Assembly (NCBI GenBank): GCA_963664015.2
Contig: CAXXLF010000001.1
Span: 640,001 to 704,000 of the forward strand
From: Candidatus Binatia bacterium
Lineage (GTDB): Bacteria; Desulfobacterota; Binatia; UBA9968; CAXXLF01
DNA length: 64,000 nt
Direction: 5' to 3'
The position numbers and the translations under genes were made by a program. This document shows positions 1-64,000 of this stretch, in pieces (position 1 is the first letter of the stretch; every line of letters begins with the position of its first letter). The notes beneath the pieces are model-generated. The model saw only the letters and a program-made list of their open reading frames with translations. It did not search any database and was not told where the DNA came from.

Positions 1-456
1 TCCCCGGCCAAGGATATGATCCCCCGTAAAAAGGACCTCCTGGCGAGTCTCATAGAAGCAACAGTGCCCTGACTCGTGCCCCGGTGTGTGGAGCACCGTG
101 AGCTCGCCGCCGTCGTAGGGAATCCTGTCTCCCTCACCGTATTGAAAGTCCTCTCCGCCCAGGTAACCTGCACGGGTTCGGGATATTCCCAGTTTTGCAC
201 CACACCTCTTTTTCAGGGCTAGGGCACCCCGACAATGATCCCCGTGGATATGAGTGATAAGTATCCGTTCCACCTTCTTCGCTCCCATTGCCTCCACCTG
301 CTCAAGGATCCCGTCAATATTTCCCGATGAGGGCAATGCCACATCAATCACAGTAGTCGCGTCTCGGCCCAAAACGTATTGGTTCGTTCCGTTGAGCGTC
401 ATGGGACCCGGATTAGCCGCAGTGAACCAGCGAATATTATCCAATTCTTGCATCAT
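1..456 (-). CDS. MBL-fold metallo-hydrolase (LACTB2-like), runs off window start
   Basis: Manual translation: MMQELDNIRWFTAANPGPMTLNGTNQY...THIHGDH (HxHxDH)...HTPGHESGH...LFTGDH; not in the ORF track because it is truncated. Confidence 0.9.
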   Translation of the reverse strand, partial: MMQELDNIRWFTAANPGPMTLNGTNQYVLGRDATTVIDVALPSSGNIDGILEQVEAMGAKKVERILITHIHGDHCRGALALKKRCGAKLGISRTRAGYLGGEDFQYGEGDRIPYDGGELTVLHTPGHESGHCCFYETRQEVLFTGDHILGRG

Positions 457-575
457 GATGGCTCGATATCTCCTAGGCCGTCCATTTTCGTATTTCCATT
501 GACATTCTAACAGAAAAATCGCTATTGCATAGGGGCCCAAGCCATTACCGTTGCTATCGGAAAGGACGTTACTTT

Positions 576-1637
576 ATGCAGATCATCGATGCCGACGCCC
601 ATATCATTGAGAATGAACGAACCTGGGACTACATGACCGAAGAGGAGCAGGCCTTCCGGCCGCTGGTGGTGATTCCCAAGCGGGGCGTCGTGGATAGTGC
701 ATCGGGACTCCCCGGAGGACTCCGCAATTTCGAGGAGCTATGGGTCATCGAAGGCAGGGTCTTTTCCAAGCGATCGACCTTCGTCAGCAATGAAATGTCA
801 GAAGGGGCTCGCGAGATCTCCGACATCGATGCACGGCTCAAACATATGGACGAACTTGGCGTGGACGTCCATGTCCTCTACCCGAGCTTGTTGGGCCCCC
901 TCACCCGCCGCCCAGAGGTGGAACTGGCATTGCGCCGCAGTTACAACCGTTGGATCGCGGACATTTGCCGAAGGGGCAATGGAAGGCTTCGCTGGATCGC
1001 GGTCCTACCCCTGCTGACCATGGACAAGTCCATTGAAGAGCTGCGTTGGGCCAAAGAAAACGGTGCATGCGGTTTCATGATGCACGGCGTCGAAAGCGAT
1101 CGACGGCTTTCGGCCCCCTACTTTTTTCCGCTTTACGAAGAAGCCGGCGACCTGGATCTCCCGGTTTGCATTCACGCGTCATCGGGTAGCGCGGCCATGC
1201 ACGATATTTTCGGCCAGGACTCGGGATTCTCTACCTTCAAGCTTCCCATAGTCGGTGCCTTTCACGACCTCATTATGAAAGGAACACCGGCCATGTTTCC
1301 CAAAGTTCGATGGGCCTTTGTCGAGGTCAGCGCCCAGTGGATACCGTATGCGATGAACGACCTGGAGCTTCGTTTCCGTAGGCGCGGTATGCATTGGTCA
1401 GGGGCCAATCTCCTGAGGGAGAACCGCATGTACGTAGCCTGCCAGACGGCCGACGATCTACCTTTGGTTCTTCAATGCGCGGGGCCCGACAACATCGTCA
1501 TCGGATCAGACTATGGACACAATGACACCTCAGCGGAGCTGGAGGCCCTGAAAAATCTCAAAGGTAAAGGTACGGTACCGCCCGAATCCGTCGATAAGAT
1601 CCTTTACGAAAACCCCAAGCGTCTCTATGCACTATAA
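576..1637 (+). CDS. Amidohydrolase family protein (amidohydro_2)
   Basis: IIDADAH metal motif, PVCIH, GSDYGH; ATG 576 follows AAGGA. Confidence 0.88.
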   Translation: MQIIDADAHIIENERTWDYMTEEEQAFRPLVVIPKRGVVDSASGLPGGLRNFEELWVIEGRVFSKRSTFVSNEMSEGAREISDIDARLKHMDELGVDVHVLYPSLLGPLTRRPEVELALRRSYNRWIADICRRGNGRLRWIAVLPLLTMDKSIEELRWAKENGACGFMMHGVESDRRLSAPYFFPLYEEAGDLDLPVCIHASSGSAAMHDIFGQDSGFSTFKLPIVGAFHDLIMKGTPAMFPKVRWAFVEVSAQWIPYAMNDLELRFRRRGMHWSGANLLRENRMYVACQTADDLPLVLQCAGPDNIVIGSDYGHNDTSAELEALKNLKGKGTVPPESVDKILYENPKRLYAL

Positions 1638-1702
1638 CCCCGTGCGCATCAGCATAGTCTGATGGCAACCCACAATCACCAGGAAGAAAGAAGGATATTC
1701 CC

Positions 1703-2428
1703 ATGAAAGGACAGGCAGCAGTTGTAACCGGCGGTGCAAAGGGGGTCGGCCGTTACATCGCCCAGGGGTTGGCCAAGGAGGGAGTCCGGGTCGTTATTGC
1801 AGACACGGACTCCGAACCTCTGGAGCGGACCCGTAAAGAGTTAGCCGGCATGACTTCCGACGCCTTCAGTCTTCGTGTGGACGTCACAAAAGAGGACGAA
1901 GTCAAAGACTTGATGGCCCAGGCAGCCGATCGCTTCGGTCAAATCGATATCCTCGTCACCTGCGCGGGGATTGTTCCTCATTTTGCGTGGGGGGTGCCCA
2001 AGTGGCCCAGGATCCGAGATATGGACAAACCCTTTTGGGATCAGGTGATCCAGACCAACCTGGGAGGTGTTTTTCTCTGCACCAAACACGTCACTCCTTA
2101 CATGCAGAAACGCAAATCCGGTCATATCGTGAATATGCATGGCGGTGGCGGCGAGATCGGAGCCTGCGCTTACGTTGTTACGAAAGATGCCGTCCGCACC
2201 TTCACCCGTTTCGTAGCCGAAGAAGTGCGCGAGGACAACATCTGTGTTGTGTGCGTTTCACCTGGCGGTTCCGTTTCCTTCGATTATTCTCCGGAGGAAG
2301 CGCGCAAGAACGTGCGCGGGGTAGAGGCTCTGGGAAACCGCTTTATCCTGGCCGCCCAGGCGGACATGGAGTTATCGGGCAAGCTTGTTACCCTAACCAA
2401 CGGTCGCCTGACTGTGACCGACCATTAG
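1703..2428 (+). CDS. SDR family oxidoreductase
   Basis: TGGAKGVG Rossmann motif, YVVTK (YxxxK). Confidence 0.9.
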   Translation: MKGQAAVVTGGAKGVGRYIAQGLAKEGVRVVIADTDSEPLERTRKELAGMTSDAFSLRVDVTKEDEVKDLMAQAADRFGQIDILVTCAGIVPHFAWGVPKWPRIRDMDKPFWDQVIQTNLGGVFLCTKHVTPYMQKRKSGHIVNMHGGGGEIGACAYVVTKDAVRTFTRFVAEEVREDNICVVCVSPGGSVSFDYSPEEARKNVRGVEALGNRFILAAQADMELSGKLVTLTNGRLTVTDH

Positions 2429-2452
2429 ATGCTTCTTGAAAGGGAGGAAGCG

Positions 2453-3184
2453 ATGCAAGGCCAAGTAACAATAGTCACCGGCGGAGCCAAAGGTATCGGC
2501 CGCTATATTGCCCATGGATTCGCTAGAGAAGGTGCTAAGGTGGCCATTGCTGATATTGACACCGAGCCATTGGAACGGACTCGCAAGGAATTGGAAGGTA
2601 TGACCTCGAAGGTGCTAAGTGGCAAGGTCAATGTCAGGAATGAGGACGAGGTTCGAACATTTTTCGGTCAAGTAGCGAACCAACTGGGGCAGATCGATGT
2701 CCTGGTCAACTGTGCGGGATTGGTTCCTCACTTTAATTGGGGAGTACAGAAGTGGGCGGCCATTCGAGACATGGACAAGAGTTTTTGGGACAGTGTCATC
2801 GAGACAAACCTGGGAGGCACCTTCCACTGCACTAAACACGTTATTCCCTTCATGGAACAACGGAGGTCCGGCCATATTGTTAACCTTTTCGGCGGTGGAC
2901 GGGACATCGGGGCGTGTGCTTACGTTGTCTCAAAGGAGGCGATCCGCACATTTACCCGTATGGTCGCCGATGAAGTACGGGAGTCGAACATCTGCGTCGT
3001 CGCCACCGCCCCGGAGGGCGCAGTTGCCACGGAGGATGCCCCAGAGGAAGCTCGCAAGCGACTGCCAGGTCCCGAATCGCTGGGCAACCGCTTCATCTTG
3101 GCTGCCCAAGCGGGCATGGAGTTTTCAGGAAAACTGCTCACGTCTAAGGATGGCCGGCTGGCCGTGCGGACTCCCGGATCCTAG
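2453..3184 (+). CDS. SDR family oxidoreductase (tandem paralog)
   Basis: TGGAKGIG, NCAG, YVVSK; GGAGG RBS before ATG 2453. Confidence 0.9.
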   Translation: MQGQVTIVTGGAKGIGRYIAHGFAREGAKVAIADIDTEPLERTRKELEGMTSKVLSGKVNVRNEDEVRTFFGQVANQLGQIDVLVNCAGLVPHFNWGVQKWAAIRDMDKSFWDSVIETNLGGTFHCTKHVIPFMEQRRSGHIVNLFGGGRDIGACAYVVSKEAIRTFTRMVADEVRESNICVVATAPEGAVATEDAPEEARKRLPGPESLGNRFILAAQAGMEFSGKLLTSKDGRLAVRTPGS

Positions 3185-3208
3185 TAACGTTAACCTCCAC
3201 TGTTCCCA

Positions 3209-4096
3209 TCAGGTCGCATTCAACTCCAAGGACTTCGCCAGATCAAGAGTACGCCGGGCTCGTTCTACAATGGGTCGGTCAATCAACTGGCCGCCAAAGG
3301 AGATGGATCCGTCGCCACGAGCTACCGCATCTTCGTAAGCTTTGATGACAGCGTTGGCATGTCGGATCTCCTCTTCCGTGGGACTAAAAACACTATTGAT
3401 CGGGTCGATCTGGGACGGATGAATCGAAGACATACCGGTAAACCCCAGTCGCCGTGACTGGCGTGCAAAGGACCACAGCCCCTCGGCGTCCTGCAGGTCC
3501 ACCCACACACCGTCAACGGCTTGCACGTGGGCCGATGCAGCGGCCACCACCATGGCCGAACGGGCGTAGAGCATATCCCTAGCCTCTCCCTCCCTAACGG
3601 TGGGAAGCCCCAACTCTCGCCCGAAGTCTTCGGCCCCAAATATCAAACCCGCAACGCGGGGGGAGCATGCTGCAATAGAGGCGGCGTTAATCAATCCTCT
3701 GGGACTCTCGATGGCAATCAGCAGTCTCACCCTGCCCCGTTCCATACCATGACGGGTCTCTTGATCCTGAATGACACTGTCCACCTTGAGCACCTCTTCA
3801 GGGGTTTCAACCTTGGGGAGAACCAGCCCATCGAGCCCCGGGAGCAGCGCCGCGCCCAAGTCGGCGTCCATACGGGCATGGCCAATGGCATTGATACGTA
3901 CGAATCGGGCAGGAGCGTTGGGGATACGCTCGCGTCCCAACGCCTCCCTGATCTGTTTTCGCGCCGTATCCTTCTCACTGGGCGCCACCCCATCTTCAAT
4001 GTCCAGCATGATCGCATCCACATTGAGTCCCAGCGCCTTATCGACCATGCGCTGCCGGTGACCCGGCACAAACATCCACGAACGATAAAGAATCAT
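3209..4096 (-). CDS. CitE-family CoA ester lyase (citramalyl-/malyl-CoA lyase-like)
   Basis: RSWMFVPG, LDIEDGV, VRIN, FGAEDF, IHPSQI motifs. Confidence 0.88.
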   Translation of the reverse strand: MILYRSWMFVPGHRQRMVDKALGLNVDAIMLDIEDGVAPSEKDTARKQIREALGRERIPNAPARFVRINAIGHARMDADLGAALLPGLDGLVLPKVETPEEVLKVDSVIQDQETRHGMERGRVRLLIAIESPRGLINAASIAACSPRVAGLIFGAEDFGRELGLPTVREGEARDMLYARSAMVVAAASAHVQAVDGVWVDLQDAEGLWSFARQSRRLGFTGMSSIHPSQIDPINSVFSPTEEEIRHANAVIKAYEDAVARGDGSISFGGQLIDRPIVERARRTLDLAKSLELNAT

Positions 4097-4261
4097 ATTA
4101 TCTCCAGTCAATGAAGTCTGACACCCGAACTGCCGCCCGGTTGACACTGTCCCCAACCGTAGGCTACGTTCAACGAAGATCGTGCTATACTATCAGTTAA
4201 AAGAATCATCTAGAATTCCCTCCAGCCCTGCTTGGACTCAAATTAAGGCCCCCCATTACAG

Positions 4262-5479
4262 ATGAAGGCAAGCACCCTCAAGCTCTGCCTCCCGGTTGCC
4301 GCGATCACCGCCCAGCAGTCTGCCACCGGGATTACAATTCCCCCATTTCTTAACGACCTCCAATATCCTGTTTCCGCCATCGGGGCCCTCATCGCCATTG
4401 CCCCCATGGTCTCCTTTTCCGCTCGCCTACCCGCCGGATTCATCTATAGAGGGGACCGGGCAAGATTCCAGATGGCAGTGGCCCTATCCCTGATCATTCT
4501 CTGTAATCTTTGCTACGGCTTTGCCGTCAGTCCCCTGTTCTTCGCCCTGGTCCACGCCCTCAATGGATTCGCCCTGGGGGCAGCGACCACCTTCTACCTG
4601 GCCTTTTTCGTAGACCGGCTTCCTCCCGACGAGGACCGTCACCATGCAATGGGTTACTATGCAGGCGCTCTGGCCATAGGCCATTCCAGTGGTGGACTTG
4701 TCGCCGGGATGATCGCTGACCGATTCGGCTATGCGAACAGTTTCAGATTTGCCGCCCTCGTCGCGTTGACCGCTCTGGCAATTCTTCCCTTTCTCAAGTC
4801 ACCTGCATCTCCCAAGACAAAGGGCGAGCTCGACCGGCCAAAGATCAGACCAACCCTCAAGCAATCTCTGCGGGCCGCTATCAACCCGCAAGTTGGGACT
4901 ATTGTAGTCGTCGCCGTTTTTCTAAACATGATCCACCAATTGCACACCGCCTTCATCCCCCTTTACAGCCTGGCCGTAGGGCTGACGTTGACCCAAGCCG
5001 GACTTATCAAAGGGACCCATGCCCTGTGCAATGCTATTACGCGTCCGCTGAGCGGGTACGTCGTGAAAGGCATCGGCGCCAAGAAGCTATCCCGAGCTGC
5101 CCTGCCGCTACAAGCGGCCACGATTATGCTGGTTCCCTTCTTTAACCATCTGGGACCTTTACTCATTATCTTCACCGTCGTCGGATTCCTGAGGGCCATC
5201 GTGCTAGTCGCCAATACCATCAGCATCATAGAAGACGTGGACGAGACCCGGGTCAGCCGGGGAGTTGCCTCGGGGGTTTATCACGCCGCAGGAGACCTGG
5301 GGGTCGTACTCGGTCCCAGCATGGGTGGGCTCATCGCCTCGTTTACAGGCATTGCCCGTCTCTTTTTCGTCGGTCCCCTTTTAATTGCCATCCTTTTTTC
5401 CATCAGCCTGTGGTGCACCCGATTTCTCGGCGCACTGGAACAACGGAGCCTCCATGCTGGGAAATCGTCCACTCAGTGA
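4262..5479 (+). CDS. MFS transporter
   Basis: 405 aa, about 12 hydrophobic segments, GMIADRFG motif. Confidence 0.88.
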   Translation: MKASTLKLCLPVAAITAQQSATGITIPPFLNDLQYPVSAIGALIAIAPMVSFSARLPAGFIYRGDRARFQMAVALSLIILCNLCYGFAVSPLFFALVHALNGFALGAATTFYLAFFVDRLPPDEDRHHAMGYYAGALAIGHSSGGLVAGMIADRFGYANSFRFAALVALTALAILPFLKSPASPKTKGELDRPKIRPTLKQSLRAAINPQVGTIVVVAVFLNMIHQLHTAFIPLYSLAVGLTLTQAGLIKGTHALCNAITRPLSGYVVKGIGAKKLSRAALPLQAATIMLVPFFNHLGPLLIIFTVVGFLRAIVLVANTISIIEDVDETRVSRGVASGVYHAAGDLGVVLGPSMGGLIASFTGIARLFFVGPLLIAILFSISLWCTRFLGALEQRSLHAGKSSTQ

Positions 5480-5499
5480 CTCCCCCCATTTACATACCA

Positions 5500-6660
5500 T
5501 CAATAGGATTTCGGCATGCCCAGAACATGTTGCCCCAAATAGGCTAGCACTAAATTGTTGCTCACCGGCGCCACGGTGAGCAGCCGGGTCTCTCGAAATT
5601 TTCGCTCCACATCGTAATCTACAGAAAACCCGTAACCGCCGTGGGTGGTCAAACAGGCGTTGGCCGCATCCCAAGCGGCCTCCGAGGCCAGCAGCTTGGC
5701 CATATTCGCCTCAGCCCCGCATTTCGCTCCCGCATCGAACTTGGTTGCCGCTTGAAACCGCACCAGGTTGGCCGCTTCGATTCGGGCGTGGGCATGAGCG
5801 ATGGGGAACTGAATCCCCTGATTGGAACCGATGGCACGACCAAAGACCTTTCGCTCCTTGGCGTAATTGGATGACCGCTCAACGAACCAGCGGCCGTCTC
5901 CGATAGCCTCCGACGCCACTAAAATCCGCTCCGCGTTCCAGCCGTCGATGATGTAACGAAACCCCATTCCCTCTTCGCCGATAAGGTTCTTGGCAGGCAC
6001 CTCGAGACCGTCGAAAAAAAGCGTACTGGTATGGTGATTGACCATCAGATCGAGGGGTTTGATATCGAGCTTCCCCTTGGCCTCACGAAGATCCACAATA
6101 AATACCGAAAGTCCACGAGTCTTGTCCTTTAACTCATTGTAGGGAGTGGTCCGGGCAAGCAGCAACATGAGATCCGAATGATCCACTCGGGAAATAAAAA
6201 TCTTTTGCCCGGTGATCCGATAATATTTCCCCTTGCGCTCCGCACGGGTCTGAATGCGCGTTGTTTCCGAACCCGCATCGGGCTCGGTGACGGCAAAGGC
6301 CTGGAGCCGTAGCTCGCCGCGGGCCACCTTGGGGAGATAACGCTGCTTTTGATCGGGACTGCCGTGTTTGAGCAGCGTACCCATGGTATACATCTGGGCA
6401 TGGCAGGCCGTGGCCGTGCCGCCCGAGCGGTTGATCTCTTCCAATATGATACTGGCCTCGGTAATGCCAAGTCCGCTGCCTCCGTATTCTTCCGGGATAA
6501 GGGCTCCAAGCCAGCCGAGCTCGGTTAATTTGCGGACGAAGGCCTCCGGGTATTCCCGTTTTCGATCTACCTCGCGCCAGTAGACATCAGGAAACTCACG
6601 GCACACCTTGCGAATCTCATCCTGGATCTGCAACTGCTCTTGGGTGAAGTTCAAGTCCAT
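5500..6660 (-). CDS. Acyl-CoA dehydrogenase (methylsuccinyl-CoA dehydrogenase-like)
   Basis: IPEEYGGSG, AVTEP, GQKIFIS, HGGYGF; CHAQMY subfamily motif. Confidence 0.9.
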   Translation of the reverse strand: MDLNFTQEQLQIQDEIRKVCREFPDVYWREVDRKREYPEAFVRKLTELGWLGALIPEEYGGSGLGITEASIILEEINRSGGTATACHAQMYTMGTLLKHGSPDQKQRYLPKVARGELRLQAFAVTEPDAGSETTRIQTRAERKGKYYRITGQKIFISRVDHSDLMLLLARTTPYNELKDKTRGLSVFIVDLREAKGKLDIKPLDLMVNHHTSTLFFDGLEVPAKNLIGEEGMGFRYIIDGWNAERILVASEAIGDGRWFVERSSNYAKERKVFGRAIGSNQGIQFPIAHAHARIEAANLVRFQAATKFDAGAKCGAEANMAKLLASEAAWDAANACLTTHGGYGFSVDYDVERKFRETRLLTVAPVSNNLVLAYLGQHVLGMPKSY

Positions 6661-6792
6661 GGGCCCCTCCTAACCACGCAAACTGTAACATACCTCCCGG
6701 CGAGACAAATACAAATTTCACCCTACCGCCCACTTTGCACTTTTTCGCGGGCCTTGTATTATACAGCAAAGCTCGAGGGGAGGGTCTAAAAC

Positions 6793-7302
6793 ATGGCTAT
6801 CAAGCGCGGCTGGGAAGGCCGCTACTTTGAAGACTTTACTGTAGGTGACGTTTACCGGTGCCGCTTGGGACGAACCATATCCGAGGCGGACAATACCTGG
6901 TTTACCCTGCTCACCAACAATACCAACCAGATCCATTTCAACTCCGAGTACGCCAAAGAGACCGAGTTTGGTAAGTGCCTGGTCAACAGCGCGTTGACTT
7001 TGGCCATTGTGGCCGGGTTGGGAGTGGCGGATGTTAGCGAGAACGGGTTTGCCTTGGGATGGGATGAGATCAAGCTACCCCGGCCGGTTTTTGCCGGTGA
7101 CACGGTCTATTCGGAATCCGAAGTCCTGGAAAAACGCGAGTCCAAGTCCAAGCCCCAATGGGGGATCGTCAAGGTCCGTACACGGGGGGTCAATCAAGAC
7201 GGGAATGTCGTCATCGATTACTCGCGTTCCGTCATGGTCTGGAAGCAAGCCCACGCCCCCAAGACGGACCTGTTCCCGGAGGTGAAGAGTGAGTCAAAAT
7301 GA
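6793..7302 (+). CDS. MaoC-family dehydratase (itaconyl-CoA hydratase RipB-like)
   Basis: GRYFEDFTVGD...DNTWFTLLTNNTNQIHF, PVFAGDT hotdog motifs. Confidence 0.85.
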   Translation: MAIKRGWEGRYFEDFTVGDVYRCRLGRTISEADNTWFTLLTNNTNQIHFNSEYAKETEFGKCLVNSALTLAIVAGLGVADVSENGFALGWDEIKLPRPVFAGDTVYSESEVLEKRESKSKPQWGIVKVRTRGVNQDGNVVIDYSRSVMVWKQAHAPKTDLFPEVKSESK

Positions 7303-8491
7303 GCCCGGCACCCATAGGGCGCTCGAAGGTGTCCAAGTGGTTGCCTTCGAACAGGTCCTCTCCGGCCCTTTCAGCACGCTGCTTTTAAGCGACATGGGAG
7401 CGGATGTCATAAAAATCGAAAAACCCGGCACCGGCGATCTGATTCGGCACTGGGATAGCGCCGTTCGAGGTCTTTCTTCCGGTTACGTCTGGCTCAATCG
7501 CAATAAAAAGAGTCTTACGGTCGATGCGAAGCGTGACAAAGGACAGGAGATAATTCGTCGTTTGCTGCAAAAGGCTGACGTTTTCTTTGAAAACGCCTCA
7601 CCGGGGGCGGCGGCCCGGCTCGGATTGGATTACGATACTCTTTCGGCCTTAAATCCCCGGCTCATCTACTGCTCAATTTCCGGCTATGGGCAGGACGGAC
7701 CTTACCGGGATGTGAAGGCCTACGATCTTCTGATTCAGGGGGAGGCGGGAATCATCGCGACCACAGGCTACCCGGATAAACCGGCGCGGGCGAGTCTCCC
7801 CATCGTGGATATTGCGGCGGGTATGTACGCGGCATTGGGAATCACCCTGGCCCTTTATCAGCGGGAAAAGACGGGCCGCGGGCAAGCCATTGACATTTCC
7901 ATGTTCGAGTCCATCGTTTCCTGGCTGGGCTATTTTCCACACCACTACTGGCACCGTGGCGAAGAACCCGGGCGCATCGGGATGCGCCATCCTTACGTGA
8001 CCCCTTACGGCCCTTACCTCGCCCGCGATCAGCAGTACGTGAACCTGGCGGTGGCCACGAATCAGGATTGGGAGACCCTTTGCCGCGACGTAATCGATCG
8101 CCCGGATTTCCTCTCGGACTCGCGCTTCGCGACGGTCGAGGCGAGAAGAGAAAACCGTGATGTCCTCGAAAAAACCATGGAAGAGATCTTTCTCCACCAT
8201 GACCACGACACCTGGCTCGAGCGACTCAAGAAGGCAAAGCTTCCCAACGGCGAGGTTCGAGGCATCGCACAGGTCCTCGCCCACCCCCAGATTCTCGCAC
8301 GCAAGTTCATACGCGAAGTGAATTCTCCGGTCGGATCCGTCCCCGTTATCGGTAACCCTTTACGCCTGTCCGACAGTCCAGCACGTTACGACCGAATTCC
8401 TGACCTGGGTGAGGATACAAACGCCATACTTCAACAACTCGGCTACAGCCCTTCGGACATTGACAAACTCCGCGAAGAAAAAGTGATTTAA
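7289..8491 (+). CDS. Class III (CaiB/BaiF) CoA-transferase
   Basis: GADVIKIE, NRNKKS, SISGYGQDGPY, KAYDLLIQ. Confidence 0.92.
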   Translation: MSQNEPGTHRALEGVQVVAFEQVLSGPFSTLLLSDMGADVIKIEKPGTGDLIRHWDSAVRGLSSGYVWLNRNKKSLTVDAKRDKGQEIIRRLLQKADVFFENASPGAAARLGLDYDTLSALNPRLIYCSISGYGQDGPYRDVKAYDLLIQGEAGIIATTGYPDKPARASLPIVDIAAGMYAALGITLALYQREKTGRGQAIDISMFESIVSWLGYFPHHYWHRGEEPGRIGMRHPYVTPYGPYLARDQQYVNLAVATNQDWETLCRDVIDRPDFLSDSRFATVEARRENRDVLEKTMEEIFLHHDHDTWLERLKKAKLPNGEVRGIAQVLAHPQILARKFIREVNSPVGSVPVIGNPLRLSDSPARYDRIPDLGEDTNAILQQLGYSPSDIDKLREEKVI

Positions 8492-8613
8492 AATTCCGCA
8501 ACCACGCATGAGGGAAAGGGGCCCCCAAACACTATTTTTCACTCAGAACAACAACCGCAACAACTTGAAAAAACGAGTCGGGTAAAGTAGTTAGTTCATC
8601 AGAGGATCACACT

Positions 8614-11307
8614 ATGGCACAAGAAGAATTCGATAGTTTTAGCACTCGATCGACCTTGAAGGTCGGAAACCAATCGTACGAGATTTATCGCCTGGATCTC
8701 TTGGAGATGGCCGGGATTAAAGATGTCGCCCGCTTACCAGTCTCCATCCGGATCCTGCTAGAAAACCTGCTGCGCAATGAGGACGGCCGGCTGGTCAACA
8801 AAGGGGACATTGAAGCCCTAGCCCGCTGGAGTCCCACGGCCAAGCAAGACAAAGAGATCGCCTTCATGCCCGCTCGTGTCCTCTTGCAAGACTTCACCGG
8901 GGTACCGGCCATAGTGGACCTTGCCGCCATGAGGAGCGCGATGGAGCGAATGGGCGGCGATCCCGAACGCATCAACCCCCTGCAGCCGGTGGACCTGGTC
9001 ATCGACCATTCGGTACAGGTGGATCGCTTTGGCTCCCCTGAGGCCTTTCAGGCCAATGCCCGGCTGGAGCTGGAACGCAACATGGAACGCTATGCCTTTC
9101 TACGCTGGGGACAAAAGGGTTTCCGCAACTTCCGGGTCGTTCCTCCGGATACGGGTATCGTGCACCAGATCAATCTGGAGTATCTGGCACAAACCGTATT
9201 CAGCACCGAGCGGGGTGGAACGAAGCTTGCCTATCCGGACACCCTGGTGGGCACCGATTCCCATACGACGATGATCAACGGGCTCGGCGTTGTCGGTTGG
9301 GGTGTGGGCGGTATCGAGGCAGAAGCGGCTATGCTCGGACAGCCTTTGATCATGCTCATCCCACAGGTCATCGGTTTCAAACTCTACGGTCGGATGCCCG
9401 AGGGGGCAACCGCCACAGATCTGGTACTAACCTTCACCCAGATGCTGCGCAAGAAAGGCGTCGTAGAGAAGTTTGTTGAATTTTACGGCCCCGGGCTTTC
9501 CACGCTAGCCCTCGCCGACCGGGCCACCATAAGCAACATGTGCCCGGAATATGGGGCGACCATCGGCTTTTTTCCGGTCGATGACGAGACCCTGAAGTAT
9601 CTGGCCTTTACCGGCCGCGAACCCGAGCGCGTTCAACTGGTGGAAGCCTACTGCAAGGAGCAGGGCCTTTACCGCAGCGATTCCTCTCCGGATCCGGTCT
9701 TCACCGACACCATGGAGCTCGACCTGTCAACAGTAGAGCCAAGCCTGGCGGGTCCCAAGAGGCCCCAGGATCGGGTCCCTCTCAAACAGGCCAAGGAAGC
9801 GTTCGCCGAAGCCCTCCCTACTATGCTCAAGAACGGTACGCCGACCCAGTCCGTTGCGGTCAGGTCCAACGGCGATCAATTCGAACTGACCCATGGCTCC
9901 GTGGTGATCTCGGCTATCACGAGCTGCACCAACACCTCAAATCCGTCGGTAATGATTGCCGCGGGATTGCTGGCCAAGAAGGCAGTGGAACGCGGCCTTA
10001 ATTCCAAACCCTGGGTTAAAACCAGCTTGGCACCTGGGTCCAAGGTGGTGACAGACTACCTTAAAAAGAGCGGCCTGCTCACCTATCTGGAAAAGCTGGG
10101 CTTTTATCTCGTCGGCTATGGATGTACCACCTGCATTGGCAACAGTGGCCCTCTCCCCGAACCCATCGACGCGGCCATTCAAGAAGGCGATCTGGTTGCA
10201 GCTGCCGTAGTTTCCGGGAACAGAAACTTCGAGGGGCGAATCCATCCCAGGGTGCGAGCCAATTACCTGGCATCGCCACCCCTGGTCGTAGCCTATGCGC
10301 TGGCCGGTCGGATGGACTTAAATCTGACCCAAGACCCTCTGGGACAGGATTCAAACGGGAACCCAGTTTACTTGAAAGAGATCTGGCCCACACCCGGTGA
10401 GATCCAGGACGCCATACGTTCTTCCCTCAAGTCCGAAATGTTCAAACAGCAATACGGCAAGGTCTTCGAGGGAGACCAGACCTGGAAAGAGCTGCCCGTC
10501 CCCGAGGGGCTGCTATTCGGCTGGGATGCCCAATCGACTTATGTCAAAGAACCTCCCTATTTTATCAATCTTCCTGCCCAGCCGGCGGATCCGGTAGATA
10601 TCCGTGGCGCCCGCACACTTGCCTTGCTAGGAGACTCCATCACGACCGACCATATCTCACCGGCGGGCTCAATAGAAAAAGACGGACCCGCCGCCCGTTA
10701 CTTCAAGGAACATGGCGTGGAGCCCAAAGACTTTAATTCCTACGGCGCCAGACGGGGAAACGATGAGGTCATGGTCCGCGGCACATTCGCCAATGTACGT
10801 TTGAAAAACCAGCTCGCTCCAGGAACCGAAGGGGGATGGACCGTCCACCTACCGGACAAGAAGCAGATGTTCATTTACGATGCTTCCATACAGTACCAGA
10901 AGGAAGGGACTCCCTTGATCGTCATTGCGGGGAAGGAATACGGCTCGGGTTCTTCAAGAGACTGGGCGGCCAAGGGGCCACGACTCCTCGGGGTCAAGGC
11001 GGTCATTGCAGAGAGCTACGAGCGTATCCATCGCAGCAACCTGATCGGAATGGGGATCTTACCCTTGCAATTCCAATCGGGACAGAACGCTCCAAGCCTG
11101 GGTCTCACCGGATTTGAGAGCTACGAAATTACTGGAATCGCAAGTGAACTTAGAGTGAAAAAAGAGCTTTCCGTCAAATGCCGAAGTGACGACGGCAAGG
11201 TAACAGAATTTAAAGCCACCTGCCGCATCGATACGCCGGCGGAGCTGGATTATTACCGAAATGGCGGCATATTGGAGTTCGTCTTGCGACAGCTGTTAAA
11301 AACTTAG
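8614..11307 (+). CDS. acnA: Aconitate hydratase A
   Basis: [47 protein letters not shown]; 897 aa. Confidence 0.98.
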
Positions 11308-11332
11308 CCGGAAAGACTGCTGACCAAAGACT

Positions 11333-11374
11333 AAAAAAGAAGGGGGAGCGTTTTTCGCGCTCCCCCTTTGCTTT
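11333..11374. terminator. Bidirectional intrinsic terminator
   Basis: AAGGGGGAGCG-loop-CGCTCCCCCTT with A- and T-rich flanks, between convergent genes. Confidence 0.8.
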
Positions 11375-11401
11375 ACGTACCGTTATGTTAGAGGCAACAA
11401 A

Positions 11402-12196
11402 CTATACGGCAGCCGCTTTGGCTTTCGCTGCCTGGAAGACTCCCTCGAAGAACATGGCATAGAAATCCACCGATACATCGACCACGTATTGGGGTGAAAA
11501 ACCGGGTCTCAAGTCCACCATGCCGGTTTGCAGCAGGCGCTGCAGGACAGCCCGGTTAAAGTCGCCATGGGCCAAAACCCCCTCGTGTTCCTCCAGATCG
11601 GCCTCTTCATGGGTCTTAAAATAGTTCGCTTGAGCTAGGGGTAAGCCATACTTTTTTGTCAGGGCTTCCTTCCATTTGCCCGCCCAGTGACCGATAGGCT
11701 CTTCTGTCGCAACCGAGGACCACCACTCAAGAATCGTACCTTCATGAAGCAGACCCCGTTTGAATTCCAGGACCCCACGGCAATCGGCCATCATCTCACA
11801 GGCGATCATGTCTTCCTCTGAAAGCCCAAAGACCTTGCCCTGTTCCAACACCAACAGAACGTGGCCTGGAGGCTTCGGGTGGATATACTCATCGGCGATC
11901 TTCGCGCTAAAGCTCGCGAGCAGATCCGGATGTCTTTTAAAAAACCCAATGTGCTTCTGATAGGTCGATGCGATAATATTATTGACCTCAAAAACGTAGA
12001 AGGCCCAGTTTTGCCAGAATAAGCGGACACCCTCCATGGGAAGTGATCCCGATGTGATCGCGTTCATGAAATCGCCCTGGTTAATCTTCCTTTCCCAGCG
12101 CTCGTGCATATTCTCATAGAGGACATCCACGTAGGCCTTGGCCTCTTCAGCGCTCATCTTGTTACCCAGCTCCAATGCAGGCAGGGGCTTCGGCAT
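11402..12196 (-). CDS. Heme-oxygenase-like dimetal (HDO; CADD/PqqC/TenA-like) redox enzyme
   Basis: Helical protein with DEY...PGH, TEE and YFKTHEEADLEEH putative metal-ligand pattern. Confidence 0.7.
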   Translation of the reverse strand: MPKPLPALELGNKMSAEEAKAYVDVLYENMHERWERKINQGDFMNAITSGSLPMEGVRLFWQNWAFYVFEVNNIIASTYQKHIGFFKRHPDLLASFSAKIADEYIHPKPPGHVLLVLEQGKVFGLSEEDMIACEMMADCRGVLEFKRGLLHEGTILEWWSSVATEEPIGHWAGKWKEALTKKYGLPLAQANYFKTHEEADLEEHEGVLAHGDFNRAVLQRLLQTGMVDLRPGFSPQYVVDVSVDFYAMFFEGVFQAAKAKAAAV

Positions 12197-12352
12197 TATA
12201 ATTACCTCCTAGAGTTGGACTTTCGCCCTCCTTCAGGGCGCTAAGAAAGATTAAAACTGGAGGCGAGTATAGGGTCCAGAAGCGCAGGTTGTCAAGCTTA
12301 CCAGTCCATCCACTCATGGGACAGACAGAGAGCAGAAAATGATGATTTGTCT

Positions 12353-13642
12353 CTATGCGGATTCCAACACGCTACTTTCGTCCTTACCATCTGCGAGCAG
12401 ATGAGAAAAGCGCAACAATAGCAACAGCCCCGGGATTGCAATTAGAGTGCAGAGCACAAAAAAACCCTTCCACCCCATGGTCTCAGCAATGAAGCCTGTG
12501 GGTGCCGAGGCCAGTACTCTTGGCACGCCCATCAATCCGCTAAGCAATGCATACTGGGTGGCGGTGAATTTTTTGTTGGTTAGGCTCGCCATAAAGGCTA
12601 CATAAGCTGAAGTCCCCATACCTCCACTTAGATTTTCAAAGGCAATCACACCGGTCAGACCCACAAGGGAGTGACCCAGATGGGCTAACAGAACAAAGCC
12701 AGCCGTGGATAGGGCCTGTAGAAAGCCAAAGAGCCAAAGAGATCGATAGATGCCTAGGGACAACATCATGAGGCCCCCTAAAACACTACCGGCGATGGTT
12801 GCCCAGAATCCAAACAGTTTAACCACAGTACCGATCTCGGTTTTTGAGAACCCGATGTCGAGATAGAACGGTATAGTCATGGCGCTCGCCATGGTATCAC
12901 CGATTTTGTAGAGCAGGATGAAGGCAAGGATCACCCATGCCCCTTTGCGTGCAAAGTATTCAGCGAAGGGGGCAATCACCGCCTCCTTCATGGATTGAGG
13001 CGTGCCCTCCGTCACACGCGGTTCGTGGGCCAGCAACGTTGTGACGATTCCAACCAGCATTCCCGCGGCCATTATCTGATAAACCCATGTGAAAGATATA
13101 TAATCGGACAGAATCAGCCCACCACTGGAGGCCACTAACATGCCTACACGGTAACCATTGACATACAGAGATGAGCCGAGCCCCAGCTCCTCATCTGTGA
13201 GATCCTCCCGACGGTAGGCGTCCACAACAATATCCTGACTGGCGCTGAAAAAGGTCACGAGAAACGCCACAAAGGCCACCATCCATGGGCTTTCCGTGGG
13301 AGAGGTAAATCCCAAACCTGAGATGGAGAACATTAATGTAATTTGAACGACCACCATCCATCCGCGCCTACGACCCAGTAGGGGGCGCCCAAAGAGTGAC
13401 AAGGTATAGCGATCTAGAACTGGCGCCCAAAGAAACTTGAGGGTATAGGGGAGCCCCACCAGGGCCATCAACCCTATGACGCTCAGATCAATCCCCTCAT
13501 CTTTCATCCAGGCTTGTAAGACTGAGATAGTTAACAACAATGGCAGGCCACAGGAAAACCCCATGAGGAGTGCCACCACCATCCGGCTACTCATCAGGAT
13601 CCTAAGGACGGAGGTGAGCGAGTTGTGCTTTACGGGATTCAT
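12353..13642 (-). CDS. ampG: AmpG family muropeptide MFS transporter
   Basis: GFSCGLPLLL, LKFLWAP, SASQDIVVDAYRRE, FTATQYALL. Confidence 0.92.
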   Translation of the reverse strand: MNPVKHNSLTSVLRILMSSRMVVALLMGFSCGLPLLLTISVLQAWMKDEGIDLSVIGLMALVGLPYTLKFLWAPVLDRYTLSLFGRPLLGRRRGWMVVVQITLMFSISGLGFTSPTESPWMVAFVAFLVTFFSASQDIVVDAYRREDLTDEELGLGSSLYVNGYRVGMLVASSGGLILSDYISFTWVYQIMAAGMLVGIVTTLLAHEPRVTEGTPQSMKEAVIAPFAEYFARKGAWVILAFILLYKIGDTMASAMTIPFYLDIGFSKTEIGTVVKLFGFWATIAGSVLGGLMMLSLGIYRSLWLFGFLQALSTAGFVLLAHLGHSLVGLTGVIAFENLSGGMGTSAYVAFMASLTNKKFTATQYALLSGLMGVPRVLASAPTGFIAETMGWKGFFVLCTLIAIPGLLLLLRFSHLLADGKDESSVLESA

Positions 13643-13744
13643 GACTGCTATAGGACCGAAAGATTTTGCCAGAGAAGTGGAGGATGGATGGGATTTACCA
13701 CAATGGTATTAGCAGGCTTTTCTGCGGGATCCGCCGTTCGATCT

Positions 13745-14158
13745 TTACCCGAGGACTCTCTTTCTTGCCAGGTTTGGATCGCAATCAGACCCAGCGTCTT
13801 GGGTTATCAATGGGCGGAGGTATTCGGTATGGGAAAGCCATGCGCTACGAACTTCCTCCGAGACCTCATACTCCTCCAGGGTTTCCTTCAGGATCTGCAG
13901 CCTGCGCATAAACTGCCCACCCATGATGGGGTGCTTGGCATGGGCCTCTTGCAGCGACTTTCCCTTGTATTCCATATCCGCCCCAAGAAACTGCGCGGTG
14001 AGCTGAAACTCCATTTCCTTGATTCGGTCCTTGTCCGCTCCACGAAAGAAAAACCCTATCATCCGGTCGGCAAAGACCCGGTCAATAAATATATCGATAA
14101 TTTCCCTCAACTTGGCCTCTCCGCCAATTTTGTTATAGAGCGTTGTGGTCATATGCAT
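13745..14158 (-). CDS. Group 1 truncated hemoglobin
   Basis: TLYNKIGG, FLGA...YKGKSLQEAH; start uncertain (14152-14167). Confidence 0.85.
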   Translation of the reverse strand: MHMTTTLYNKIGGEAKLREIIDIFIDRVFADRMIGFFFRGADKDRIKEMEFQLTAQFLGADMEYKGKSLQEAHAKHPIMGGQFMRRLQILKETLEEYEVSEEVRSAWLSHTEYLRPLITQDAGSDCDPNLARKRVLG

Positions 14159-14548
14159 TTTTTTCAAATTAAAAACTTTCCTATTTCTCCGAACTTGGCG
14201 TGCTTTGCGTCTTGGCGCGAGTCATCTTTCCCCGATTAGATAATCATAGTTTCAAGTGGACAAATGCCCATTCTTAGCTGGATTGTATACCAATTACATT
14301 GGAGCGTCACTCCATTTTTTACTGGGTTGTTGCCATCTCGGCCGAACATAAAGGGTTTAAATTGCAGCTTTCCCCCGTTTGGAGTAAAATAATCTTAATT
14401 CTTTGGGAGCGTTAGCTCGACTTGGGCACCTTCGGCGGTAGGCGCGTAAGGCATCGAAAAGCAAAGTAAATATGAAGATTTGAGCCCTTCGGATGGGATG
14501 TAATAGCTCAAGCCATCCGGCAAGGATCCAACCTCCGTAGAGGAGATC

Positions 14549-14914
14549 ATGACGGCCAAGGTCCTCACCCTTTTGCCCAGCAATTCCCTCAACGACGCCA
14601 TCGCCATGATGGCAAACAACACCTTCCGACATTTCATTGTTGTGGAGCTCGACGGCCAACTTGCTGGAGTCGTTTCAGACCGTGATCTTTTACGCGCCAT
14701 GAATCACAGGCGGGACTGCGCGGACTTGAAGATCAGCGAGTTCATGACCCATGAGATAGTCACCGTCCGCAAAGAAACCGCACTTTCCGAGGCTGTGGAG
14801 CAAATCATTACGCGTCGTATCAACTGCTTACCTGTAGTCGACGACAAGAACCGGGTGTGTGGCATTGTAACCTCGACGGACCTCCTCCAGGTTCTTCAAA
14901 AACACCTCGCGTAG
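14549..14914 (+). CDS. CBS domain pair protein
   Basis: GVVSDRDL, ISEFMT, CLPVVD, GIVTSTDL. Confidence 0.88.
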   Translation: MTAKVLTLLPSNSLNDAIAMMANNTFRHFIVVELDGQLAGVVSDRDLLRAMNHRRDCADLKISEFMTHEIVTVRKETALSEAVEQIITRRINCLPVVDDKNRVCGIVTSTDLLQVLQKHLA

Positions 14915-15025
14915 TCCTTCGCTATTTTTCTTCCAGCTTATCCGCTCTCATAGAAAACTTTAGGCTTAAGCGCCTCGAGGAAGGCTCTGAATAGACGCCC
15001 AGTCCGTTGAGGGTCTAAAAGTTTT

Positions 15026-15115
15026 TGGCGGAGGGGGCGAGATTCGAACTCGCGGACCACGCAAATGGTCGCCGGTTTTCAAGACCGGTGGTTTAAACCA
15101 CTCACCCACCCCTCC
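15026..15115 (-). tRNA. tRNA-Ser (anticodon TGA)
   Basis: GGAGGGG/CCCCTCC acceptor stem, CCGGTC-TTGAAA-ACCGG anticodon arm, long variable arm, GTTCGAATC, encoded CCA. Confidence 0.96.
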
Positions 15116-15576
15116 GTGCAATAGAAACAGCTACTAGAAGCAATACCTGCCTGTACCTTATTTTCATTTTTAAACGTATTTAAAATTCTCTGGAACGCAG
15201 CCAGTATATCACCGTCCTGCAAGTTGGTGTACCTACCGTGCATTCCGGGTACCTTATGGCCGCTCGCTACCAGGGCCACCTCCCACGGTAGGCCCGCTAC
15301 CGCCCAACGGGTAATGGCGGTGTGCCGGAAGTCGTGCCAGCGGAAGTCCTCAACCTCCGCAACAGCCAAGGCGTTCTCAAAAGCGTACCTTAAGGCGTTG
15401 CTGCTAAGGGGCAACCCCTCTTTGGTAAACACCCGGTTGACTAAATTGGGAATCCTTCGCTGCTCCGCCCTTAGCTCGTCTAATACTGCCGCCAGAGGGG
15501 GCGCTACGGCTACCGTTTGCTTGGCGCTGGTCTTACTACGACCACCATTTACCTTATGGTAATAAAGCCGCTGCAA
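15079..15576 (-). pseudogene. Tyrosine recombinase/integrase, C-terminal remnant
   Basis: FRWHDFRHT (HxxR), SGH and RY catalytic residues present; N-terminal domains absent. Confidence 0.88.
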
Positions 15577-15798
15577 TTAGTTTTTTGCGAAGCCTCTAAT
15601 TATAAGTCAACCTAGAGCCAGAAAGAGATTTTATGCAACGCAAAAAGGCCGCACAACAGTCTTTATCGCAGAAACCCAAATTGGCGCAAATGTGAATAGG
15701 GATATCGACCAAACCAGTAATAGCCGGTGAATCTAGGAGCTGGTGGTGTGCTCCTAAATCCGCTTCAATAAATGATGTTATAGTGCTGCATACCTTAC

Positions 15799-16923
15799 TT
15801 AATATCCGCCGAGCTCTTTCAGTAGCTTGCGGTGGTACTGTTGTGCCGCGAGACGCTCAGTAGTCTTCTTCCAGTCGTACCAGTTATTGCCCTTGGGGTC
15901 GATCCGGTCGTCTGGGCTCACGTCGTCCTTGGGGATGTCTGTTCTGAGGGAGTTGTCGCCGGTGATCCTCTGGTATAGTATCTGGCCTTCCCGGCTCAGG
16001 AACCAGTTACCGAAGTACCTTGCCGCATTGGGGTGAGGGGCCTTTGTCAAAGCCTGAAAACCCCGGCCTCCCATACCCACCTGCACACCCTCTGGGAAGG
16101 TCTTTTCCAGGGCCCTCACGGGTAGGCCGTCTCGCCTGGCAGCTCTCACCGCCCTTTGGAATCCGTAAATGCCAACGAGGAACCGCCCTTGAGCCAGCCA
16201 CTCTGCACCTGTGCGAGCGTCCGGCGCAATGACAATCTTTTGCGTGCTCCACATCTTCCGGACCCACTCCTTACCCACCATTTCGACAAGAAAACCCGCC
16301 GGACCGGTCGTGCCTGATATTCGGGGGTCTCTCGCCAGGATCTTGCCCTTCCACTTGGGATTCAGCAGGTCCTGAAAGGATTTGAAATCGTCGGGGTTCA
16401 CCCGCTTGGTGTTGTACCAGACCTGAGGGTCCGGGTCCGCCCCGTAGGCCCACTGCCGCTCTTGCTCGGGGTCGGCATACGGGAAACCATTTCCAAACCA
16501 AACACCGGGGTCCCCTACCACCTCCGGGTGGAACAGGTAATCCGGCTGCAGCTTCTCGACGGCACCGTGGGGAATGAGCAGCGTGTAGACCGACGAGGGA
16601 CCGCTCAGCCACAGGTCTGTTGTGTACCTGCCCGCTCCGCGTTCCACGAGGAGCTTCGGGATCAGTTTTCGAGAGCTACCTGTGATGATCTCCAGCTTTA
16701 TTCCAAGGATTTTCTCAAACTCTGCTCGGTGCAGGCGAAAGGCCCGCGCCTCGGACGGGCCGATCTTAAACACCACCCGGCCTTCCTTCTGCGCCGCAGC
16801 CTTCAGAGCCGCCCACTTTTCCGTGAAATTGGTCGCCTGCGCTGCTGCAGGCTGGGGAGTAGCATAAGCCACCATGAGCAACGCCGCCGTCAATACTCCA
16901 GCTAAGACAAATCTTTTGAACAT
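15799..16923 (-). CDS. Extracellular solute-binding protein (ABC type)
   Basis: Signal peptide, DLLNPKWKGKI, KAPHPNAA...WFLSREGQ. Confidence 0.85.
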   Translation of the reverse strand: MFKRFVLAGVLTAALLMVAYATPQPAAAQATNFTEKWAALKAAAQKEGRVVFKIGPSEARAFRLHRAEFEKILGIKLEIITGSSRKLIPKLLVERGAGRYTTDLWLSGPSSVYTLLIPHGAVEKLQPDYLFHPEVVGDPGVWFGNGFPYADPEQERQWAYGADPDPQVWYNTKRVNPDDFKSFQDLLNPKWKGKILARDPRISGTTGPAGFLVEMVGKEWVRKMWSTQKIVIAPDARTGAEWLAQGRFLVGIYGFQRAVRAARRDGLPVRALEKTFPEGVQVGMGGRGFQALTKAPHPNAARYFGNWFLSREGQILYQRITGDNSLRTDIPKDDVSPDDRIDPKGNNWYDWKKTTERLAAQQYHRKLLKELGGY

Positions 16924-17041
16924 CAGTACAACCTCCTGATCGTTTTTGGTTTACCCATTCGCATCTGCTCGGTCCCTGGGAGTTAGTCCACACCAGTTAC
17001 TCTACGTCTTGCCTGGTCGAGTCTTCCTGAAATCGGGGAGG

Positions 17042-17103
17042 ACTCTAGTACACCTTGTTGGTCGGTGTCAACCCTCATCCGGTTAAGACGGTTTGGTCTT
17101 AAC
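17042..17103 (-). promoter_or_regulatory. Sigma70-like promoter plus palindromic operator for the solute-binding protein gene
   Basis: TTGACA-N18-TAGAGT on - strand; GTTAAGAC-N6-GTCTTAAC at 17082-17103. Confidence 0.5.
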
Positions 17104-17628
17104 AACGCTTTTTGGATCGGGGTCAGTGAGTAGTGAGTAGGGTCACCAGGAGGGTCAGGTCTATGGATTGTTGTTTTTCCGAACGACAAGCTTACCACAA
17201 TCAAACATTGAAATCGGGATGGGCCTCAGCACGACCCTTTTTCCTTTTTCTAAGGTCCGACCAGAGGCCAACTCGTGACCGGTTTGCATGCATGGGCTGG
17301 ACATCTAACCCCAACTGAGTTAATAATCGCCGCATCTGGTGTTGCGGATTCCGTTCCGCGCGCCCCGTAGGGACACCCCATGCACCTCGGGGCCGGACAC
17401 TCAACCTAAAATAGTTAGGGAGGCCTTAATTGTCATTTGCCCAGAAATAGGCTGCGGGTTGATATAGGGAGATAGGCCACCGAACCCGGCAGTGTTTGTC
17501 GGCCAGAAAGATCTTGACAAGTTAAGGTAATGGATGGACATTGCGACCGATTCATGTTTGATAAGTAGAGCCGTTCTCGGAGATAAACCGACCGGCATTT
17601 GTCGCCGCCTAAAGCGGCTCACTTAATA

Positions 17629-18348
17629 GTTAGATTAAACTTCCCATGTTATCGGGAGTATCGTTAGGGTTGCTTTTGATAATTTCCACATTATGAATTG
17701 TTTCTATTCAATCTTAAACATACGTCTCCAATTTAGTGGGACGTTCCAATTATTTCTAGAGAGGTAAATACCATGCTTTATGAACTGACGGTTATACAGT
17801 TTAGTAAAATGCTTAAAAACTTAAGTGCCATACTTGAAAAAGGAGAAATCTTCGCGGAAACAAAAAAGATTGATGTCAACATTCTGCTTAATTCACGTTT
17901 AGCAGTAGATCAATTTAATTTGACCCGCCAAATACAAATTGCGTGTGACACCGCCAAGTTGGGCGTTGCACGTTTGGCAGGCAAAGAAGATACAGCCCCA
18001 AAACACGAAAATGGTGAAGCTACTATTCCTGAGCTACAAGAGCGTATCCACTCTGTATTGGATTATTTGTCTGGCTTTACCCGCGAAGACTTTGCGATAG
18101 CTGAGATACAAAAAATCACTCAACCACGTTGGGAAGGAAAGTATCTGACTGGCCTAGAGTTTGCCATTGAGGATGCTATTCCCAATATATGCTTCCACGT
18201 TACTACCGCTTACTCAATTTTGCGTCACAACGGCGTAGAAATTGGTAAAAAAGATTACTTAGGTACCATGCCTTACAAGTCTTAATTTTACTGATTTTTA
18301 ATCTAACAAAGCATTGCACCGGACAAGCCGGTGAACGCGGCATTACAA
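17629..18348 (+). mobile_element. Integron-type gene cassette with degenerate attC
   Basis: Begins with GTTAGAT (17629); exact complement ATCTAAC (18301) just after the stop opens a CACCGG...CCGGTG hairpin; R' box degenerate. Confidence 0.7.
17773..18285 (+). CDS. DUF1993 family protein
   Basis: LLNSRLAVDQFNLTRQIQIACD, PN..FHVTTAYSILRHNGVEIGKKDYLG; low GC. Confidence 0.9.
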   Translation: MLYELTVIQFSKMLKNLSAILEKGEIFAETKKIDVNILLNSRLAVDQFNLTRQIQIACDTAKLGVARLAGKEDTAPKHENGEATIPELQERIHSVLDYLSGFTREDFAIAEIQKITQPRWEGKYLTGLEFAIEDAIPNICFHVTTAYSILRHNGVEIGKKDYLGTMPYKS

Positions 18349-18363
18349 TCCCCACCAATTAAC

Positions 18364-18473
18364 ACCCCAGAACGCAATTAAACGACGCTTTAATTGAGTC
18401 TTATCAGGTCCCTTGACACAGCCCACCACCAGCGATAAAGGTCCTGGTATGGCAAGCAATAAACCCAAACCCC
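18364..18473 (+). repeat. ~110 bp inverted repeat, left copy (partner 22291-22399)
   Basis: Contains site 1, TTGACA and ATGGCA...CCAAA; aligns with the reverse complement of 22291-22399. Confidence 0.85.
18372..18399. repeat. Palindromic 11-6-11 site 1
   Basis: ACGCAATTAAA-CGACGC-TTTAATTGAGT. Confidence 0.85.
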
Positions 18474-18683
18474 GAGGATAATCCTTCAGCCTGGATCACT
18501 AGAGATACGTGGATTTGATACGTCGGCACTGTCCAGCGAGGACTGTTTGCAAAGGATCAAATGGCTTGCCGACAAGATAGCCGAGTCTCAGCGTTTTGGA
18601 AGGCCAGCCGCGAGAAAGCCTGCCCTAATGGTTGCCCTTCTCTGCTGGTACGCATTTTCAGCTTCCATACAGGGGAGTAAGTT

Positions 18684-19124
18684 ATGGTAAATCGTATAGT
18701 TTATGGAGCCTTAGCGGGTTTTATTATATGCGCGATATCATCGTGCACAACTTACACCAAGAACGGGTATTTTGGTGGTTTCGATGAAACCCGCCTTGGA
18801 AAAGATATCTGGAGAGTAGATGCTCGGGGGAATAAGTATGCAAGTAGTGCCTTGATCGCGAATATGGTCATGTTGCGAAGTGCGGATCTTGCGACTCAAA
18901 ATGGGTTTAGTTATTTTGCATTCGCATCTGGGTCAACGGCTTCTAAGACGAGCCTTCATCATTTCGGGAAGCGTTTAACTTTCTATTCAAAACCGGAAGC
19001 AGAAAATACTGTTATTATGTTCAAGCGAAAACCCGCCGATTTTAAAGGCCTGATATACGAAGCGTCTTTTATTTGCGAAAGTCTCGGAACAAAATTGGGA
19101 GCTACGTGCGGCGAAATAAAATAG
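18684..19124 (+). CDS. Putative lipoprotein (CC0125/CC1285-like)
   Basis: Lipobox ISSC, GGFDETRLGKD.WRV..RGN, LRSADLA..NGFSYF. Confidence 0.7.
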   Translation: MVNRIVYGALAGFIICAISSCTTYTKNGYFGGFDETRLGKDIWRVDARGNKYASSALIANMVMLRSADLATQNGFSYFAFASGSTASKTSLHHFGKRLTFYSKPEAENTVIMFKRKPADFKGLIYEASFICESLGTKLGATCGEIK

Positions 19125-19152
19125 AAATAAATATCTCTGGCGCTATTCCACC

Positions 19153-19640
19153 TCACCCTGTGTATTCATTACGGACGCACTTACGGGCAAGGTCTTGTGC
19201 TTTTTCAAGTTGGGATGGGGTCATTCTCTTCGCAACCAAATCTCTCAACTCCCCCCCCCTTCATTTCCATTAGACGCAGCGATATTCCCCCACATATGGG
19301 CATAGACATAGTCCTGTAGAACACCTAGTCCCTTGCGGTACATCAGACCCAGATTGGACTGGGCCTTCGCATACCCCTGTTCGGCAGCAAGTTTATACCA
19401 CTTCACCGCAGTCTTATAGTCCTGGAGAACGCCTAGTCCCTTGTCGTACATCAAACCCAGATTGGACTGGGCAGAGGCATACCCCTGTTCGGCAAGGGGT
19501 TTCCATTCACGCAGAGCAGTTGCGTAGTCACCTTTGGCGAGAGCAGAAAGTCCCTTTTGGTAATCAGCACTCCAACTTACCCCTGTACTTCCAAGAAGCA
19601 CGACAATGGTCAGGCAGATGGTGGCGGTCAGGCGTTTCAT
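19153..19640 (-). pseudogene. Sel1-repeat protein, frameshifted at a G9 tract
   Basis: Two AQSNLGLMY..GLGV.QDY repeats; C-terminus LRDLVAKRMTPSQLEKAQDLAR lies in another frame after poly-G 19251-19259. Confidence 0.8.
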
Positions 19641-19911
19641 AGGAAACAGACTTACATAAAATGGGGGATTTGGGTAGTCAGGATGGAATTCTACTCAACA
19701 TCCTTATATATTTCTTGCGGACGCACTCACGGGCAAGTTTTATCGCTTTCCAGCAGGATGTCAAGTTGGTACCTTCTCTTGGGATTAGTGGTAACCTGTT
19801 GTTGAACCCATACACCCCTGCCTCATCAGTAGGGGGGTTCATTTATCCAGTATCGTTTAATTGGCGCATATGGTATATCGATTTCACCAATGAGACGAAT
19901 AAGGAGATAAT

Positions 19912-20301
19912 ATGAGAAATCTCACACTGGCAACACTTGCTGTTCTTGTACTCACAACTGGATGCAGTAGTATGGGACCAAATCAACAGGTGGGTTATGC
20001 AACTGGTGCTGTTGTAGGTGGACTACTAGGAAACACTATAGGTAAGGGTGATGGACGAACTGCATCTACAGCAATCGGGGCAGTCCTTGGTACGGTGGTG
20101 GGTGGTGAAGTTGGGAAATCTATGGACACCCAACGTTCCACTCATAGCACAACTGCCTCCGTTCACTCACCGTATGATGTCTGTTCTCGTTATTCTAACG
20201 AAGGTGCCAAATCCTCTTGCAAGAAAGGTGTTTCAGACAAGTTGAGAGAGGAGCAACAGAGAATGGAGAGAAATGCATATGACAGAGGTTATGGACGATA
20301 G
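19912..20301 (+). CDS. Glycine-zipper 2TM lipoprotein
   Basis: TTGC lipobox, GAVVGGLLGNTIGKGDG...GAVLGTVVGGEVG; AAGGAG RBS. Confidence 0.85.
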   Translation: MRNLTLATLAVLVLTTGCSSMGPNQQVGYATGAVVGGLLGNTIGKGDGRTASTAIGAVLGTVVGGEVGKSMDTQRSTHSTTASVHSPYDVCSRYSNEGAKSSCKKGVSDKLREEQQRMERNAYDRGYGR

Positions 20302-20307
20302 AAGACC

Positions 20308-20466
20308 GTGGAAGGACTATTAGTCTTACTCTTCATTGGATGGTTGGTGTGGGAACTCCTGTCATCTCCCATCACATCTCTTGCCCCCATCGGGAAGGGA
20401 CTAGGATTATTGATTTTAGGAATGGGTGCAGTGGTGGGTATGGTGGTACTGGTGTTGACCACATAA
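20308..20466 (+). CDS. Small two-TM membrane protein (52 aa)
   Basis: Manual translation MEGLLVLLFIGWLVWELL...GLGLLILGMGAVVGMVVLVLTT, directly after the lipoprotein gene. Confidence 0.5.
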   Translation: MEGLLVLLFIGWLVWELLSSPITSLAPIGKGLGLLILGMGAVVGMVVLVLTT

Positions 20467-21044
20467 GCACCCCCCCATAAATCTCAACATCCTTTGTTCA
20501 TTTAACCAGTAGATGTACCTTAATCGTCTAGTTGGTCAACACCAGCTCCTACAGCACATTTCCGTATAGGAGGCACCCTGCCGATCAAATCTACCCCTGG
20601 TTCATCATTACCCTGAACACTCTGGCAGTCTCAGCCAACATGGCCTTGGGAAGGTGCTCCTCGTAGAGGCATCTTCTCATGGCAAAATCTGGCGAACAGG
20701 TTTCCGAACAGAAGTGACCCTGAATGAGACCTGGGCGGGTTGGATGGTTACGGGGTAGGCTAGTTGTCCTATGAACTCAGACGCCAGCATCCTAGCCTCA
20801 GTGCCTTAGGTTAAAGGGGTTGTTGCCTGCCTGGATCGTCCCTCACGAGCTGAGACCTCAGCCCTTGAGGCCCTCAGCAGGAATCTCATCACCTTCGATG
20901 GTATACCGAATACGTGGTCATGTGGAGGCCGAAACGCCTCTTCTGGTCTCACCACGACGGTGCAGAAAGGCGAAGACTCGATGTTCACCGCCAGATGCCA
21001 GCCGAGTAGTGGTGAGCAGTGGGATGGAGCATCCTGTTGGGTGG

Positions 21045-21439
21045 CTAATCAAGATACTTAATGACTGCGAATGTGGTAAAATTAGTACGGGCTGCCATAG
21101 AAATGGAGCCACTGGTGAGGAACCCATCTATCTGTGACTGATTGCTAAGTAGGATGACAGCATCACCACCCACTTCACGAGCCTTTTTCACAATATCGCT
21201 TCGGAACTGTGACATTGCAATCCATCCGGAGCGGCGCGCATCATCAATGATGCCGAGAATCTTGTAGCTCCGAGGAGGCTCGCCGTTAGCCCAAAACTCC
21301 ATTCCGTCAACCACCTCCTTGGTACCGCCCGTACCCTCGTAAAGGTTTTTTTAGCCTCCCAACGCCTGTACTCCGTTGTGGCACAGCCTCCAACGAGTGA
21401 CAGCACGAGGACTGAAAGGAACACGAGTATTGTTTTCAT
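21045..21439 (-). pseudogene. Putative lipoprotein, frameshifted at an A7 tract
   Basis: MKTILVFLSVLVLSLVGGC signal continues as NLYEGTGGTKEVVDGMEFW...AREVGGDAVIL after 21346-21352. Confidence 0.7.
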
Positions 21440-21985
21440 TCTTCCCCCTCTTATGGCCAACAGGTACCTCGGACGGGCCTATGTCCCGGCCTCTGGGCTT
21501 CTTTCCCTCTAGCAAGACGGAGGTTATCAAGAGCCGTGCTGCGAAGTCAATCCCAAGTGGTTGGATGATCAAGGACAACGTGGAATCTTCTCATTCTGGC
21601 TAAGTGGACCGCTCGTATGGGTCCCACAATCCAGTGCGCAATAGCCCACACCCCATACGTCTAATGACATGAGTCCTCCCATCTAAAGGAAGGTACAGTT
21701 ATAGACGTTCAGAAGCTAGGAGTTAAGACCACAGCGACCGCTAATGTTTCGAATGACTAGGGGCCTACCCAGCCGCTGACGCCCCGTGGACCAGTTCCAA
21801 CATGAAGGATGGCCTAGGCCATATCTGATGGCCTCCACCTCCCATGGTGAAGGAGCCGTTTCATAGTGTGAAAGAAGGGACCCTACTTCGGTCATGGTAC
21901 AGGGAGGCTTGAATGAGAGGAAGTGTGACTCATAAATCGTTCATGCCCTTGGGGGGGTGTGCCCATGTGACTCCCCTGCCCTCCC

Positions 21986-22141
21986 GTGTTAACACCCCGT
22001 AAACATTTCCAGTGGGTAATGGGGCACTATGGCCTGGGTTGTGCAGAATGTGAAGAATCGAGAAACCCCAAAAACAACGGTGGGCTACAACAACCCTACC
22101 GTCTTCTCAGGTCCTTTTGCCAAACAACACATTAGGATTTC
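21986..22141. repeat. 156 bp island-end (att arm-like) repeat, internal copy
   Basis: Colinear with 26129-26284: GTGTTAACAC, GCAGAATGTGAAGAATCGAGAAAC, GGGCTAC, GTCTTCT.AGGTCC, CATTAGG. Confidence 0.8.
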
Positions 22142-22315
22142 TCGTGAAAGGTACTGTTGGGCTTGGGCATACTTGCCCTCACGAGCAGCTTTGTAAAAAA
22201 GCTGGATGATGGCTTCCGGACTATCTTGGGCTGCGGCCGAATGGCTGGAGACAACGCAGCTGGTGAGAACAAAAGATAGCACAAGCATTAGGGGTTTTGG
22301 TTGACTGCCTGCCAT
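22142..22315 (-). pseudogene. Secreted protein (DUF4878-like N-terminus) truncated by the att-arm copy
   Basis: Signal peptide plus SPEAIIQLFYKAAREGKYAQAQQYLS, then reads into the repeat and stops. Confidence 0.55.
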
Positions 22316-22399
22316 AGCGGCCTTTTATCGCTGGTGTTGGGCAGTGTCAAGGGGCCTCATAAGACTCAATTAAAGCGTCGTTTAATTGCGTTCTGGGGT
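22291..22399 (-). repeat. ~110 bp inverted repeat, right copy, containing palindromic site 2 (22364-22391)
   Basis: ACTCAATTAAA-GCGTCG-TTTAATTGCGT is the exact reverse complement of site 1. Confidence 0.85.
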
Positions 22400-22639
22400 C
22401 AAATGCCCTAGAAACACCAATAACTACGCCCAGATAGCCATTGCCTTTCTTTTATGAAAAGGCCTACAAGCAACTGGCCAAAGTTTTACACAGCAACTGT
22501 TGACTCCCCTTTCGAGTTTTACTAGCGTTCTTCTGAAAAGATAAACACCTTGGCCTGGGCTATTTGATCCGACGATCGAGCTTCTATTTTGTGAAATCCA
22601 CTGCCAAAAAAGGCTCTCAAAAGTCGAGCCGAAAGAGCC

Positions 22640-22715
22640 GATCTCGACCTCTTCAGAAACGGCGTGCCGCCACCTATGTAGATAAGATTCTGAGAGGTGC
22701 AAAGCCCACCGACAG
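22640..22715 (+). pseudogene. Fragment of an ABC substrate-binding protein gene
   Basis: RAATYVDKILRGAKPTD, characteristic C-terminal motif of that family. Confidence 0.6.
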
Positions 22716-22776
22716 TTAGAAGAGCGCAAGACCACGGGTAAGGTCCTATTGATTCCGTAGACGAAAGGAAAACCTC

Positions 22777-22992
22777 ATGAGCGAGACGGAAGAGTTCGCA
22801 CAGTTCGATAAGATCAGTTTTGTTAAGGACTACGAGGGTGTCAGCATCCCAAGCGGCACTCGCATAACAATCAACCAAGGAACTGCAGGGTCGATAACAC
22901 AGGCGCTCGGCAATAACCTTACGATCCGCCTCGCCTCCGGTGCTCTCATATGGGTAACGAAGCGTGACAGCGCGGTACTAGCGAAGAGTTGA
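22777..22992 (+). CDS. Stand-alone SufT/PaaD N-terminal-like small domain protein
   Basis: IPSGTRITI..GT...ITQALGNNLTI...D..VLAK resembles the SufT N-terminus; AAGGA RBS. Confidence 0.55.
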   Translation: MSETEEFAQFDKISFVKDYEGVSIPSGTRITINQGTAGSITQALGNNLTIRLASGALIWVTKRDSAVLAKS

Positions 22993-23090
22993 GCTATCTA
23001 ATAAGCCTAAACTAGCCGTTTCAGGCTAGATAAGACTTCTTTTAGAAACGCGTTCTTCCAGTAATCTTAGGGTTGTAGACTGAGTATTTG

Positions 23091-23124
23091 AAGACGCAAT
23101 TAAAGCGTCGTTTAATTGCGTCTT
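23091..23124. repeat. Palindromic site 3 (perfect 14-6-14)
   Basis: AAGACGCAATTAAA-GCGTCG-TTTAATTGCGTCTT. Confidence 0.88.
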
Positions 23125-23285
23125 GAGCGGGAATTAAGGTCCCTTTGGTGTGGAACAAGGCTAGTGCAGACTTTACGGATCCTGTCAGTCGGCTTGACGT
23201 AATTGCACGTTTTCGGATATTGTCCACCCCAAAGCAGCAATTAGGGGACAGTCCAGCTCTATCCGGCAGCCGCTTGGGTCTTCGG

Positions 23286-24521
23286 ATGCGGTCTAGAATG
23301 TGGTCGTACGGAGAATTTGTGAGTCTCGGTAATCACGCTTCAAAAGTAATTTCCTATCATTTGCTTGTCTGTGCCGTTGCGACAAGTCTTTTGGGACCGG
23401 GCGCTGTCAGTTCGCGTGCGGCTGGTGACAACACTGAACAGGCGCAACCGACTGTAGGCCAAGAAACAGTGTCGGCGAAGGCATACCTGATTCCAGCTAA
23501 AGGCGAGGTCAACAGTCGGCTTGCGAGGCGTATTCGAAAGGGATTGGAGAATGCAACGGCGGCCAGAGCAGAGGTAGTCATTGTCGAGGTTGATACTTTC
23601 GGCGGTAGCCTGGAGGCAGCCGTCAAGATACGGGATGCGCTTTTGAATGCGGATTTGCGCACTATCGCTTTCGTCAATAAGCGCGCCATCTCCGCTGGTG
23701 CGCTGATATCCCTGGCAGCCCACGACATAGTCATGACTCCCGGCGCCACGATTGGGGCAGCTACCCCGATGCGATTCACTGCAGAGGGCCCAAAACCGCT
23801 AGGGGAAAAGGCGATCAGCTACTTCCGAAAAGAGATGAAGGCAACTGCGGAGAGCCGGGATCATCCCACCGCGCTAGCGGAAGCTATGGTGGATCTTGAC
23901 GTGGTCATACCCGGAGTGATAGAGAAGGGTAAGCTGCTAACGCTAACTACTCAGGAGGCGTTGGCCCTCAAGCTGGCAGCGGCCCAAAATGACGATCTCG
24001 AACAGCTCCTACAGACCTACGGGCTTGAACTGATTACAAAGGATCGATCCGCGCAACGTTGGGATGTGCGGAGCTGGTTCAAGCAATTTCGCACGTGGCA
24101 CGTTTGGCTCATATTGGGCCTCGTCTTGGCGGTGGCAGAGATCTTCGTCTCCGGATTCTTTCTCCTCTGGTTCGCAGTGGGGGCGCTCCTGGCTTCTTTG
24201 TTGGCCTGGCTGCAGGTGCCACAGGCGGTTCAGATCGGCACCTTTCTCGTCAGCTCGTTTCTCTTGCTCGTGTTTTCGCGCACGGTGTTGCGAAGTGTTC
24301 TGTTCCGAAGCCAATCAAACATCGCCACAAACATTGAGGCCTTGAAAGGCCGCAACGGGATCGTATTCAAGACCATCGGGGGGGGCCTCAAGCCCGGCTC
24401 GGTGAAAATAGGGGGTGAGATGTGGTCTGCTGTCTGTGCGGACGACATGGAAATCACTGAGGGATTCAAAATCGAAGTGCTTGAGATCGTTGGGAACAAA
24501 GTGAAAGTTAAACTACTTTAG
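23286..24521 (+). CDS. nfeD: NfeD family protein (ClpP-class protease domain, membrane segment, OB fold); start uncertain
   Basis: VDTFGG, AISAGALI, IGAATP, GKLLTLT; C-terminal GSVKIGGEMWSA. Confidence 0.85.
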   Translation: MRSRMWSYGEFVSLGNHASKVISYHLLVCAVATSLLGPGAVSSRAAGDNTEQAQPTVGQETVSAKAYLIPAKGEVNSRLARRIRKGLENATAARAEVVIVEVDTFGGSLEAAVKIRDALLNADLRTIAFVNKRAISAGALISLAAHDIVMTPGATIGAATPMRFTAEGPKPLGEKAISYFRKEMKATAESRDHPTALAEAMVDLDVVIPGVIEKGKLLTLTTQEALALKLAAAQNDDLEQLLQTYGLELITKDRSAQRWDVRSWFKQFRTWHVWLILGLVLAVAEIFVSGFFLLWFAVGALLASLLAWLQVPQAVQIGTFLVSSFLLLVFSRTVLRSVLFRSQSNIATNIEALKGRNGIVFKTIGGGLKPGSVKIGGEMWSAVCADDMEITEGFKIEVLEIVGNKVKVKLL

Positions 24522-24530
24522 GAGGGTGCT

Positions 24531-25493
24531 ATGGACATAACAAGTGGATGGATTGTCGGTATTATGATCATTGCGGGTCTGATTACGGCCGCCAAAGGCG
24601 TCATGATCGTTGAGCAAGCCTCGGTTAAGATGGTGGAACGGTTGGGAAAGTTCCACAAAATAGCCCGCAGTGGCATCAACTTCATCTGGCCGTTCTTAGA
24701 CAAGATTCGACCGTTTATGATGCAGCAGCAGTTGTTCAGCAAAGTGGACCTGCGCGAACAGGTAATGGATTTTCCGCCCAGCCCCGTAATTACCCGTGAC
24801 AACGTCACCATGGAAGTAGACGCTGTACTGTATTACCAGATCACTGATCCGGTGAAAGCGGTCTACGAGATTGTAGACCTGGGAAATGCCATCGTTCAGC
24901 TCACAGTCACCTCCTTGCGCAACGTCATGGGTGAACTGGCGTTGGATGAAACCCTAACCTCCCGGGAGACGGTGAACTCCAGGCTGCGCGATGTGCTCGA
25001 TGAGGCTACCGACAAATGGGGTGTCAAAGTAAACCGCGTCGAATTGAAAAACATCGAGCCACCCAAGGAGATTCAGGATGCCATGGCCAAACAGATGAAG
25101 GCGGAGCGCGAACGCCGCGCTGTGGTTACCGAGGCGGAAGGAACAAAAACGTCGGCCGTCTTGGAAGCGGAGGGCCAGCGTGAAGCTGCCATCGCCAGAG
25201 CCGAAGGAAAGAAACGCTCGACAATCTTGGAAGCTGAAGGAATAGCACAAGCGCGGCTAGCAATTGCCGAGGCGGAAGCAGGAGCGCTCAAACGTGTGCG
25301 TGAGGGGCTTAACGACGCAAATCCCGCGAACTACCTGATTGCCCTGAAGTACCTCGAGTCGCTAGAGAAGATTTCCGCTGGGCAGGCGACCAAGATCTTC
25401 CTGCCCTTCGAGGCGAGCGGGATTCTGAGCTCATTAGGAGGTATCCGCGAGATGCTCAGAACCGAGGAAGTGTCGCCAGCGAAGAGTGAGTAG
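24531..25493 (+). CDS. SPFH/stomatin (QmcA-like) protein
   Basis: VERLGKF, VITRDNV, QMKAERERRA; AGGAGG RBS; follows nfeD. Confidence 0.93.
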   Translation: MDITSGWIVGIMIIAGLITAAKGVMIVEQASVKMVERLGKFHKIARSGINFIWPFLDKIRPFMMQQQLFSKVDLREQVMDFPPSPVITRDNVTMEVDAVLYYQITDPVKAVYEIVDLGNAIVQLTVTSLRNVMGELALDETLTSRETVNSRLRDVLDEATDKWGVKVNRVELKNIEPPKEIQDAMAKQMKAERERRAVVTEAEGTKTSAVLEAEGQREAAIARAEGKKRSTILEAEGIAQARLAIAEAEAGALKRVREGLNDANPANYLIALKYLESLEKISAGQATKIFLPFEASGILSSLGGIREMLRTEEVSPAKSE

Positions 25494-25549
25494 CAAATTT
25501 ACCAATCGCCTCGTTCGAACTCGTTCGCCCATCAGTTTCTAAAGAATGA

Positions 25550-25668
25550 AAAAGGCGCTGGTCCTACTTCATTAGAGGAGTTGTACGAAACAGATACTCT
25601 TATCTGCTCCAGGTGCCAGGAAGAGATGCGGATTATCAGTTTTATTGGCCAGCCCGAAGTCATTATTC
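25550..25668 (+). pseudogene. IS91-family transposase C-terminal remnant
   Basis: LYETDTLICSRCQEEMRIISFIGQPEVI matches the IS91-type ..YEVDPL.C..C...MRIISFI motif. Confidence 0.65.
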
Positions 25669-25670
25669 AC

Positions 25671-25710
25671 GCCAGGACGCAATTCAGTAGCTCTTTAATT
25701 GCGTCCTGGC
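25671..25710. repeat. Palindromic site 4 (variant spacer)
   Basis: GCCAGG-ACGCAATTCAG-TAGCTC-TTTAATTGCGT-CCTGGC. Confidence 0.8.
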
Positions 25711-26128
25711 ACTCCAACGCTTCGCGAACCCAAGCCCAGAGCGGATTCCAGCCTACCTAGAATTGACATTTAATGAGTCTGGTTTGGGGCAGCTTAGATG
25801 GGCAGTAAATGATTAGCGGCCTAATAGCTTTGACTAAGCTAAAAAAAATATAGAAATTTTTGCCTTTCACCCCTAGAGAAGTAAATAGGGGGCATGTTGG
25901 CCAGATTTAAATGCCTGATTCTTGGGGGGCTCGGGGGCGACGGTGCCGGCTGGCGGTAGGCACCCTAATCCTTTTTCCGAATAACGGCCCAAGGGGATCC
26001 TAGATGCAACCCTGAAGCTCCCTGCAGCCTCCCGATTGACGGGGCTGGCACCCAAGTGCCTTGACCTGTGGGACGGCCTGGGGTTTCTTCCAATCCCGGC
26101 AATCGCGAACGCCTGTTACCCGATCCCT

Positions 26129-26284
26129 GTGTTAACACCTCGTTAACATTTTCGCCTAAAAATGGGGGTTCCTGAGTTTGCACCTGCAGAATGTGAAGAA
26201 TCGAGAAACATGAACAAAGACGGCGGGCTACCTCTAACCTACAATCTTCTTAGGTCCCTTTGCCAAGTCACGCATTAGGTTTTC
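26129..26284. repeat. 156 bp island-end (att arm-like) repeat abutting the tRNA fragment
   Basis: Direct repeat of 21986-22141. Confidence 0.8.
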
Positions 26285-26319
26285 AAGACCGGTGGGTTAA
26301 ACCACTCACCCACCCCTCC
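26278..26319 (-). other. Displaced 5' half of tRNA-Ser (att site)
   Basis: GGAGGGGTGGGTGAGTGGTTTAACCCACCGGTCTTGAAAACC, then unrelated sequence. Confidence 0.9.
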
Positions 26320-26343
26320 TGCTTATTTCAGGTAAGTACTTGA

Positions 26344-26372
26344 AGATTAACATACTGATCCCCGGCGGCCAA
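26344..26372 (-). promoter_or_regulatory. Probable original tRNA-Ser promoter
   Basis: TTGGCC-N17-TAATCT with a TG extension, upstream of the tRNA fragment. Confidence 0.45.
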
Positions 26373-26378
26373 CGAATT

Positions 26379-26690
26379 CTATTTTCGATCTCCTAGCCGA
26401 TCCTCGTCTACCTTGAGCCGACAATCCTCGACAATCTCTTTGGGGATCATCCTGAACGCAATGACGATTAACGCAGGGACGATGATGAGGTCGTCTAGCT
26501 GGCCGAGGACCGGTATGAAATCGGGGATGAGGTCAAAGGGCAGTAATGCATACCCTACGGCAAGGCCGAGAAGCCATTTTGCCAACTTCGGTGTGCGGTG
26601 ATCTTTGAGGATTACTTGGTAGATCCTGATCTCTTTCTTTAGACTTTCTCCGAAGAACCGTAATTGATTAATACTTTTACACCAGCCCAT
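26379..26690 (-). CDS. YkvA/DUF1232 family protein
   Basis: RTPKLAK...YALLPFDLIPDFIPVLGQLDD. Confidence 0.9.
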   Translation of the reverse strand: MGWCKSINQLRFFGESLKKEIRIYQVILKDHRTPKLAKWLLGLAVGYALLPFDLIPDFIPVLGQLDDLIIVPALIVIAFRMIPKEIVEDCRLKVDEDRLGDRK

Positions 26691-26793
26691 GGGTTATTGA
26701 TGTACTCCAACACCGATGCTAACAAGCGTCTTCCGCCCCACTGATAATCCGTTGGCGGTTCAACTCCTGTCTATCCGATATGATTGAGAAGGT

Positions 26794-27686
26794 CTATTGA
26801 ACGCGGATGAGTTTCTTGGGGGAGGTCTTACCTTTGATCGCTCTCGCCCTACGGACAAGCGACTCGGTTTCTTCATATTTCCCCTGAAGGGAATAGAGCA
26901 CCGCAATGCTACTCAGGCTCCCGCCCACGGCGGGATGCTTGGAGCCATATGCATCCTCTCTGATCTTGAGTGCCTGCTCGAGCAGGGGGAGGGCTTGGTC
27001 GTATTTATGTTGAACAAAGTAGACCCTTGCCAGGCTGTTGAGACAGGTGGCAACATATGGGTGTTCCGCGCCCATGTTTTTCCTTGCGATCCCCAAGACC
27101 CTCTTGTAAACGGGCTCGGCCTCGGCATACTTCCTCTGGGTTGAATAGAGGTTGACCAGGTTGTTGAGGCTGACACTCACGTGGGGATGCGAGGAGCCGA
27201 GCGACGTTTCCACAATGGCAAGGGCCCTCTTATAGAACGGCTCGGCCACCTCATATTTAGCCTGGGTCTTATAGAGCAGGCCCAGACTGTTCAGGTTCTC
27301 GCCCACAGCGGGATGGTCCGGCCCGAGTGCCTTCTCACGGATCACCAGGGCGCGTTTGAACAGGGACTCGGCTTCATTGTATTCGCCCTGCACTCGGTAC
27401 ACATCGCCTAAATCATTCAGGTTTGTAGCTACGTCCGGGTGATAAGTCCCAAGGTTTCTTTCGCTGAGCGCCAGGGAACGATTGAAAAGCGGCAGGGCCT
27501 TTCCATATTCACCCTTGATGTAAAAGGATCTGGCCTCGGAATTGAGAATTTTGGCCTCATACAACCCGGAGACCGAAGGCCGGTCGAGCTCGCCGGGAGC
27601 CGCATTCGCCGAAGGACTGCCTGCGAGCGCAATGGCGATACAGAGATATCCCAGGATTAAAATTTTTGTATAATTAACTTTGCCAC
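26794..27686 (-). CDS. Secreted tetratricopeptide repeat protein (kinesin-light-chain-type TPR); start unclear, possible frameshift at A5 27663-27667
   Basis: Repeated LG..HP.VA..LN.L...Y..Q.KY..AEPLY.RAL; a signal-like segment lies upstream of TTG 27564. Confidence 0.8.
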
Positions 27687-27945
27687 TTATACCTTAAAAT
27701 ATTAGATGCAGACTCACACTTTTAATGCCCATTTTGTTACCCATTTAAGGGTCCCGGACCGCAGGAGCCTGAATCACAATTTCTGTATATTTTTTGTTAA
27801 CTTCCAGTCCGGACTTCTAGTAAACTAGAGGGAGCATGTCAATAGGGGGTACTGAAGGGGTAAATGGGCAGATTCAAAGTGTCGTAGCTAGCACTATTTC
27901 GAATCACCCAACCTGAAAAAGCGTGAACCTTTGGAGGAGAAGATG

Positions 27946-28494
27946 GCAAATAAGCAAAACCTGATTTTAACCGCGGTCGGACCGGACAGGATTGGTCTAG
28001 TGAAGCATATTTCCGCGTTCATCGTTCAGCATGGCTGCAATATCGAAGACAGCAAGATGGCAGTTTTCTGCGGAGAGTTTGCCCTGATCATTCTGATCTC
28101 CGGGGCAACCGAAGATCTTTCGAAGATCGATCGTGAGACTCGAGAATTAGCGGACCGAACGGGCCTAAGTATTTCGGTGAAGACACCTTCCGGCACACGC
28201 CCCGCAGCGGCCTCTCTTCCATACAGGTTGACCGCATCGCTCATGGACCATCCGGGAGTAGTGTACAAGCTAAGCGGTATCCTGAGTCAATTGGGGATCA
28301 ACATAGAATCCATGGAGACTCAGACCTATGCAGCTCCGGTCACTGGCACCCCCATATTTCGGCTGGAAGCGATAGTCTCGGTTCCGGCAACGGTGAATAT
28401 CAATGCGTTAAAGAGCCGGTTCGACGAGGTTGAGAGAGAGGAAAACATCGATATCGAGCTTTCCCTAGCAACAGGTTTCGGGAGGTCCGACTAG
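27946..28494 (+). CDS. GcvR-like double ACT-domain protein
   Basis: LTAVGPDRIGLV, CNIEDS.M, DHPGVV, GINIESM. Confidence 0.85.
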   Translation, partial: ANKQNLILTAVGPDRIGLVKHISAFIVQHGCNIEDSKMAVFCGEFALIILISGATEDLSKIDRETRELADRTGLSISVKTPSGTRPAAASLPYRLTASLMDHPGVVYKLSGILSQLGINIESMETQTYAAPVTGTPIFRLEAIVSVPATVNINALKSRFDEVEREENIDIELSLATGFGRSD

Positions 28495-28514
28495 AGGAAG
28501 GGGCCTCGGACCGA

Positions 28515-29831
<1,317 letters not shown>

Positions 29832-29979
29832 TCAACGCATAGTTAATCGTGATTCGTATAATCGCTAAAGTCAAATCGAGACCCATCCCATTGCCGACAC
29901 CGAATGTCAATCCGGCAAAATCGCAGGAATCCGAATGCTGAGGTGACTTGCTGCGTGTCAACCATTAACGGATCAACGA

Positions 29980-30294
29980 TTAACTAAATTCAAACGCGTT
30001 CTCGATATGCTCCACCACCGGGTCTCCCCCTGCATAGGAGATGCCGATAACATCGAACCGGGCATCCCGATCGTGGAGACGCTTCTGACTGAGAAAATAG
30101 AGGGCCGCTTTTTTTGATCTGGCGCTGCTTCGGGTCTTGACCTCGACGAAGACCTTGCGGTCCAAGGCGATGAGGTCCAATTTCCCAAGAGGGCAGCGAT
30201 AATTACGCTCGATAAGGGAGAACCCCTTTTTCTTGAGATAAAGCTCCGCGATCCCTTCCCCTTCTCGCCCAAGGATCTGCTTCCGGTTTTCCAT
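29980..30294 (-). pseudogene. yraN: YraN family protein with internal in-frame deletions
   Basis: LGREGE..AELYL, ERNYRC..G..DLIA, FVEVKTRS, RFDVIGI; the segment after KTRS that is usual in YraN is missing. Confidence 0.7.
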
Positions 30295-30299
30295 AACCC

Positions 30300-31097
30300 T
30301 TACGGATCCGTCAAGAGGGAACGAAAAAGGGGCTGCTGGTCGGTGGTCTTTCGTTCCGTGAATTCTCTGACAGGCTTGAAACTTTTGCGATGAATGGGAG
30401 AGGGTCCAAAATCCCGAATTGCACGTAGGTGCAAGGCGGAACCGTAGCCCTTGTGGCCGGCAAACCCGTACTCGGGATAGCAGCGGTCGTAGTCGGTCAT
30501 CAACCGGTCGCGCTCCACTTTGGCGAGGATAGACGCGGCAGCGATAGAAAGACAGAGCCTGTCCCCGTGTTTTACCGTCCTTTGATACGGGACACTGTTG
30601 TTGGTGTATGGCGGGTTTGGATGGATCGGGGCGACACTAACCCCATCTCGACGACTGGAATCATTGACCGAAGCATTTATAAGATATGATTGGGGAATCC
30701 CATAGATACCATCAATCAACAGATAGTCGGGTTTCAATTCCAATAGATGCACAGAGCGCGCCATGGCCAGGAGGCTGGCCTGCAGAATATTGATACGGTC
30801 GATCTCCTCCGGATCGGCGGAACCGATTCCCCAGCCTAGGGCGTGTTCCTTGATCCAGGGGATCAGAGCTTCGCGCTTTTTTGGGCTCAGAAGTTTTGAG
30901 TCCGTAATCTCCGGGTGGACCAATCCCCGTGGGAAAACCACGGCAGCGGCCATGACAGGTCCGGCCAGCGGTCCCCTTCCCACTTCGTCCAAGCCGGCTA
31001 CATGTTTATAGCCGAGGACAAAGCCCTCTTCCTCCCATTTTTTGGGATTTACTGGCAATGCCAACTCTTCCGAATCTCCAACCCGGCGAACTTTCAT
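30300..31097 (-). CDS. rnhB: Ribonuclease HII
   Basis: AGLDEVGRGPLAGPV, DSKLL, IAAASILAKV, HKGYG. Confidence 0.96.
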   Translation of the reverse strand: MKVRRVGDSEELALPVNPKKWEEEGFVLGYKHVAGLDEVGRGPLAGPVMAAAVVFPRGLVHPEITDSKLLSPKKREALIPWIKEHALGWGIGSADPEEIDRINILQASLLAMARSVHLLELKPDYLLIDGIYGIPQSYLINASVNDSSRRDGVSVAPIHPNPPYTNNSVPYQRTVKHGDRLCLSIAAASILAKVERDRLMTDYDRCYPEYGFAGHKGYGSALHLRAIRDFGPSPIHRKSFKPVREFTERKTTDQQPLFRSLLTDP

Positions 31098-31374
31098 GGA
31101 GTTCCAAATTTATCTCAAAGGAACTGCGCCTGTAAACAAAATAATTTCGTCGCGGGGCCATCAGCAAATGAGCTATTAGCATTTAACCATACTTTTAGTT
31201 TGGAACATCAAAACCCTATCTCGATGTGAATTGTTCCATACAAGCCATTAGATAAGACTCCCCATGGAATCGTTTCCGTTTTTCTCATTTGAATGGCTGA
31301 GAGCTGACGGCTGATTGCTGAGAGCTTAAATTGCTAATTTGCACTCCATTCTAAGGCTATGTTAAATACACGAC

Positions 31375-31662
31375 ATGAGCCTGACCCGGGAAGATGTAAA
31401 ACAGGTGGCGACGTTGGCACGTATGGAACTCACACCAAAAGAAGAGGAGCAACTCACCCTCCAGCTCGGCAAGGTCCTCGACTACATTGAGAGACTGAAT
31501 CAGCTGGATACGGAAAAGGTCGAACCTCTTGCCCATGTGGGAGACATCGTCAACGCCTTCCGTGAGGATCGCGTCACCAACAAGCCGGCCATTGACTCGC
31601 TGCTTAGCAATGCCCCCGACCGGGAAGACGACTTCTTCAAGGTCCCCAAGATTATTGAATGA
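31375..31662 (+). CDS. gatC: Asp/Glu-tRNA amidotransferase subunit C
   Basis: VATLARM, LDTEKVEP, NAP...FFKVPKIIE. Confidence 0.95.
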   Translation: MSLTREDVKQVATLARMELTPKEEEQLTLQLGKVLDYIERLNQLDTEKVEPLAHVGDIVNAFREDRVTNKPAIDSLLSNAPDREDDFFKVPKIIE

Positions 31663-31670
31663 CTCATTGA

Positions 31671-33134
31671 ATGAATCCTTACGCCCTCACCATTCACGAA
31701 CTGCAGGAGAAGCTTAAGAAGAAAGAGATCTCCTCGGTTGAATTGACCAAATCCATCCTCGATCGAATCGACGACGTCGACGAGAAGGTTCGCTCCTATA
31801 TCACCGTTTGCAAGGACAGCGCCCTGGCCGAGGCAAAAAAAGCGGACGCACAATTACGTCGCAAGGGTTCTCACTCTCCACTGTTGGGCATCCCTATCGC
31901 CTTGAAAGACATCTTCCTGACTCAAGGGATCCTCACCACCTGCGCGTCGAAAATCCTTAGCAACTTTGTACCGCCATATGACGGCACCGTCGTCAGAAAA
32001 CTCAAAGAGGCTGGGGCCGTCATTGTGGGTAAGACCAATATGGATGAGTTCGCCATGGGCTCCTCCAACGAAAATTCCACCTTTGGGATCACCCGCAATC
32101 CCTGGGAACTGGACTACGTCCCCGGTGGTTCTTCCGGCGGGTCGGCAGCGGCCGTGGCCGCCGACGAGTGCATCGCATCCCTGGGGACCGATACCGGTGG
32201 ATCCATTCGCCAACCCGCCGCCTGCTGCGGCATCGTCGGACTCAAACCCACCTACGGACGTATCAGCCGCTACGGCATTATTGCCTATGCCTCGTCTCTG
32301 GATCAGGTGGGGCCCATGACCAAAGATGTCACCGACTGTGCCCTGATGTTGGAGACAGTTGCCGGCTTTGATCCGGCGGATTCCACCTCGCTGAACGCCC
32401 CTGTCCCTTCCTTTGGCTCGGAGCTTAAAAAAAAGGTGAAGGGCCTGCGTGTGGGAATCCCGAAGGAATACTTCATCCCCGGAACCCAGCCGGAGGTGGA
32501 AAATGCCATTCGGGAAGGAATCCAGGTCCTTAAAAAGAGCGACGTTGAGATCCAAGAGATCTCCCTTCCCCATACGGAATATGCCACGGCTGTTTACTAT
32601 ATTATCGCCACGGCCGAGGCGAGTTCGAACCTGGCGCGCTACGATGGAATGAAGTACGGATTGCGCGCCGAGGCCAAGAACCTGACCCAAACCTATATGG
32701 AAAGCCGGGAGGCCGGTTTTGGGGCAGAGGTGAAGAGACGCATCATGCTGGGAACCTACGTCCTGTGCTCGGGTTACTACGACGCCTACTACCTCAAGGC
32801 ACAGAAAGTCAGAAACTTGATCATGGGTGACTTTACCGAGGCGTTTAAGAATTGTGACGTGATCGTGACTCCAACGGCGCCAACCACGGCCTTCAAGATC
32901 GGCGAGAAGATCGAGGACCCTCTCCAGATGTATCTCTCGGACATCTTTACCATTCCGACGAACCTGGCGGGCCTTCCCGGTCTCTCCATTCCCTGTGGTT
33001 TTGACTCCAAAGGACTACCCATTGGACTCCAGATCATCGGTAAACCCCTGGACGAGGCCACAATCCTCCGTGTCGCCTACGCCTTTGAGCAGGCCACGGA
33101 CTGGCACACAAAGAAACCCACCTTAAGAACCTAA
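31671..33134 (+). CDS. gatA: Asp/Glu-tRNA amidotransferase subunit A
   Basis: [40 protein letters not shown]. Confidence 0.97.
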
Positions 33135-33402
33135 CCCGTTTGTTTCTGACTTTTTCGATAACCCGCAATGATCAGGCACCAGAGACTTCTCTAATTAATG
33201 AGTGGAAAACGGCTCCAACTCAGAACAACAGCGAACTAACGGGAGCACAGTTAGCCCTAAGCCTTTTATTTAGTTAGAGAATCGCTTCAGGAACAGTTGA
33301 CACAAGATCAGATCTAGCCTAAAAGAAACCTTGGCCTTTTTGGGCCAGACCATCCAATTGGGTGGGAAGCACGACCGACGAAGGATCAAAAGGAGATCAT
33401 AT

Positions 33403-34500
33403 ATGATGAGTTACTTACGATTACTCCCTGCGTTTCTATTGGCAGTCTTAGTTTCCGTAATGGGACCCAGCATCGCCTCCGGGTTGGACGCCGAGTCCCA
33501 TTTCAAGGGGAAGACCATCCGATTCGTTACCGGTTCCCGGCCCGGCGGAGGCACGGATATCCTGCTCCGCTATTTTGCAGGAAACTGGGGAAAGTTCTTT
33601 CCGGGGAACCCCCGCTTCGTTGTCACCAACCTCCCCCCCCACGTACACGGGCTGAACTACGTATGGCGATCCAAGCCAAACGGGATGACCGTGTTCATGC
33701 ACTCCACAGCTGTCCTGAGGGAACAGGTTCTAAGCCAGGCTGAATTCAAGACCAGCCAGTTCAAGTTCATCGGAGACATCGGAGACCGAAGCTTTGTGAT
33801 GACCGGCTACAATTTGCCCATCAACAACATCAAAGAAGCCATGGGCAAAAAGGGGCCAAAACTCAAATACCTGGACGTCATCCCCAGCCCTGACGACATG
33901 GCCACTCAGGCGTTTCAGTTAATGCTGCTTGCCGATTGGCTGGACCTCCCCATGGAGTTTGGCGTCATCGCAGAGCGAGGCACCTCCGTTACGTTGCTCG
34001 AGATGGAGCGGGGAAATATGAACGTGATGGTCGGCGGTTCCGGGCGGTGGTTCGGCTTTCCCAAACTTCGACCCGGCTGGATCGCGAAAGGTAGGCTGAA
34101 GCCATTATTGGACATGACCTTCCTCGGCCAGAGAATGGGAGCCAATGCAGAATTTAAAGACGTCGACAAGGTGCCTCATGTCTACAGTCTGCTCAACAAG
34201 AAGCAGAAGGAGATTTGGGCGGCAATGATCGAGGCCACCCAGGCCATGAACAAGCCCGTGGTGCTATCGCCTAAGACACCGGACAATATCGTCAACGTAT
34301 ATCGTTCAGCCCTTGAGAAAGCGATGGCGGACGACAAGTTCCGCACAGGGATAGAAAAGGTCTCTGGTATTCCCGCCGTTTGGGTAAAAGGACCTCAGGC
34401 CCATAAGGAAGCCCAGGAAGCTGAACGGCTCTGGACCGCATACCGGAAACCAGAAGCAAAACTGCGTCGCGACATGTACAACAAATACATTCGCAAGTAG
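33403..34500 (+). CDS. Tripartite tricarboxylate transporter substrate-binding protein (TctC/Bug-like, divergent)
   Basis: HFKGKTIRFVTG..PGGGTD; AGGAG RBS; upstream of tctA. Confidence 0.75.
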   Translation: MMSYLRLLPAFLLAVLVSVMGPSIASGLDAESHFKGKTIRFVTGSRPGGGTDILLRYFAGNWGKFFPGNPRFVVTNLPPHVHGLNYVWRSKPNGMTVFMHSTAVLREQVLSQAEFKTSQFKFIGDIGDRSFVMTGYNLPINNIKEAMGKKGPKLKYLDVIPSPDDMATQAFQLMLLADWLDLPMEFGVIAERGTSVTLLEMERGNMNVMVGGSGRWFGFPKLRPGWIAKGRLKPLLDMTFLGQRMGANAEFKDVDKVPHVYSLLNKKQKEIWAAMIEATQAMNKPVVLSPKTPDNIVNVYRSALEKAMADDKFRTGIEKVSGIPAVWVKGPQAHKEAQEAERLWTAYRKPEAKLRRDMYNKYIRK

Positions 34501-34583
34501 GTCACTTCCACCGCCACGACCGGTCGATCCCACCATAGAAACTGGGATGGACCGGCCCCTCGGCGGCGCGAGGGTTTCACCTA

Positions 34584-36620
34584 ATGGAAGCCATCCTCCA
34601 AGCCTCAGCTTATCTCGGCACCCTTATCTACTGGGAGGCGTTGTTCGCGGGCGTCTTCCTCTCCATCGCCATCGGTCTCGTGCCAGGGGTGGGCTCCCTC
34701 CTGGTCATGTCCATCCTCCTGCCCTTCATCGTTTTTAATATTCAGGACCCGGCCGTCGCTCTGGTCATGCTGGCGGCTATCGCTGGGACCAACAACACCC
34801 TGGATTCGATACCGGCCGTGGTAGTCGGTGTCCCGAGCGGCGCCACGCAGGTAACCTTCCTCGAAGGACACCAACTCGCCAGACAGGGTAAGGCCGCCCA
34901 TACCCTGGGCGCAATTTACGCCGTTTCTGCAATCGGTGGGGTCGTGGGCGCGGTCTGCCTGGCCATAATCATCCCGATCATCAAACCCTTTATTTTGAGC
35001 ATCGACCGCAGTGAGATCGCGGTCATCGCCATGTTCGGCGTGGCCATGGTCGCGGTCCTGAGTCGCGGCGCCATGATCAAGGGAATCGCCGCCGGCCTCC
35101 TTGGCGTCCTGATTGCAACCGCCGGCGTCGACCCGTTTACCGGTGCGAGACGGTTTACATTTGGCCAGATTGAGCTCTGGGAGGGGCTTCCATTGGTTGC
35201 AGTGGTCACGGGGATCTTCGCCATCCCCGAACTGATCGACCTCACCATGACCCGTAGCCCAGTAGCTCCCGCAGGAGCGATCATATCGCGGTCGGAAATG
35301 TTCCGCGGTGCCCTTTACGGGTTGAAGCACTGGAAGGAGACCATCCGGCAATCGGTGCTCGGTGTTTTTCTGGGGGCCATTCCGGGCGTCGGCAGCGGTG
35401 TCATCGATTGGCTGAGCTATGCGTTTGGCATTCTCTGCCGCAAGGACCGCAGTGAGTTTGGTAAAGGTTCCTTGGACGGCGTCCTGTTCGCCGAGGCGGC
35501 GCAGAACTCAAAAGAAGGAGGGCAGGCCCTGCCTACCCTGGCGCTAGGAATACCCGGGGGGACGGGTTGGGTCATGGTCCTCGCCGCTATGTTGATGTAC
35601 GGGATAAGCCCCGGGCCTCCCATGCTTGGGCAGCACGCTCACCTCACCATGATCATTGTACTCACGCTGGCCATTGGCAACCTTCTGGTTACGGCAATCG
35701 GCCTGTTCGCTTCGGCACCACTGATTCGGCTCACGGCCCTTCCCTATCCCGCGATTTCAGCCGTCGTCATCCCTCTCGTCATCCTGGCAGCCTTTTTAGA
35801 TATGCGGAGCTGGTTTGCTATTCCGATCCTCGTCATTTTTTCCATCGTCGGCCTTCTCATGAAGCACTTCGGGTGGCCCAGGCCGCCGCTCATTCTGGGA
35901 TTCATCCTGGGTCCAATCATCGATATAAACATGCAAACGGCCCTTTCCATATACGGAGTGGTAGGGGTAATAACGCGGCCTTTAACCATAGCCCTACTCG
36001 TACTACTCGTGATAACCGTAGTCTTCTTTACACGCTTCATGGCGCAAGCGGAGAAGAGCAGCACGTCTGCAGAAGACACGAATCAGGCCAAGCCTTCGAC
36101 CGATACGGCAACGCCGCAGGTGACGGTCCGGCGATTCACCTGGCATGCGGCCAACGTCGTTCCACTTCTACTCATTGGCGGGATGATCGTCAGCGCCTGG
36201 GTGTCTCTCGAATACCCAGTCAAAGCTCGCGCACTTCCCCTCACTCTCAGTGTGGGTATCATCGCTCTCGCGGTGATAGAACTACTCAGACAGTGGTTCG
36301 CCGTCCAGACCAACTCAGGCCAGATCATGGATCTTGGGATGCGAAGCACTGGCATGGAGGGTGCGACCCGGGCGGCCCTTTTGCTGGGCGAACTCGGGAT
36401 CTTTTTCCTATTTCTGGCAACGACCATCCGCCTGGACAATGCGGCGATCGCCTTCGCCGTCCTGCTACCCCTGCTGTTACTTGAGGGACGCCGTCGGTGG
36501 TATACTGCTATGATTACGGGTAGTATCTTGGCAGCATGGACCTACGGATTCATGGACTACTTCATGGCAGTCATCTGGCCGGAGCCTGTCCTCAGCCTAT
36601 GGTTGCTCGGTCGCCTCTGA
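34584..36620 (+). CDS. tctA: TctA permease fused to a TctB-like C-terminal domain
   Basis: GLVPG, EAAQNSKEGG..PTLALGIPG, PLILGFILG; ~170 aa extra TM region. Confidence 0.88.
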   Translation: MEAILQASAYLGTLIYWEALFAGVFLSIAIGLVPGVGSLLVMSILLPFIVFNIQDPAVALVMLAAIAGTNNTLDSIPAVVVGVPSGATQVTFLEGHQLARQGKAAHTLGAIYAVSAIGGVVGAVCLAIIIPIIKPFILSIDRSEIAVIAMFGVAMVAVLSRGAMIKGIAAGLLGVLIATAGVDPFTGARRFTFGQIELWEGLPLVAVVTGIFAIPELIDLTMTRSPVAPAGAIISRSEMFRGALYGLKHWKETIRQSVLGVFLGAIPGVGSGVIDWLSYAFGILCRKDRSEFGKGSLDGVLFAEAAQNSKEGGQALPTLALGIPGGTGWVMVLAAMLMYGISPGPPMLGQHAHLTMIIVLTLAIGNLLVTAIGLFASAPLIRLTALPYPAISAVVIPLVILAAFLDMRSWFAIPILVIFSIVGLLMKHFGWPRPPLILGFILGPIIDINMQTALSIYGVVGVITRPLTIALLVLLVITVVFFTRFMAQAEKSSTSAEDTNQAKPSTDTATPQVTVRRFTWHAANVVPLLLIGGMIVSAWVSLEYPVKARALPLTLSVGIIALAVIELLRQWFAVQTNSGQIMDLGMRSTGMEGATRAALLLGELGIFFLFLATTIRLDNAAIAFAVLLPLLLLEGRRRWYTAMITGSILAAWTYGFMDYFMAVIWPEPVLSLWLLGRL

Positions 36621-36811
36621 AACACCTCCCCCCTTTCCCTTTAAGGTTCCACAAGCTGGGGTATCTTTTGAGCCGTAAACCCATTGTGATCTTGAGACAT
36701 CCCCAGGGGTCCTGACTTTTCCGGAATCGGCGCTCTCCACAATCACCTAACTAACCATCAAAGATATAGACATTGCGCTGTCAGCCGCTTCCTGATATTT
36801 TCCTAAGAAAT

Positions 36812-37585
36812 ATGCTTAAAACGAGTCTTAGCCTACTCTTCATAGGGATCCTTGTCCTCCTCGGCTCCGATGTCGGCGTAACCCAATCTAGGGACGAGTT
36901 GGAGGTGATCAAGAGGGAGGTCGAGGCACTCAAGAAAAACCAAGCAGCACTTCAAAAGGATCTAGACGCCATGAAAAATGCGGTGAGTCGGCGACGGCCT
37001 CCGAACACCTTTAAGCAGATGGTTCTCAACGTCGACGATGACCCGTTCAAAGGGGAAAAAAACGCGCCGCTCACCGTGGTTGATTTCTCCGACTACCAGT
37101 GACTCTACTGCGCCGGCCACGTCAGTGTGACGTTGCCCCAGATCAAACGAGATTACATCGACACGGGAAAGCTCAGATACGTCTTTCGTGACCTGCCCCT
37201 GGAGTCCATCCACAAGCAGGCCTTCAAGGCCCACGAGGCGGCCAATTGCGCCGGTGATCAGGGCCAGTATTGGGAAATGCACGATCAGCTCTTCGCTCAA
37301 CAACGCAAGCTTCGGCCCGCGGATCTCACTGTACAGGCCGAGACCTTGAGGTTGGAGATGAAGACCTTCCAACAGTGCCTGAACAGCAACAAATATGTGA
37401 CGGAAATCCAAAAGGACATCCAGGAGGCAGTCAAGGCGGGGATCCGGGGAACACCGACATTTTTGTTCGGATTTTCCGAGAGTAACCCATCCACAGTAAG
37501 GGCGGTGGAAATTCTCCGTGGTGCCCAGCCCTATGATCGCTTCAAGCAGGTAATCGAGAAACTACTCGCGTCCAAGAAACAATAG
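36812..37585 (+). CDS. DsbA/DsbG-family selenoprotein (UxxC); in-frame TGA at 37100-37102
   Basis: FSDYQ-U-LYC; both ORF halves are in frame and form one thioredoxin-fold protein (RDLPL, GTPTF, GAQP); SECIS-like hairpin. Confidence 0.88.
37115..37137 (+). promoter_or_regulatory. Putative bacterial SECIS element
   Basis: GGC.ACGTCA-GTG-TGACGT.GCC; G-initial loop starts 23 nt after UGA. Confidence 0.65.
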
Positions 37586-37590
37586 CGGCC

Positions 37591-39036
37591 ATGACCTACG
37601 AACCCATGATTGGGCTGGAAGTCCACGCCCAACTTCTTACCGAATCAAAGATATTCTGCGGCTGCACCACTCGCTTCGGAGAGAAACCCAATCAGAATAC
37701 CTGCCCGGTCTGCATGGGCTTTCCCGGCGTACTGCCGGTGCTTAACAAGAAGGTAGTGGAATTCACCATCCGCGCAGGACTCGCCACCCATTGCGAGATT
37801 GCCCACACCAGTCGCTGGGCCAGAAAAAACTATTTTTACCCGGACCTACCCAAGGGCTACCAGATCAGCCAGTATGAACTTCCCCTTTGCACCAATGGAT
37901 ACATCGACATCGGAACGAACGGCGATGGGAAAAGGGTCCGACTAACACGTATTCACATGGAAGAGGATGCGGGGAAGAATATTCACGATCAGCGGAGCGA
38001 CCACAGCCTGGTTGACCTCAACCGGGCCGGCGTACCCCTCATGGAAATCGTTAGCGAACCGGACATCACCAGCGCCGAGGAGGCGGGGCGCTACCTCAGG
38101 AGCCTGAGAGCGATCCTGCAATACCTCGAGGTATGTGACGGGAATATGGAGGAGGGAAGCTTCCGATGCGATGCCAACGTCTCCATTCGACCTAACGGGA
38201 CGAAGGAGTGGGGAACCAGGGCCGAAGTGAAGAATATGAACTCCTTCAAGGCCGTAGAAAAGGCCCTCGACTATGAAATCGCCCGGCAAGAGCAACTGCT
38301 CTCCGAAGGCGGACGCGTCGTGCAAGAAACCCGACTCTGGGACGCCGACCACGAGGTAACCCGTTCCATGCGCTCCAAAGAGCACGCCCACGATTATCGT
38401 TACTTCCCCGATCCGGACCTGCTCCCGTTGGTCGTTGACAACGCGTGGATCCAGGAGATTCGGGACCACACACCGGAGCTTCCGGAAACGCGAAAGAAGC
38501 GTTTTATAGCAGACTATGAACTCCCGACTTATGACGCGGAGCTTCTGACCAGCCGCAAAGATATAGCCAACTATTTCGAGGCCGCCGTCAAAGCCCACGG
38601 GAACCCCAAGGCCATCAGTAACTGGGTCATGGGAGACCTATTCCGCGTCATCAAGGAAAGGAAACTGGACGAAAGCCTTTGTATCACCGATTGGCCGGTG
38701 CAGCCGGAGCATATCGCCGAGATGGTTCGGCTGATCGATCAGGGCAAGATCAGCGGCAAGATCGCCAAGACTCTGTTTCAGGAAATGCTCGATAAAGAGG
38801 TGTCTCCCGAGCAGCTAGTCAAAGAAAAAGGCCTGGAGCAGGATTCGGATTCGAGCAATATTGAGAAAGAGATCGAGAGCGTACTGGCTGCGCACGCGCA
38901 ACAGGTTACCGATTACCGGTCAGGAAAAGACAAGGTCTTCGGATTTTTCGTGGGCCAGGTGATGAAAGCAACCAAGGGCAAGGCCAATCCCCAATTGGTC
39001 AACGAGATCTTGCGGAGAAAACTCGAGGTTCGATGA
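37591..39036 (+). CDS. gatB: Asp/Glu-tRNA amidotransferase subunit B
   Basis: [44 protein letters not shown]. Confidence 0.98.
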
Positions 39037-39046
39037 TTGAGGATGG

Positions 39047-39439
39047 ATGATGGCAATTTTACAGACCTTTCGAGATCTCGAGATATATCAGCTTACTCGC
39101 GAACAGGTGAAGACAATTTTTGCAGTAACTCAGTCGTTCCCAAACGAAGAAAAGCACCTCCTGACGGATCAAATTCGTCGCTCATCTCGCGCGGTCAATG
39201 CAATGATTGCGGAGGCATGGGCAAGGAGAAGGTATCAAAAAGCATTTATAAACAAGATCGACGAGGCATTGGGTGAGGCAATCGAAACTCAGGCTTGGTT
39301 AGATCATGCGTTGGACTGCAGGTACATCGAAACCAGGCAGCACGACGAATTGAATGAGGCATGGCAGCATATTGGCGCAATGCTTAACAGAATGATTCAG
39401 CGCGCAAAAGATTTTTGCAAATCTGCAGCCAGACAGTAA
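39047..39439 (+). CDS. Four helix bundle protein (23S rRNA IVS/bAvd-like family)
   Basis: FRDLEIYQ, FP.EE...LTDQIRRSSRAV.A.IAEAW. Confidence 0.9.
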   Translation: MMAILQTFRDLEIYQLTREQVKTIFAVTQSFPNEEKHLLTDQIRRSSRAVNAMIAEAWARRRYQKAFINKIDEALGEAIETQAWLDHALDCRYIETRQHDELNEAWQHIGAMLNRMIQRAKDFCKSAARQ

Positions 39440-39453
39440 TTGAACTCCGGCAT

Positions 39454-39488
39454 TCGATCTTCTATCTTCCATTTTCGATATTCAATCT
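39454..39488. repeat. Degenerate heptamer tandem repeat (5 x TCNATNT)
   Basis: tcgatct tctatct tccattt tcgatat tcaatct; inverted counterpart at 39032-39052. Confidence 0.75.
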
Positions 39489-39489
39489 G

Positions 39490-40674
39490 CTACGTATGAT
39501 ACGCCGAGTTAATGCGAACGTAGTCGAAGGTCAGGTCGGAGGTCCATACGGAGGCTGATTGTTTTCCCAGCCCCAGGTCTATCCGTACCTGGAAAGCTCG
39601 GCGGCGCATGACACGGGCCGCCTGACCCTGACCTTTGCCCAGAGCAACTCCTTTGCTTACCACCTTTACCCCACCCAACGAGACGGCGACCCTGTCTGGA
39701 TCGACCGCAACCCCCGCGTAACCGATGGCGGCCATAATACGGCCAAAGTTGGGATCCTCACCAAAGAAAGCGGTCTTGACTAGGTTCGAATTCGCCACCG
39801 CAAATGCCACTCTCTTGGCATCGGCGACCGAACGGGCACGTTGAACTAGGATCTCGACAACCTTGGTTCCCCCTTCAGCATCTTCCACCAGCTTAACGGC
39901 CAGCTTCTTCATGACCTTGAGGACGGTTTGTTCCAGGCTCCGTTCATCGGTACTATTTCGCTGAACCGTTCGATTACCCGCATGACCGTTGGCAAGGAAT
40001 AAAATCGTATCATTGGTGCTCATATCGCCGTCAACGGTAACCGAGTGAAAAGTTTTATCGGCGGATCGGGCCAATATGCCTCTGAGGGAAGAGGTCGATA
40101 CGGCCGCGTTGGTGACAACGTAGGCCAACATGGTTGCCATGTGAGGCGCAATCATTCCCGCCCCTTTTGCCATCCCTGCGACCATGACTTGCTTTCCTCC
40201 CACCCGGCAAACCTCCATGGCAGTCTTGGAGAAACGGTCGGTGGTCAGGATCGCTTCCGCTGCCAGGGCGAAGGATTGAGGAGACAGAAGGCCAGCGGCA
40301 CTCTCGATTCCCCTGAGCACGTTGTCCATGGGCAGCGGTTGCCCGATAACACCCGTCGAGGAAGGGAGAATTTTTTTTGGATCGACTCCCAAACAAGAGC
40401 CCAGCTTGAGGCACATGGCCTCCGCATCCCGCATCCCTCGACGGCCCGTGCACGCGTTAGCGTTGCCGCTGTTGACAACTACTGCCTGGATCTTTCCAGT
40501 CAGGATATTTTTCATACCTACGAGAACGGGAGCTGCCTTGACTCGGTTGGTAGTAAAAAGTGCGGCCGCGGTTGCCGGACGGTCTGAAACGATAAGGGCG
40601 AGGTCTTTTTTCCGGCTTTTCTTAACACCACAGGCTATGCCGGCAAAGCTAAATCCAGAAACCTTGATAATCAT
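39490..40674 (-). CDS. argJ: Bifunctional ornithine acetyltransferase/N-acetylglutamate synthase
   Basis: NSGNANACTG, STGVIG, KGAGMIAPHMATML, DGDMSTND. Confidence 0.97.
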   Translation of the reverse strand: MIIKVSGFSFAGIACGVKKSRKKDLALIVSDRPATAAALFTTNRVKAAPVLVGMKNILTGKIQAVVVNSGNANACTGRRGMRDAEAMCLKLGSCLGVDPKKILPSSTGVIGQPLPMDNVLRGIESAAGLLSPQSFALAAEAILTTDRFSKTAMEVCRVGGKQVMVAGMAKGAGMIAPHMATMLAYVVTNAAVSTSSLRGILARSADKTFHSVTVDGDMSTNDTILFLANGHAGNRTVQRNSTDERSLEQTVLKVMKKLAVKLVEDAEGGTKVVEILVQRARSVADAKRVAFAVANSNLVKTAFFGEDPNFGRIMAAIGYAGVAVDPDRVAVSLGGVKVVSKGVALGKGQGQAARVMRRRAFQVRIDLGLGKQSASVWTSDLTFDYVRINSAYHT

Positions 40675-40835
40675 CGTTAATAGTTAATCGTCCATTCGCT
40701 TATTCGTCTACTCGTTCATACGTTGATTCGAACATCCATTTCTCGTTTAATTGCTTTCGCTTCGACTCCGATTCATCAATAATCGACAACGAGTAACGAT
40801 TAATTGTTACGAATAACCAATAACGATTAACGAGT
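40673..40835. repeat. Inverted degenerate heptamer tracts (ATCGTTA / TAACGAT)
   Basis: atcgtta atagtta atcgtcc... on the left; aacgagt aacgatt...aaccaat aacgatt aacgagt on the right. Confidence 0.65.
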
Positions 40836-43800
40836 CTACCGGCCGTGGCACCTCTTGTACTTTTTGCCACTGCCACAGGGGCAGGAGTCGTTCCGCCCGA
40901 CTTTGCCCCCTTCCCGCTTCACCGTCGCTACCCGGGCAGGTTCGTCGGCCTCGCCTCCATGGCTCAAGACCATTTTCTTTGGACGCCCCTGGACCTCCAG
41001 CTGCTCTACGGCGTCTTCTTGGGCTACCTCGATGGTAAACAGCTTTTGAATCACGTCCCCCTGAATGGTCTGAATCATCTCCTCGAACATGGAGAACCCT
41101 TCCTTCTGGTATTCTTGCAAGGGATTTTTTTGGCCGTATCCCCTAAGCCCAATTCCCTCCTTTAAAGAATCCATATTCAAGAGGTGATCTTTCCACAAGG
41201 CATCAATGGTCTGGAGCATGATGATCTTTTCCAATTGGCGGAGCAGAGGAGCGCTGATTCGGTTTTCCTTGTCCGTATAGGTCTGTGTAACCCGATCCAA
41301 AACCCTCTCCTGGAGACTCTCGGGGGTCAATTCCTCCAGGTCCTCCGTCTTGAGCTGGTACCGAAAATTGAATTGATGAAATAAATTCTCACTGAGGCCG
41401 TTCAGATCCCACTCCTCAGGCGGCAGTTGGGCATCGACGCATCGGGTGACGGTGTCCTCAGCCAGACCTTCAGCCATCCCCAGCACTTGTTCCTTTAAGT
41501 CCTCTCCCTTGAGGACCTCTCGTCTTTGTTGATATATCACCTCCCGCTGCTTGTTCATGACGTCGTCATATTCCAGGAGGTGTTTTCGGATATCGAAGTT
41601 ATGAGCCTCAACCTTTTTCTGCGCGTTCTCGATAGCCCGGGTAACCAATCCGTGTTCTATGGGGATCCCCTCTTCCATCCCCAGTCGGTTCATAATTCCC
41701 TGAATTCGCTCGGCACCGAAGATACGCATCAAATCATCTTCCAGGGAGAGATAGAAGCGCGAAGAACCCGGATCGCCCTGACGACCGGAGCGGCCCCGAA
41801 GCTGATTGTCGATTCTACGACTCTCATGCCGTTCCGTGCCTATGATGTGAACCCCACCAGCGGCAATGACCTTGGACCGTTCGTCACTGGACAACGCTTG
41901 ATACTGTTCGAGAAGCTCACCAAACCTCTGCCGATATGAATCAGGGGCCTTTTCCAATTCCTCGCGGACCTTATCCACGGCCTGCGAGTACTCTTGCCTC
42001 TTGGCTTCGTACGTCTTCTGCGCCTCCTCTACGGCTGCCTCATAGGGACGGCGCACCTGGTCGCACAGCGCCTCGGCCTCTTCAAAGGCTCGGTGCGCCT
42101 CGGCATACTCGGCCACAAGGGAAGCGTGTTCCCCCTGGGACAAAAGGGCCATAACTACGACAAACTCAAACTCATCGAGCTGTTCCTCATACTTCCGTCT
42201 TGTCTCATCTACGGCCTCGACAAGCTGCTGGCGACCACCATTGGCTTTCTGCCACTGTTCCAGGTACTGCCCCAGAGCTTCACGGGCTTCCTCGAAGGCC
42301 GTCCGGGCCTCGGGCTTGTTCATCCCCGCTGATTCCAGAACCGAGCTCTCCCATTTTTCCTTAGCTTCCAGGTACCTCTCGGGAATGCTACGCAACGAAT
42401 GCAATGCCTCGATGAACTCGGTTGCGGAGACGTCCTCGTACTCCTGACGGATGCCTTCGAACGGGGAAAGCGCCCTTAGCTTTGGATGAACTTCCGTGGA
42501 TTTTTTCAATGCGGCGGCCCGGGCCTGATCGTGGAGTTGGCCGTCCTGACGGAAACGTTGTTCTGCCCGCTGAATTTCCTCCTCGTACTTCTCTTTCAGC
42601 TCTTTTAAGGCATCCTCGTAGCGGGTAGTCCCCTGAAAAGGAAGCTTCGTGGCTTTACTCATCCATTCATTTTCCATGTCGGACCGGGCCAGAAACTCGG
42701 GATTGCCGCCAAGCAGGATATCCGTACCCCGTCCGGCCATATTGGTAGCTATGGTCACCGCACCCAGTCTCCCCGCCTGGGCGATGATCGTCGCTTCCGC
42801 CTCATGGTTTACGGCGTTTAATACGTTGTGGCGGATGCTCTTTTGTTTGAGCATACGAGCCAGACGTTCCGACCGCTCGACCGAAACCGTACCAACGAGA
42901 ACCGGTTGGCCCCGGCCGTGGCAATCCTCGATCTCCTCCACCACCGCATCGAACTTTTCCCTCTCGCTGCGATAGACAACGTCTGGATGATCGGCCCTGA
43001 CCATAGGCCGGTGGGTGGGAACCACCAGCACGTCAAGTTTGTAGATCTTTTTGAACTCGGTTGCCTCCGTATCCGCCGTACCCGTCATGCCGGCCAGTTT
43101 ATTGTACATACGGAAATAGTTCTGGATCGTAATGGTTGCCAGGGTCTGATTTTCTTCCCGAATACGTACCCGCTCCTTGGCCTCGACGGCCTGATGGAGT
43201 CCGTCGGACCAGCGCCTTCCGGGCATGAGCCTTCCCGTGAACTCATCTACAATCATGACTTCGCCCTCTTTGACGACGTAATCCACGTCCCGCTTGAAGA
43301 GACTGTGTGCCTTGAGGGCCTGATTGACGTGATGAAGCGTCTCGATGTGCCTGGGATCATAGAGGTTGTGGATGCTCAACAAGCGCTCCACCTTGGCGAT
43401 GCCAGTTTCTGTAAGCGTGGAAGTACGGCTCTTTTCGTCGACCGTATAGTCTCCCTGGGCTTCGATGGCAGCGCGATTTTCCTGGGATGGATCTCCCTGG
43501 ACAACCGCTCCACGCTGCAGTTTAGGAATGATTCTGTCGATGGTGTAGTACTTGTCTGTAGATTCCTCCGCAGGACCGGAAATAATGAGAGGTGTCCTGG
43601 CCTCGTCGATGAGGATATTATCGACCTCGTCGACGACGGCGAAGTTCAGATCCCGTTGTACGTACTCGTCCAAGGAGAACTTCATATTGTCCCGCAGATA
43701 ATCGAATCCGAACTCGTTGTTGGTCCCGTAGGTGATATCAGCAGCATAGGCCTCGCGGCGTGTGACAGGGCGCAGGTTGAGGTAACGGTAGTCTTTGGTC

Positions 43801-44306
43801 ACGTGCGTAGGGTCGAAAAGATAGCTGGAATCATGCACGATGGAAGCTATGGAGAGTCCGAGCCGGTGATAGATAGGCCCCATCCATTGGACATCCCGGC
43901 GGGCAAGGTAGTCATTCACGGTAATGAGGTGGGCCCCTTTTCCCTCCAGAGTGTTCAAGTAAATGGCGAGGGTGGCAACCAGGGTTTTCCCCTCGCCGGT
44001 TTTCATCTCAGCGATCTTGCCTTCGTGGAGCACTACACCGCCGATAAGCTGGGCGTCGAAGTGGCGTAACCCCAAGCTTCGTTTCGACGATTCCCTCACG
44101 GTCGCGAAAGCTTCGGGAAGCAATTCGTCCAGAGAGGTCCCTTCGCCGAGCCGTTTCTTGAATTCTTCGGTCTTCGCCGGTAGTTCAGCATCGGTGAGCT
44201 TTTCACAGGAGGCTTCAAGAGCGTTGATGGCTTCGACGTAAGGCCGAATGCGCTTTAACTCCCGCTCGTTCTTTGTACCGACAATCTTTTTGATTAAACC
44301 CAGCAT
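40836..44306 (-). CDS. secA: Preprotein translocase SecA with a long insertion
   Basis: [39 protein letters not shown]-terminal [17 protein letters not shown]; 1156 aa. Confidence 0.97.
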
Positions 44307-44462
44307 AAGACCACTCTAAATTACACGATTCTTAAAGGAAAAACCACGGTAGGAAAGTGTTATTCAGTCATTCTCATTAGTCAATAGGGATTCACGATCC
44401 ATTGCCGGGTGGCTTGCGAGCAGTGGTCATCTTTCATCGCGCCCGAGCGTCATCTTCGACAA

Positions 44463-44510
44463 TGAAGCCTCCACGGGCTTACGCCCATGGCCATCTGCGA
44501 AGACGGATAA
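44463..44510 (-). mobile_element. IS200/IS605-derived miniature element, minimal copy A
   Basis: TGAAGCCTCCACGGGCTTACGCCCATGG...CTGCGAAGACGGATAA. Confidence 0.65.
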
Positions 44511-44541
44511 GCGTCCAACCCATCGTCGATTCCAGTTAAAA

Positions 44542-45678
44542 CTACTGCGCAGCGATTATCTGCTCCCCCAACTCCTTTTCACAACTGGGGGCAAAACCGA
44601 AGACCTGTTCCCAAACCTGTTTAGACTCCATACAGAGAAAGACAAAGACCGTCGGCGAGGCTTGGCGGATCCAGTGGAGCATCTTGCGATACATACTTAC
44701 CCGTAATGGATGAAAATAGCGCATTTTGCCGTCGGGACCTAGAATCTGTTCTCCTGCGAGGAGACCGCTGGCGGGAAATCTTTGACGCATGATCCTTTTC
44801 AAACCCGGAGTGTTGCGTAGGACACCCATACTAAGCCACGCAATCCTTCGATGGTCCAGAACGGAAAAGACCCTCTCTACCATTTCCCGGTAGTCCTCTT
44901 CCCAGCCACTGTATTCAACCATGGGGTCGAAGTGAAAGCCCAATTTGTATCCCGCCTCCTGACAGCGCCGGGCCGCCTCAAGCCTCTCCTCAATTGAGGC
45001 AGTTCCATGCTCGTCCGCATCAATCACTCTTTGGGGATTCATGGACCAGGAAACCACCACTCGTCCCTTGGGATCCAAAGACACCAACCGATCCACGCAG
45101 CGACTCTTCGTTTTGAGCTCTAATAGGGCGTTGGGGTGCTCAGCGAAGCATGGAACGATCTGCTCGGAAAAGGCGATGTAGGGGTCCAATGCCAGGCTGT
45201 CCGTAATTTCCCCCGTGCCCACACGGAAAAAGAAATTCCGGTGTTTGTTGAATAGGTTATGAGCCTCACCTAGCAAGTCCTCCACGTTACTGAAGACCTT
45301 GAGGGCCGGATTCTGCGCAAGGTAGTCCTGCAAATAACAATAGCTGCATTCCATAGGGCAGTTACTGGCAAAGTTGATGACATAGTAGTTACAGCAGACA
45401 CTGCCTTCGCTGCCAGGGCATTTTTTAAGGAACTCGCCTTTATAGCGCGTCAAGAAGAGACGTTTTTTGCCTTCGCCAAAAGGATCCCCCGTGGAACGCA
45501 GCTTGGCCAGGAACTCATCCGCATTCTCTACAAGGGTGAAAGGCGTCTCGGGCAAAGTGCGCCGCAGATTCTCGTAAACTAGGCCGTGCTCCGAACCGAC
45601 CTCGACAATTACCTCTTGAGGCCGGTAGCCGCCCCCATCTACTACCATGCGGGTCTGTTCTGCTTGTGACGCGGCCAC
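44542..45678 (-). CDS. Spore photoproduct lyase-family radical SAM protein
   Basis: NCPMECSYCYLQ, LELKTKS, GFHFDP, DGKMRY. Confidence 0.85.
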   Translation of the reverse strand: MAASQAEQTRMVVDGGGYRPQEVIVEVGSEHGLVYENLRRTLPETPFTLVENADEFLAKLRSTGDPFGEGKKRLFLTRYKGEFLKKCPGSEGSVCCNYYVINFASNCPMECSYCYLQDYLAQNPALKVFSNVEDLLGEAHNLFNKHRNFFFRVGTGEITDSLALDPYIAFSEQIVPCFAEHPNALLELKTKSRCVDRLVSLDPKGRVVVSWSMNPQRVIDADEHGTASIEERLEAARRCQEAGYKLGFHFDPMVEYSGWEEDYREMVERVFSVLDHRRIAWLSMGVLRNTPGLKRIMRQRFPASGLLAGEQILGPDGKMRYFHPLRVSMYRKMLHWIRQASPTVFVFLCMESKQVWEQVFGFAPSCEKELGEQIIAAQ

Positions 45679-46212
45679 TTACACCGCCTCCCCGCTCAGA
45701 TAGTCAAAGACCTCTTTGACCTCGATCCGATCCATGAGGGTGGCGAGTTCACCTACCAGGCGTTTGAGCTCTTCGTGGCTTGTCGATTTCACCTGCAACA
45801 TGAGAAACCCACCCTCGAGAGCCAATGGTACGGATAATTGAATTTCAGACTTAAGTCCCATGGTACGAATCCGCTTCTGGATTTCCCGCTCCGCCTGAAC
45901 CAATCGGGGGAAGCGAAGCCGTCTGAGTTCCTCCTTGACCCGTCTGAGCTTGTCATTGCGACCCAGCCGGGGATCCTTCCAGATCGGTTCGATGGAGCTC
46001 GACTTGACGATATCACGGAAACTCACGACGTCCCGATGAGCCATTTCTTCCATCCAATCCAAAAACTCCCGCAAATGGTTTTCTCCGATGTTCAGCTCCC
46101 TAGCAAACTCCAGGAGAACCTCCCCATCGGATTCGGAGAGATGAAGCCATCGTTCAAGCGTTTGTCTGCGAATCGCCCGTTGGCGACCATACTCTTCAAT
46201 TGCATGATTCAT
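45679..46212 (-). CDS. Hypothetical protein in operon with GT2 and SPL-like genes
   Basis: Translationally coupled to neighbours; helical, RRLRFPRL motif. Confidence 0.75.
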   Translation of the reverse strand: MNHAIEEYGRQRAIRRQTLERWLHLSESDGEVLLEFARELNIGENHLREFLDWMEEMAHRDVVSFRDIVKSSSIEPIWKDPRLGRNDKLRRVKEELRRLRFPRLVQAEREIQKRIRTMGLKSEIQLSVPLALEGGFLMLQVKSTSHEELKRLVGELATLMDRIEVKEVFDYLSGEAV

Positions 46213-47044
46213 GGGAAACTGCTCCTCCAGCGAACCGAGTTAGCACACGTTCATAGCCAACGGCCTCGTCCTCTTTACCCCTTTTTCTTGCACCCTGCGC
46301 GAGAATGGCCACTTTGCATTCTAAAACCTCCAAGGTCCATTCCCTTTTTTCTCCCTGCAATCCCGACGCGAGGAGTTTTTCCAGAGCTCGGATTCGAAAT
46401 CTGTCCATTCCCCAAGTCGAACGGGACAACTGATCCCGGTGGCCTCCCCGCTTAATGGTCAGTGGCTCGGGTATCAGGGGAACCTCCGTATCCACAGCGA
46501 GGCGCAACCAGAGATCGTAATCCTCACAGACCACAAGCGTCTCGTCAAATCCCCCTACCCCCTCGAACAACCCCCTAGTTATCATCACACTGGACGGGCT
46601 GACAAGGCATAGGTCAAGACTGGCACGAAATATGTTTCCAGAAGGCTTATGGTGTCTCTTCCCAGGGTTGACCCGTACGCCGTTGCGAATCCAGACTTCC
46701 TCGGTCTGACAAATCTTGACTTCCGGATTAGCCCTCATAAAGGCCATTTGAGTCTGGAGCTTACGGGGCTGCCACAGGTCATCGGAGTCCAGAAAGCAAA
46801 GGTAACGGCCCTGGGCGTGGCGAACCCCCAAGTTACGCGCCGCCGCCACCCCCTGTCTGGGCTGACGAAGTACTGTAATTTCCATACCATAGCACTCAAG
46901 CCTGTCCATTGTCCCATCATCGGAGCCATCATCAACTACTATGAGTTCGAATTCCCTGAATCTTTGCTTACGCACCGACTCGATAGCCTCAGAGACCAAT
47001 GGCCAGCGATTAAAGGTAGGAATAATGATGCTTACCAGTTCCAT
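46196..47044 (-). CDS. Glycosyltransferase family 2
   Basis: VSIIIPTFNR, VDDGSDD, FLDSDD, CEDYDLWLR. Confidence 0.92.
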   Translation of the reverse strand: MELVSIIIPTFNRWPLVSEAIESVRKQRFREFELIVVDDGSDDGTMDRLECYGMEITVLRQPRQGVAAARNLGVRHAQGRYLCFLDSDDLWQPRKLQTQMAFMRANPEVKICQTEEVWIRNGVRVNPGKRHHKPSGNIFRASLDLCLVSPSSVMITRGLFEGVGGFDETLVVCEDYDLWLRLAVDTEVPLIPEPLTIKRGGHRDQLSRSTWGMDRFRIRALEKLLASGLQGEKREWTLEVLECKVAILAQGARKRGKEDEAVGYERVLTRFAGGAVSHESCN

Positions 47045-47076
47045 GGCACGGGTTGCTCAGCAGGCACGAGAAATCA

Positions 47077-47234
47077 TGTATCCTCCACGGGCTTACGCCC
47101 GTAGTATCCATCATTTCTTCGGCTCTTCGGCGGAATCCCCCGAAGCACCCTCCTTCGCTCGTTGAGCTTCGGAGGGTCCGACCGTCGCATTCATCCATGG
47201 GCTTACGCCCATGGCCTTCTGCGAAGGCGGATAA
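47077..47234 (-). mobile_element. IS200/IS605-derived miniature element, copy B
   Basis: Two CCAYGGGCTTACGCCCRTRG hairpins; ends TTCTGCGAAGGCGGATAA. Confidence 0.7.
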
Positions 47235-47602
47235 ACATCAATATTGTACAATGCTTACGCCGCGTTGCCCCGTGGAACACCGTCCTAATATACCGACAAT
47301 CACGGAACATCTCCGTCGAAAAAAGAATAACATATTCAGCGAATTTTTGAAGCAAATCTCCACTCAAAGGCCCACCCCGGACTAACCCCCATAAGTGTAT
47401 TGACTTTTTAAAATATTTGTATAAATTAACCTCTAGAGGTCACACCTCTACTTAAGCACTCAGGGGCTCCTGAAACGGGTCCCTGATCTTTTTAGGGATC
47501 ACTTCAGCCGCCCGTTACTTCCTGATCACCTAAAACCAGGACGTATCGGAAAATCGTTTTGCGCTGCATTCCGAATTGAGTGCAGCCGTACTTTTTTTAC
47601 AC

Positions 47603-49105
<1,503 letters not shown>

Positions 49106-49355
49106 CTTTCAAGCTCCGGGCGGGGGGCCAATAACCAAAAAGCCACCCGCCTTTCTGCTATCTCAGCAGAGTCCTGACAATCCTCCGCCACCCATCTCTT
49201 GTCCACGACTCCCCTGGCAACTGGCTTTCGGAACCCCCCACCAATCCTTTCCCATGGGAGGGATAGAGATTGACAGGATCGTGGAATAATGTAACTTTTT
49301 AAGGCCGGTCGTTTAATTCCTCCATATAAAATTTCAGCAGCTAGAGATAATCTTT

Positions 49356-50696
49356 GTGACTTTGGCATTACCGCAAGACAAATCTTACACCCTTCCGGCA
49401 GCGGATCTGGTTCAGGCCGTCCAAGACGCACGGCAGCGCACCCATGCCCTCGTGCAAGACCTCACGGACGAGCAGCTGGCAGTGCCGAAACTAGATATCG
49501 TCAACCCGATCATATGGGAGCTCGGGCATATCACATTCTTTTACGACGTATTTGTCTTACGGGTTCTCGGCTCCGATCGGTTTCTCTTGCCCGGCGCAGA
49601 GGATATGTACGATTCGTTCAAGATGCACCACGAGGACCGGTGGAGGCTTCCTCTGCCTTCAAATAAAGAAACCCTGTCCTACATGGATCGAGTCTTGAAT
49701 CGGGTTGTCAATCGACTGGAATCCCACGAGCCCGACCCTCGTGAAACTTACCTGTATCTTCTTTCGGTACTTCATGAAGACATGCACGACGAGGCCTTTA
49801 CCATGGTGCGGCAGACACTCAACTACCCACAGCCTCAACTGAGTTATTTGCCTTCCATTCCAGATAGCGCAAGGTCCAGCGATAATTCGTATCTGGGAGA
49901 CGTTCAGATACCGGGAGGTACTTTCCAATTGGGCGCAGGATCGGACACGCCGTTTCTATTTGATAACGAAAAGTGGTCTCACCCAGTAGAGATTCTCCCC
50001 TTCAGCATTGGGCGTGCCCCGGTGACCGGTGGTCAGTTCGCCGAATTCGTTGACGATCACGGTTACCAGCGCAAGGAGCTTTGGAGTACGGAAGGTTGGG
50101 TGTGGCGTTCCAAGGCCGCAGCGACTCAACCGGTCTATTGGAAGAAACAGGGCAATTCGTGGGTGCAACGCCAGTTTGACCAGTGGATCCCACTGGCAAC
50201 CAATGTCCCGGTGATGCACGTGAACTGGTTTGAGACAGAGGCCTATTGCCGCTGGGCAAAGAGAAGGCTTCCCACGGAGGCCGAATGGGACCTGGCGGCC
50301 AGCGCAGAGCCCACTCCCGACGGCAAAGGCATCACACAACGCAAGCGAAGGTATCCGTGGGGCAACGAACCGCCCACAACCGATCGGGCGAACCTGGATT
50401 CGCGGCACCTGGGTTGTGTGGATGTCGGGGCCTTCCCGGCGGGCGATAGCGCCTTCAGCTGCCGGCAGATGGTGGGCAATGTCTGGGAGTGGACCGAGTC
50501 GTCCTTTTATCCTTTTCCCGGATATCTAGTGGATTGGCCTTACCGAGAATACTCGGCCCCCTGGTTCGGTACCCGCAAGATACTCAAAGGAGGCGCCTGG
50601 GCCACACGATCACGCCTCGCCTGTAACTCGTATCGGAATTTCTTCGAACCCTTCCGCCGTGACGTCTTTGCAGGCTTTCGCACCTGTGCCATTTAA
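49356..50696 (+). CDS. EgtB/SenA-family non-heme iron enzyme (selenoneine synthase-like)
   Basis: DinB-like domain NPIIWELGH, HEDMH.EA; FGE-like domain FDNE, RRLPTEAEW, GNVWEW, YREYSAPWF. Confidence 0.82.
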   Translation: MTLALPQDKSYTLPAADLVQAVQDARQRTHALVQDLTDEQLAVPKLDIVNPIIWELGHITFFYDVFVLRVLGSDRFLLPGAEDMYDSFKMHHEDRWRLPLPSNKETLSYMDRVLNRVVNRLESHEPDPRETYLYLLSVLHEDMHDEAFTMVRQTLNYPQPQLSYLPSIPDSARSSDNSYLGDVQIPGGTFQLGAGSDTPFLFDNEKWSHPVEILPFSIGRAPVTGGQFAEFVDDHGYQRKELWSTEGWVWRSKAAATQPVYWKKQGNSWVQRQFDQWIPLATNVPVMHVNWFETEAYCRWAKRRLPTEAEWDLAASAEPTPDGKGITQRKRRYPWGNEPPTTDRANLDSRHLGCVDVGAFPAGDSAFSCRQMVGNVWEWTESSFYPFPGYLVDWPYREYSAPWFGTRKILKGGAWATRSRLACNSYRNFFEPFRRDVFAGFRTCAI

Positions 50697-50733
50697 CCGA
50701 CAAGACATTTCTTTCGTTGTCTCTAAGTCCTGA

Positions 50734-51960
50734 CCTCTCCCGAAGACAGAGTACCTTTGCCACCAAAGGATGCTTAGGTCTTCACCACCGCCTGTGATTA
50801 TTGTGTCGTAGCCTGTGGTTACAAAGCGTACCGGTGGCCTCTGGGTAAAGAGGGAGGCTTTCGGGGGAGTCAAAACGCCTTTGGTAAAGATTTTCCTACA
50901 GACATCTTGAGCGGAAAGTGGCCAAGCCCCAAACCAGCACAACGTCGTGATGGCCAATGGGAAGCCGCACCATATCATTGTCATCCCCGTGCAGACGCTA
51001 AAGCAGTGAATCTCACCGGAGACCTCAGTATCCGAGGTGGGACCATTGCGTAAAAGTGGTACAATCCGATGAACCCCACCCGAGATCGGCTTCAGCATCC
51101 GATGCTGAGGGTCGCTGGGACCTTGCAACCGATACCCTGGGAACTCGCCCTCGATATTTTTGCTGAGATCTCCCAATACGTCATTAAGAAACACGGGGTT
51201 CATGCCTGGGCTCAAAAGATGTTCTCTTACCATTATTTTGAGAATACCTATGCGCTAACCAAGCTGGCACTTCATTACATCGAAGCTCCAGCCTTTGCCG
51301 ACCACGACAATCCATCCGTTGCATCTTCGGCGCCTGGCTTTCGGGACGCGGGGTTCGACATCTTTGCTGCCTCTTACGAAGACTGGTCTTTAGCGGACTC
51401 TCTCTTTATCTCAGGGACTGACCCCTTCGAAACCAAAACCATTATCTGGAACGAATGGATTATGAAGGGAATCGCGACAGGGTTTAAGGTGATATTTGCA
51501 ATGCCACGCAAGACGACGGGCGTGGCCCACGCCGAAAAAACCGACGGGCTACATCTGTGGTTGTTTCCCGGATCCGACACGGTGCTTCCCTAGCCATCGC
51601 TCGTGTAATACTGGAGAAGGAGTGGGAAGCCAAGCAATGGATCGCGAAATACACCAATCACCAATGGGACACCAACTCTGGCTCCGGTCGAGGAACCCGT
51701 AACACCCCATTGCAGTAGCGCACGACATGGGGGCAGATACAAACCAAAGGATTCGTGGACTACAAGCAGTGGATTCTCTCGCATGAGGAATCGAAACTCG
51801 ATGTGGCTGAGAAAATCACCGGTGTTCCACGGGAAAAGATCATCCGCGCCGCGGAGCTGTTGGGCAAGCCCAGAGAAGACGGGACCCGTCCGAAGACCTC
51901 AATAGGCATCGAAAAAGGGAACTATTGGTCGAATAATTATCTCAACACGGCCTCTGTTCA
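50734..51960 (+). pseudogene. Arsenite oxidase/iodate reductase-like molybdoenzyme large subunit, decayed and truncated
   Basis: DRVPLPPKDA*VFTTACDYCVVACGYK, SIRGGTIA*, FENTYALTK, GTDPFETKT, GIEKGNYWSNNY; several stops and frameshifts. Confidence 0.85.
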
Positions 51961-52193
51961 CAATGCGCAGACCTGTACCGGGCACAATGTAAAGTTTAGG
52001 GCCTGTTGCCTCCCATCGCTTGACGCCGTTTCCCCATTTTCCCTTGTAATCCCTTAGTAAACCCGGCATGGTATTGACTGTATATTTATACTCACTTTAG
52101 TAGCTAGAAGCATATAATAGTCGAACCCCCAACGGGTTAGGCCAGGATACCTGAATACCTGGCGTAAGATGCGCGCACCATCACGGAATTTTA

Positions 52194-53924
52194 ATGTCTC
52201 GCGATAACGATAAAAAGCGCTTCCATGTCGTTCTGATCAAACCGTCCCGATATGACGACGATGGCTACGTGATCCGGTGGGCCAGAGCGGTTCTCATATC
52301 CAATTCACTCGCAGCCGTGAATGCGCTCACCGAGGATGCCATGGGCCAGCGGATACTGGGCCCCGACGTTGAAATTATACCCCACTGGTTCGATGAAACC
52401 GTCAAACGAATTCCAACGAAAAAGCTAGCTAAGCAGATTCAGACCTCGGGAGACAAGGCCATCATTTGCATGGTTGGCGTTCAATCCAATCAGTACCCCC
52501 GTGCCGTGGACCTCTGCCGTGAATTCACAGCCTACGGCCTCAAAACCATGATCGGGGGTTTCCACGTGAGCGGTTCCATAGAGATGCTTCCCGAGATACC
52601 CAAAGAAATTCAAAAGGCCATGGATGACGGCACCACCATTGTGGCCGGTGAGATAGAGCAACGTTGGAATGAACTGCTGACGGATGCCTACCATGGGACC
52701 CTGAAACCCTTGTACAATTTTTTGAAGGACAAGCCCCCATTGAACAACATTTCGCCCCCCTTCGCCCCCATTGAAAATCTCAAACATTTTTTACCGTGGC
52801 GCCAGTCTTCCTTTGACGCGGGACGGGGGTGCCCCTTTCAGTGCAGCTTTTGCACCATCATCAACGTTCAGGGTCGCACCATGCGAGCCCGTACGGCGGA
52901 CGACGTGGAGGCGCTTATCCGGAGGAACTTCTCTCAGGGCATACGCGAGTACTTTATTACGGACGACAACTTTGCCCGCAACCCCAATTGGGAGCAAATC
53001 GTCGATCGCATTATTGAATTGAAAGAGAAAGACAAGATTCGCATCTCTCTCATGATCCAGATCGACACGGTGGCACATCGCATCAAGCGGTTTACGGATA
53101 AGCTTGCTCGGGCCGGTTGCCGGCGCGTCTTTATCGGCATGGAGAGCGTCAACCCGGAGAACTTAAAGATCTCGGCAAAATATCAGAACCGTATCTCCGA
53201 ATACCGCAATATGCTCCAGGCATGGCGGGATCGGAACATCGTAACTTATGCCGGATATATTCTCGGTTTCCCTGGCGACACCTACGAATCCATCATGCGG
53301 GACGTAGAGTATCTAAAAAGAGAACTGCCCCTGGAATTTGCGGAGTTTTTCATTATGACCCCGTTGCCCGGCTCCAAGGATCACCAGCAGTTCGTAGCAA
53401 AGGGCATTCCCCTGGACGAGGACCTCAACAACTACGATACGAGCCATGCCTGCATGGACCACCCTAAAATGACCCGGGAAGAACTTCTGCGGGCCTATCG
53501 GGATGCCTGGAAATCTTTTTACAGCCGGGAACACATCGAAACGATCCTGAAACGCCGCAAGGACAAACGACGCAACAGGATGGTCTCGCACCTGCTCTGG
53601 TTCTGCAGCTCGGTTTTTATCGAGAACGTACATCCCCTTTTGGGTGGATTTTTCCGCCTAAAGGGAAGACATCAGCGCTCTCCCCGGTTTCCCCTCGAAT
53701 CGATTCCCGCCTATTACTGGCGAAGGACGCAAGACGTCTCCCTGTGGTTTGTCCGCATGGGTATGCTTATTGTTAAAATGCGCTGGATACTTCGTAAAGC
53801 AAACCGTGACGAGAATAAGGACTACACGGACGTAGCCATCAGTGAAGCTCCACCGCCCGTTCCCAACACCCAGCCTCGTCAGCCAAAGATTGAATTGGCC
53901 GATGCGGTGGAAACCCGTCAGTGA
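52194..53924 (+). CDS. B12-binding-domain-type radical SAM protein
   Basis: GRGCPFQCSFC, IGGFHVSG, TDDNF, FIGMES. Confidence 0.88.
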   Translation: MSRDNDKKRFHVVLIKPSRYDDDGYVIRWARAVLISNSLAAVNALTEDAMGQRILGPDVEIIPHWFDETVKRIPTKKLAKQIQTSGDKAIICMVGVQSNQYPRAVDLCREFTAYGLKTMIGGFHVSGSIEMLPEIPKEIQKAMDDGTTIVAGEIEQRWNELLTDAYHGTLKPLYNFLKDKPPLNNISPPFAPIENLKHFLPWRQSSFDAGRGCPFQCSFCTIINVQGRTMRARTADDVEALIRRNFSQGIREYFITDDNFARNPNWEQIVDRIIELKEKDKIRISLMIQIDTVAHRIKRFTDKLARAGCRRVFIGMESVNPENLKISAKYQNRISEYRNMLQAWRDRNIVTYAGYILGFPGDTYESIMRDVEYLKRELPLEFAEFFIMTPLPGSKDHQQFVAKGIPLDEDLNNYDTSHACMDHPKMTREELLRAYRDAWKSFYSREHIETILKRRKDKRRNRMVSHLLWFCSSVFIENVHPLLGGFFRLKGRHQRSPRFPLESIPAYYWRRTQDVSLWFVRMGMLIVKMRWILRKANRDENKDYTDVAISEAPPPVPNTQPRQPKIELADAVETRQ

Positions 53925-53993
53925 AGCCTCCACGGGCTTAGGCCCGTGGCATCCTTCCTTTCTTCGGCGCGGAATCCGCCGAAGCACCCCCTT
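53922..53993 (-). mobile_element. IS200/IS605-derived miniature element, partial copy C
   Basis: TGAAGCCTCCACGGGCTTAGGCCCGTGG...CTTCGGCG.GGAATCCGCCGAAG; supplies the stop codon of the radical SAM gene. Confidence 0.65.
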
Positions 53994-54119
53994 TCCCTGC
54001 GATTCAAAATAATCGATCTCCCATCCTTTATTCCTTTCCCGTCTTGACAACCGATGCCTCGATGGGTTAATCGGATCAAAATAGAAGTCAAACACAGATT
54101 TTTAAGGCAGTAAAAGTCA

Positions 54120-54383
54120 ATGGTGGATAAATTTTCTGTCGGCGCAATGGTCAGAATTAAGACCGATAATCCGGGAGATGTAAAAAGGGTTCCCCATTAC
54201 ATCAAGGGCAAAGTAGGAGTTGTTCAAAAGTTCCGCGGAATCATCGACAATCCCAGGGACCATCGCGATGAACGGCCTCCTCTCTACTCTGTTCTGTTCT
54301 CCCCGGCGGACATTTTCACCGAGAAGTCTGAAAATGACAAAGTCGTCGTAGATGTATTCGAAGATTGGATGATTCCCCAATAG
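54120..54383 (+). CDS. SH3-like domain protein (nitrile hydratase beta C-terminus / thiocyanate hydrolase alpha-like)
   Basis: FSVGAMVRI, R.P.YIKGKVGVV, PLYSVLF, VVVDVFEDWM. Confidence 0.8.
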   Translation: MVDKFSVGAMVRIKTDNPGDVKRVPHYIKGKVGVVQKFRGIIDNPRDHRDERPPLYSVLFSPADIFTEKSENDKVVVDVFEDWMIPQ

Positions 54384-54394
54384 GAGATGGAACC

Positions 54395-55321
54395 ATGCCC
54401 GAACCCACATACCACCCCCATACCCATCCCCACGAGCCGATCAAGGAAATCGAGGAGCTTCCCGAGCATGTGATGAGGCTTCTCGCCCTCGGACAGTCCT
54501 TAGGAGAGAAAGGAATCACCGTGGTCCAAGACAGCCGATTTAAAGCGGACGAACTCAACGCCAAAGGGTTGACCCAGGGAGTTCCCTACTTTGAAAAAAG
54601 ATTCATGGCCATGCGAGCAGTCCTCTCGGGCAAAAAGGTCATCTCCGAGAGCGAATGGGAGGACAAAAGACAATATCTCCAAAGGGAGATCTCACAAAAA
54701 GGAGGGGCCCTCGGTTCTTTCGAGCTCGGGGTGATGGCACTGACCCGGTTGATCCTCAAAAAAGGGACCGTGACCCAGAGTACCTTGGATTTCAATTATG
54801 AGAAGATGAAAGCGCGGGTCCCCATGTCCGGCGCCAAGATCGTCGCCAAGGCCTGGGCCGACCCTGCGTTTAAGGCTCATCTTTTGAACAATGCCAAGAA
54901 AGCCATTATGGACTTTAACCCTGTGCTCCTGGAACCTAACAACGGGAAAACCATCGAGGCCTGGGATGTCACCCATCTCGAGGTTTTGGAAAACACGGAA
55001 AAGGTTCGAAACGTCGTCGTGTGCACCCTCTGCTCCTGCTATCCCATGGGCCTACTGGGACAGTCGCCCGAGTGGTACACCAAAGAAGACTACCGGACAA
55101 GAATCGTGAGGGAACCCCGAGCGGTACTGAAAGAATGGGGGACCCAAGTGGGAGCCGACGTCGAACTGAGGGTCTACGACAGCAGTGCTGACGTGCGCTA
55201 CCTGGTGGTTCCTACCCGGCCCCAGGGGACGGAAGCGCATTCGGAAGAGGAACTGGCCGATCTTGTTACGAGGGACAGCCTGATTGGCGTTGGGAACGCT
55301 TTGTCTTCTTATGGGAAATAA
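54395..55321 (+). CDS. Cobalt-type nitrile hydratase alpha/thiocyanate hydrolase gamma subunit fused to a beta-N-terminal-like domain
   Basis: GAKIVAKAWADP, VVVCTLCSCYP, LGQSPEWY, VTRDSLIG; N-terminal PYFEK...LSGKKVISESE. Confidence 0.85.
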   Translation: MPEPTYHPHTHPHEPIKEIEELPEHVMRLLALGQSLGEKGITVVQDSRFKADELNAKGLTQGVPYFEKRFMAMRAVLSGKKVISESEWEDKRQYLQREISQKGGALGSFELGVMALTRLILKKGTVTQSTLDFNYEKMKARVPMSGAKIVAKAWADPAFKAHLLNNAKKAIMDFNPVLLEPNNGKTIEAWDVTHLEVLENTEKVRNVVVCTLCSCYPMGLLGQSPEWYTKEDYRTRIVREPRAVLKEWGTQVGADVELRVYDSSADVRYLVVPTRPQGTEAHSEEELADLVTRDSLIGVGNALSSYGK

Positions 55322-55336
55322 CTCTTTGGAGAATTT

Positions 55337-55522
55337 ATGGACACTCATGATGTTTCGATTGTACAACCGAAGGTGCTCCCGGTCCCATCCTGGCTCCCGG
55401 GAGTCCTCTCTTTTTTAATGGCTGGTGCGATAGTCCACCTCGCCCTTTTTTCAACCTACCCGCCTATCCACGACACGATGCACATAGTGAGGCACTCCTT
55501 GGCCATTGTTCCATGCCACTGA
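55337..55522 (+). CDS. cbtB: CbtB-like cobalt transporter small subunit
   Basis: One TM helix plus HDTMH..RHSL...PCH C-terminus. Confidence 0.78.
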   Translation: MDTHDVSIVQPKVLPVPSWLPGVLSFLMAGAIVHLALFSTYPPIHDTMHIVRHSLAIVPCH

Positions 55523-56448
55523 GACTTATTTTAGCATTGTTATGCCTGTCAGCCGTGGAGGTCGAGGCTTCTTCTAATCTACGACTGCTAATTGACCCGC
55601 CTTTGGAGACGGTGCGACCTAATCACGACGAGGCACATCTCACACTTCTCTCTGAGGGCAAGGGGGCCTCTTCAAAAACGGTTCGTTGGAATTTAATCGT
55701 AGAACTGCCACCGCCGGGAATTCTATTTTCAACGGATTTCCCCTGGATCGAAGGGAAAAGACTTCTTGATATCGAGTTTGTCACCGAGGGGGGGAAAGCC
55801 CAATGGAGTATGGTTTTTCCCATACGTGGGCGTTATGAAATCAGGGTTGAAACCGAAATCGAGGGTGAAGCCCCCGGACAGACCACTTTCCCACTGGTCA
55901 TCCGTGAAGACCCGGCACGCTTACTTTATCTGGTGTTATCGCTGGCCGGTGTATTTCTGCTTGGTTGTTTGATAGGCTGGGCGGTTCCTCGCTCGAGAGT
56001 TTTTCTTGCCGTATTGTTTTTTTCTCTTACAGGTGTTGCGGCTCAAGCTCAGTTGGACGTCAATCCTGAAAAAGTGGGAGAGATAACCCCAATGAACCTC
56101 GTTCTCCCCGATTCCCGCGCCACCGGGATAGACTTTTCCATAGTCAAAACGGAGGATCAGCAAAGGCTCTTTCATATCGAGGATGTCACGGTAATGGGGA
56201 AGACTACTTGGAACTATCACTTTTTTGACGGCTCGGTACACCGGATTAGAATGGCGATCCAGTACCCGGGCTTCACCGCGCGCCGAGTGGTTGAGAAGGA
56301 AACCCATGTGGAGGCGAGGCCCCCCCCCCGAACGGTGGTTCTAACGACCTATGGGATTTTTCTCTTACCCTTGATAGTCGGCTGGTTTGTGGGAAGAACG
56401 TTCAAGAAAAGTAAAAAAGGTCGGAAGATCCCCGTACCTTCTGTATAA
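55513..56448 (+). CDS. Hypothetical membrane protein (two extracellular beta domains)
   Basis: Signal peptide, central TM pair, C-terminal TM; overlaps the end of cbtB. Confidence 0.7.
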   Translation: MPLRLILALLCLSAVEVEASSNLRLLIDPPLETVRPNHDEAHLTLLSEGKGASSKTVRWNLIVELPPPGILFSTDFPWIEGKRLLDIEFVTEGGKAQWSMVFPIRGRYEIRVETEIEGEAPGQTTFPLVIREDPARLLYLVLSLAGVFLLGCLIGWAVPRSRVFLAVLFFSLTGVAAQAQLDVNPEKVGEITPMNLVLPDSRATGIDFSIVKTEDQQRLFHIEDVTVMGKTTWNYHFFDGSVHRIRMAIQYPGFTARRVVEKETHVEARPPPRTVVLTTYGIFLLPLIVGWFVGRTFKKSKKGRKIPVPSV

Positions 56449-56521
56449 CCGTCTTTCTCATCTCAAATTATACAGACTTGCCCCTTCTATCTAACTAACC
56501 ACCCATACTAGCCGCGGACGG

Positions 56522-57598
56522 CTACGGCGACCCCCAAACTTTTGTGGCAACATCAACAACGAGCTTGAGCTTGCGCCACTGATTCTCCTCGGTAAGCAGG
56601 TTGCCTTCCATGACAGAGCCAAAACCACACTGAGGACTGAGGGCCAGGTTCTCTATCGGCACGTATTGGCTAGCCGCTTCAATCTGTCTTACCAGTTGAT
56701 CCTCCGATTCCAATCCCGGGACCTTGGTGCTCACCAGCCCCAAAACCACCGTTTTCCCTCTTGGCACGAACCGTAGCGGTTCAAAGGTACCGGCCCTTTC
56801 CGAATCGTATTCGAGCAGGAAGTTATAGACCTCGAGCTCGCCGAATATCTTCTCTGCTATGGCCTCGTACCCCCCTTCAGCAAACCACTGACTGTGGTTG
56901 TTGCCCCGGCACAGGTGAATAGCCGAGATAACACCTGAATCATGGAACCCATCCAAACATGCATTATCGGCGCGAACTGCCTGGTCCCATGCCTCGTCGG
57001 GATTCAAGCCCGTTTCTTGCTTCATGATGCTACGCCATTTGGGATCGATGTAATAACTGTAACGGGGTGCTTCAATTTGTATGTAACGAATATCCTCACT
57101 CACCAAAGAATGGATCTCATTCCTGATGATAGTCACGATGTCCCACAGAAGGGAGGAATGATCTGGATAAAACCAATTCGTGACACCTCTCTTGTAGTGG
57201 ATGGCGGGAAATTGATTTGGCGAGGGGAGCGTGATTTTGATGTCACCGGGGGATTGCCGTTTCATAAAGTCCAGTTCACAGTGGGTCAGTCGTCGGGTCT
57301 GTTTGATCCTACCGACAACGACCCCGGGGACGCTCCGCGCTTCCACCCCACCACTCCCATCGTCCGCCTGCCAGGAGCGGGGAACCGTTTCTTTCTCGTT
57401 AATCCCCTCAACAGAATCACTGAAGTCGCTCATAAAATTTCGGCGCCGGAACTCGCCATCGGTAAAAATTTGTAGGCCAAGCTCTTTTTGCCGCCCGAGT
57501 ACCCTAAGAATATGCCGATCTTCCAGCTCCCTCAGCTTCTGTGTAGGCATAGGGGTACCGCTGTGAGCTTCCAGCAGCTCTTTGGGTCTTAAAGGACT
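56522..57598 (-). pseudogene. Cobalamin-independent methionine synthase II family protein, 5'-truncated
   Basis: TDGEFRR, HLCRGN, LEYD, LSPQCGF; upstream SPLRPKELLEA present but the preceding RADHVG segment is missing. Confidence 0.75.
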
Positions 57599-57599
57599 A

Positions 57600-57793
57600 T
57601 CTTGGCGACCCTTTCGGCCCGGGACCTGGACAGGGAATTGAACGAACCCAAGTATTAGCCGTTACCCACCGTGACCGTCAGGCTGGTCAGTGTCATTTCG
57701 GACAACATGCGCCATGCCGGCTAAATAGAATACCTAGCCGGCTTCATCCGTCACCAGGGCTGGTTCCCGGCGATGGCTCGTCGGAAACCCTAG
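57600..57793 (+). pseudogene. DinB-family protein C-terminal remnant
   Basis: DLDRELNEPKY*PLPTVTVRLVSVISDNMRHAG*IEYLAG with two in-frame stops. Confidence 0.6.
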
Positions 57794-57811
57794 AACAAAA
57801 GATCCCACATT

Positions 57812-58006
57812 ATGGAAACCCCAGACCGGCAATCCCTGATCCTGCTACTCAAGCAGGCCGGGATCGAACCCGATGACGATGATCTGGAGCGCTTCAGGCC
57901 GTTGATCGAGCAGTACCTGGAAGCGCTCGGGGAACTCCACTCCTTTGATGTAAGCGACGAAGAGATAGCGCCGACCTTTCGACCCCAATGGTCCGTGAAG
58001 AAATGA
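57812..58006 (+). CDS. Small GatC/AtzG-like amidase partner protein
   Basis: 64 aa acidic protein ending EEIAPTFRP, immediately before an amidase. Confidence 0.6.
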   Translation: METPDRQSLILLLKQAGIEPDDDDLERFRPLIEQYLEALGELHSFDVSDEEIAPTFRPQWSVKK

Positions 58007-58013
58007 GGACACC

Positions 58014-59408
58014 ATGTCTCTAGCCCACAAACCAACCTTTCACTTGACCATCGACGAGGCACGGCACCTGATCAGGAGCAAGGCCCTCTCTCCCGTGGAG
58101 TTGACCCGGGGATTTCTCGACCGCATCGATTCCGTCGATGGAAAGCTCCATTCCTATCTCGCCGTCAGGGCCGAGGAAGCGCTAGCCGAGGCGCGGGTAG
58201 CGGAAGCCGAGATCCTCCAGGGCTATTATGGTGGGCCACTACATGGAATCCCAGTGGCCGTGAAAGACCAATACGACATCAGCGGCCTTCCCGCTGCCAT
58301 CAGGATGAAAGGACCCAACGAGTATAAGTCAACAGAGGACGCCACGACCGTTGCCAGGTTGAGGGGAGCGGGTGCGGTACTGTTGGGGAAGCTCATGATG
58401 AGTGGCCAACCGGGCAACCTGCCACAGACCTGTAATCCCTGGAACTTGGATTTTTCACCCGGGGGATCCCGTACCGGTCCTGGTGCGGCCACCGCCGCAG
58501 GGCTCTGTATGGCCTCGTTGGGTGAGGATACCGCCGGGTCCATTCGCAATCCGGCCTCGCTGTCAGGTCTGGTGGGATTTAAGCCCACCTACGGCCGCGT
58601 CAGCCGCCACGGGCTGGCCCCACTCAGTTGGTCTCTCGACCACTCGGGTCCCATGACATGGGTCGTTGAGGACATCGCCCACATGCTTCAGGTTATTGCG
58701 GGTTACGACCCCAAGGACCCAACCTCGATTCCAGCCCCCCTTCCCTACTACACAGCATCTCTCCGTGAGGACCTGAAGGGGTATGTTATCGGCATCCCAC
58801 TTAATTATATTGAAGAAACCAAGCCCCGCCTCGACCCGGAGATTCTCACCCTCGTGGATCGAGCCCTCATCGAGTTGGAATCTCTCGGGGCACGTTTGGA
58901 GAATGTCACCTTGCCCAGTCTCAAGGTCGCCACCCTTCCCAATGCGGTCATATACGCTAACGAGTTCTTTGCGGCTCATAGGAACGAGGTGGGCCGGCTA
59001 TTGAAGGCATCTGCAGCTTCGCGGCGAGCCAGATTGTATTTGGGCGCCCTTCCAAGCACCGCCGACTACATCCAGGCCCAACGGGTACGCAGTAGAGTCA
59101 AACGGGAATTCGCGGAGGCCTTCACAAAGATCGACATCCTGGCCCTCCCGGCTCAGCTCCAACCGGCCCCACGCCTCGAAGGAACGGACGCGCTGGCGAC
59201 TCTGTACAAGAACCTGAGACCGGACTTTGCCGGGCCTTTCAATCTGGCCAGGCTCCCGACCCTATGCCTTCCCTGCGGGTTAAACCATGCCCGGATGCCG
59301 GTGGCCCTACAGTTGGTGGCTAAACCGTTCGATAAGCCGACACTCCTCCGGGCGGGATACACCTACCAGCAGCATGCCAAACACTACGAGGAGCGCCCTC
59401 CGATCTGA
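58014..59408 (+). CDS. Amidase signature family protein
   Basis: LHGIPVAVKD, PGGSRTG, GEDTAGSIRNP, KPTYGRVS. Confidence 0.88.
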   Translation: MSLAHKPTFHLTIDEARHLIRSKALSPVELTRGFLDRIDSVDGKLHSYLAVRAEEALAEARVAEAEILQGYYGGPLHGIPVAVKDQYDISGLPAAIRMKGPNEYKSTEDATTVARLRGAGAVLLGKLMMSGQPGNLPQTCNPWNLDFSPGGSRTGPGAATAAGLCMASLGEDTAGSIRNPASLSGLVGFKPTYGRVSRHGLAPLSWSLDHSGPMTWVVEDIAHMLQVIAGYDPKDPTSIPAPLPYYTASLREDLKGYVIGIPLNYIEETKPRLDPEILTLVDRALIELESLGARLENVTLPSLKVATLPNAVIYANEFFAAHRNEVGRLLKASAASRRARLYLGALPSTADYIQAQRVRSRVKREFAEAFTKIDILALPAQLQPAPRLEGTDALATLYKNLRPDFAGPFNLARLPTLCLPCGLNHARMPVALQLVAKPFDKPTLLRAGYTYQQHAKHYEERPPI

Positions 59409-59555
59409 GATCAAGCCATCGCCGCGGCCGAGTCCCGATCAAAACCACAGGTTCGATCTCTTGAGCCTACGCAGTACAGCTGCTAGATTAGAAATATTAG
59501 CGGTAAGGGAACGTAAAAATGAGGGGGGGCCGGTGGGCCCTTTTTTTATTCATTT

Positions 59556-61406
59556 ATGGCAGATCCAGACAATTTAAACCGACGCCAGGATATTCGTAAC
59601 ATTGCCATCATCGCTCATGTGGACCATGGCAAGACCACGCTGGTCGATGCCATGTTGCGCCAGGGGGGTATCTTCCGAGCTAACGAACAGTTGGTGGATC
59701 GAGTGATGGACTCCTCTGATCAGGAACGAGAGCGAGGGATCACCATCCTGGCCAAGAACACGGCTATCGAATACGGCAAGGTCAAGATCAATATCGTCGA
59801 CACCCCTGGTCATGCTGACTTCGGCGGCGAGGTAGAGCGAACTCTCGCCATGGTCGATGGGGTCATCCTCCTGGTCGATGCCTCCGAAGGGCCACTGCCG
59901 CAAACCCGGTTCGTTTTGAAAAAGGCCCTCGAGTTGGAACTGCCCCCCATCGTGTGCGTCAATAAAATCGACCGGCCCGACGCCCGTATCAGCGAGGTCC
60001 TGGACGAGATTTATGGTTTATTTATCGATCTGGATGCGACTGAAACCCAGCTCGATTTCCCCGTGGTCTACACCAATGCTCGTGCCGGTACCGCCACTCG
60101 GGAGCTGAAAAACAGCTCATCCAAGCTGGGACCATTGTTCGACCTGATCATTGAGGCGCTCCCAGGCCCACAGGTCAATGTTGACGCAGCCACCCAGTTC
60201 CAGGTCAATAACCTGGACTACAACGAGTACGTAGGACGCCTGGGGATTGGGCGCATCAGCAACGGTTCCCTCACCATCGGCGGGCTCTACACCCTCTGTC
60301 GCAATGACGGGTCCCAGCTCCCCATCAAGATATCTCAGCTATACGGATGGCATGGCCTGAAGCGTATCGATCTCGATAGCGCCGAGGCGGGAGATATTGT
60401 TGCCGTCGCCGGTATCGAGGACATTTATATTGGAGACACCGTCGCAGACCGGGAGCACCCAAAACCCCTTCCGGTCATTCGCGTGGAAGAGCCGACGATT
60501 GCCATGATCTTTAGCGTTAACACGTCTCCCTGGAGCGGCCGCGAGGGAGATTTCGTCACTTCCCGGAAACTACGCGAACGCCTGATGCTCGAGCAACGTC
60601 GCAATGTAAGCTTGCGCATCGAGGATACGAACTCACCGGACTCGCTGCAGGTCACGGGCCGTGGGGAGTTGCAGCTGGCAGTTGTGATCGAAACCATGCG
60701 CCGGGAGGGGTATGAGCTGGCCGTGTCCCGACCCTCCGTCGTCACACGAAAAATTAACAACGTCATGCACGAGCCAATCGAACTCTTGTTGATCGACGTC
60801 CCCGAAACCTATGTGGGCGTTGTCACCCAGCTCCTGGGAATGCGACGGGGTAAAATGACCAAGATGGTCAACTCGGGGTCTGGACGCGTCAATCTCGAGT
60901 TCACCGTCCCATCACGTGGATTAATCGGTTTTCGATCTCGCTTCGTGATGGATACGCGGGGGACGGGTATCATGAATACGCTATTTGATGGCTGGGCTCG
61001 ATGGCATGGCCCGATACCGGACCGCAGCAACGGTGCTATCGTATCGGACCGTGAGGGGAAGGCTACCTCCTATTCGGTTTTTCACTTGCAGGAACGGGGG
61101 ACCCTTTTTATTCCACCTGGAATACAGGTCTATGAGGGAATGGTTATCGGTGAGTACTCACGTGATACGGACCTCAATGTGAATATCTGCCGCGAGAAAA
61201 AACTGACGAACGTCCGGGCCTCGGGCACTGACGAGGCCGTTCTCATCACACCGCACCGGGAAATAGGACTGGAAAGTGGCATCGAATGGATCGGTGATGA
61301 CGAGTTGGTCGAGGTGACTCCCCAATCTATTCGGCTGCGTAAGACCGTCCTGAAGCAGGCTGACCGTCGCAGCAACAGAGGGGCCAATAACTCAAAACTT
61401 GATTAA
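59556..61406 (+). CDS. typA: Translational GTPase TypA/BipA
   Basis: [37 protein letters not shown]. Confidence 0.97.
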
Positions 61407-61428
61407 CCGAGAGGGCGGTGACCGTTTC

Positions 61429-61881
61429 TTAGGCTTGCCCCAGTAGCTCTCTAACTAATTGGCTGATACGGGTCGCGGCTGCTCGACCGGCGAGTTGCTT
61501 AGTCAAGAGCCCCATGACCTTACCCATTTCCTTGATAGACGCTGCACCGGTCTCGGTGATGGCCTCCTGGACAGCTTGGCGCAGCTCATCATCGTCCATC
61601 TGGGCTGGTAGACAATCCTGGACAATTAGAATTTCCTCTCGCTCCTTGTCCGCGAGCTCCTGCCGACCTCCTTTGACGTATTGCTCAGCGGCCTCCTCGC
61701 GCTTCTTGACCATGGACTGGAGCAGTTTGAGGATATCCTCTTCGCCGATCTCCTTACCGTGCTCCTTATCTTTGTAAAGAATCTCGGAACGAATCATCCG
61801 GATGGTCGACAGCTTGAGTACTGCCTTTGCTCGCATCGCCGTTTTGAGATCGTCGTTCAACCGCTCTCGTATTCCCGCCAT
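61429..61881 (-). CDS. yqeY: GatB/YqeY domain protein
   Basis: DLKTAMRAK, Y.KGGR.ELA.KE, MGKVMG. Confidence 0.92.
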   Translation of the reverse strand: MAGIRERLNDDLKTAMRAKAVLKLSTIRMIRSEILYKDKEHGKEIGEEDILKLLQSMVKKREEAAEQYVKGGRQELADKEREEILIVQDCLPAQMDDDELRQAVQEAITETGAASIKEMGKVMGLLTKQLAGRAAATRISQLVRELLGQA

Positions 61882-61910
61882 GTGCCCGCCTCAACCCTTC
61901 TCTGTCATCG

Positions 61911-62867
61911 CTACTCGTTTTGGTAGAGCCCGTCAATAAACCCCTCGTCGTCCAGTTCGCGTAGAAAATGGAGATCCCACATGGAGACGGGATTCATGTC
62001 TTCGAGCTCAGGATAGTCCTCCAGTGCCAACTGGAAGGTGTTTTTGATCGCCTCCGTACTTGGATAGGGCTTTTTCTGCATGGTGCCATTCACGTCCTCG
62101 TAGAGCCGCTCGATGGCCTCGTCGTCAAAATGGAGCTTGGCGCTGAGGGCCTCCCAGAGAAGTTCTTTAGTCCTTTCCTTCTGGGTTTTAAATAAACAGA
62201 TCGCTTCGCAGTACGCTTTGAGGAAAGCCATGGTCTCTCCGGGCTTGGACTTGATGGTTTCCGCGATGGAGTTGATGGTTACATTATGAATCTGCGGGTA
62301 CTCGGGGATATCCAGGATCTTGAGCCCATCCCTCTTGGCAATCACGTCGTAGGGCGGAGATAGCTGGGTTGCTGCCGCATCGTCGTTATTGAGAAATTGT
62401 TTATACCGTTCGACATAGTTGATATCTTTATCGTCGGTCCGAACCTCGATGATACCGTCGCGCTTGAGGTTGATTCCCGCATACGCCAGTTTACCACGGT
62501 TGGCCAGGTCCCCATGGGATCCCCGTTCCCCCTTGAAAGTGATTCCTTTGCCCTTCAGGTCTTCCACGCCATTGATCCAAGGCTTGACGATAAGCTTAGA
62601 CGGCCAGATATTGGACGGCTGGGCCAGGTAGACAAATCGCGCCCCCGTGCGTTTGCGTTCAACATAAGGGCTAATATGGTTACCAAGGAAAAAGTCCACT
62701 TCGCCCTTATAGAGCATCTGGTTTCCTGCAGTGGAGTCTGGAACGTGGAGCACCGTCGGCTCCAACCCGTACTTTTGCAACAAGCCCGAATCTCTCAAGA
62801 TGAAAGTCAAAACTTCCAGATTGTGTCGATAACCGATACGAATGGGTTTGAGTTTTTTAGCTGCCAT
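61911..62867 (-). CDS. ABC substrate-binding-like protein (NMT1/THI5 type), no obvious signal peptide
   Basis: GLLQKYGLE, EDLKGKGI, PYPS...DLHFLRELDDEGFID. Confidence 0.75.
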   Translation of the reverse strand: MAAKKLKPIRIGYRHNLEVLTFILRDSGLLQKYGLEPTVLHVPDSTAGNQMLYKGEVDFFLGNHISPYVERKRTGARFVYLAQPSNIWPSKLIVKPWINGVEDLKGKGITFKGERGSHGDLANRGKLAYAGINLKRDGIIEVRTDDKDINYVERYKQFLNNDDAAATQLSPPYDVIAKRDGLKILDIPEYPQIHNVTINSIAETIKSKPGETMAFLKAYCEAICLFKTQKERTKELLWEALSAKLHFDDEAIERLYEDVNGTMQKKPYPSTEAIKNTFQLALEDYPELEDMNPVSMWDLHFLRELDDEGFIDGLYQNE

Positions 62868-62893
62868 CGTTCCCCTTCTTTTGTATGGTAATA

Positions 62894-63112
62894 TGAAGCT
62901 TCCACGGGTTTAGACCCATGGCGTTTTTCCTAATCTTCGGCGGAATCCGCCGAGGCACACTCCTTGCTTACTTCGCCGAAGCGGCCGCCTTGGCCGCGAA
63001 GGCCGGACGCTCGTTGAGCTGCGGCCCGTCGCCCGAAGGCTTTGGGGCGGAGGGCCCGACCGTCACATTCATCCATGAGCTTACGCCCATAGTCTTCTGC
63101 GAAGACGGATAA
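62894..63112 (-). mobile_element. IS200/IS605-derived miniature element, long copy D with nested palindromes
   Basis: Same ends as copies A and B, with extra internal hairpins. Confidence 0.7.
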
Positions 63113-63449
63113 AGACTTAGATCCGACAAAACTTTGCGTCATCCTTGCGAGTGAATCCTACCTGCGACGGACTTCCTTTACAACCCTTCCAAGTTGAATT
63201 TTCCAAAGGGACTCGACCCCATTTGGGCCTCTCCCCCTATCGTTTTCGTGACGCGGAAGGTCCAATTAAGGAAAATCTCGGGTGCCACAGATCGCTAATA
63301 TGCCGCAAATCTGCATCCGGCGTGCCCCCAATCATCCCTACAAATCCATGAGATTTCAACAATTTCCCCATCCCGGGGCCATAATCCTCCATGGCATAGG
63401 GATTGCTTTTATAGATAAAGATTTGGTGAGCCAAAAAGAGGTAATGACT

Positions 63450-63749
63450 ATGGAAACAATAAATGAAGTCTTAGGCGGCGCAGCCGTGGCACCCTGGGAA
63501 ATTCTATTCTTCCTCGCAGCGGTCGGAATTTATACCTACTTGGGGCGCCGTAAATCGGCCCTGCAAGTCACTTTTATTTTTACCTTCTACTGAGGTTTCA
63601 AAAACCTCATGGCTTTTTTCACCGTGTCGGCCGCTGGATCCCAGTCCTTGGTTCTCCTGTACGTTGGGTGTGCCCTGGCCATATTCGGTTTGATGAGTGC
63701 CAATTATCTAATGCAGAAATCAAGTAACGTTCAGCCCGTAGAAGCTTAG
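63450..63749 (+). pseudogene. Small membrane protein interrupted by TGA at 63591
   Basis: GAGG RBS; hydrophobic frame continues FTFY*GFKNL...LYVGCALAIFGL to TAG 63749. Confidence 0.5.
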
Positions 63750-64000
63750 AGGCACCCTTGTTCGCCCCCGAATTCTTTCGATGGCTCACAAGTTTACCCA
63801 ACTCCTGCACTTTTCGGGGTTTTGTTATTGTCATCCCCCTTGATTGCTCATGGGGTTCCCAACCCCGACTCGACGGCAACTTACAGTTTATAACCAAATC
63901 CCACGCAGTAAATCCTTGCGCCAGGCAATATCTGCCTCTTGCTCCACCCCTTTCGTTCTGACCCCGTCGGCTATACCAAGAATGCCGCTTCCTTGTACTG

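Follow-up and report, generated by a model that had tools for sequence, protein, structure and literature searches.

In integrons, the attC recombination sites comprise two simple sites with 7-nt core motifs and measure about 57–141 bp in total. In lox and FRT, a short asymmetric spacer between two inverted arms gives the site its polarity, and spacer variants define heterospecific sets. On Acinetobacter plasmids, dif modules are flanked by sites in alternating orientation, and mosaic intergenic elements include BIME and, in Neisseria, NIME. A site-hunting insertion sequence lying 5 bp from Acinetobacter pdif sites, in constant orientation, is described in PMC10132070. REPs are characterised in PMC3733652 as palindromes of 20–40 bp, one end of which carries an unpaired tag (GTAG or CGTC), the units following genes genome-wide and many of them lying close together in opposite orientation. 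Here, we report on palindromic sites of a Candidatus Binatia bacterium and propose, tentatively and at somewhat under an even chance, that they belong to a site-specific cassette system, hitherto undescribed, whose recombinase acts in trans and which is common to one Candidatus Binatia family.

The window, i.e., the whole 64,000-nt stretch of DNA analysed, comes from the source genome G000; sister genomes of the same Binatia family are designated G001–G004. The window was searched with the 28 bp palindrome ACKCAATTMAR-N6-TTTAATTGMGT, taken from the earlier note, with up to three mismatches tolerated. Exactly four matches were found, at 18372–18399 (site 1), 22364–22391 (site 2), 23094–23121 (site 3, a perfect 28/28 match) and 25677–25704 (site 4), and 100 dinucleotide-preserving shuffles of the window gave a mean of 0.00 matches and a maximum of 0, so that none is expected by chance. 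The palindromes are thus confirmed as four copies of a repeated site with no further full copy in the window, as had been claimed. Their spacers also read as described, sites 2 and 3 on the plus strand having GCGTCG, site 4, likewise on the plus strand, having TAGCTC, and site 1 showing the complement of GCGTCG, so that site 1 is inverted (minus strand) relative to sites 2–4. The outer extensions are self-complementary at site 3 (AAG/CTT) and site 4 (GCCAGG/CCTGGC) and mixed at sites 1 and 2, again in agreement with the earlier description. Folded as single-stranded DNA, site 3 gives a hairpin of −13 kcal/mol (z −5.5) and site 4 one of −17.3 kcal/mol (z −8.3). An Rfam search of the window region returned no match at the palindromes. 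Sites 1 and 2 are the sole inverted pair encountered, and both sit in an 81-nt inverted repeat (18364–18444 / 22319–22399, 93% complementary), of which site 1 forms one end. This repeat does not appear in the earlier note.

The four sites lie in a variable island, one edge of which is a tRNA-Ser(tga) gene at 15026–15115 on the minus strand (ARAGORN; Rfam tRNA, 60.7 bits). G002 and G004 carry the tRNA gene at 99% identity, next to variable DNA that differs. Its 5′ end is overlapped by the C-terminal fragment (165 aa) of a tyrosine integrase at 15079–15576, minus strand (PF00589, E 6e-9, profile positions 59–170 of 172), and the probable far edge is marked by 42 nt at 26278–26319, minus strand, that repeat the 5′ portion of the tRNA gene (direct repeat D5, 98% identical). 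Since the DNA reaching from the tRNA to the ACT/SerRS genes also varies in content and length among the sister genomes, the earlier reading of this region as an island is reasonable.

Left of site 1, a DUF1993 module occupies 17410–18391 on the plus strand (Pfam DUF1993, E 2.7e-49). This DNA had been taken for an integron cassette, a reading that is not confirmed by the one feature seen, a hairpin 3′ of the DUF1993 gene. The module is duplicated in the source genome (C2:2237024-2238007, 93% identity), and the identity stops within site 1, the second copy still having one arm and the spacer but diverging after 3 additional nt. The 4-kb segment (18400–22363) that separates site 1 from site 2, its inverted partner, was found by Pfam, NCBIfam, sequence and repeat analysis to hold small ORFs and genes for a lipoprotein, a Sel1-repeat protein and a glycine-zipper protein, with promoter-like TTGACA boxes at both ends facing inward. 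Sites 2 and 3 bound a 0.7-kb cassette (22392–23093, plus strand), whose proposed SufT-like gene is seen as an ORF at 22777–22992 matching the N-terminus of the SufT model, but weakly (31.7 bits against a cut-off of 202.6). The nfeD-stomatin cassette expected after site 3 is borne out at 23122–25493, plus strand, by Pfam matches to NfeD1b_N/NfeD and Band_7 in genes at 23145–24521 and 24531–25493. In the following frame (25494–25712), residues 27–57 align with a Y2_Tnp ORF of G003 at 52% identity (E 3e-6), marking a C-terminal remnant of an IS91-family (Y2) transposase at 25572–25664, plus strand, which stops 12 nt before site 4, the site at which the earlier note had it cut. Site 4 is in turn followed by a conserved module of ~140 nt, M2 (25705–25845, plus strand), which was delineated by aligning 12 T-site downstream regions (see below) from G000 and G004; a TTGACA box lies within it, as does a short inverted repeat. 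With four sites, one of them inverted, patchwork cargo and no intact recombinase nearby, the cassette system in the window looks decayed.

The sites are not special to the island but represent a family-wide repeat with up to ~100 copies per genome. The source genome carries ~20 copies and the four sister genomes, all of which (4/4) contain the motif, 3 to 105 each; forward pattern matches in the five family genomes number 14, 39, 3, 101 and 105, and the reversed control pattern gives 0. In the other two families of the order, a match was found in 1/56 genomes (f2, 1/28; f3, 0/28), and a search of species-representative genomes yielded 68 stretches with the exact core, under titles that are nearly all Binatia. 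The sites form clusters at ~10 places in G000 and ~20 in G004.

Two site classes exist, each with a near-invariant asymmetric spacer: the G class (GCGTCG), which includes sites 1–3, and the T class (TAGCTC), which includes site 4. Site 4 is not a variant copy of the G class but a member of a second class, whose invariant spacer and conserved downstream module are both its own. Every spacer position is kept in 108–111 of 111 unique G sites and in 27–29 of 29 T sites, the sites counted having been pre-selected for at most one spacer mismatch. A site consists of two 11-bp arms around the 6-bp asymmetric spacer and is extended at both ends by 4 flank bases that are in part complementary, 28–36 bp altogether, and the consensus of its 5′ flank, (G)TARG, is partly paired with YYTG on the 3′ side. 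Across the 111 unique G sites, the left arm is more variable than the right, position 3 being G in 42 and T in 65 and position 11 being A in 78 and T in 32, with no compensating right-arm changes for these left-arm variants. Such arm variation without compensation, around a near-invariant spacer, speaks against a plain hairpin and in favour of a constraint on the centre. From the G to the T class, the inner three positions of the arms change along with the spacer.

Throughout the family, the sites separate small accessory gene cassettes in same-direction arrays. All G and T sites have a uniform orientation in 59/59 loci with at least two sites, which stays constant even where the enclosed genes are reversed, and the median site spacing is 1149 bp (119 distances; range 111–3997). 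T sites close the arrays and are followed by the conserved module of ~140 nt. Two core genes of G004 enclose a 21.4-kb stretch with 17 sites; in the sister species G002 the same genes are ~90 bp apart with no resident site at the empty locus, showing that the arrays are insertions. Copies clustered in islands and arrays, with differing cargo between sites, are what the earlier note had sought as support for recombination.

Comparison between genomes indicates that the cassettes themselves have moved. Window positions 22395–23090 are 93–94% identical to a cassette of G004, which represents another genus (C7:1605580-1606272); there, the 0.7-kb cassette is likewise bounded by G sites, its neighbours are unrelated and its right end differs by an indel of ~100 nt between the genomes. 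Similarly, positions 23093–24878 (94%) and 24638–25500 (92%) are matched by G003 contigs C342 and C101, the nfeD-stomatin homology starting at a G site and the upstream DNA being unrelated. Core flanks, in contrast to the 92–94% of these two window cassettes, are only 70–79% identical between genera. The sites are thus junctions between unrelated modules, and homology between strains and genera begins at the site, both as had been predicted.

A linkage analysis located the change of partner within the site itself. Using flank clusters of 257 unique G sites and 1000 permutations, with pairs that are not independent, the alleles at positions −3, −1, 0 and 3 were found to track the upstream flank cluster (0–3/1000 permutations reach the observed value), whereas position 31 tracks the downstream cluster (3/1000) and position 20 does so marginally (45/1000). 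Position 11 tracks neither. Upstream linkage therefore ends, and downstream linkage begins, within the site, and the proposal that the flank alleles mark recombinant hybrids holds for the upstream-linked left flank and left arm and for position 31, but is only marginal for position 20. Among near-identical downstream modules, 3/4 informative pairs show their last difference at position 11, and two decayed copies in the source genome retain only the right arm and part or all of the spacer. No site was seen at the distal ends of two intragenomic duplicates or at the junction 17410/17411. Excision of 22378–23107 was not seen in contigs of public runs, which cannot reveal rare forms. In addition, at 5 places in G004 an IS1634-family element is found 8 nt beyond a G site on the downstream side, so that the site is a recognised target.

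We know of no cognate enzyme for the G and T sites of Binatia, and profile searches of the family genomes and site-bearing contigs found no co-occurring recombinase of the kind that had been anticipated. Recombinase or transposase families are matched by none of 150 ORFs (163 called) on 69 site-bearing metagenome contigs, one ORF of which is an excisionase-type HTH. All family genomes encode tyrosine recombinases, namely two of Xer type and tRNA-island integrases, none of which is tied to the sites; in G004, none of 13 PF00589 matches adjoins an array, and no link to the sites was found for the truncated tRNA-island integrase that had been put forward as the enzyme. Serine recombinases (PF00239) were not found in G004 (105 sites), G001 or G002; G000 has a single copy, interrupted by an internal stop, and G003 has fragments. 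The IntI model is matched at E ≤ 1e-30 in 14/28 f2 genomes, in 2/4 sister genomes and in G000, and its cut-off is exceeded in 12/61 genomes of the order, all of them, among the matches listed, in f2. Integron integrases are thus intact in f2, whereas those of the source family are relics only, none over the model cut-off. No sites occur in the 32 kb around the interrupted IntI relic of G004 (L017, L018), or near the relic at C2:382447-383204 of G000. A dif-like site, TGATAA-N6-TTATGT(A/C)AAC, is present as one copy per family genome (5/5, 0–1 mismatch), with arms unrelated to the palindrome arms ACKCAATTAAW / TTTAATTGCGT.

In the cassette system that we tentatively favour, a recombinase encoded in trans, for which the 11-6-11 geometry makes the tyrosine type most likely, would cut at exact positions in the central part of the site and exchange strands there. 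We infer that, as a consequence, circular cassettes of one to three genes would integrate beside a resident site, leaving direct repeats, and that cassettes could later be excised or swapped. Arrays would extend in one polarity with a T site and its conserved module at the end, many cassettes would carry a promoter of their own, placed 10 nt beyond the G site, and the spacer classes G and T would be mutually incompatible. The recombination-cassette interpretation of the earlier note is upheld in part, i.e., for the junctions, the cargo and the hybrids, and not for the pdif-like nature or the integrase link.

The absence of a linked recombinase in any search would be expected if mosaic intergenic repeats serve as anchors for ordinary homologous recombination with no dedicated recombinase, RecA-type crossovers swapping or adding cassettes after DNA uptake or transfer. 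The crossovers would fall in conserved stretches of 30–140 nt on the flanks of every cassette, namely the G and T palindromes together with the promoter and leader modules. Further conserved modules do adjoin the sites and are common to unrelated cassettes, the far-side cassette ends are ragged, and a linkage switch inside the conserved 28–36 bp is expected equally from such crossovers. However, homologous exchange leaves unexplained the invariance of an asymmetric spacer in exactly two classes, the one orientation in 59/59 loci regardless of gene direction and the origin of the 21-kb array at a repeat-free locus, and a length of 28 bp is close to the minimum for efficient exchange; we consider it rather unlikely. 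Less probable still are REP-like hairpins acting on RNA or DNA, which would form the 3′ ends of cassette-gene transcripts and stabilise or terminate the mRNA or insulate neighbouring units, and which would be spread by a Y1 (RAYT-like) transposase or simply travel along with the cassettes. The size of the palindromes fits that given for REPs in PMC3733652, the 5′ flank comes near GTAG in part of the copies, the outer stem shows T-G/G-T (top strand) in 112 versus A-C in 35 cells over three flank pairs, and a 66-bp composite of a T site, 10 nt and a G site, present at 12/73 G sites, folds as one long hairpin (−19.6 kcal/mol, z −6.2). Although Y1_Tnp proteins of ~320–330 aa occur in 4/5 family genomes, 0/4 of the Y1_Tnp loci examined (L019–L022) have a site within ~1.5 kb, with up to 6 arm mismatches allowed, and G000 has sites without a Y1 match over the cut-off. 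Moreover, the copies are clustered in accessory arrays rather than dispersed between core genes, their all-direct arrangement differs from the opposite orientation described for many REP families (PMC3733652), the inner stem is uncompensated (pair 3-26 is Watson-Crick in 40/111 sites, pair 11-18 in 76/111) and no T-run follows the hairpin.

An invariant loop on less constrained stems, together with uniform polarity, would also suit hairpin origins and terminators of a rolling-circle (HUH) enzyme with its nick site in the conserved loop, which would start at one hairpin and stop at the next, releasing a single-stranded cassette circle with one end fixed and one variable. Several duplications have one end at a site and a ragged far end, the remnant abutting the T site in the window is of the IS91 family (Y2 HUH), and a T site of G004 is immediately preceded by a shorter stretch that matches the remnant weakly (L006:16878-16928; 17 aa, 59% identity, E ~1.7). 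However, Y2_Tnp was found in only 2/5 family genomes and not in G004 or G000, the one IS91-like copy of G003 examined, which has a complete downstream flank, shows no G or T palindrome, and two spacer classes would require two nick specificities; we regard this reading as very improbable. Marginally the least probable is an operator or activator site of a dimeric transcription factor that controls an adjacent promoter and was copied along with it. A TTGACW box lies within 75 nt downstream of 58/114 G sites, against a background of 2.5%; at 33/114 the promoter-like box is conserved at exactly 10 nt, at 6 more it is found at 21–22 nt, i.e., one helical turn further, and 15/114 have an upstream outward-facing box. 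As about one third of the G sites stand exactly 10 nt before a promoter-like module, a transcriptional role may exist. Nevertheless, 49/114 G sites have no box, the centre rather than the arms is most conserved and comes in two discrete versions, site orientation tracks the array and not the gene, T sites end arrays and cassette homology begins at the site. Nor are the sites located in promoters of conserved core genes, the finding that the earlier note had associated with an operator.

In a broader version of the cassette reading, to which we assign a slightly lower likelihood than to the cassette system as such, this marine Binatia family would practise integron-independent gene capture, in which hundreds of promoter-bearing cassettes in polar chromosomal arrays would be exchanged between genera via the 11-6-11 sites. 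The spacer classes would be heterospecific, with G inside arrays and T at their ends, and the recombinase gene may lie in another part of the genome or on an element yet unassembled.

Among the described systems, REP/BIME elements (PMC3733652) resemble the Binatia sites as lineage-specific short palindromes which, together with other intergenic modules, follow genes and are insertion-sequence targets. Unlike them, the Binatia sites form clustered accessory arrays, are direct only and have a near-invariant asymmetric centre in two classes, and, unlike REPs with their RAYT, are absent beside Y1 transposase genes at the four loci checked. Compared with lox and FRT, the G and T classes would similarly recombine only within class, whereas hundreds of natural copies stand in arrays and arm positions co-vary with the spacer class. 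A relation to the res/hix sites of serine recombinases is at odds with the lack of a PF00239 match in the most site-rich genome, G004. The proposed likeness to pdif holds for the 11-6-11 geometry, for modules bounded by sites without a recombinase gene inside and for an insertion sequence near the site in constant orientation, here 8 nt from G sites. It does not extend to the arms, which are unlike those of the single dif-like site of each family genome, or to the insertion sequence itself, which is of the IS1634 family and not IS1202; in addition, the Binatia sites are all direct in 59/59 loci, have a near-invariant spacer and form chromosomal, far longer arrays.

With regard to integrons and CALIN, we note differences as well as likenesses. 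The usual junction is a lone G site of 28–36 bp, shorter than attC, and the 7-nt integron core motif is matched at 5/7 positions only. About half of the cassettes are not promoterless (box at 58/114 G sites), no array adjoins an integron-integrase gene, and sites and intact IntI do not co-occur across genomes, f2, with intact IntI, having the motif in 1/28 genomes. In common with integrons, the Binatia arrays consist of cassettes of ~1 kb with one to a few unrelated accessory genes, separated by imperfect palindromes in one direction, include occasional reversed genes despite their uniform polarity and have cassettes common to distant hosts. The fold of the T-10 nt-G composite, in which an unpaired 6x6 internal loop separates the outer stem from an inner stem closed by a loop, recalls a folded attC. 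If the proposed reading is true, these arrays would be a second cassette-array system beside integrons, independently evolved.

The earlier note had described four palindromic 11-6-11 sites in the window, and its pattern does match there exactly four times at up to three mismatches (18372, 22364, 23094 and 25677), with no match in 100 shuffles. The spacer reads GCGTCG in sites 2 and 3, its complement in site 1, which is therefore inverted, and TAGCTC in site 4, as had been stated. An 81-nt inverted repeat (18364-18444 and 22319-22399, 93% complementary) encloses sites 1 and 2. The gene surroundings were likewise recovered: a DUF1993 gene precedes site 1, nfeD and a stomatin-type gene follow site 3, and a C-terminal fragment of an IS91-family transposase stops 12 nt before site 4. 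For the SufT-like gene that had been placed between sites 2 and 3, a short ORF is indeed present, but its match to the SufT N-terminus is weak.

The stretch carrying the four sites is an island, at the edge of which lies a tRNA-Ser(tga) gene (15026-15115, minus strand) adjoined by an integrase fragment of 165 aa; a 42-nt copy of the 5′ part of this tRNA stands at 26278-26319. In the sister genomes, i.e., four genomes of the same family (G001-G004), the DNA from the tRNA to the ACT/SerRS genes is unrelated to that of the window, and an Rfam scan of 14500-27500 gave only the tRNA above the gathering threshold. On the other side of the tRNA, approximately 36 kb and a tRNA-adjacent integrase gene separate tRNA-Ser(tga) from the left core flank in G004 (C7:956637-993144), versus less than 1 kb in G002 and in the window's own genome, G000, so both sides of this tRNA gene are insertion hotspots in the family. 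Several repeats were seen within the island. A 1.6-kb segment with a solute-binding-protein gene (15794-17411) has a counterpart of 98% identity at G000 C2:902296-903912, close to a tRNA-Thr gene and a further integrase fragment, and it meets the DUF1993 module at 17410/17411, a junction without a palindromic site. A 100-nt direct repeat of 80% identity has one copy (22042-22141) adjoining the small ORF to the left of site 2; the other (26185-26284) stands just ahead of the repeated tRNA fragment at the island's edge. A Sel1-repeat gene (19245-19640, minus strand) contains 108-nt tandem units with many further copies in the genome, among them at G000 C2:1224-1244 kb and C2:934-935 kb; the tandem repeat is widespread, since the depth of seawater metagenome contigs is very high there.

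Alignment of the copies resolves two classes, which we call G and T, with the consensus (YARG) ACKCAATTAAW GCGTCG TTTAATTGCGT (YYTG) for G and ACGCAWTTMAW TAGCTC ATKAATTGCGT for T. Each spacer position is kept in 108-111 of 111 unique G sites and in 27-29 of 29 T sites, figures that are somewhat inflated because the sets were pre-selected at no more than one spacer mismatch; the copies set aside in G000 for an odd spacer number only two. The right arm of G sites is better conserved than the left. Of the window's sites, 1 to 3 belong to class G and 4 belongs to class T.

The repeat is not confined to the island, as it occurs at 22 places with up to five arm mismatches in G000 (3.51 Mb), spread over both of its contigs. 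All four sister genomes carry the motif: with up to three mismatches allowed, the forward pattern matches 39, 3, 101 and 105 times and a reversed control pattern never; in the other two families of the order, only 1 of 56 genomes has a match. Among species-representative genomes, 68 stretches contain the exact 22-nt core, almost all titled Candidatus Binatia or with the older label Deltaproteobacteria and a few being short contigs binned elsewhere; at least 140 metagenome stretches contain it as well. A search of viral contigs with the G core returned no match.

The sites of G004 are arranged in arrays. Each of eleven stretches examined has 4-12 sites, which are separated by one to three genes with unrelated accessory functions, including ornithine cyclodeaminase, orphan ABC substrate-binding proteins, a glycosyltransferase, a luciferase-like monooxygenase, O-methyltransferases, GFA, DJ-1, adenylate cyclases and a PspA-YqiJ-flotillin set; the cargo next to sites on metagenome contigs is of a similar kind. 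By far the commonest cargo is the orphan ABC substrate-binding protein PF04392 (G004 loci L006-L016 and metagenome loci L113-L181). The median distance between sites is 1149 bp (range 111-3997, 119 distances). Wherever a locus has at least two sites (59 of 59), its G and T sites share one polarity, and the orientation of the sites is unchanged where the enclosed genes are reversed, e.g., at L007:382-2849. T sites are found where arrays end on the downstream side and are followed by a conserved module of approximately 140 nt, M2, which after site 4 occupies 25705-25845. The window's four sites are a small, partly decayed example: one of them is inverted, the duplicated segments form a patchwork in which some junctions lack a site, and the island integrase is broken. 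Linkage to tRNA genes holds for 4 of the 5 strong T sites in G000, yet no tRNA gene lies in the 13 G004 stretches examined, and tRNA linkage was rejected as a general property of the arrays. At five places in G004 an IS1634-family element (597-aa transposase) starts 8 nt after the right arm of a G site and always on the same side (L008:7797-9950 on contig C6, L007:4211, L012:6227, L013:3361 and L015:6259), which recalls the insertion sequences that hunt pdif sites (PMC10132070).

Comparison among genomes shows insertion of whole arrays and movement of single cassettes. A 17-site array of 21.4 kb in G004 (C7:1236037-1257451) has flanks that are 82-85% identical to two genes which, in the congeneric species G002, are separated by approximately 90 bp, and this empty G002 junction contains no site. 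Within the island, 22395-23090 is 93-94% identical to G004 C7:1605580-1606272, and two contigs of G003 match 23093-24878 at 94% and 24638-25500 at 92% identity, both genomes belonging to other genera; between the same genomes, the island's core flanks reach only 70-79%. In both shared cassettes, the homology starts at a G site and the DNA upstream of that site is unrelated. At the far end of the 0.7-kb cassette, the window copy stops 3 nt before site 3, and the G004 copy runs on for 66 nt more, after which come first a T and then a G site. Two duplicated modules in G000 (93% and 97% identical) terminate inside a site, their second copies retaining the right arm only, with either the whole spacer or two of its bases, and the distal ends of both have no site. 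Contigs of four public runs, which cannot show rare excision products, gave no alternative joint at the sites when compared with 17400-26400; contigs from two seawater metagenomes bridge sites 2 and 3 in the window arrangement, and the loose contig ends at 18400, 23091, 23125 and 25674 represent further copies of the repeat.

The position of exchange was examined by a permutation test of linkage on 257 unique G sites clustered by upstream and by downstream flank. Positions -3, -1, 0 and 3 agree within upstream clusters well above expectation (0.65-0.82, reached by 0-3 of 1000 permutations, the pairs not being independent) and show no agreement within downstream clusters. In the latter it is position 31 that agrees (3 of 1000) and, marginally, position 20 (45 of 1000); position 11 tracks neither flank. 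Where downstream flanks are more than 95% identical and upstream flanks unrelated, the last difference falls at position 11 in 3 of 4 informative pairs, and in the converse pairs the first difference does so in 2 of 6, although such near-identical-flank pairs are few (17 and 6, of which 4 and 6 are informative). Based on these linkage alleles and pairs, the reassortment point lies inside the site, between position 3 and approximately position 20, spacer included. A first linkage test (110 G sites, 75% flank identity) had given a weak and different picture, with both arms slightly closer where the upstream flank was shared, and is superseded by the 257-site test.

The earlier note had proposed an enzyme supplied in trans or by the truncated integrase, and several candidates were considered. 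Integron integrases exist in all five family genomes only as interrupted or truncated relics, and no site lies near those examined in G000 and G004. Across the order, 12 of 61 genomes exceed the model cut-off, and the over-cut-off matches listed all belong to a single other family, in which the motif occurs in 1 of 28 genomes; on grounds of position and co-occurrence, this enzyme was rejected. The G000 relic (C2:382447-383204, minus strand) covers profile positions 1-212 and then 209-258 in another frame, and the G004 relic (C4:148772-151187, plus strand) is split by approximately 1.4 kb; intact integron integrases are found in a neighbouring family of the order. XerC/XerD was judged unlikely because the conserved dif-like site of the family has unrelated arms. 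This site, TGATAA-N6-TTATGT(A/C)AAC, which came from a generic ATAA-N6-TTAT scan after one with a dif consensus gave nothing useful, occurs once per genome at 0-1 mismatch in all five (C1:143277-143298 in G000, outside the window, and one place each in G001-G004), and is probably the chromosomal XerC/XerD site. A second dif-like repeat, CGATAAGGrGnnTTATGTCAAC, has several copies (G004 C5:579481, C5:584329, C7:612518 and C7:616441; G003 C142:2792 and C529:11785; G001 C387:638), of which the G003 C529 copy is approximately 80 nt downstream of an IS91-like transposase gene and another neighbours a G004 sequence (C7:612710) that matches the window's IS91 remnant; the repeat may be an end or target of that element.

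No serine recombinase was found in G004, and none of its 13 tyrosine recombinase matches adjoins an array. The site clusters of G000 have integrases only as fragments, and its two intact tRNA-island integrases are far from any site. Y1 transposases, the candidates for a RAYT/REP origin, occur in four genomes, but none of the four loci examined has a site. IS91-type transposases were found in G003 and G001 only, and the one copy with a complete downstream flank examined in G003 has no palindrome 3′ of the transposase gene, so the sites were rejected as IS91 ends. Among ORFs near sites on metagenome contigs, none of 150 scanned (163 called) matches a recombinase or transposase family; a single one is an excisionase-type HTH.

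We tentatively read the sites as a site-specific integration and excision system, to which we give slightly less than an even chance, weighing its supporting features against the missing enzyme and the other objections. Such a system gives rise to the features observed, namely the 11-6-11 geometry, the two discrete, near-invariant asymmetric spacers on arms that are otherwise similar, a strictly uniform polarity whatever the gene direction, integron-like spacing, arrays inserted between core genes, inter-genus cassettes starting at a site and the linkage switch within the site, and no rival accounts for all seven. However, a candidate enzyme is wholly lacking, the distal ends of the cassettes are ragged, the empty locus has no resident site, and a third of G sites are tightly coupled to a promoter-like module. 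The sites might instead be anchors for homologous recombination, which we consider unlikely, though the strongest of the rivals: exchange inside the conserved core would yield an equal linkage picture.

Two further alternatives invoke hairpins. That the sites are REP-like hairpins travelling with the cassettes is improbable, and that they are rolling-circle hairpin origins is very improbable. A T palindrome stands exactly 10 nt upstream in 12 of 73 G sites, and the resulting 66-bp composite is predicted to fold, as single-stranded DNA, into one long hairpin (-19.6 kcal/mol, z -6.2) in which the two spacers form a 6x6 internal loop. Within single G sites, the variable left-arm positions 3 and 11 face positions without compensating change, Watson-Crick pairing being kept in 40 of 111 sites for pair 3-26 and in 76 of 111 for pair 11-18. 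The least probable of all is a transcription-factor site. A TTGACW box lies within 75 nt downstream of 58 of 114 G sites (background 2.5%), in 33 at exactly 10 nt and within a promoter-like module with a conserved leader; 49 of the 114 have no such box, and site polarity is independent of gene direction. G sites are also followed by several other conserved leader modules, 30-60 nt long and common to unrelated cassettes (L006-L016 and L113-L181), the commonest comprising a TTGACA box, an extended -10-like box and a conserved leader.

In an uncultured and environmentally widespread lineage, a different site, without an integrase beside it, orders up to approximately 100 cassettes per genome, and the cassettes that genera have in common are far more alike than their core genomes. 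Should a recombinase act on the sites, the arrays would represent a new, naturally occurring gene-capture system and would supply orthogonal recombination sites that already fall into two compatibility classes; it would also explain how these bacteria assemble their large sets of solute-binding proteins, methyltransferases and cyclases. If no enzyme exists, the arrays would be a clear case of cassette exchange by short conserved repeats alone.

Literature searches on Binatia integrons and Binatota palindromic repeats, made by topic rather than by the motif itself, gave no paper on such sites among those listed. The main well-described bacterial system that stores and shuffles single-gene cassettes at a dedicated site is the integron, of which dif modules are a smaller plasmid analogue. 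REP elements share their form with the Binatia sites, whereas their distribution, orientation and transposase linkage differ. Dif modules have the geometry in common, whereas sequence and site arrangement differ. Closest in working is the integron cassette array, although the Binatia arrays show neither an integrase neighbourhood nor integrase co-occurrence, and the G site differs from attC in length and core motif. The Binatia system belongs with the site-bounded gene-cassette arrays, a known kind.
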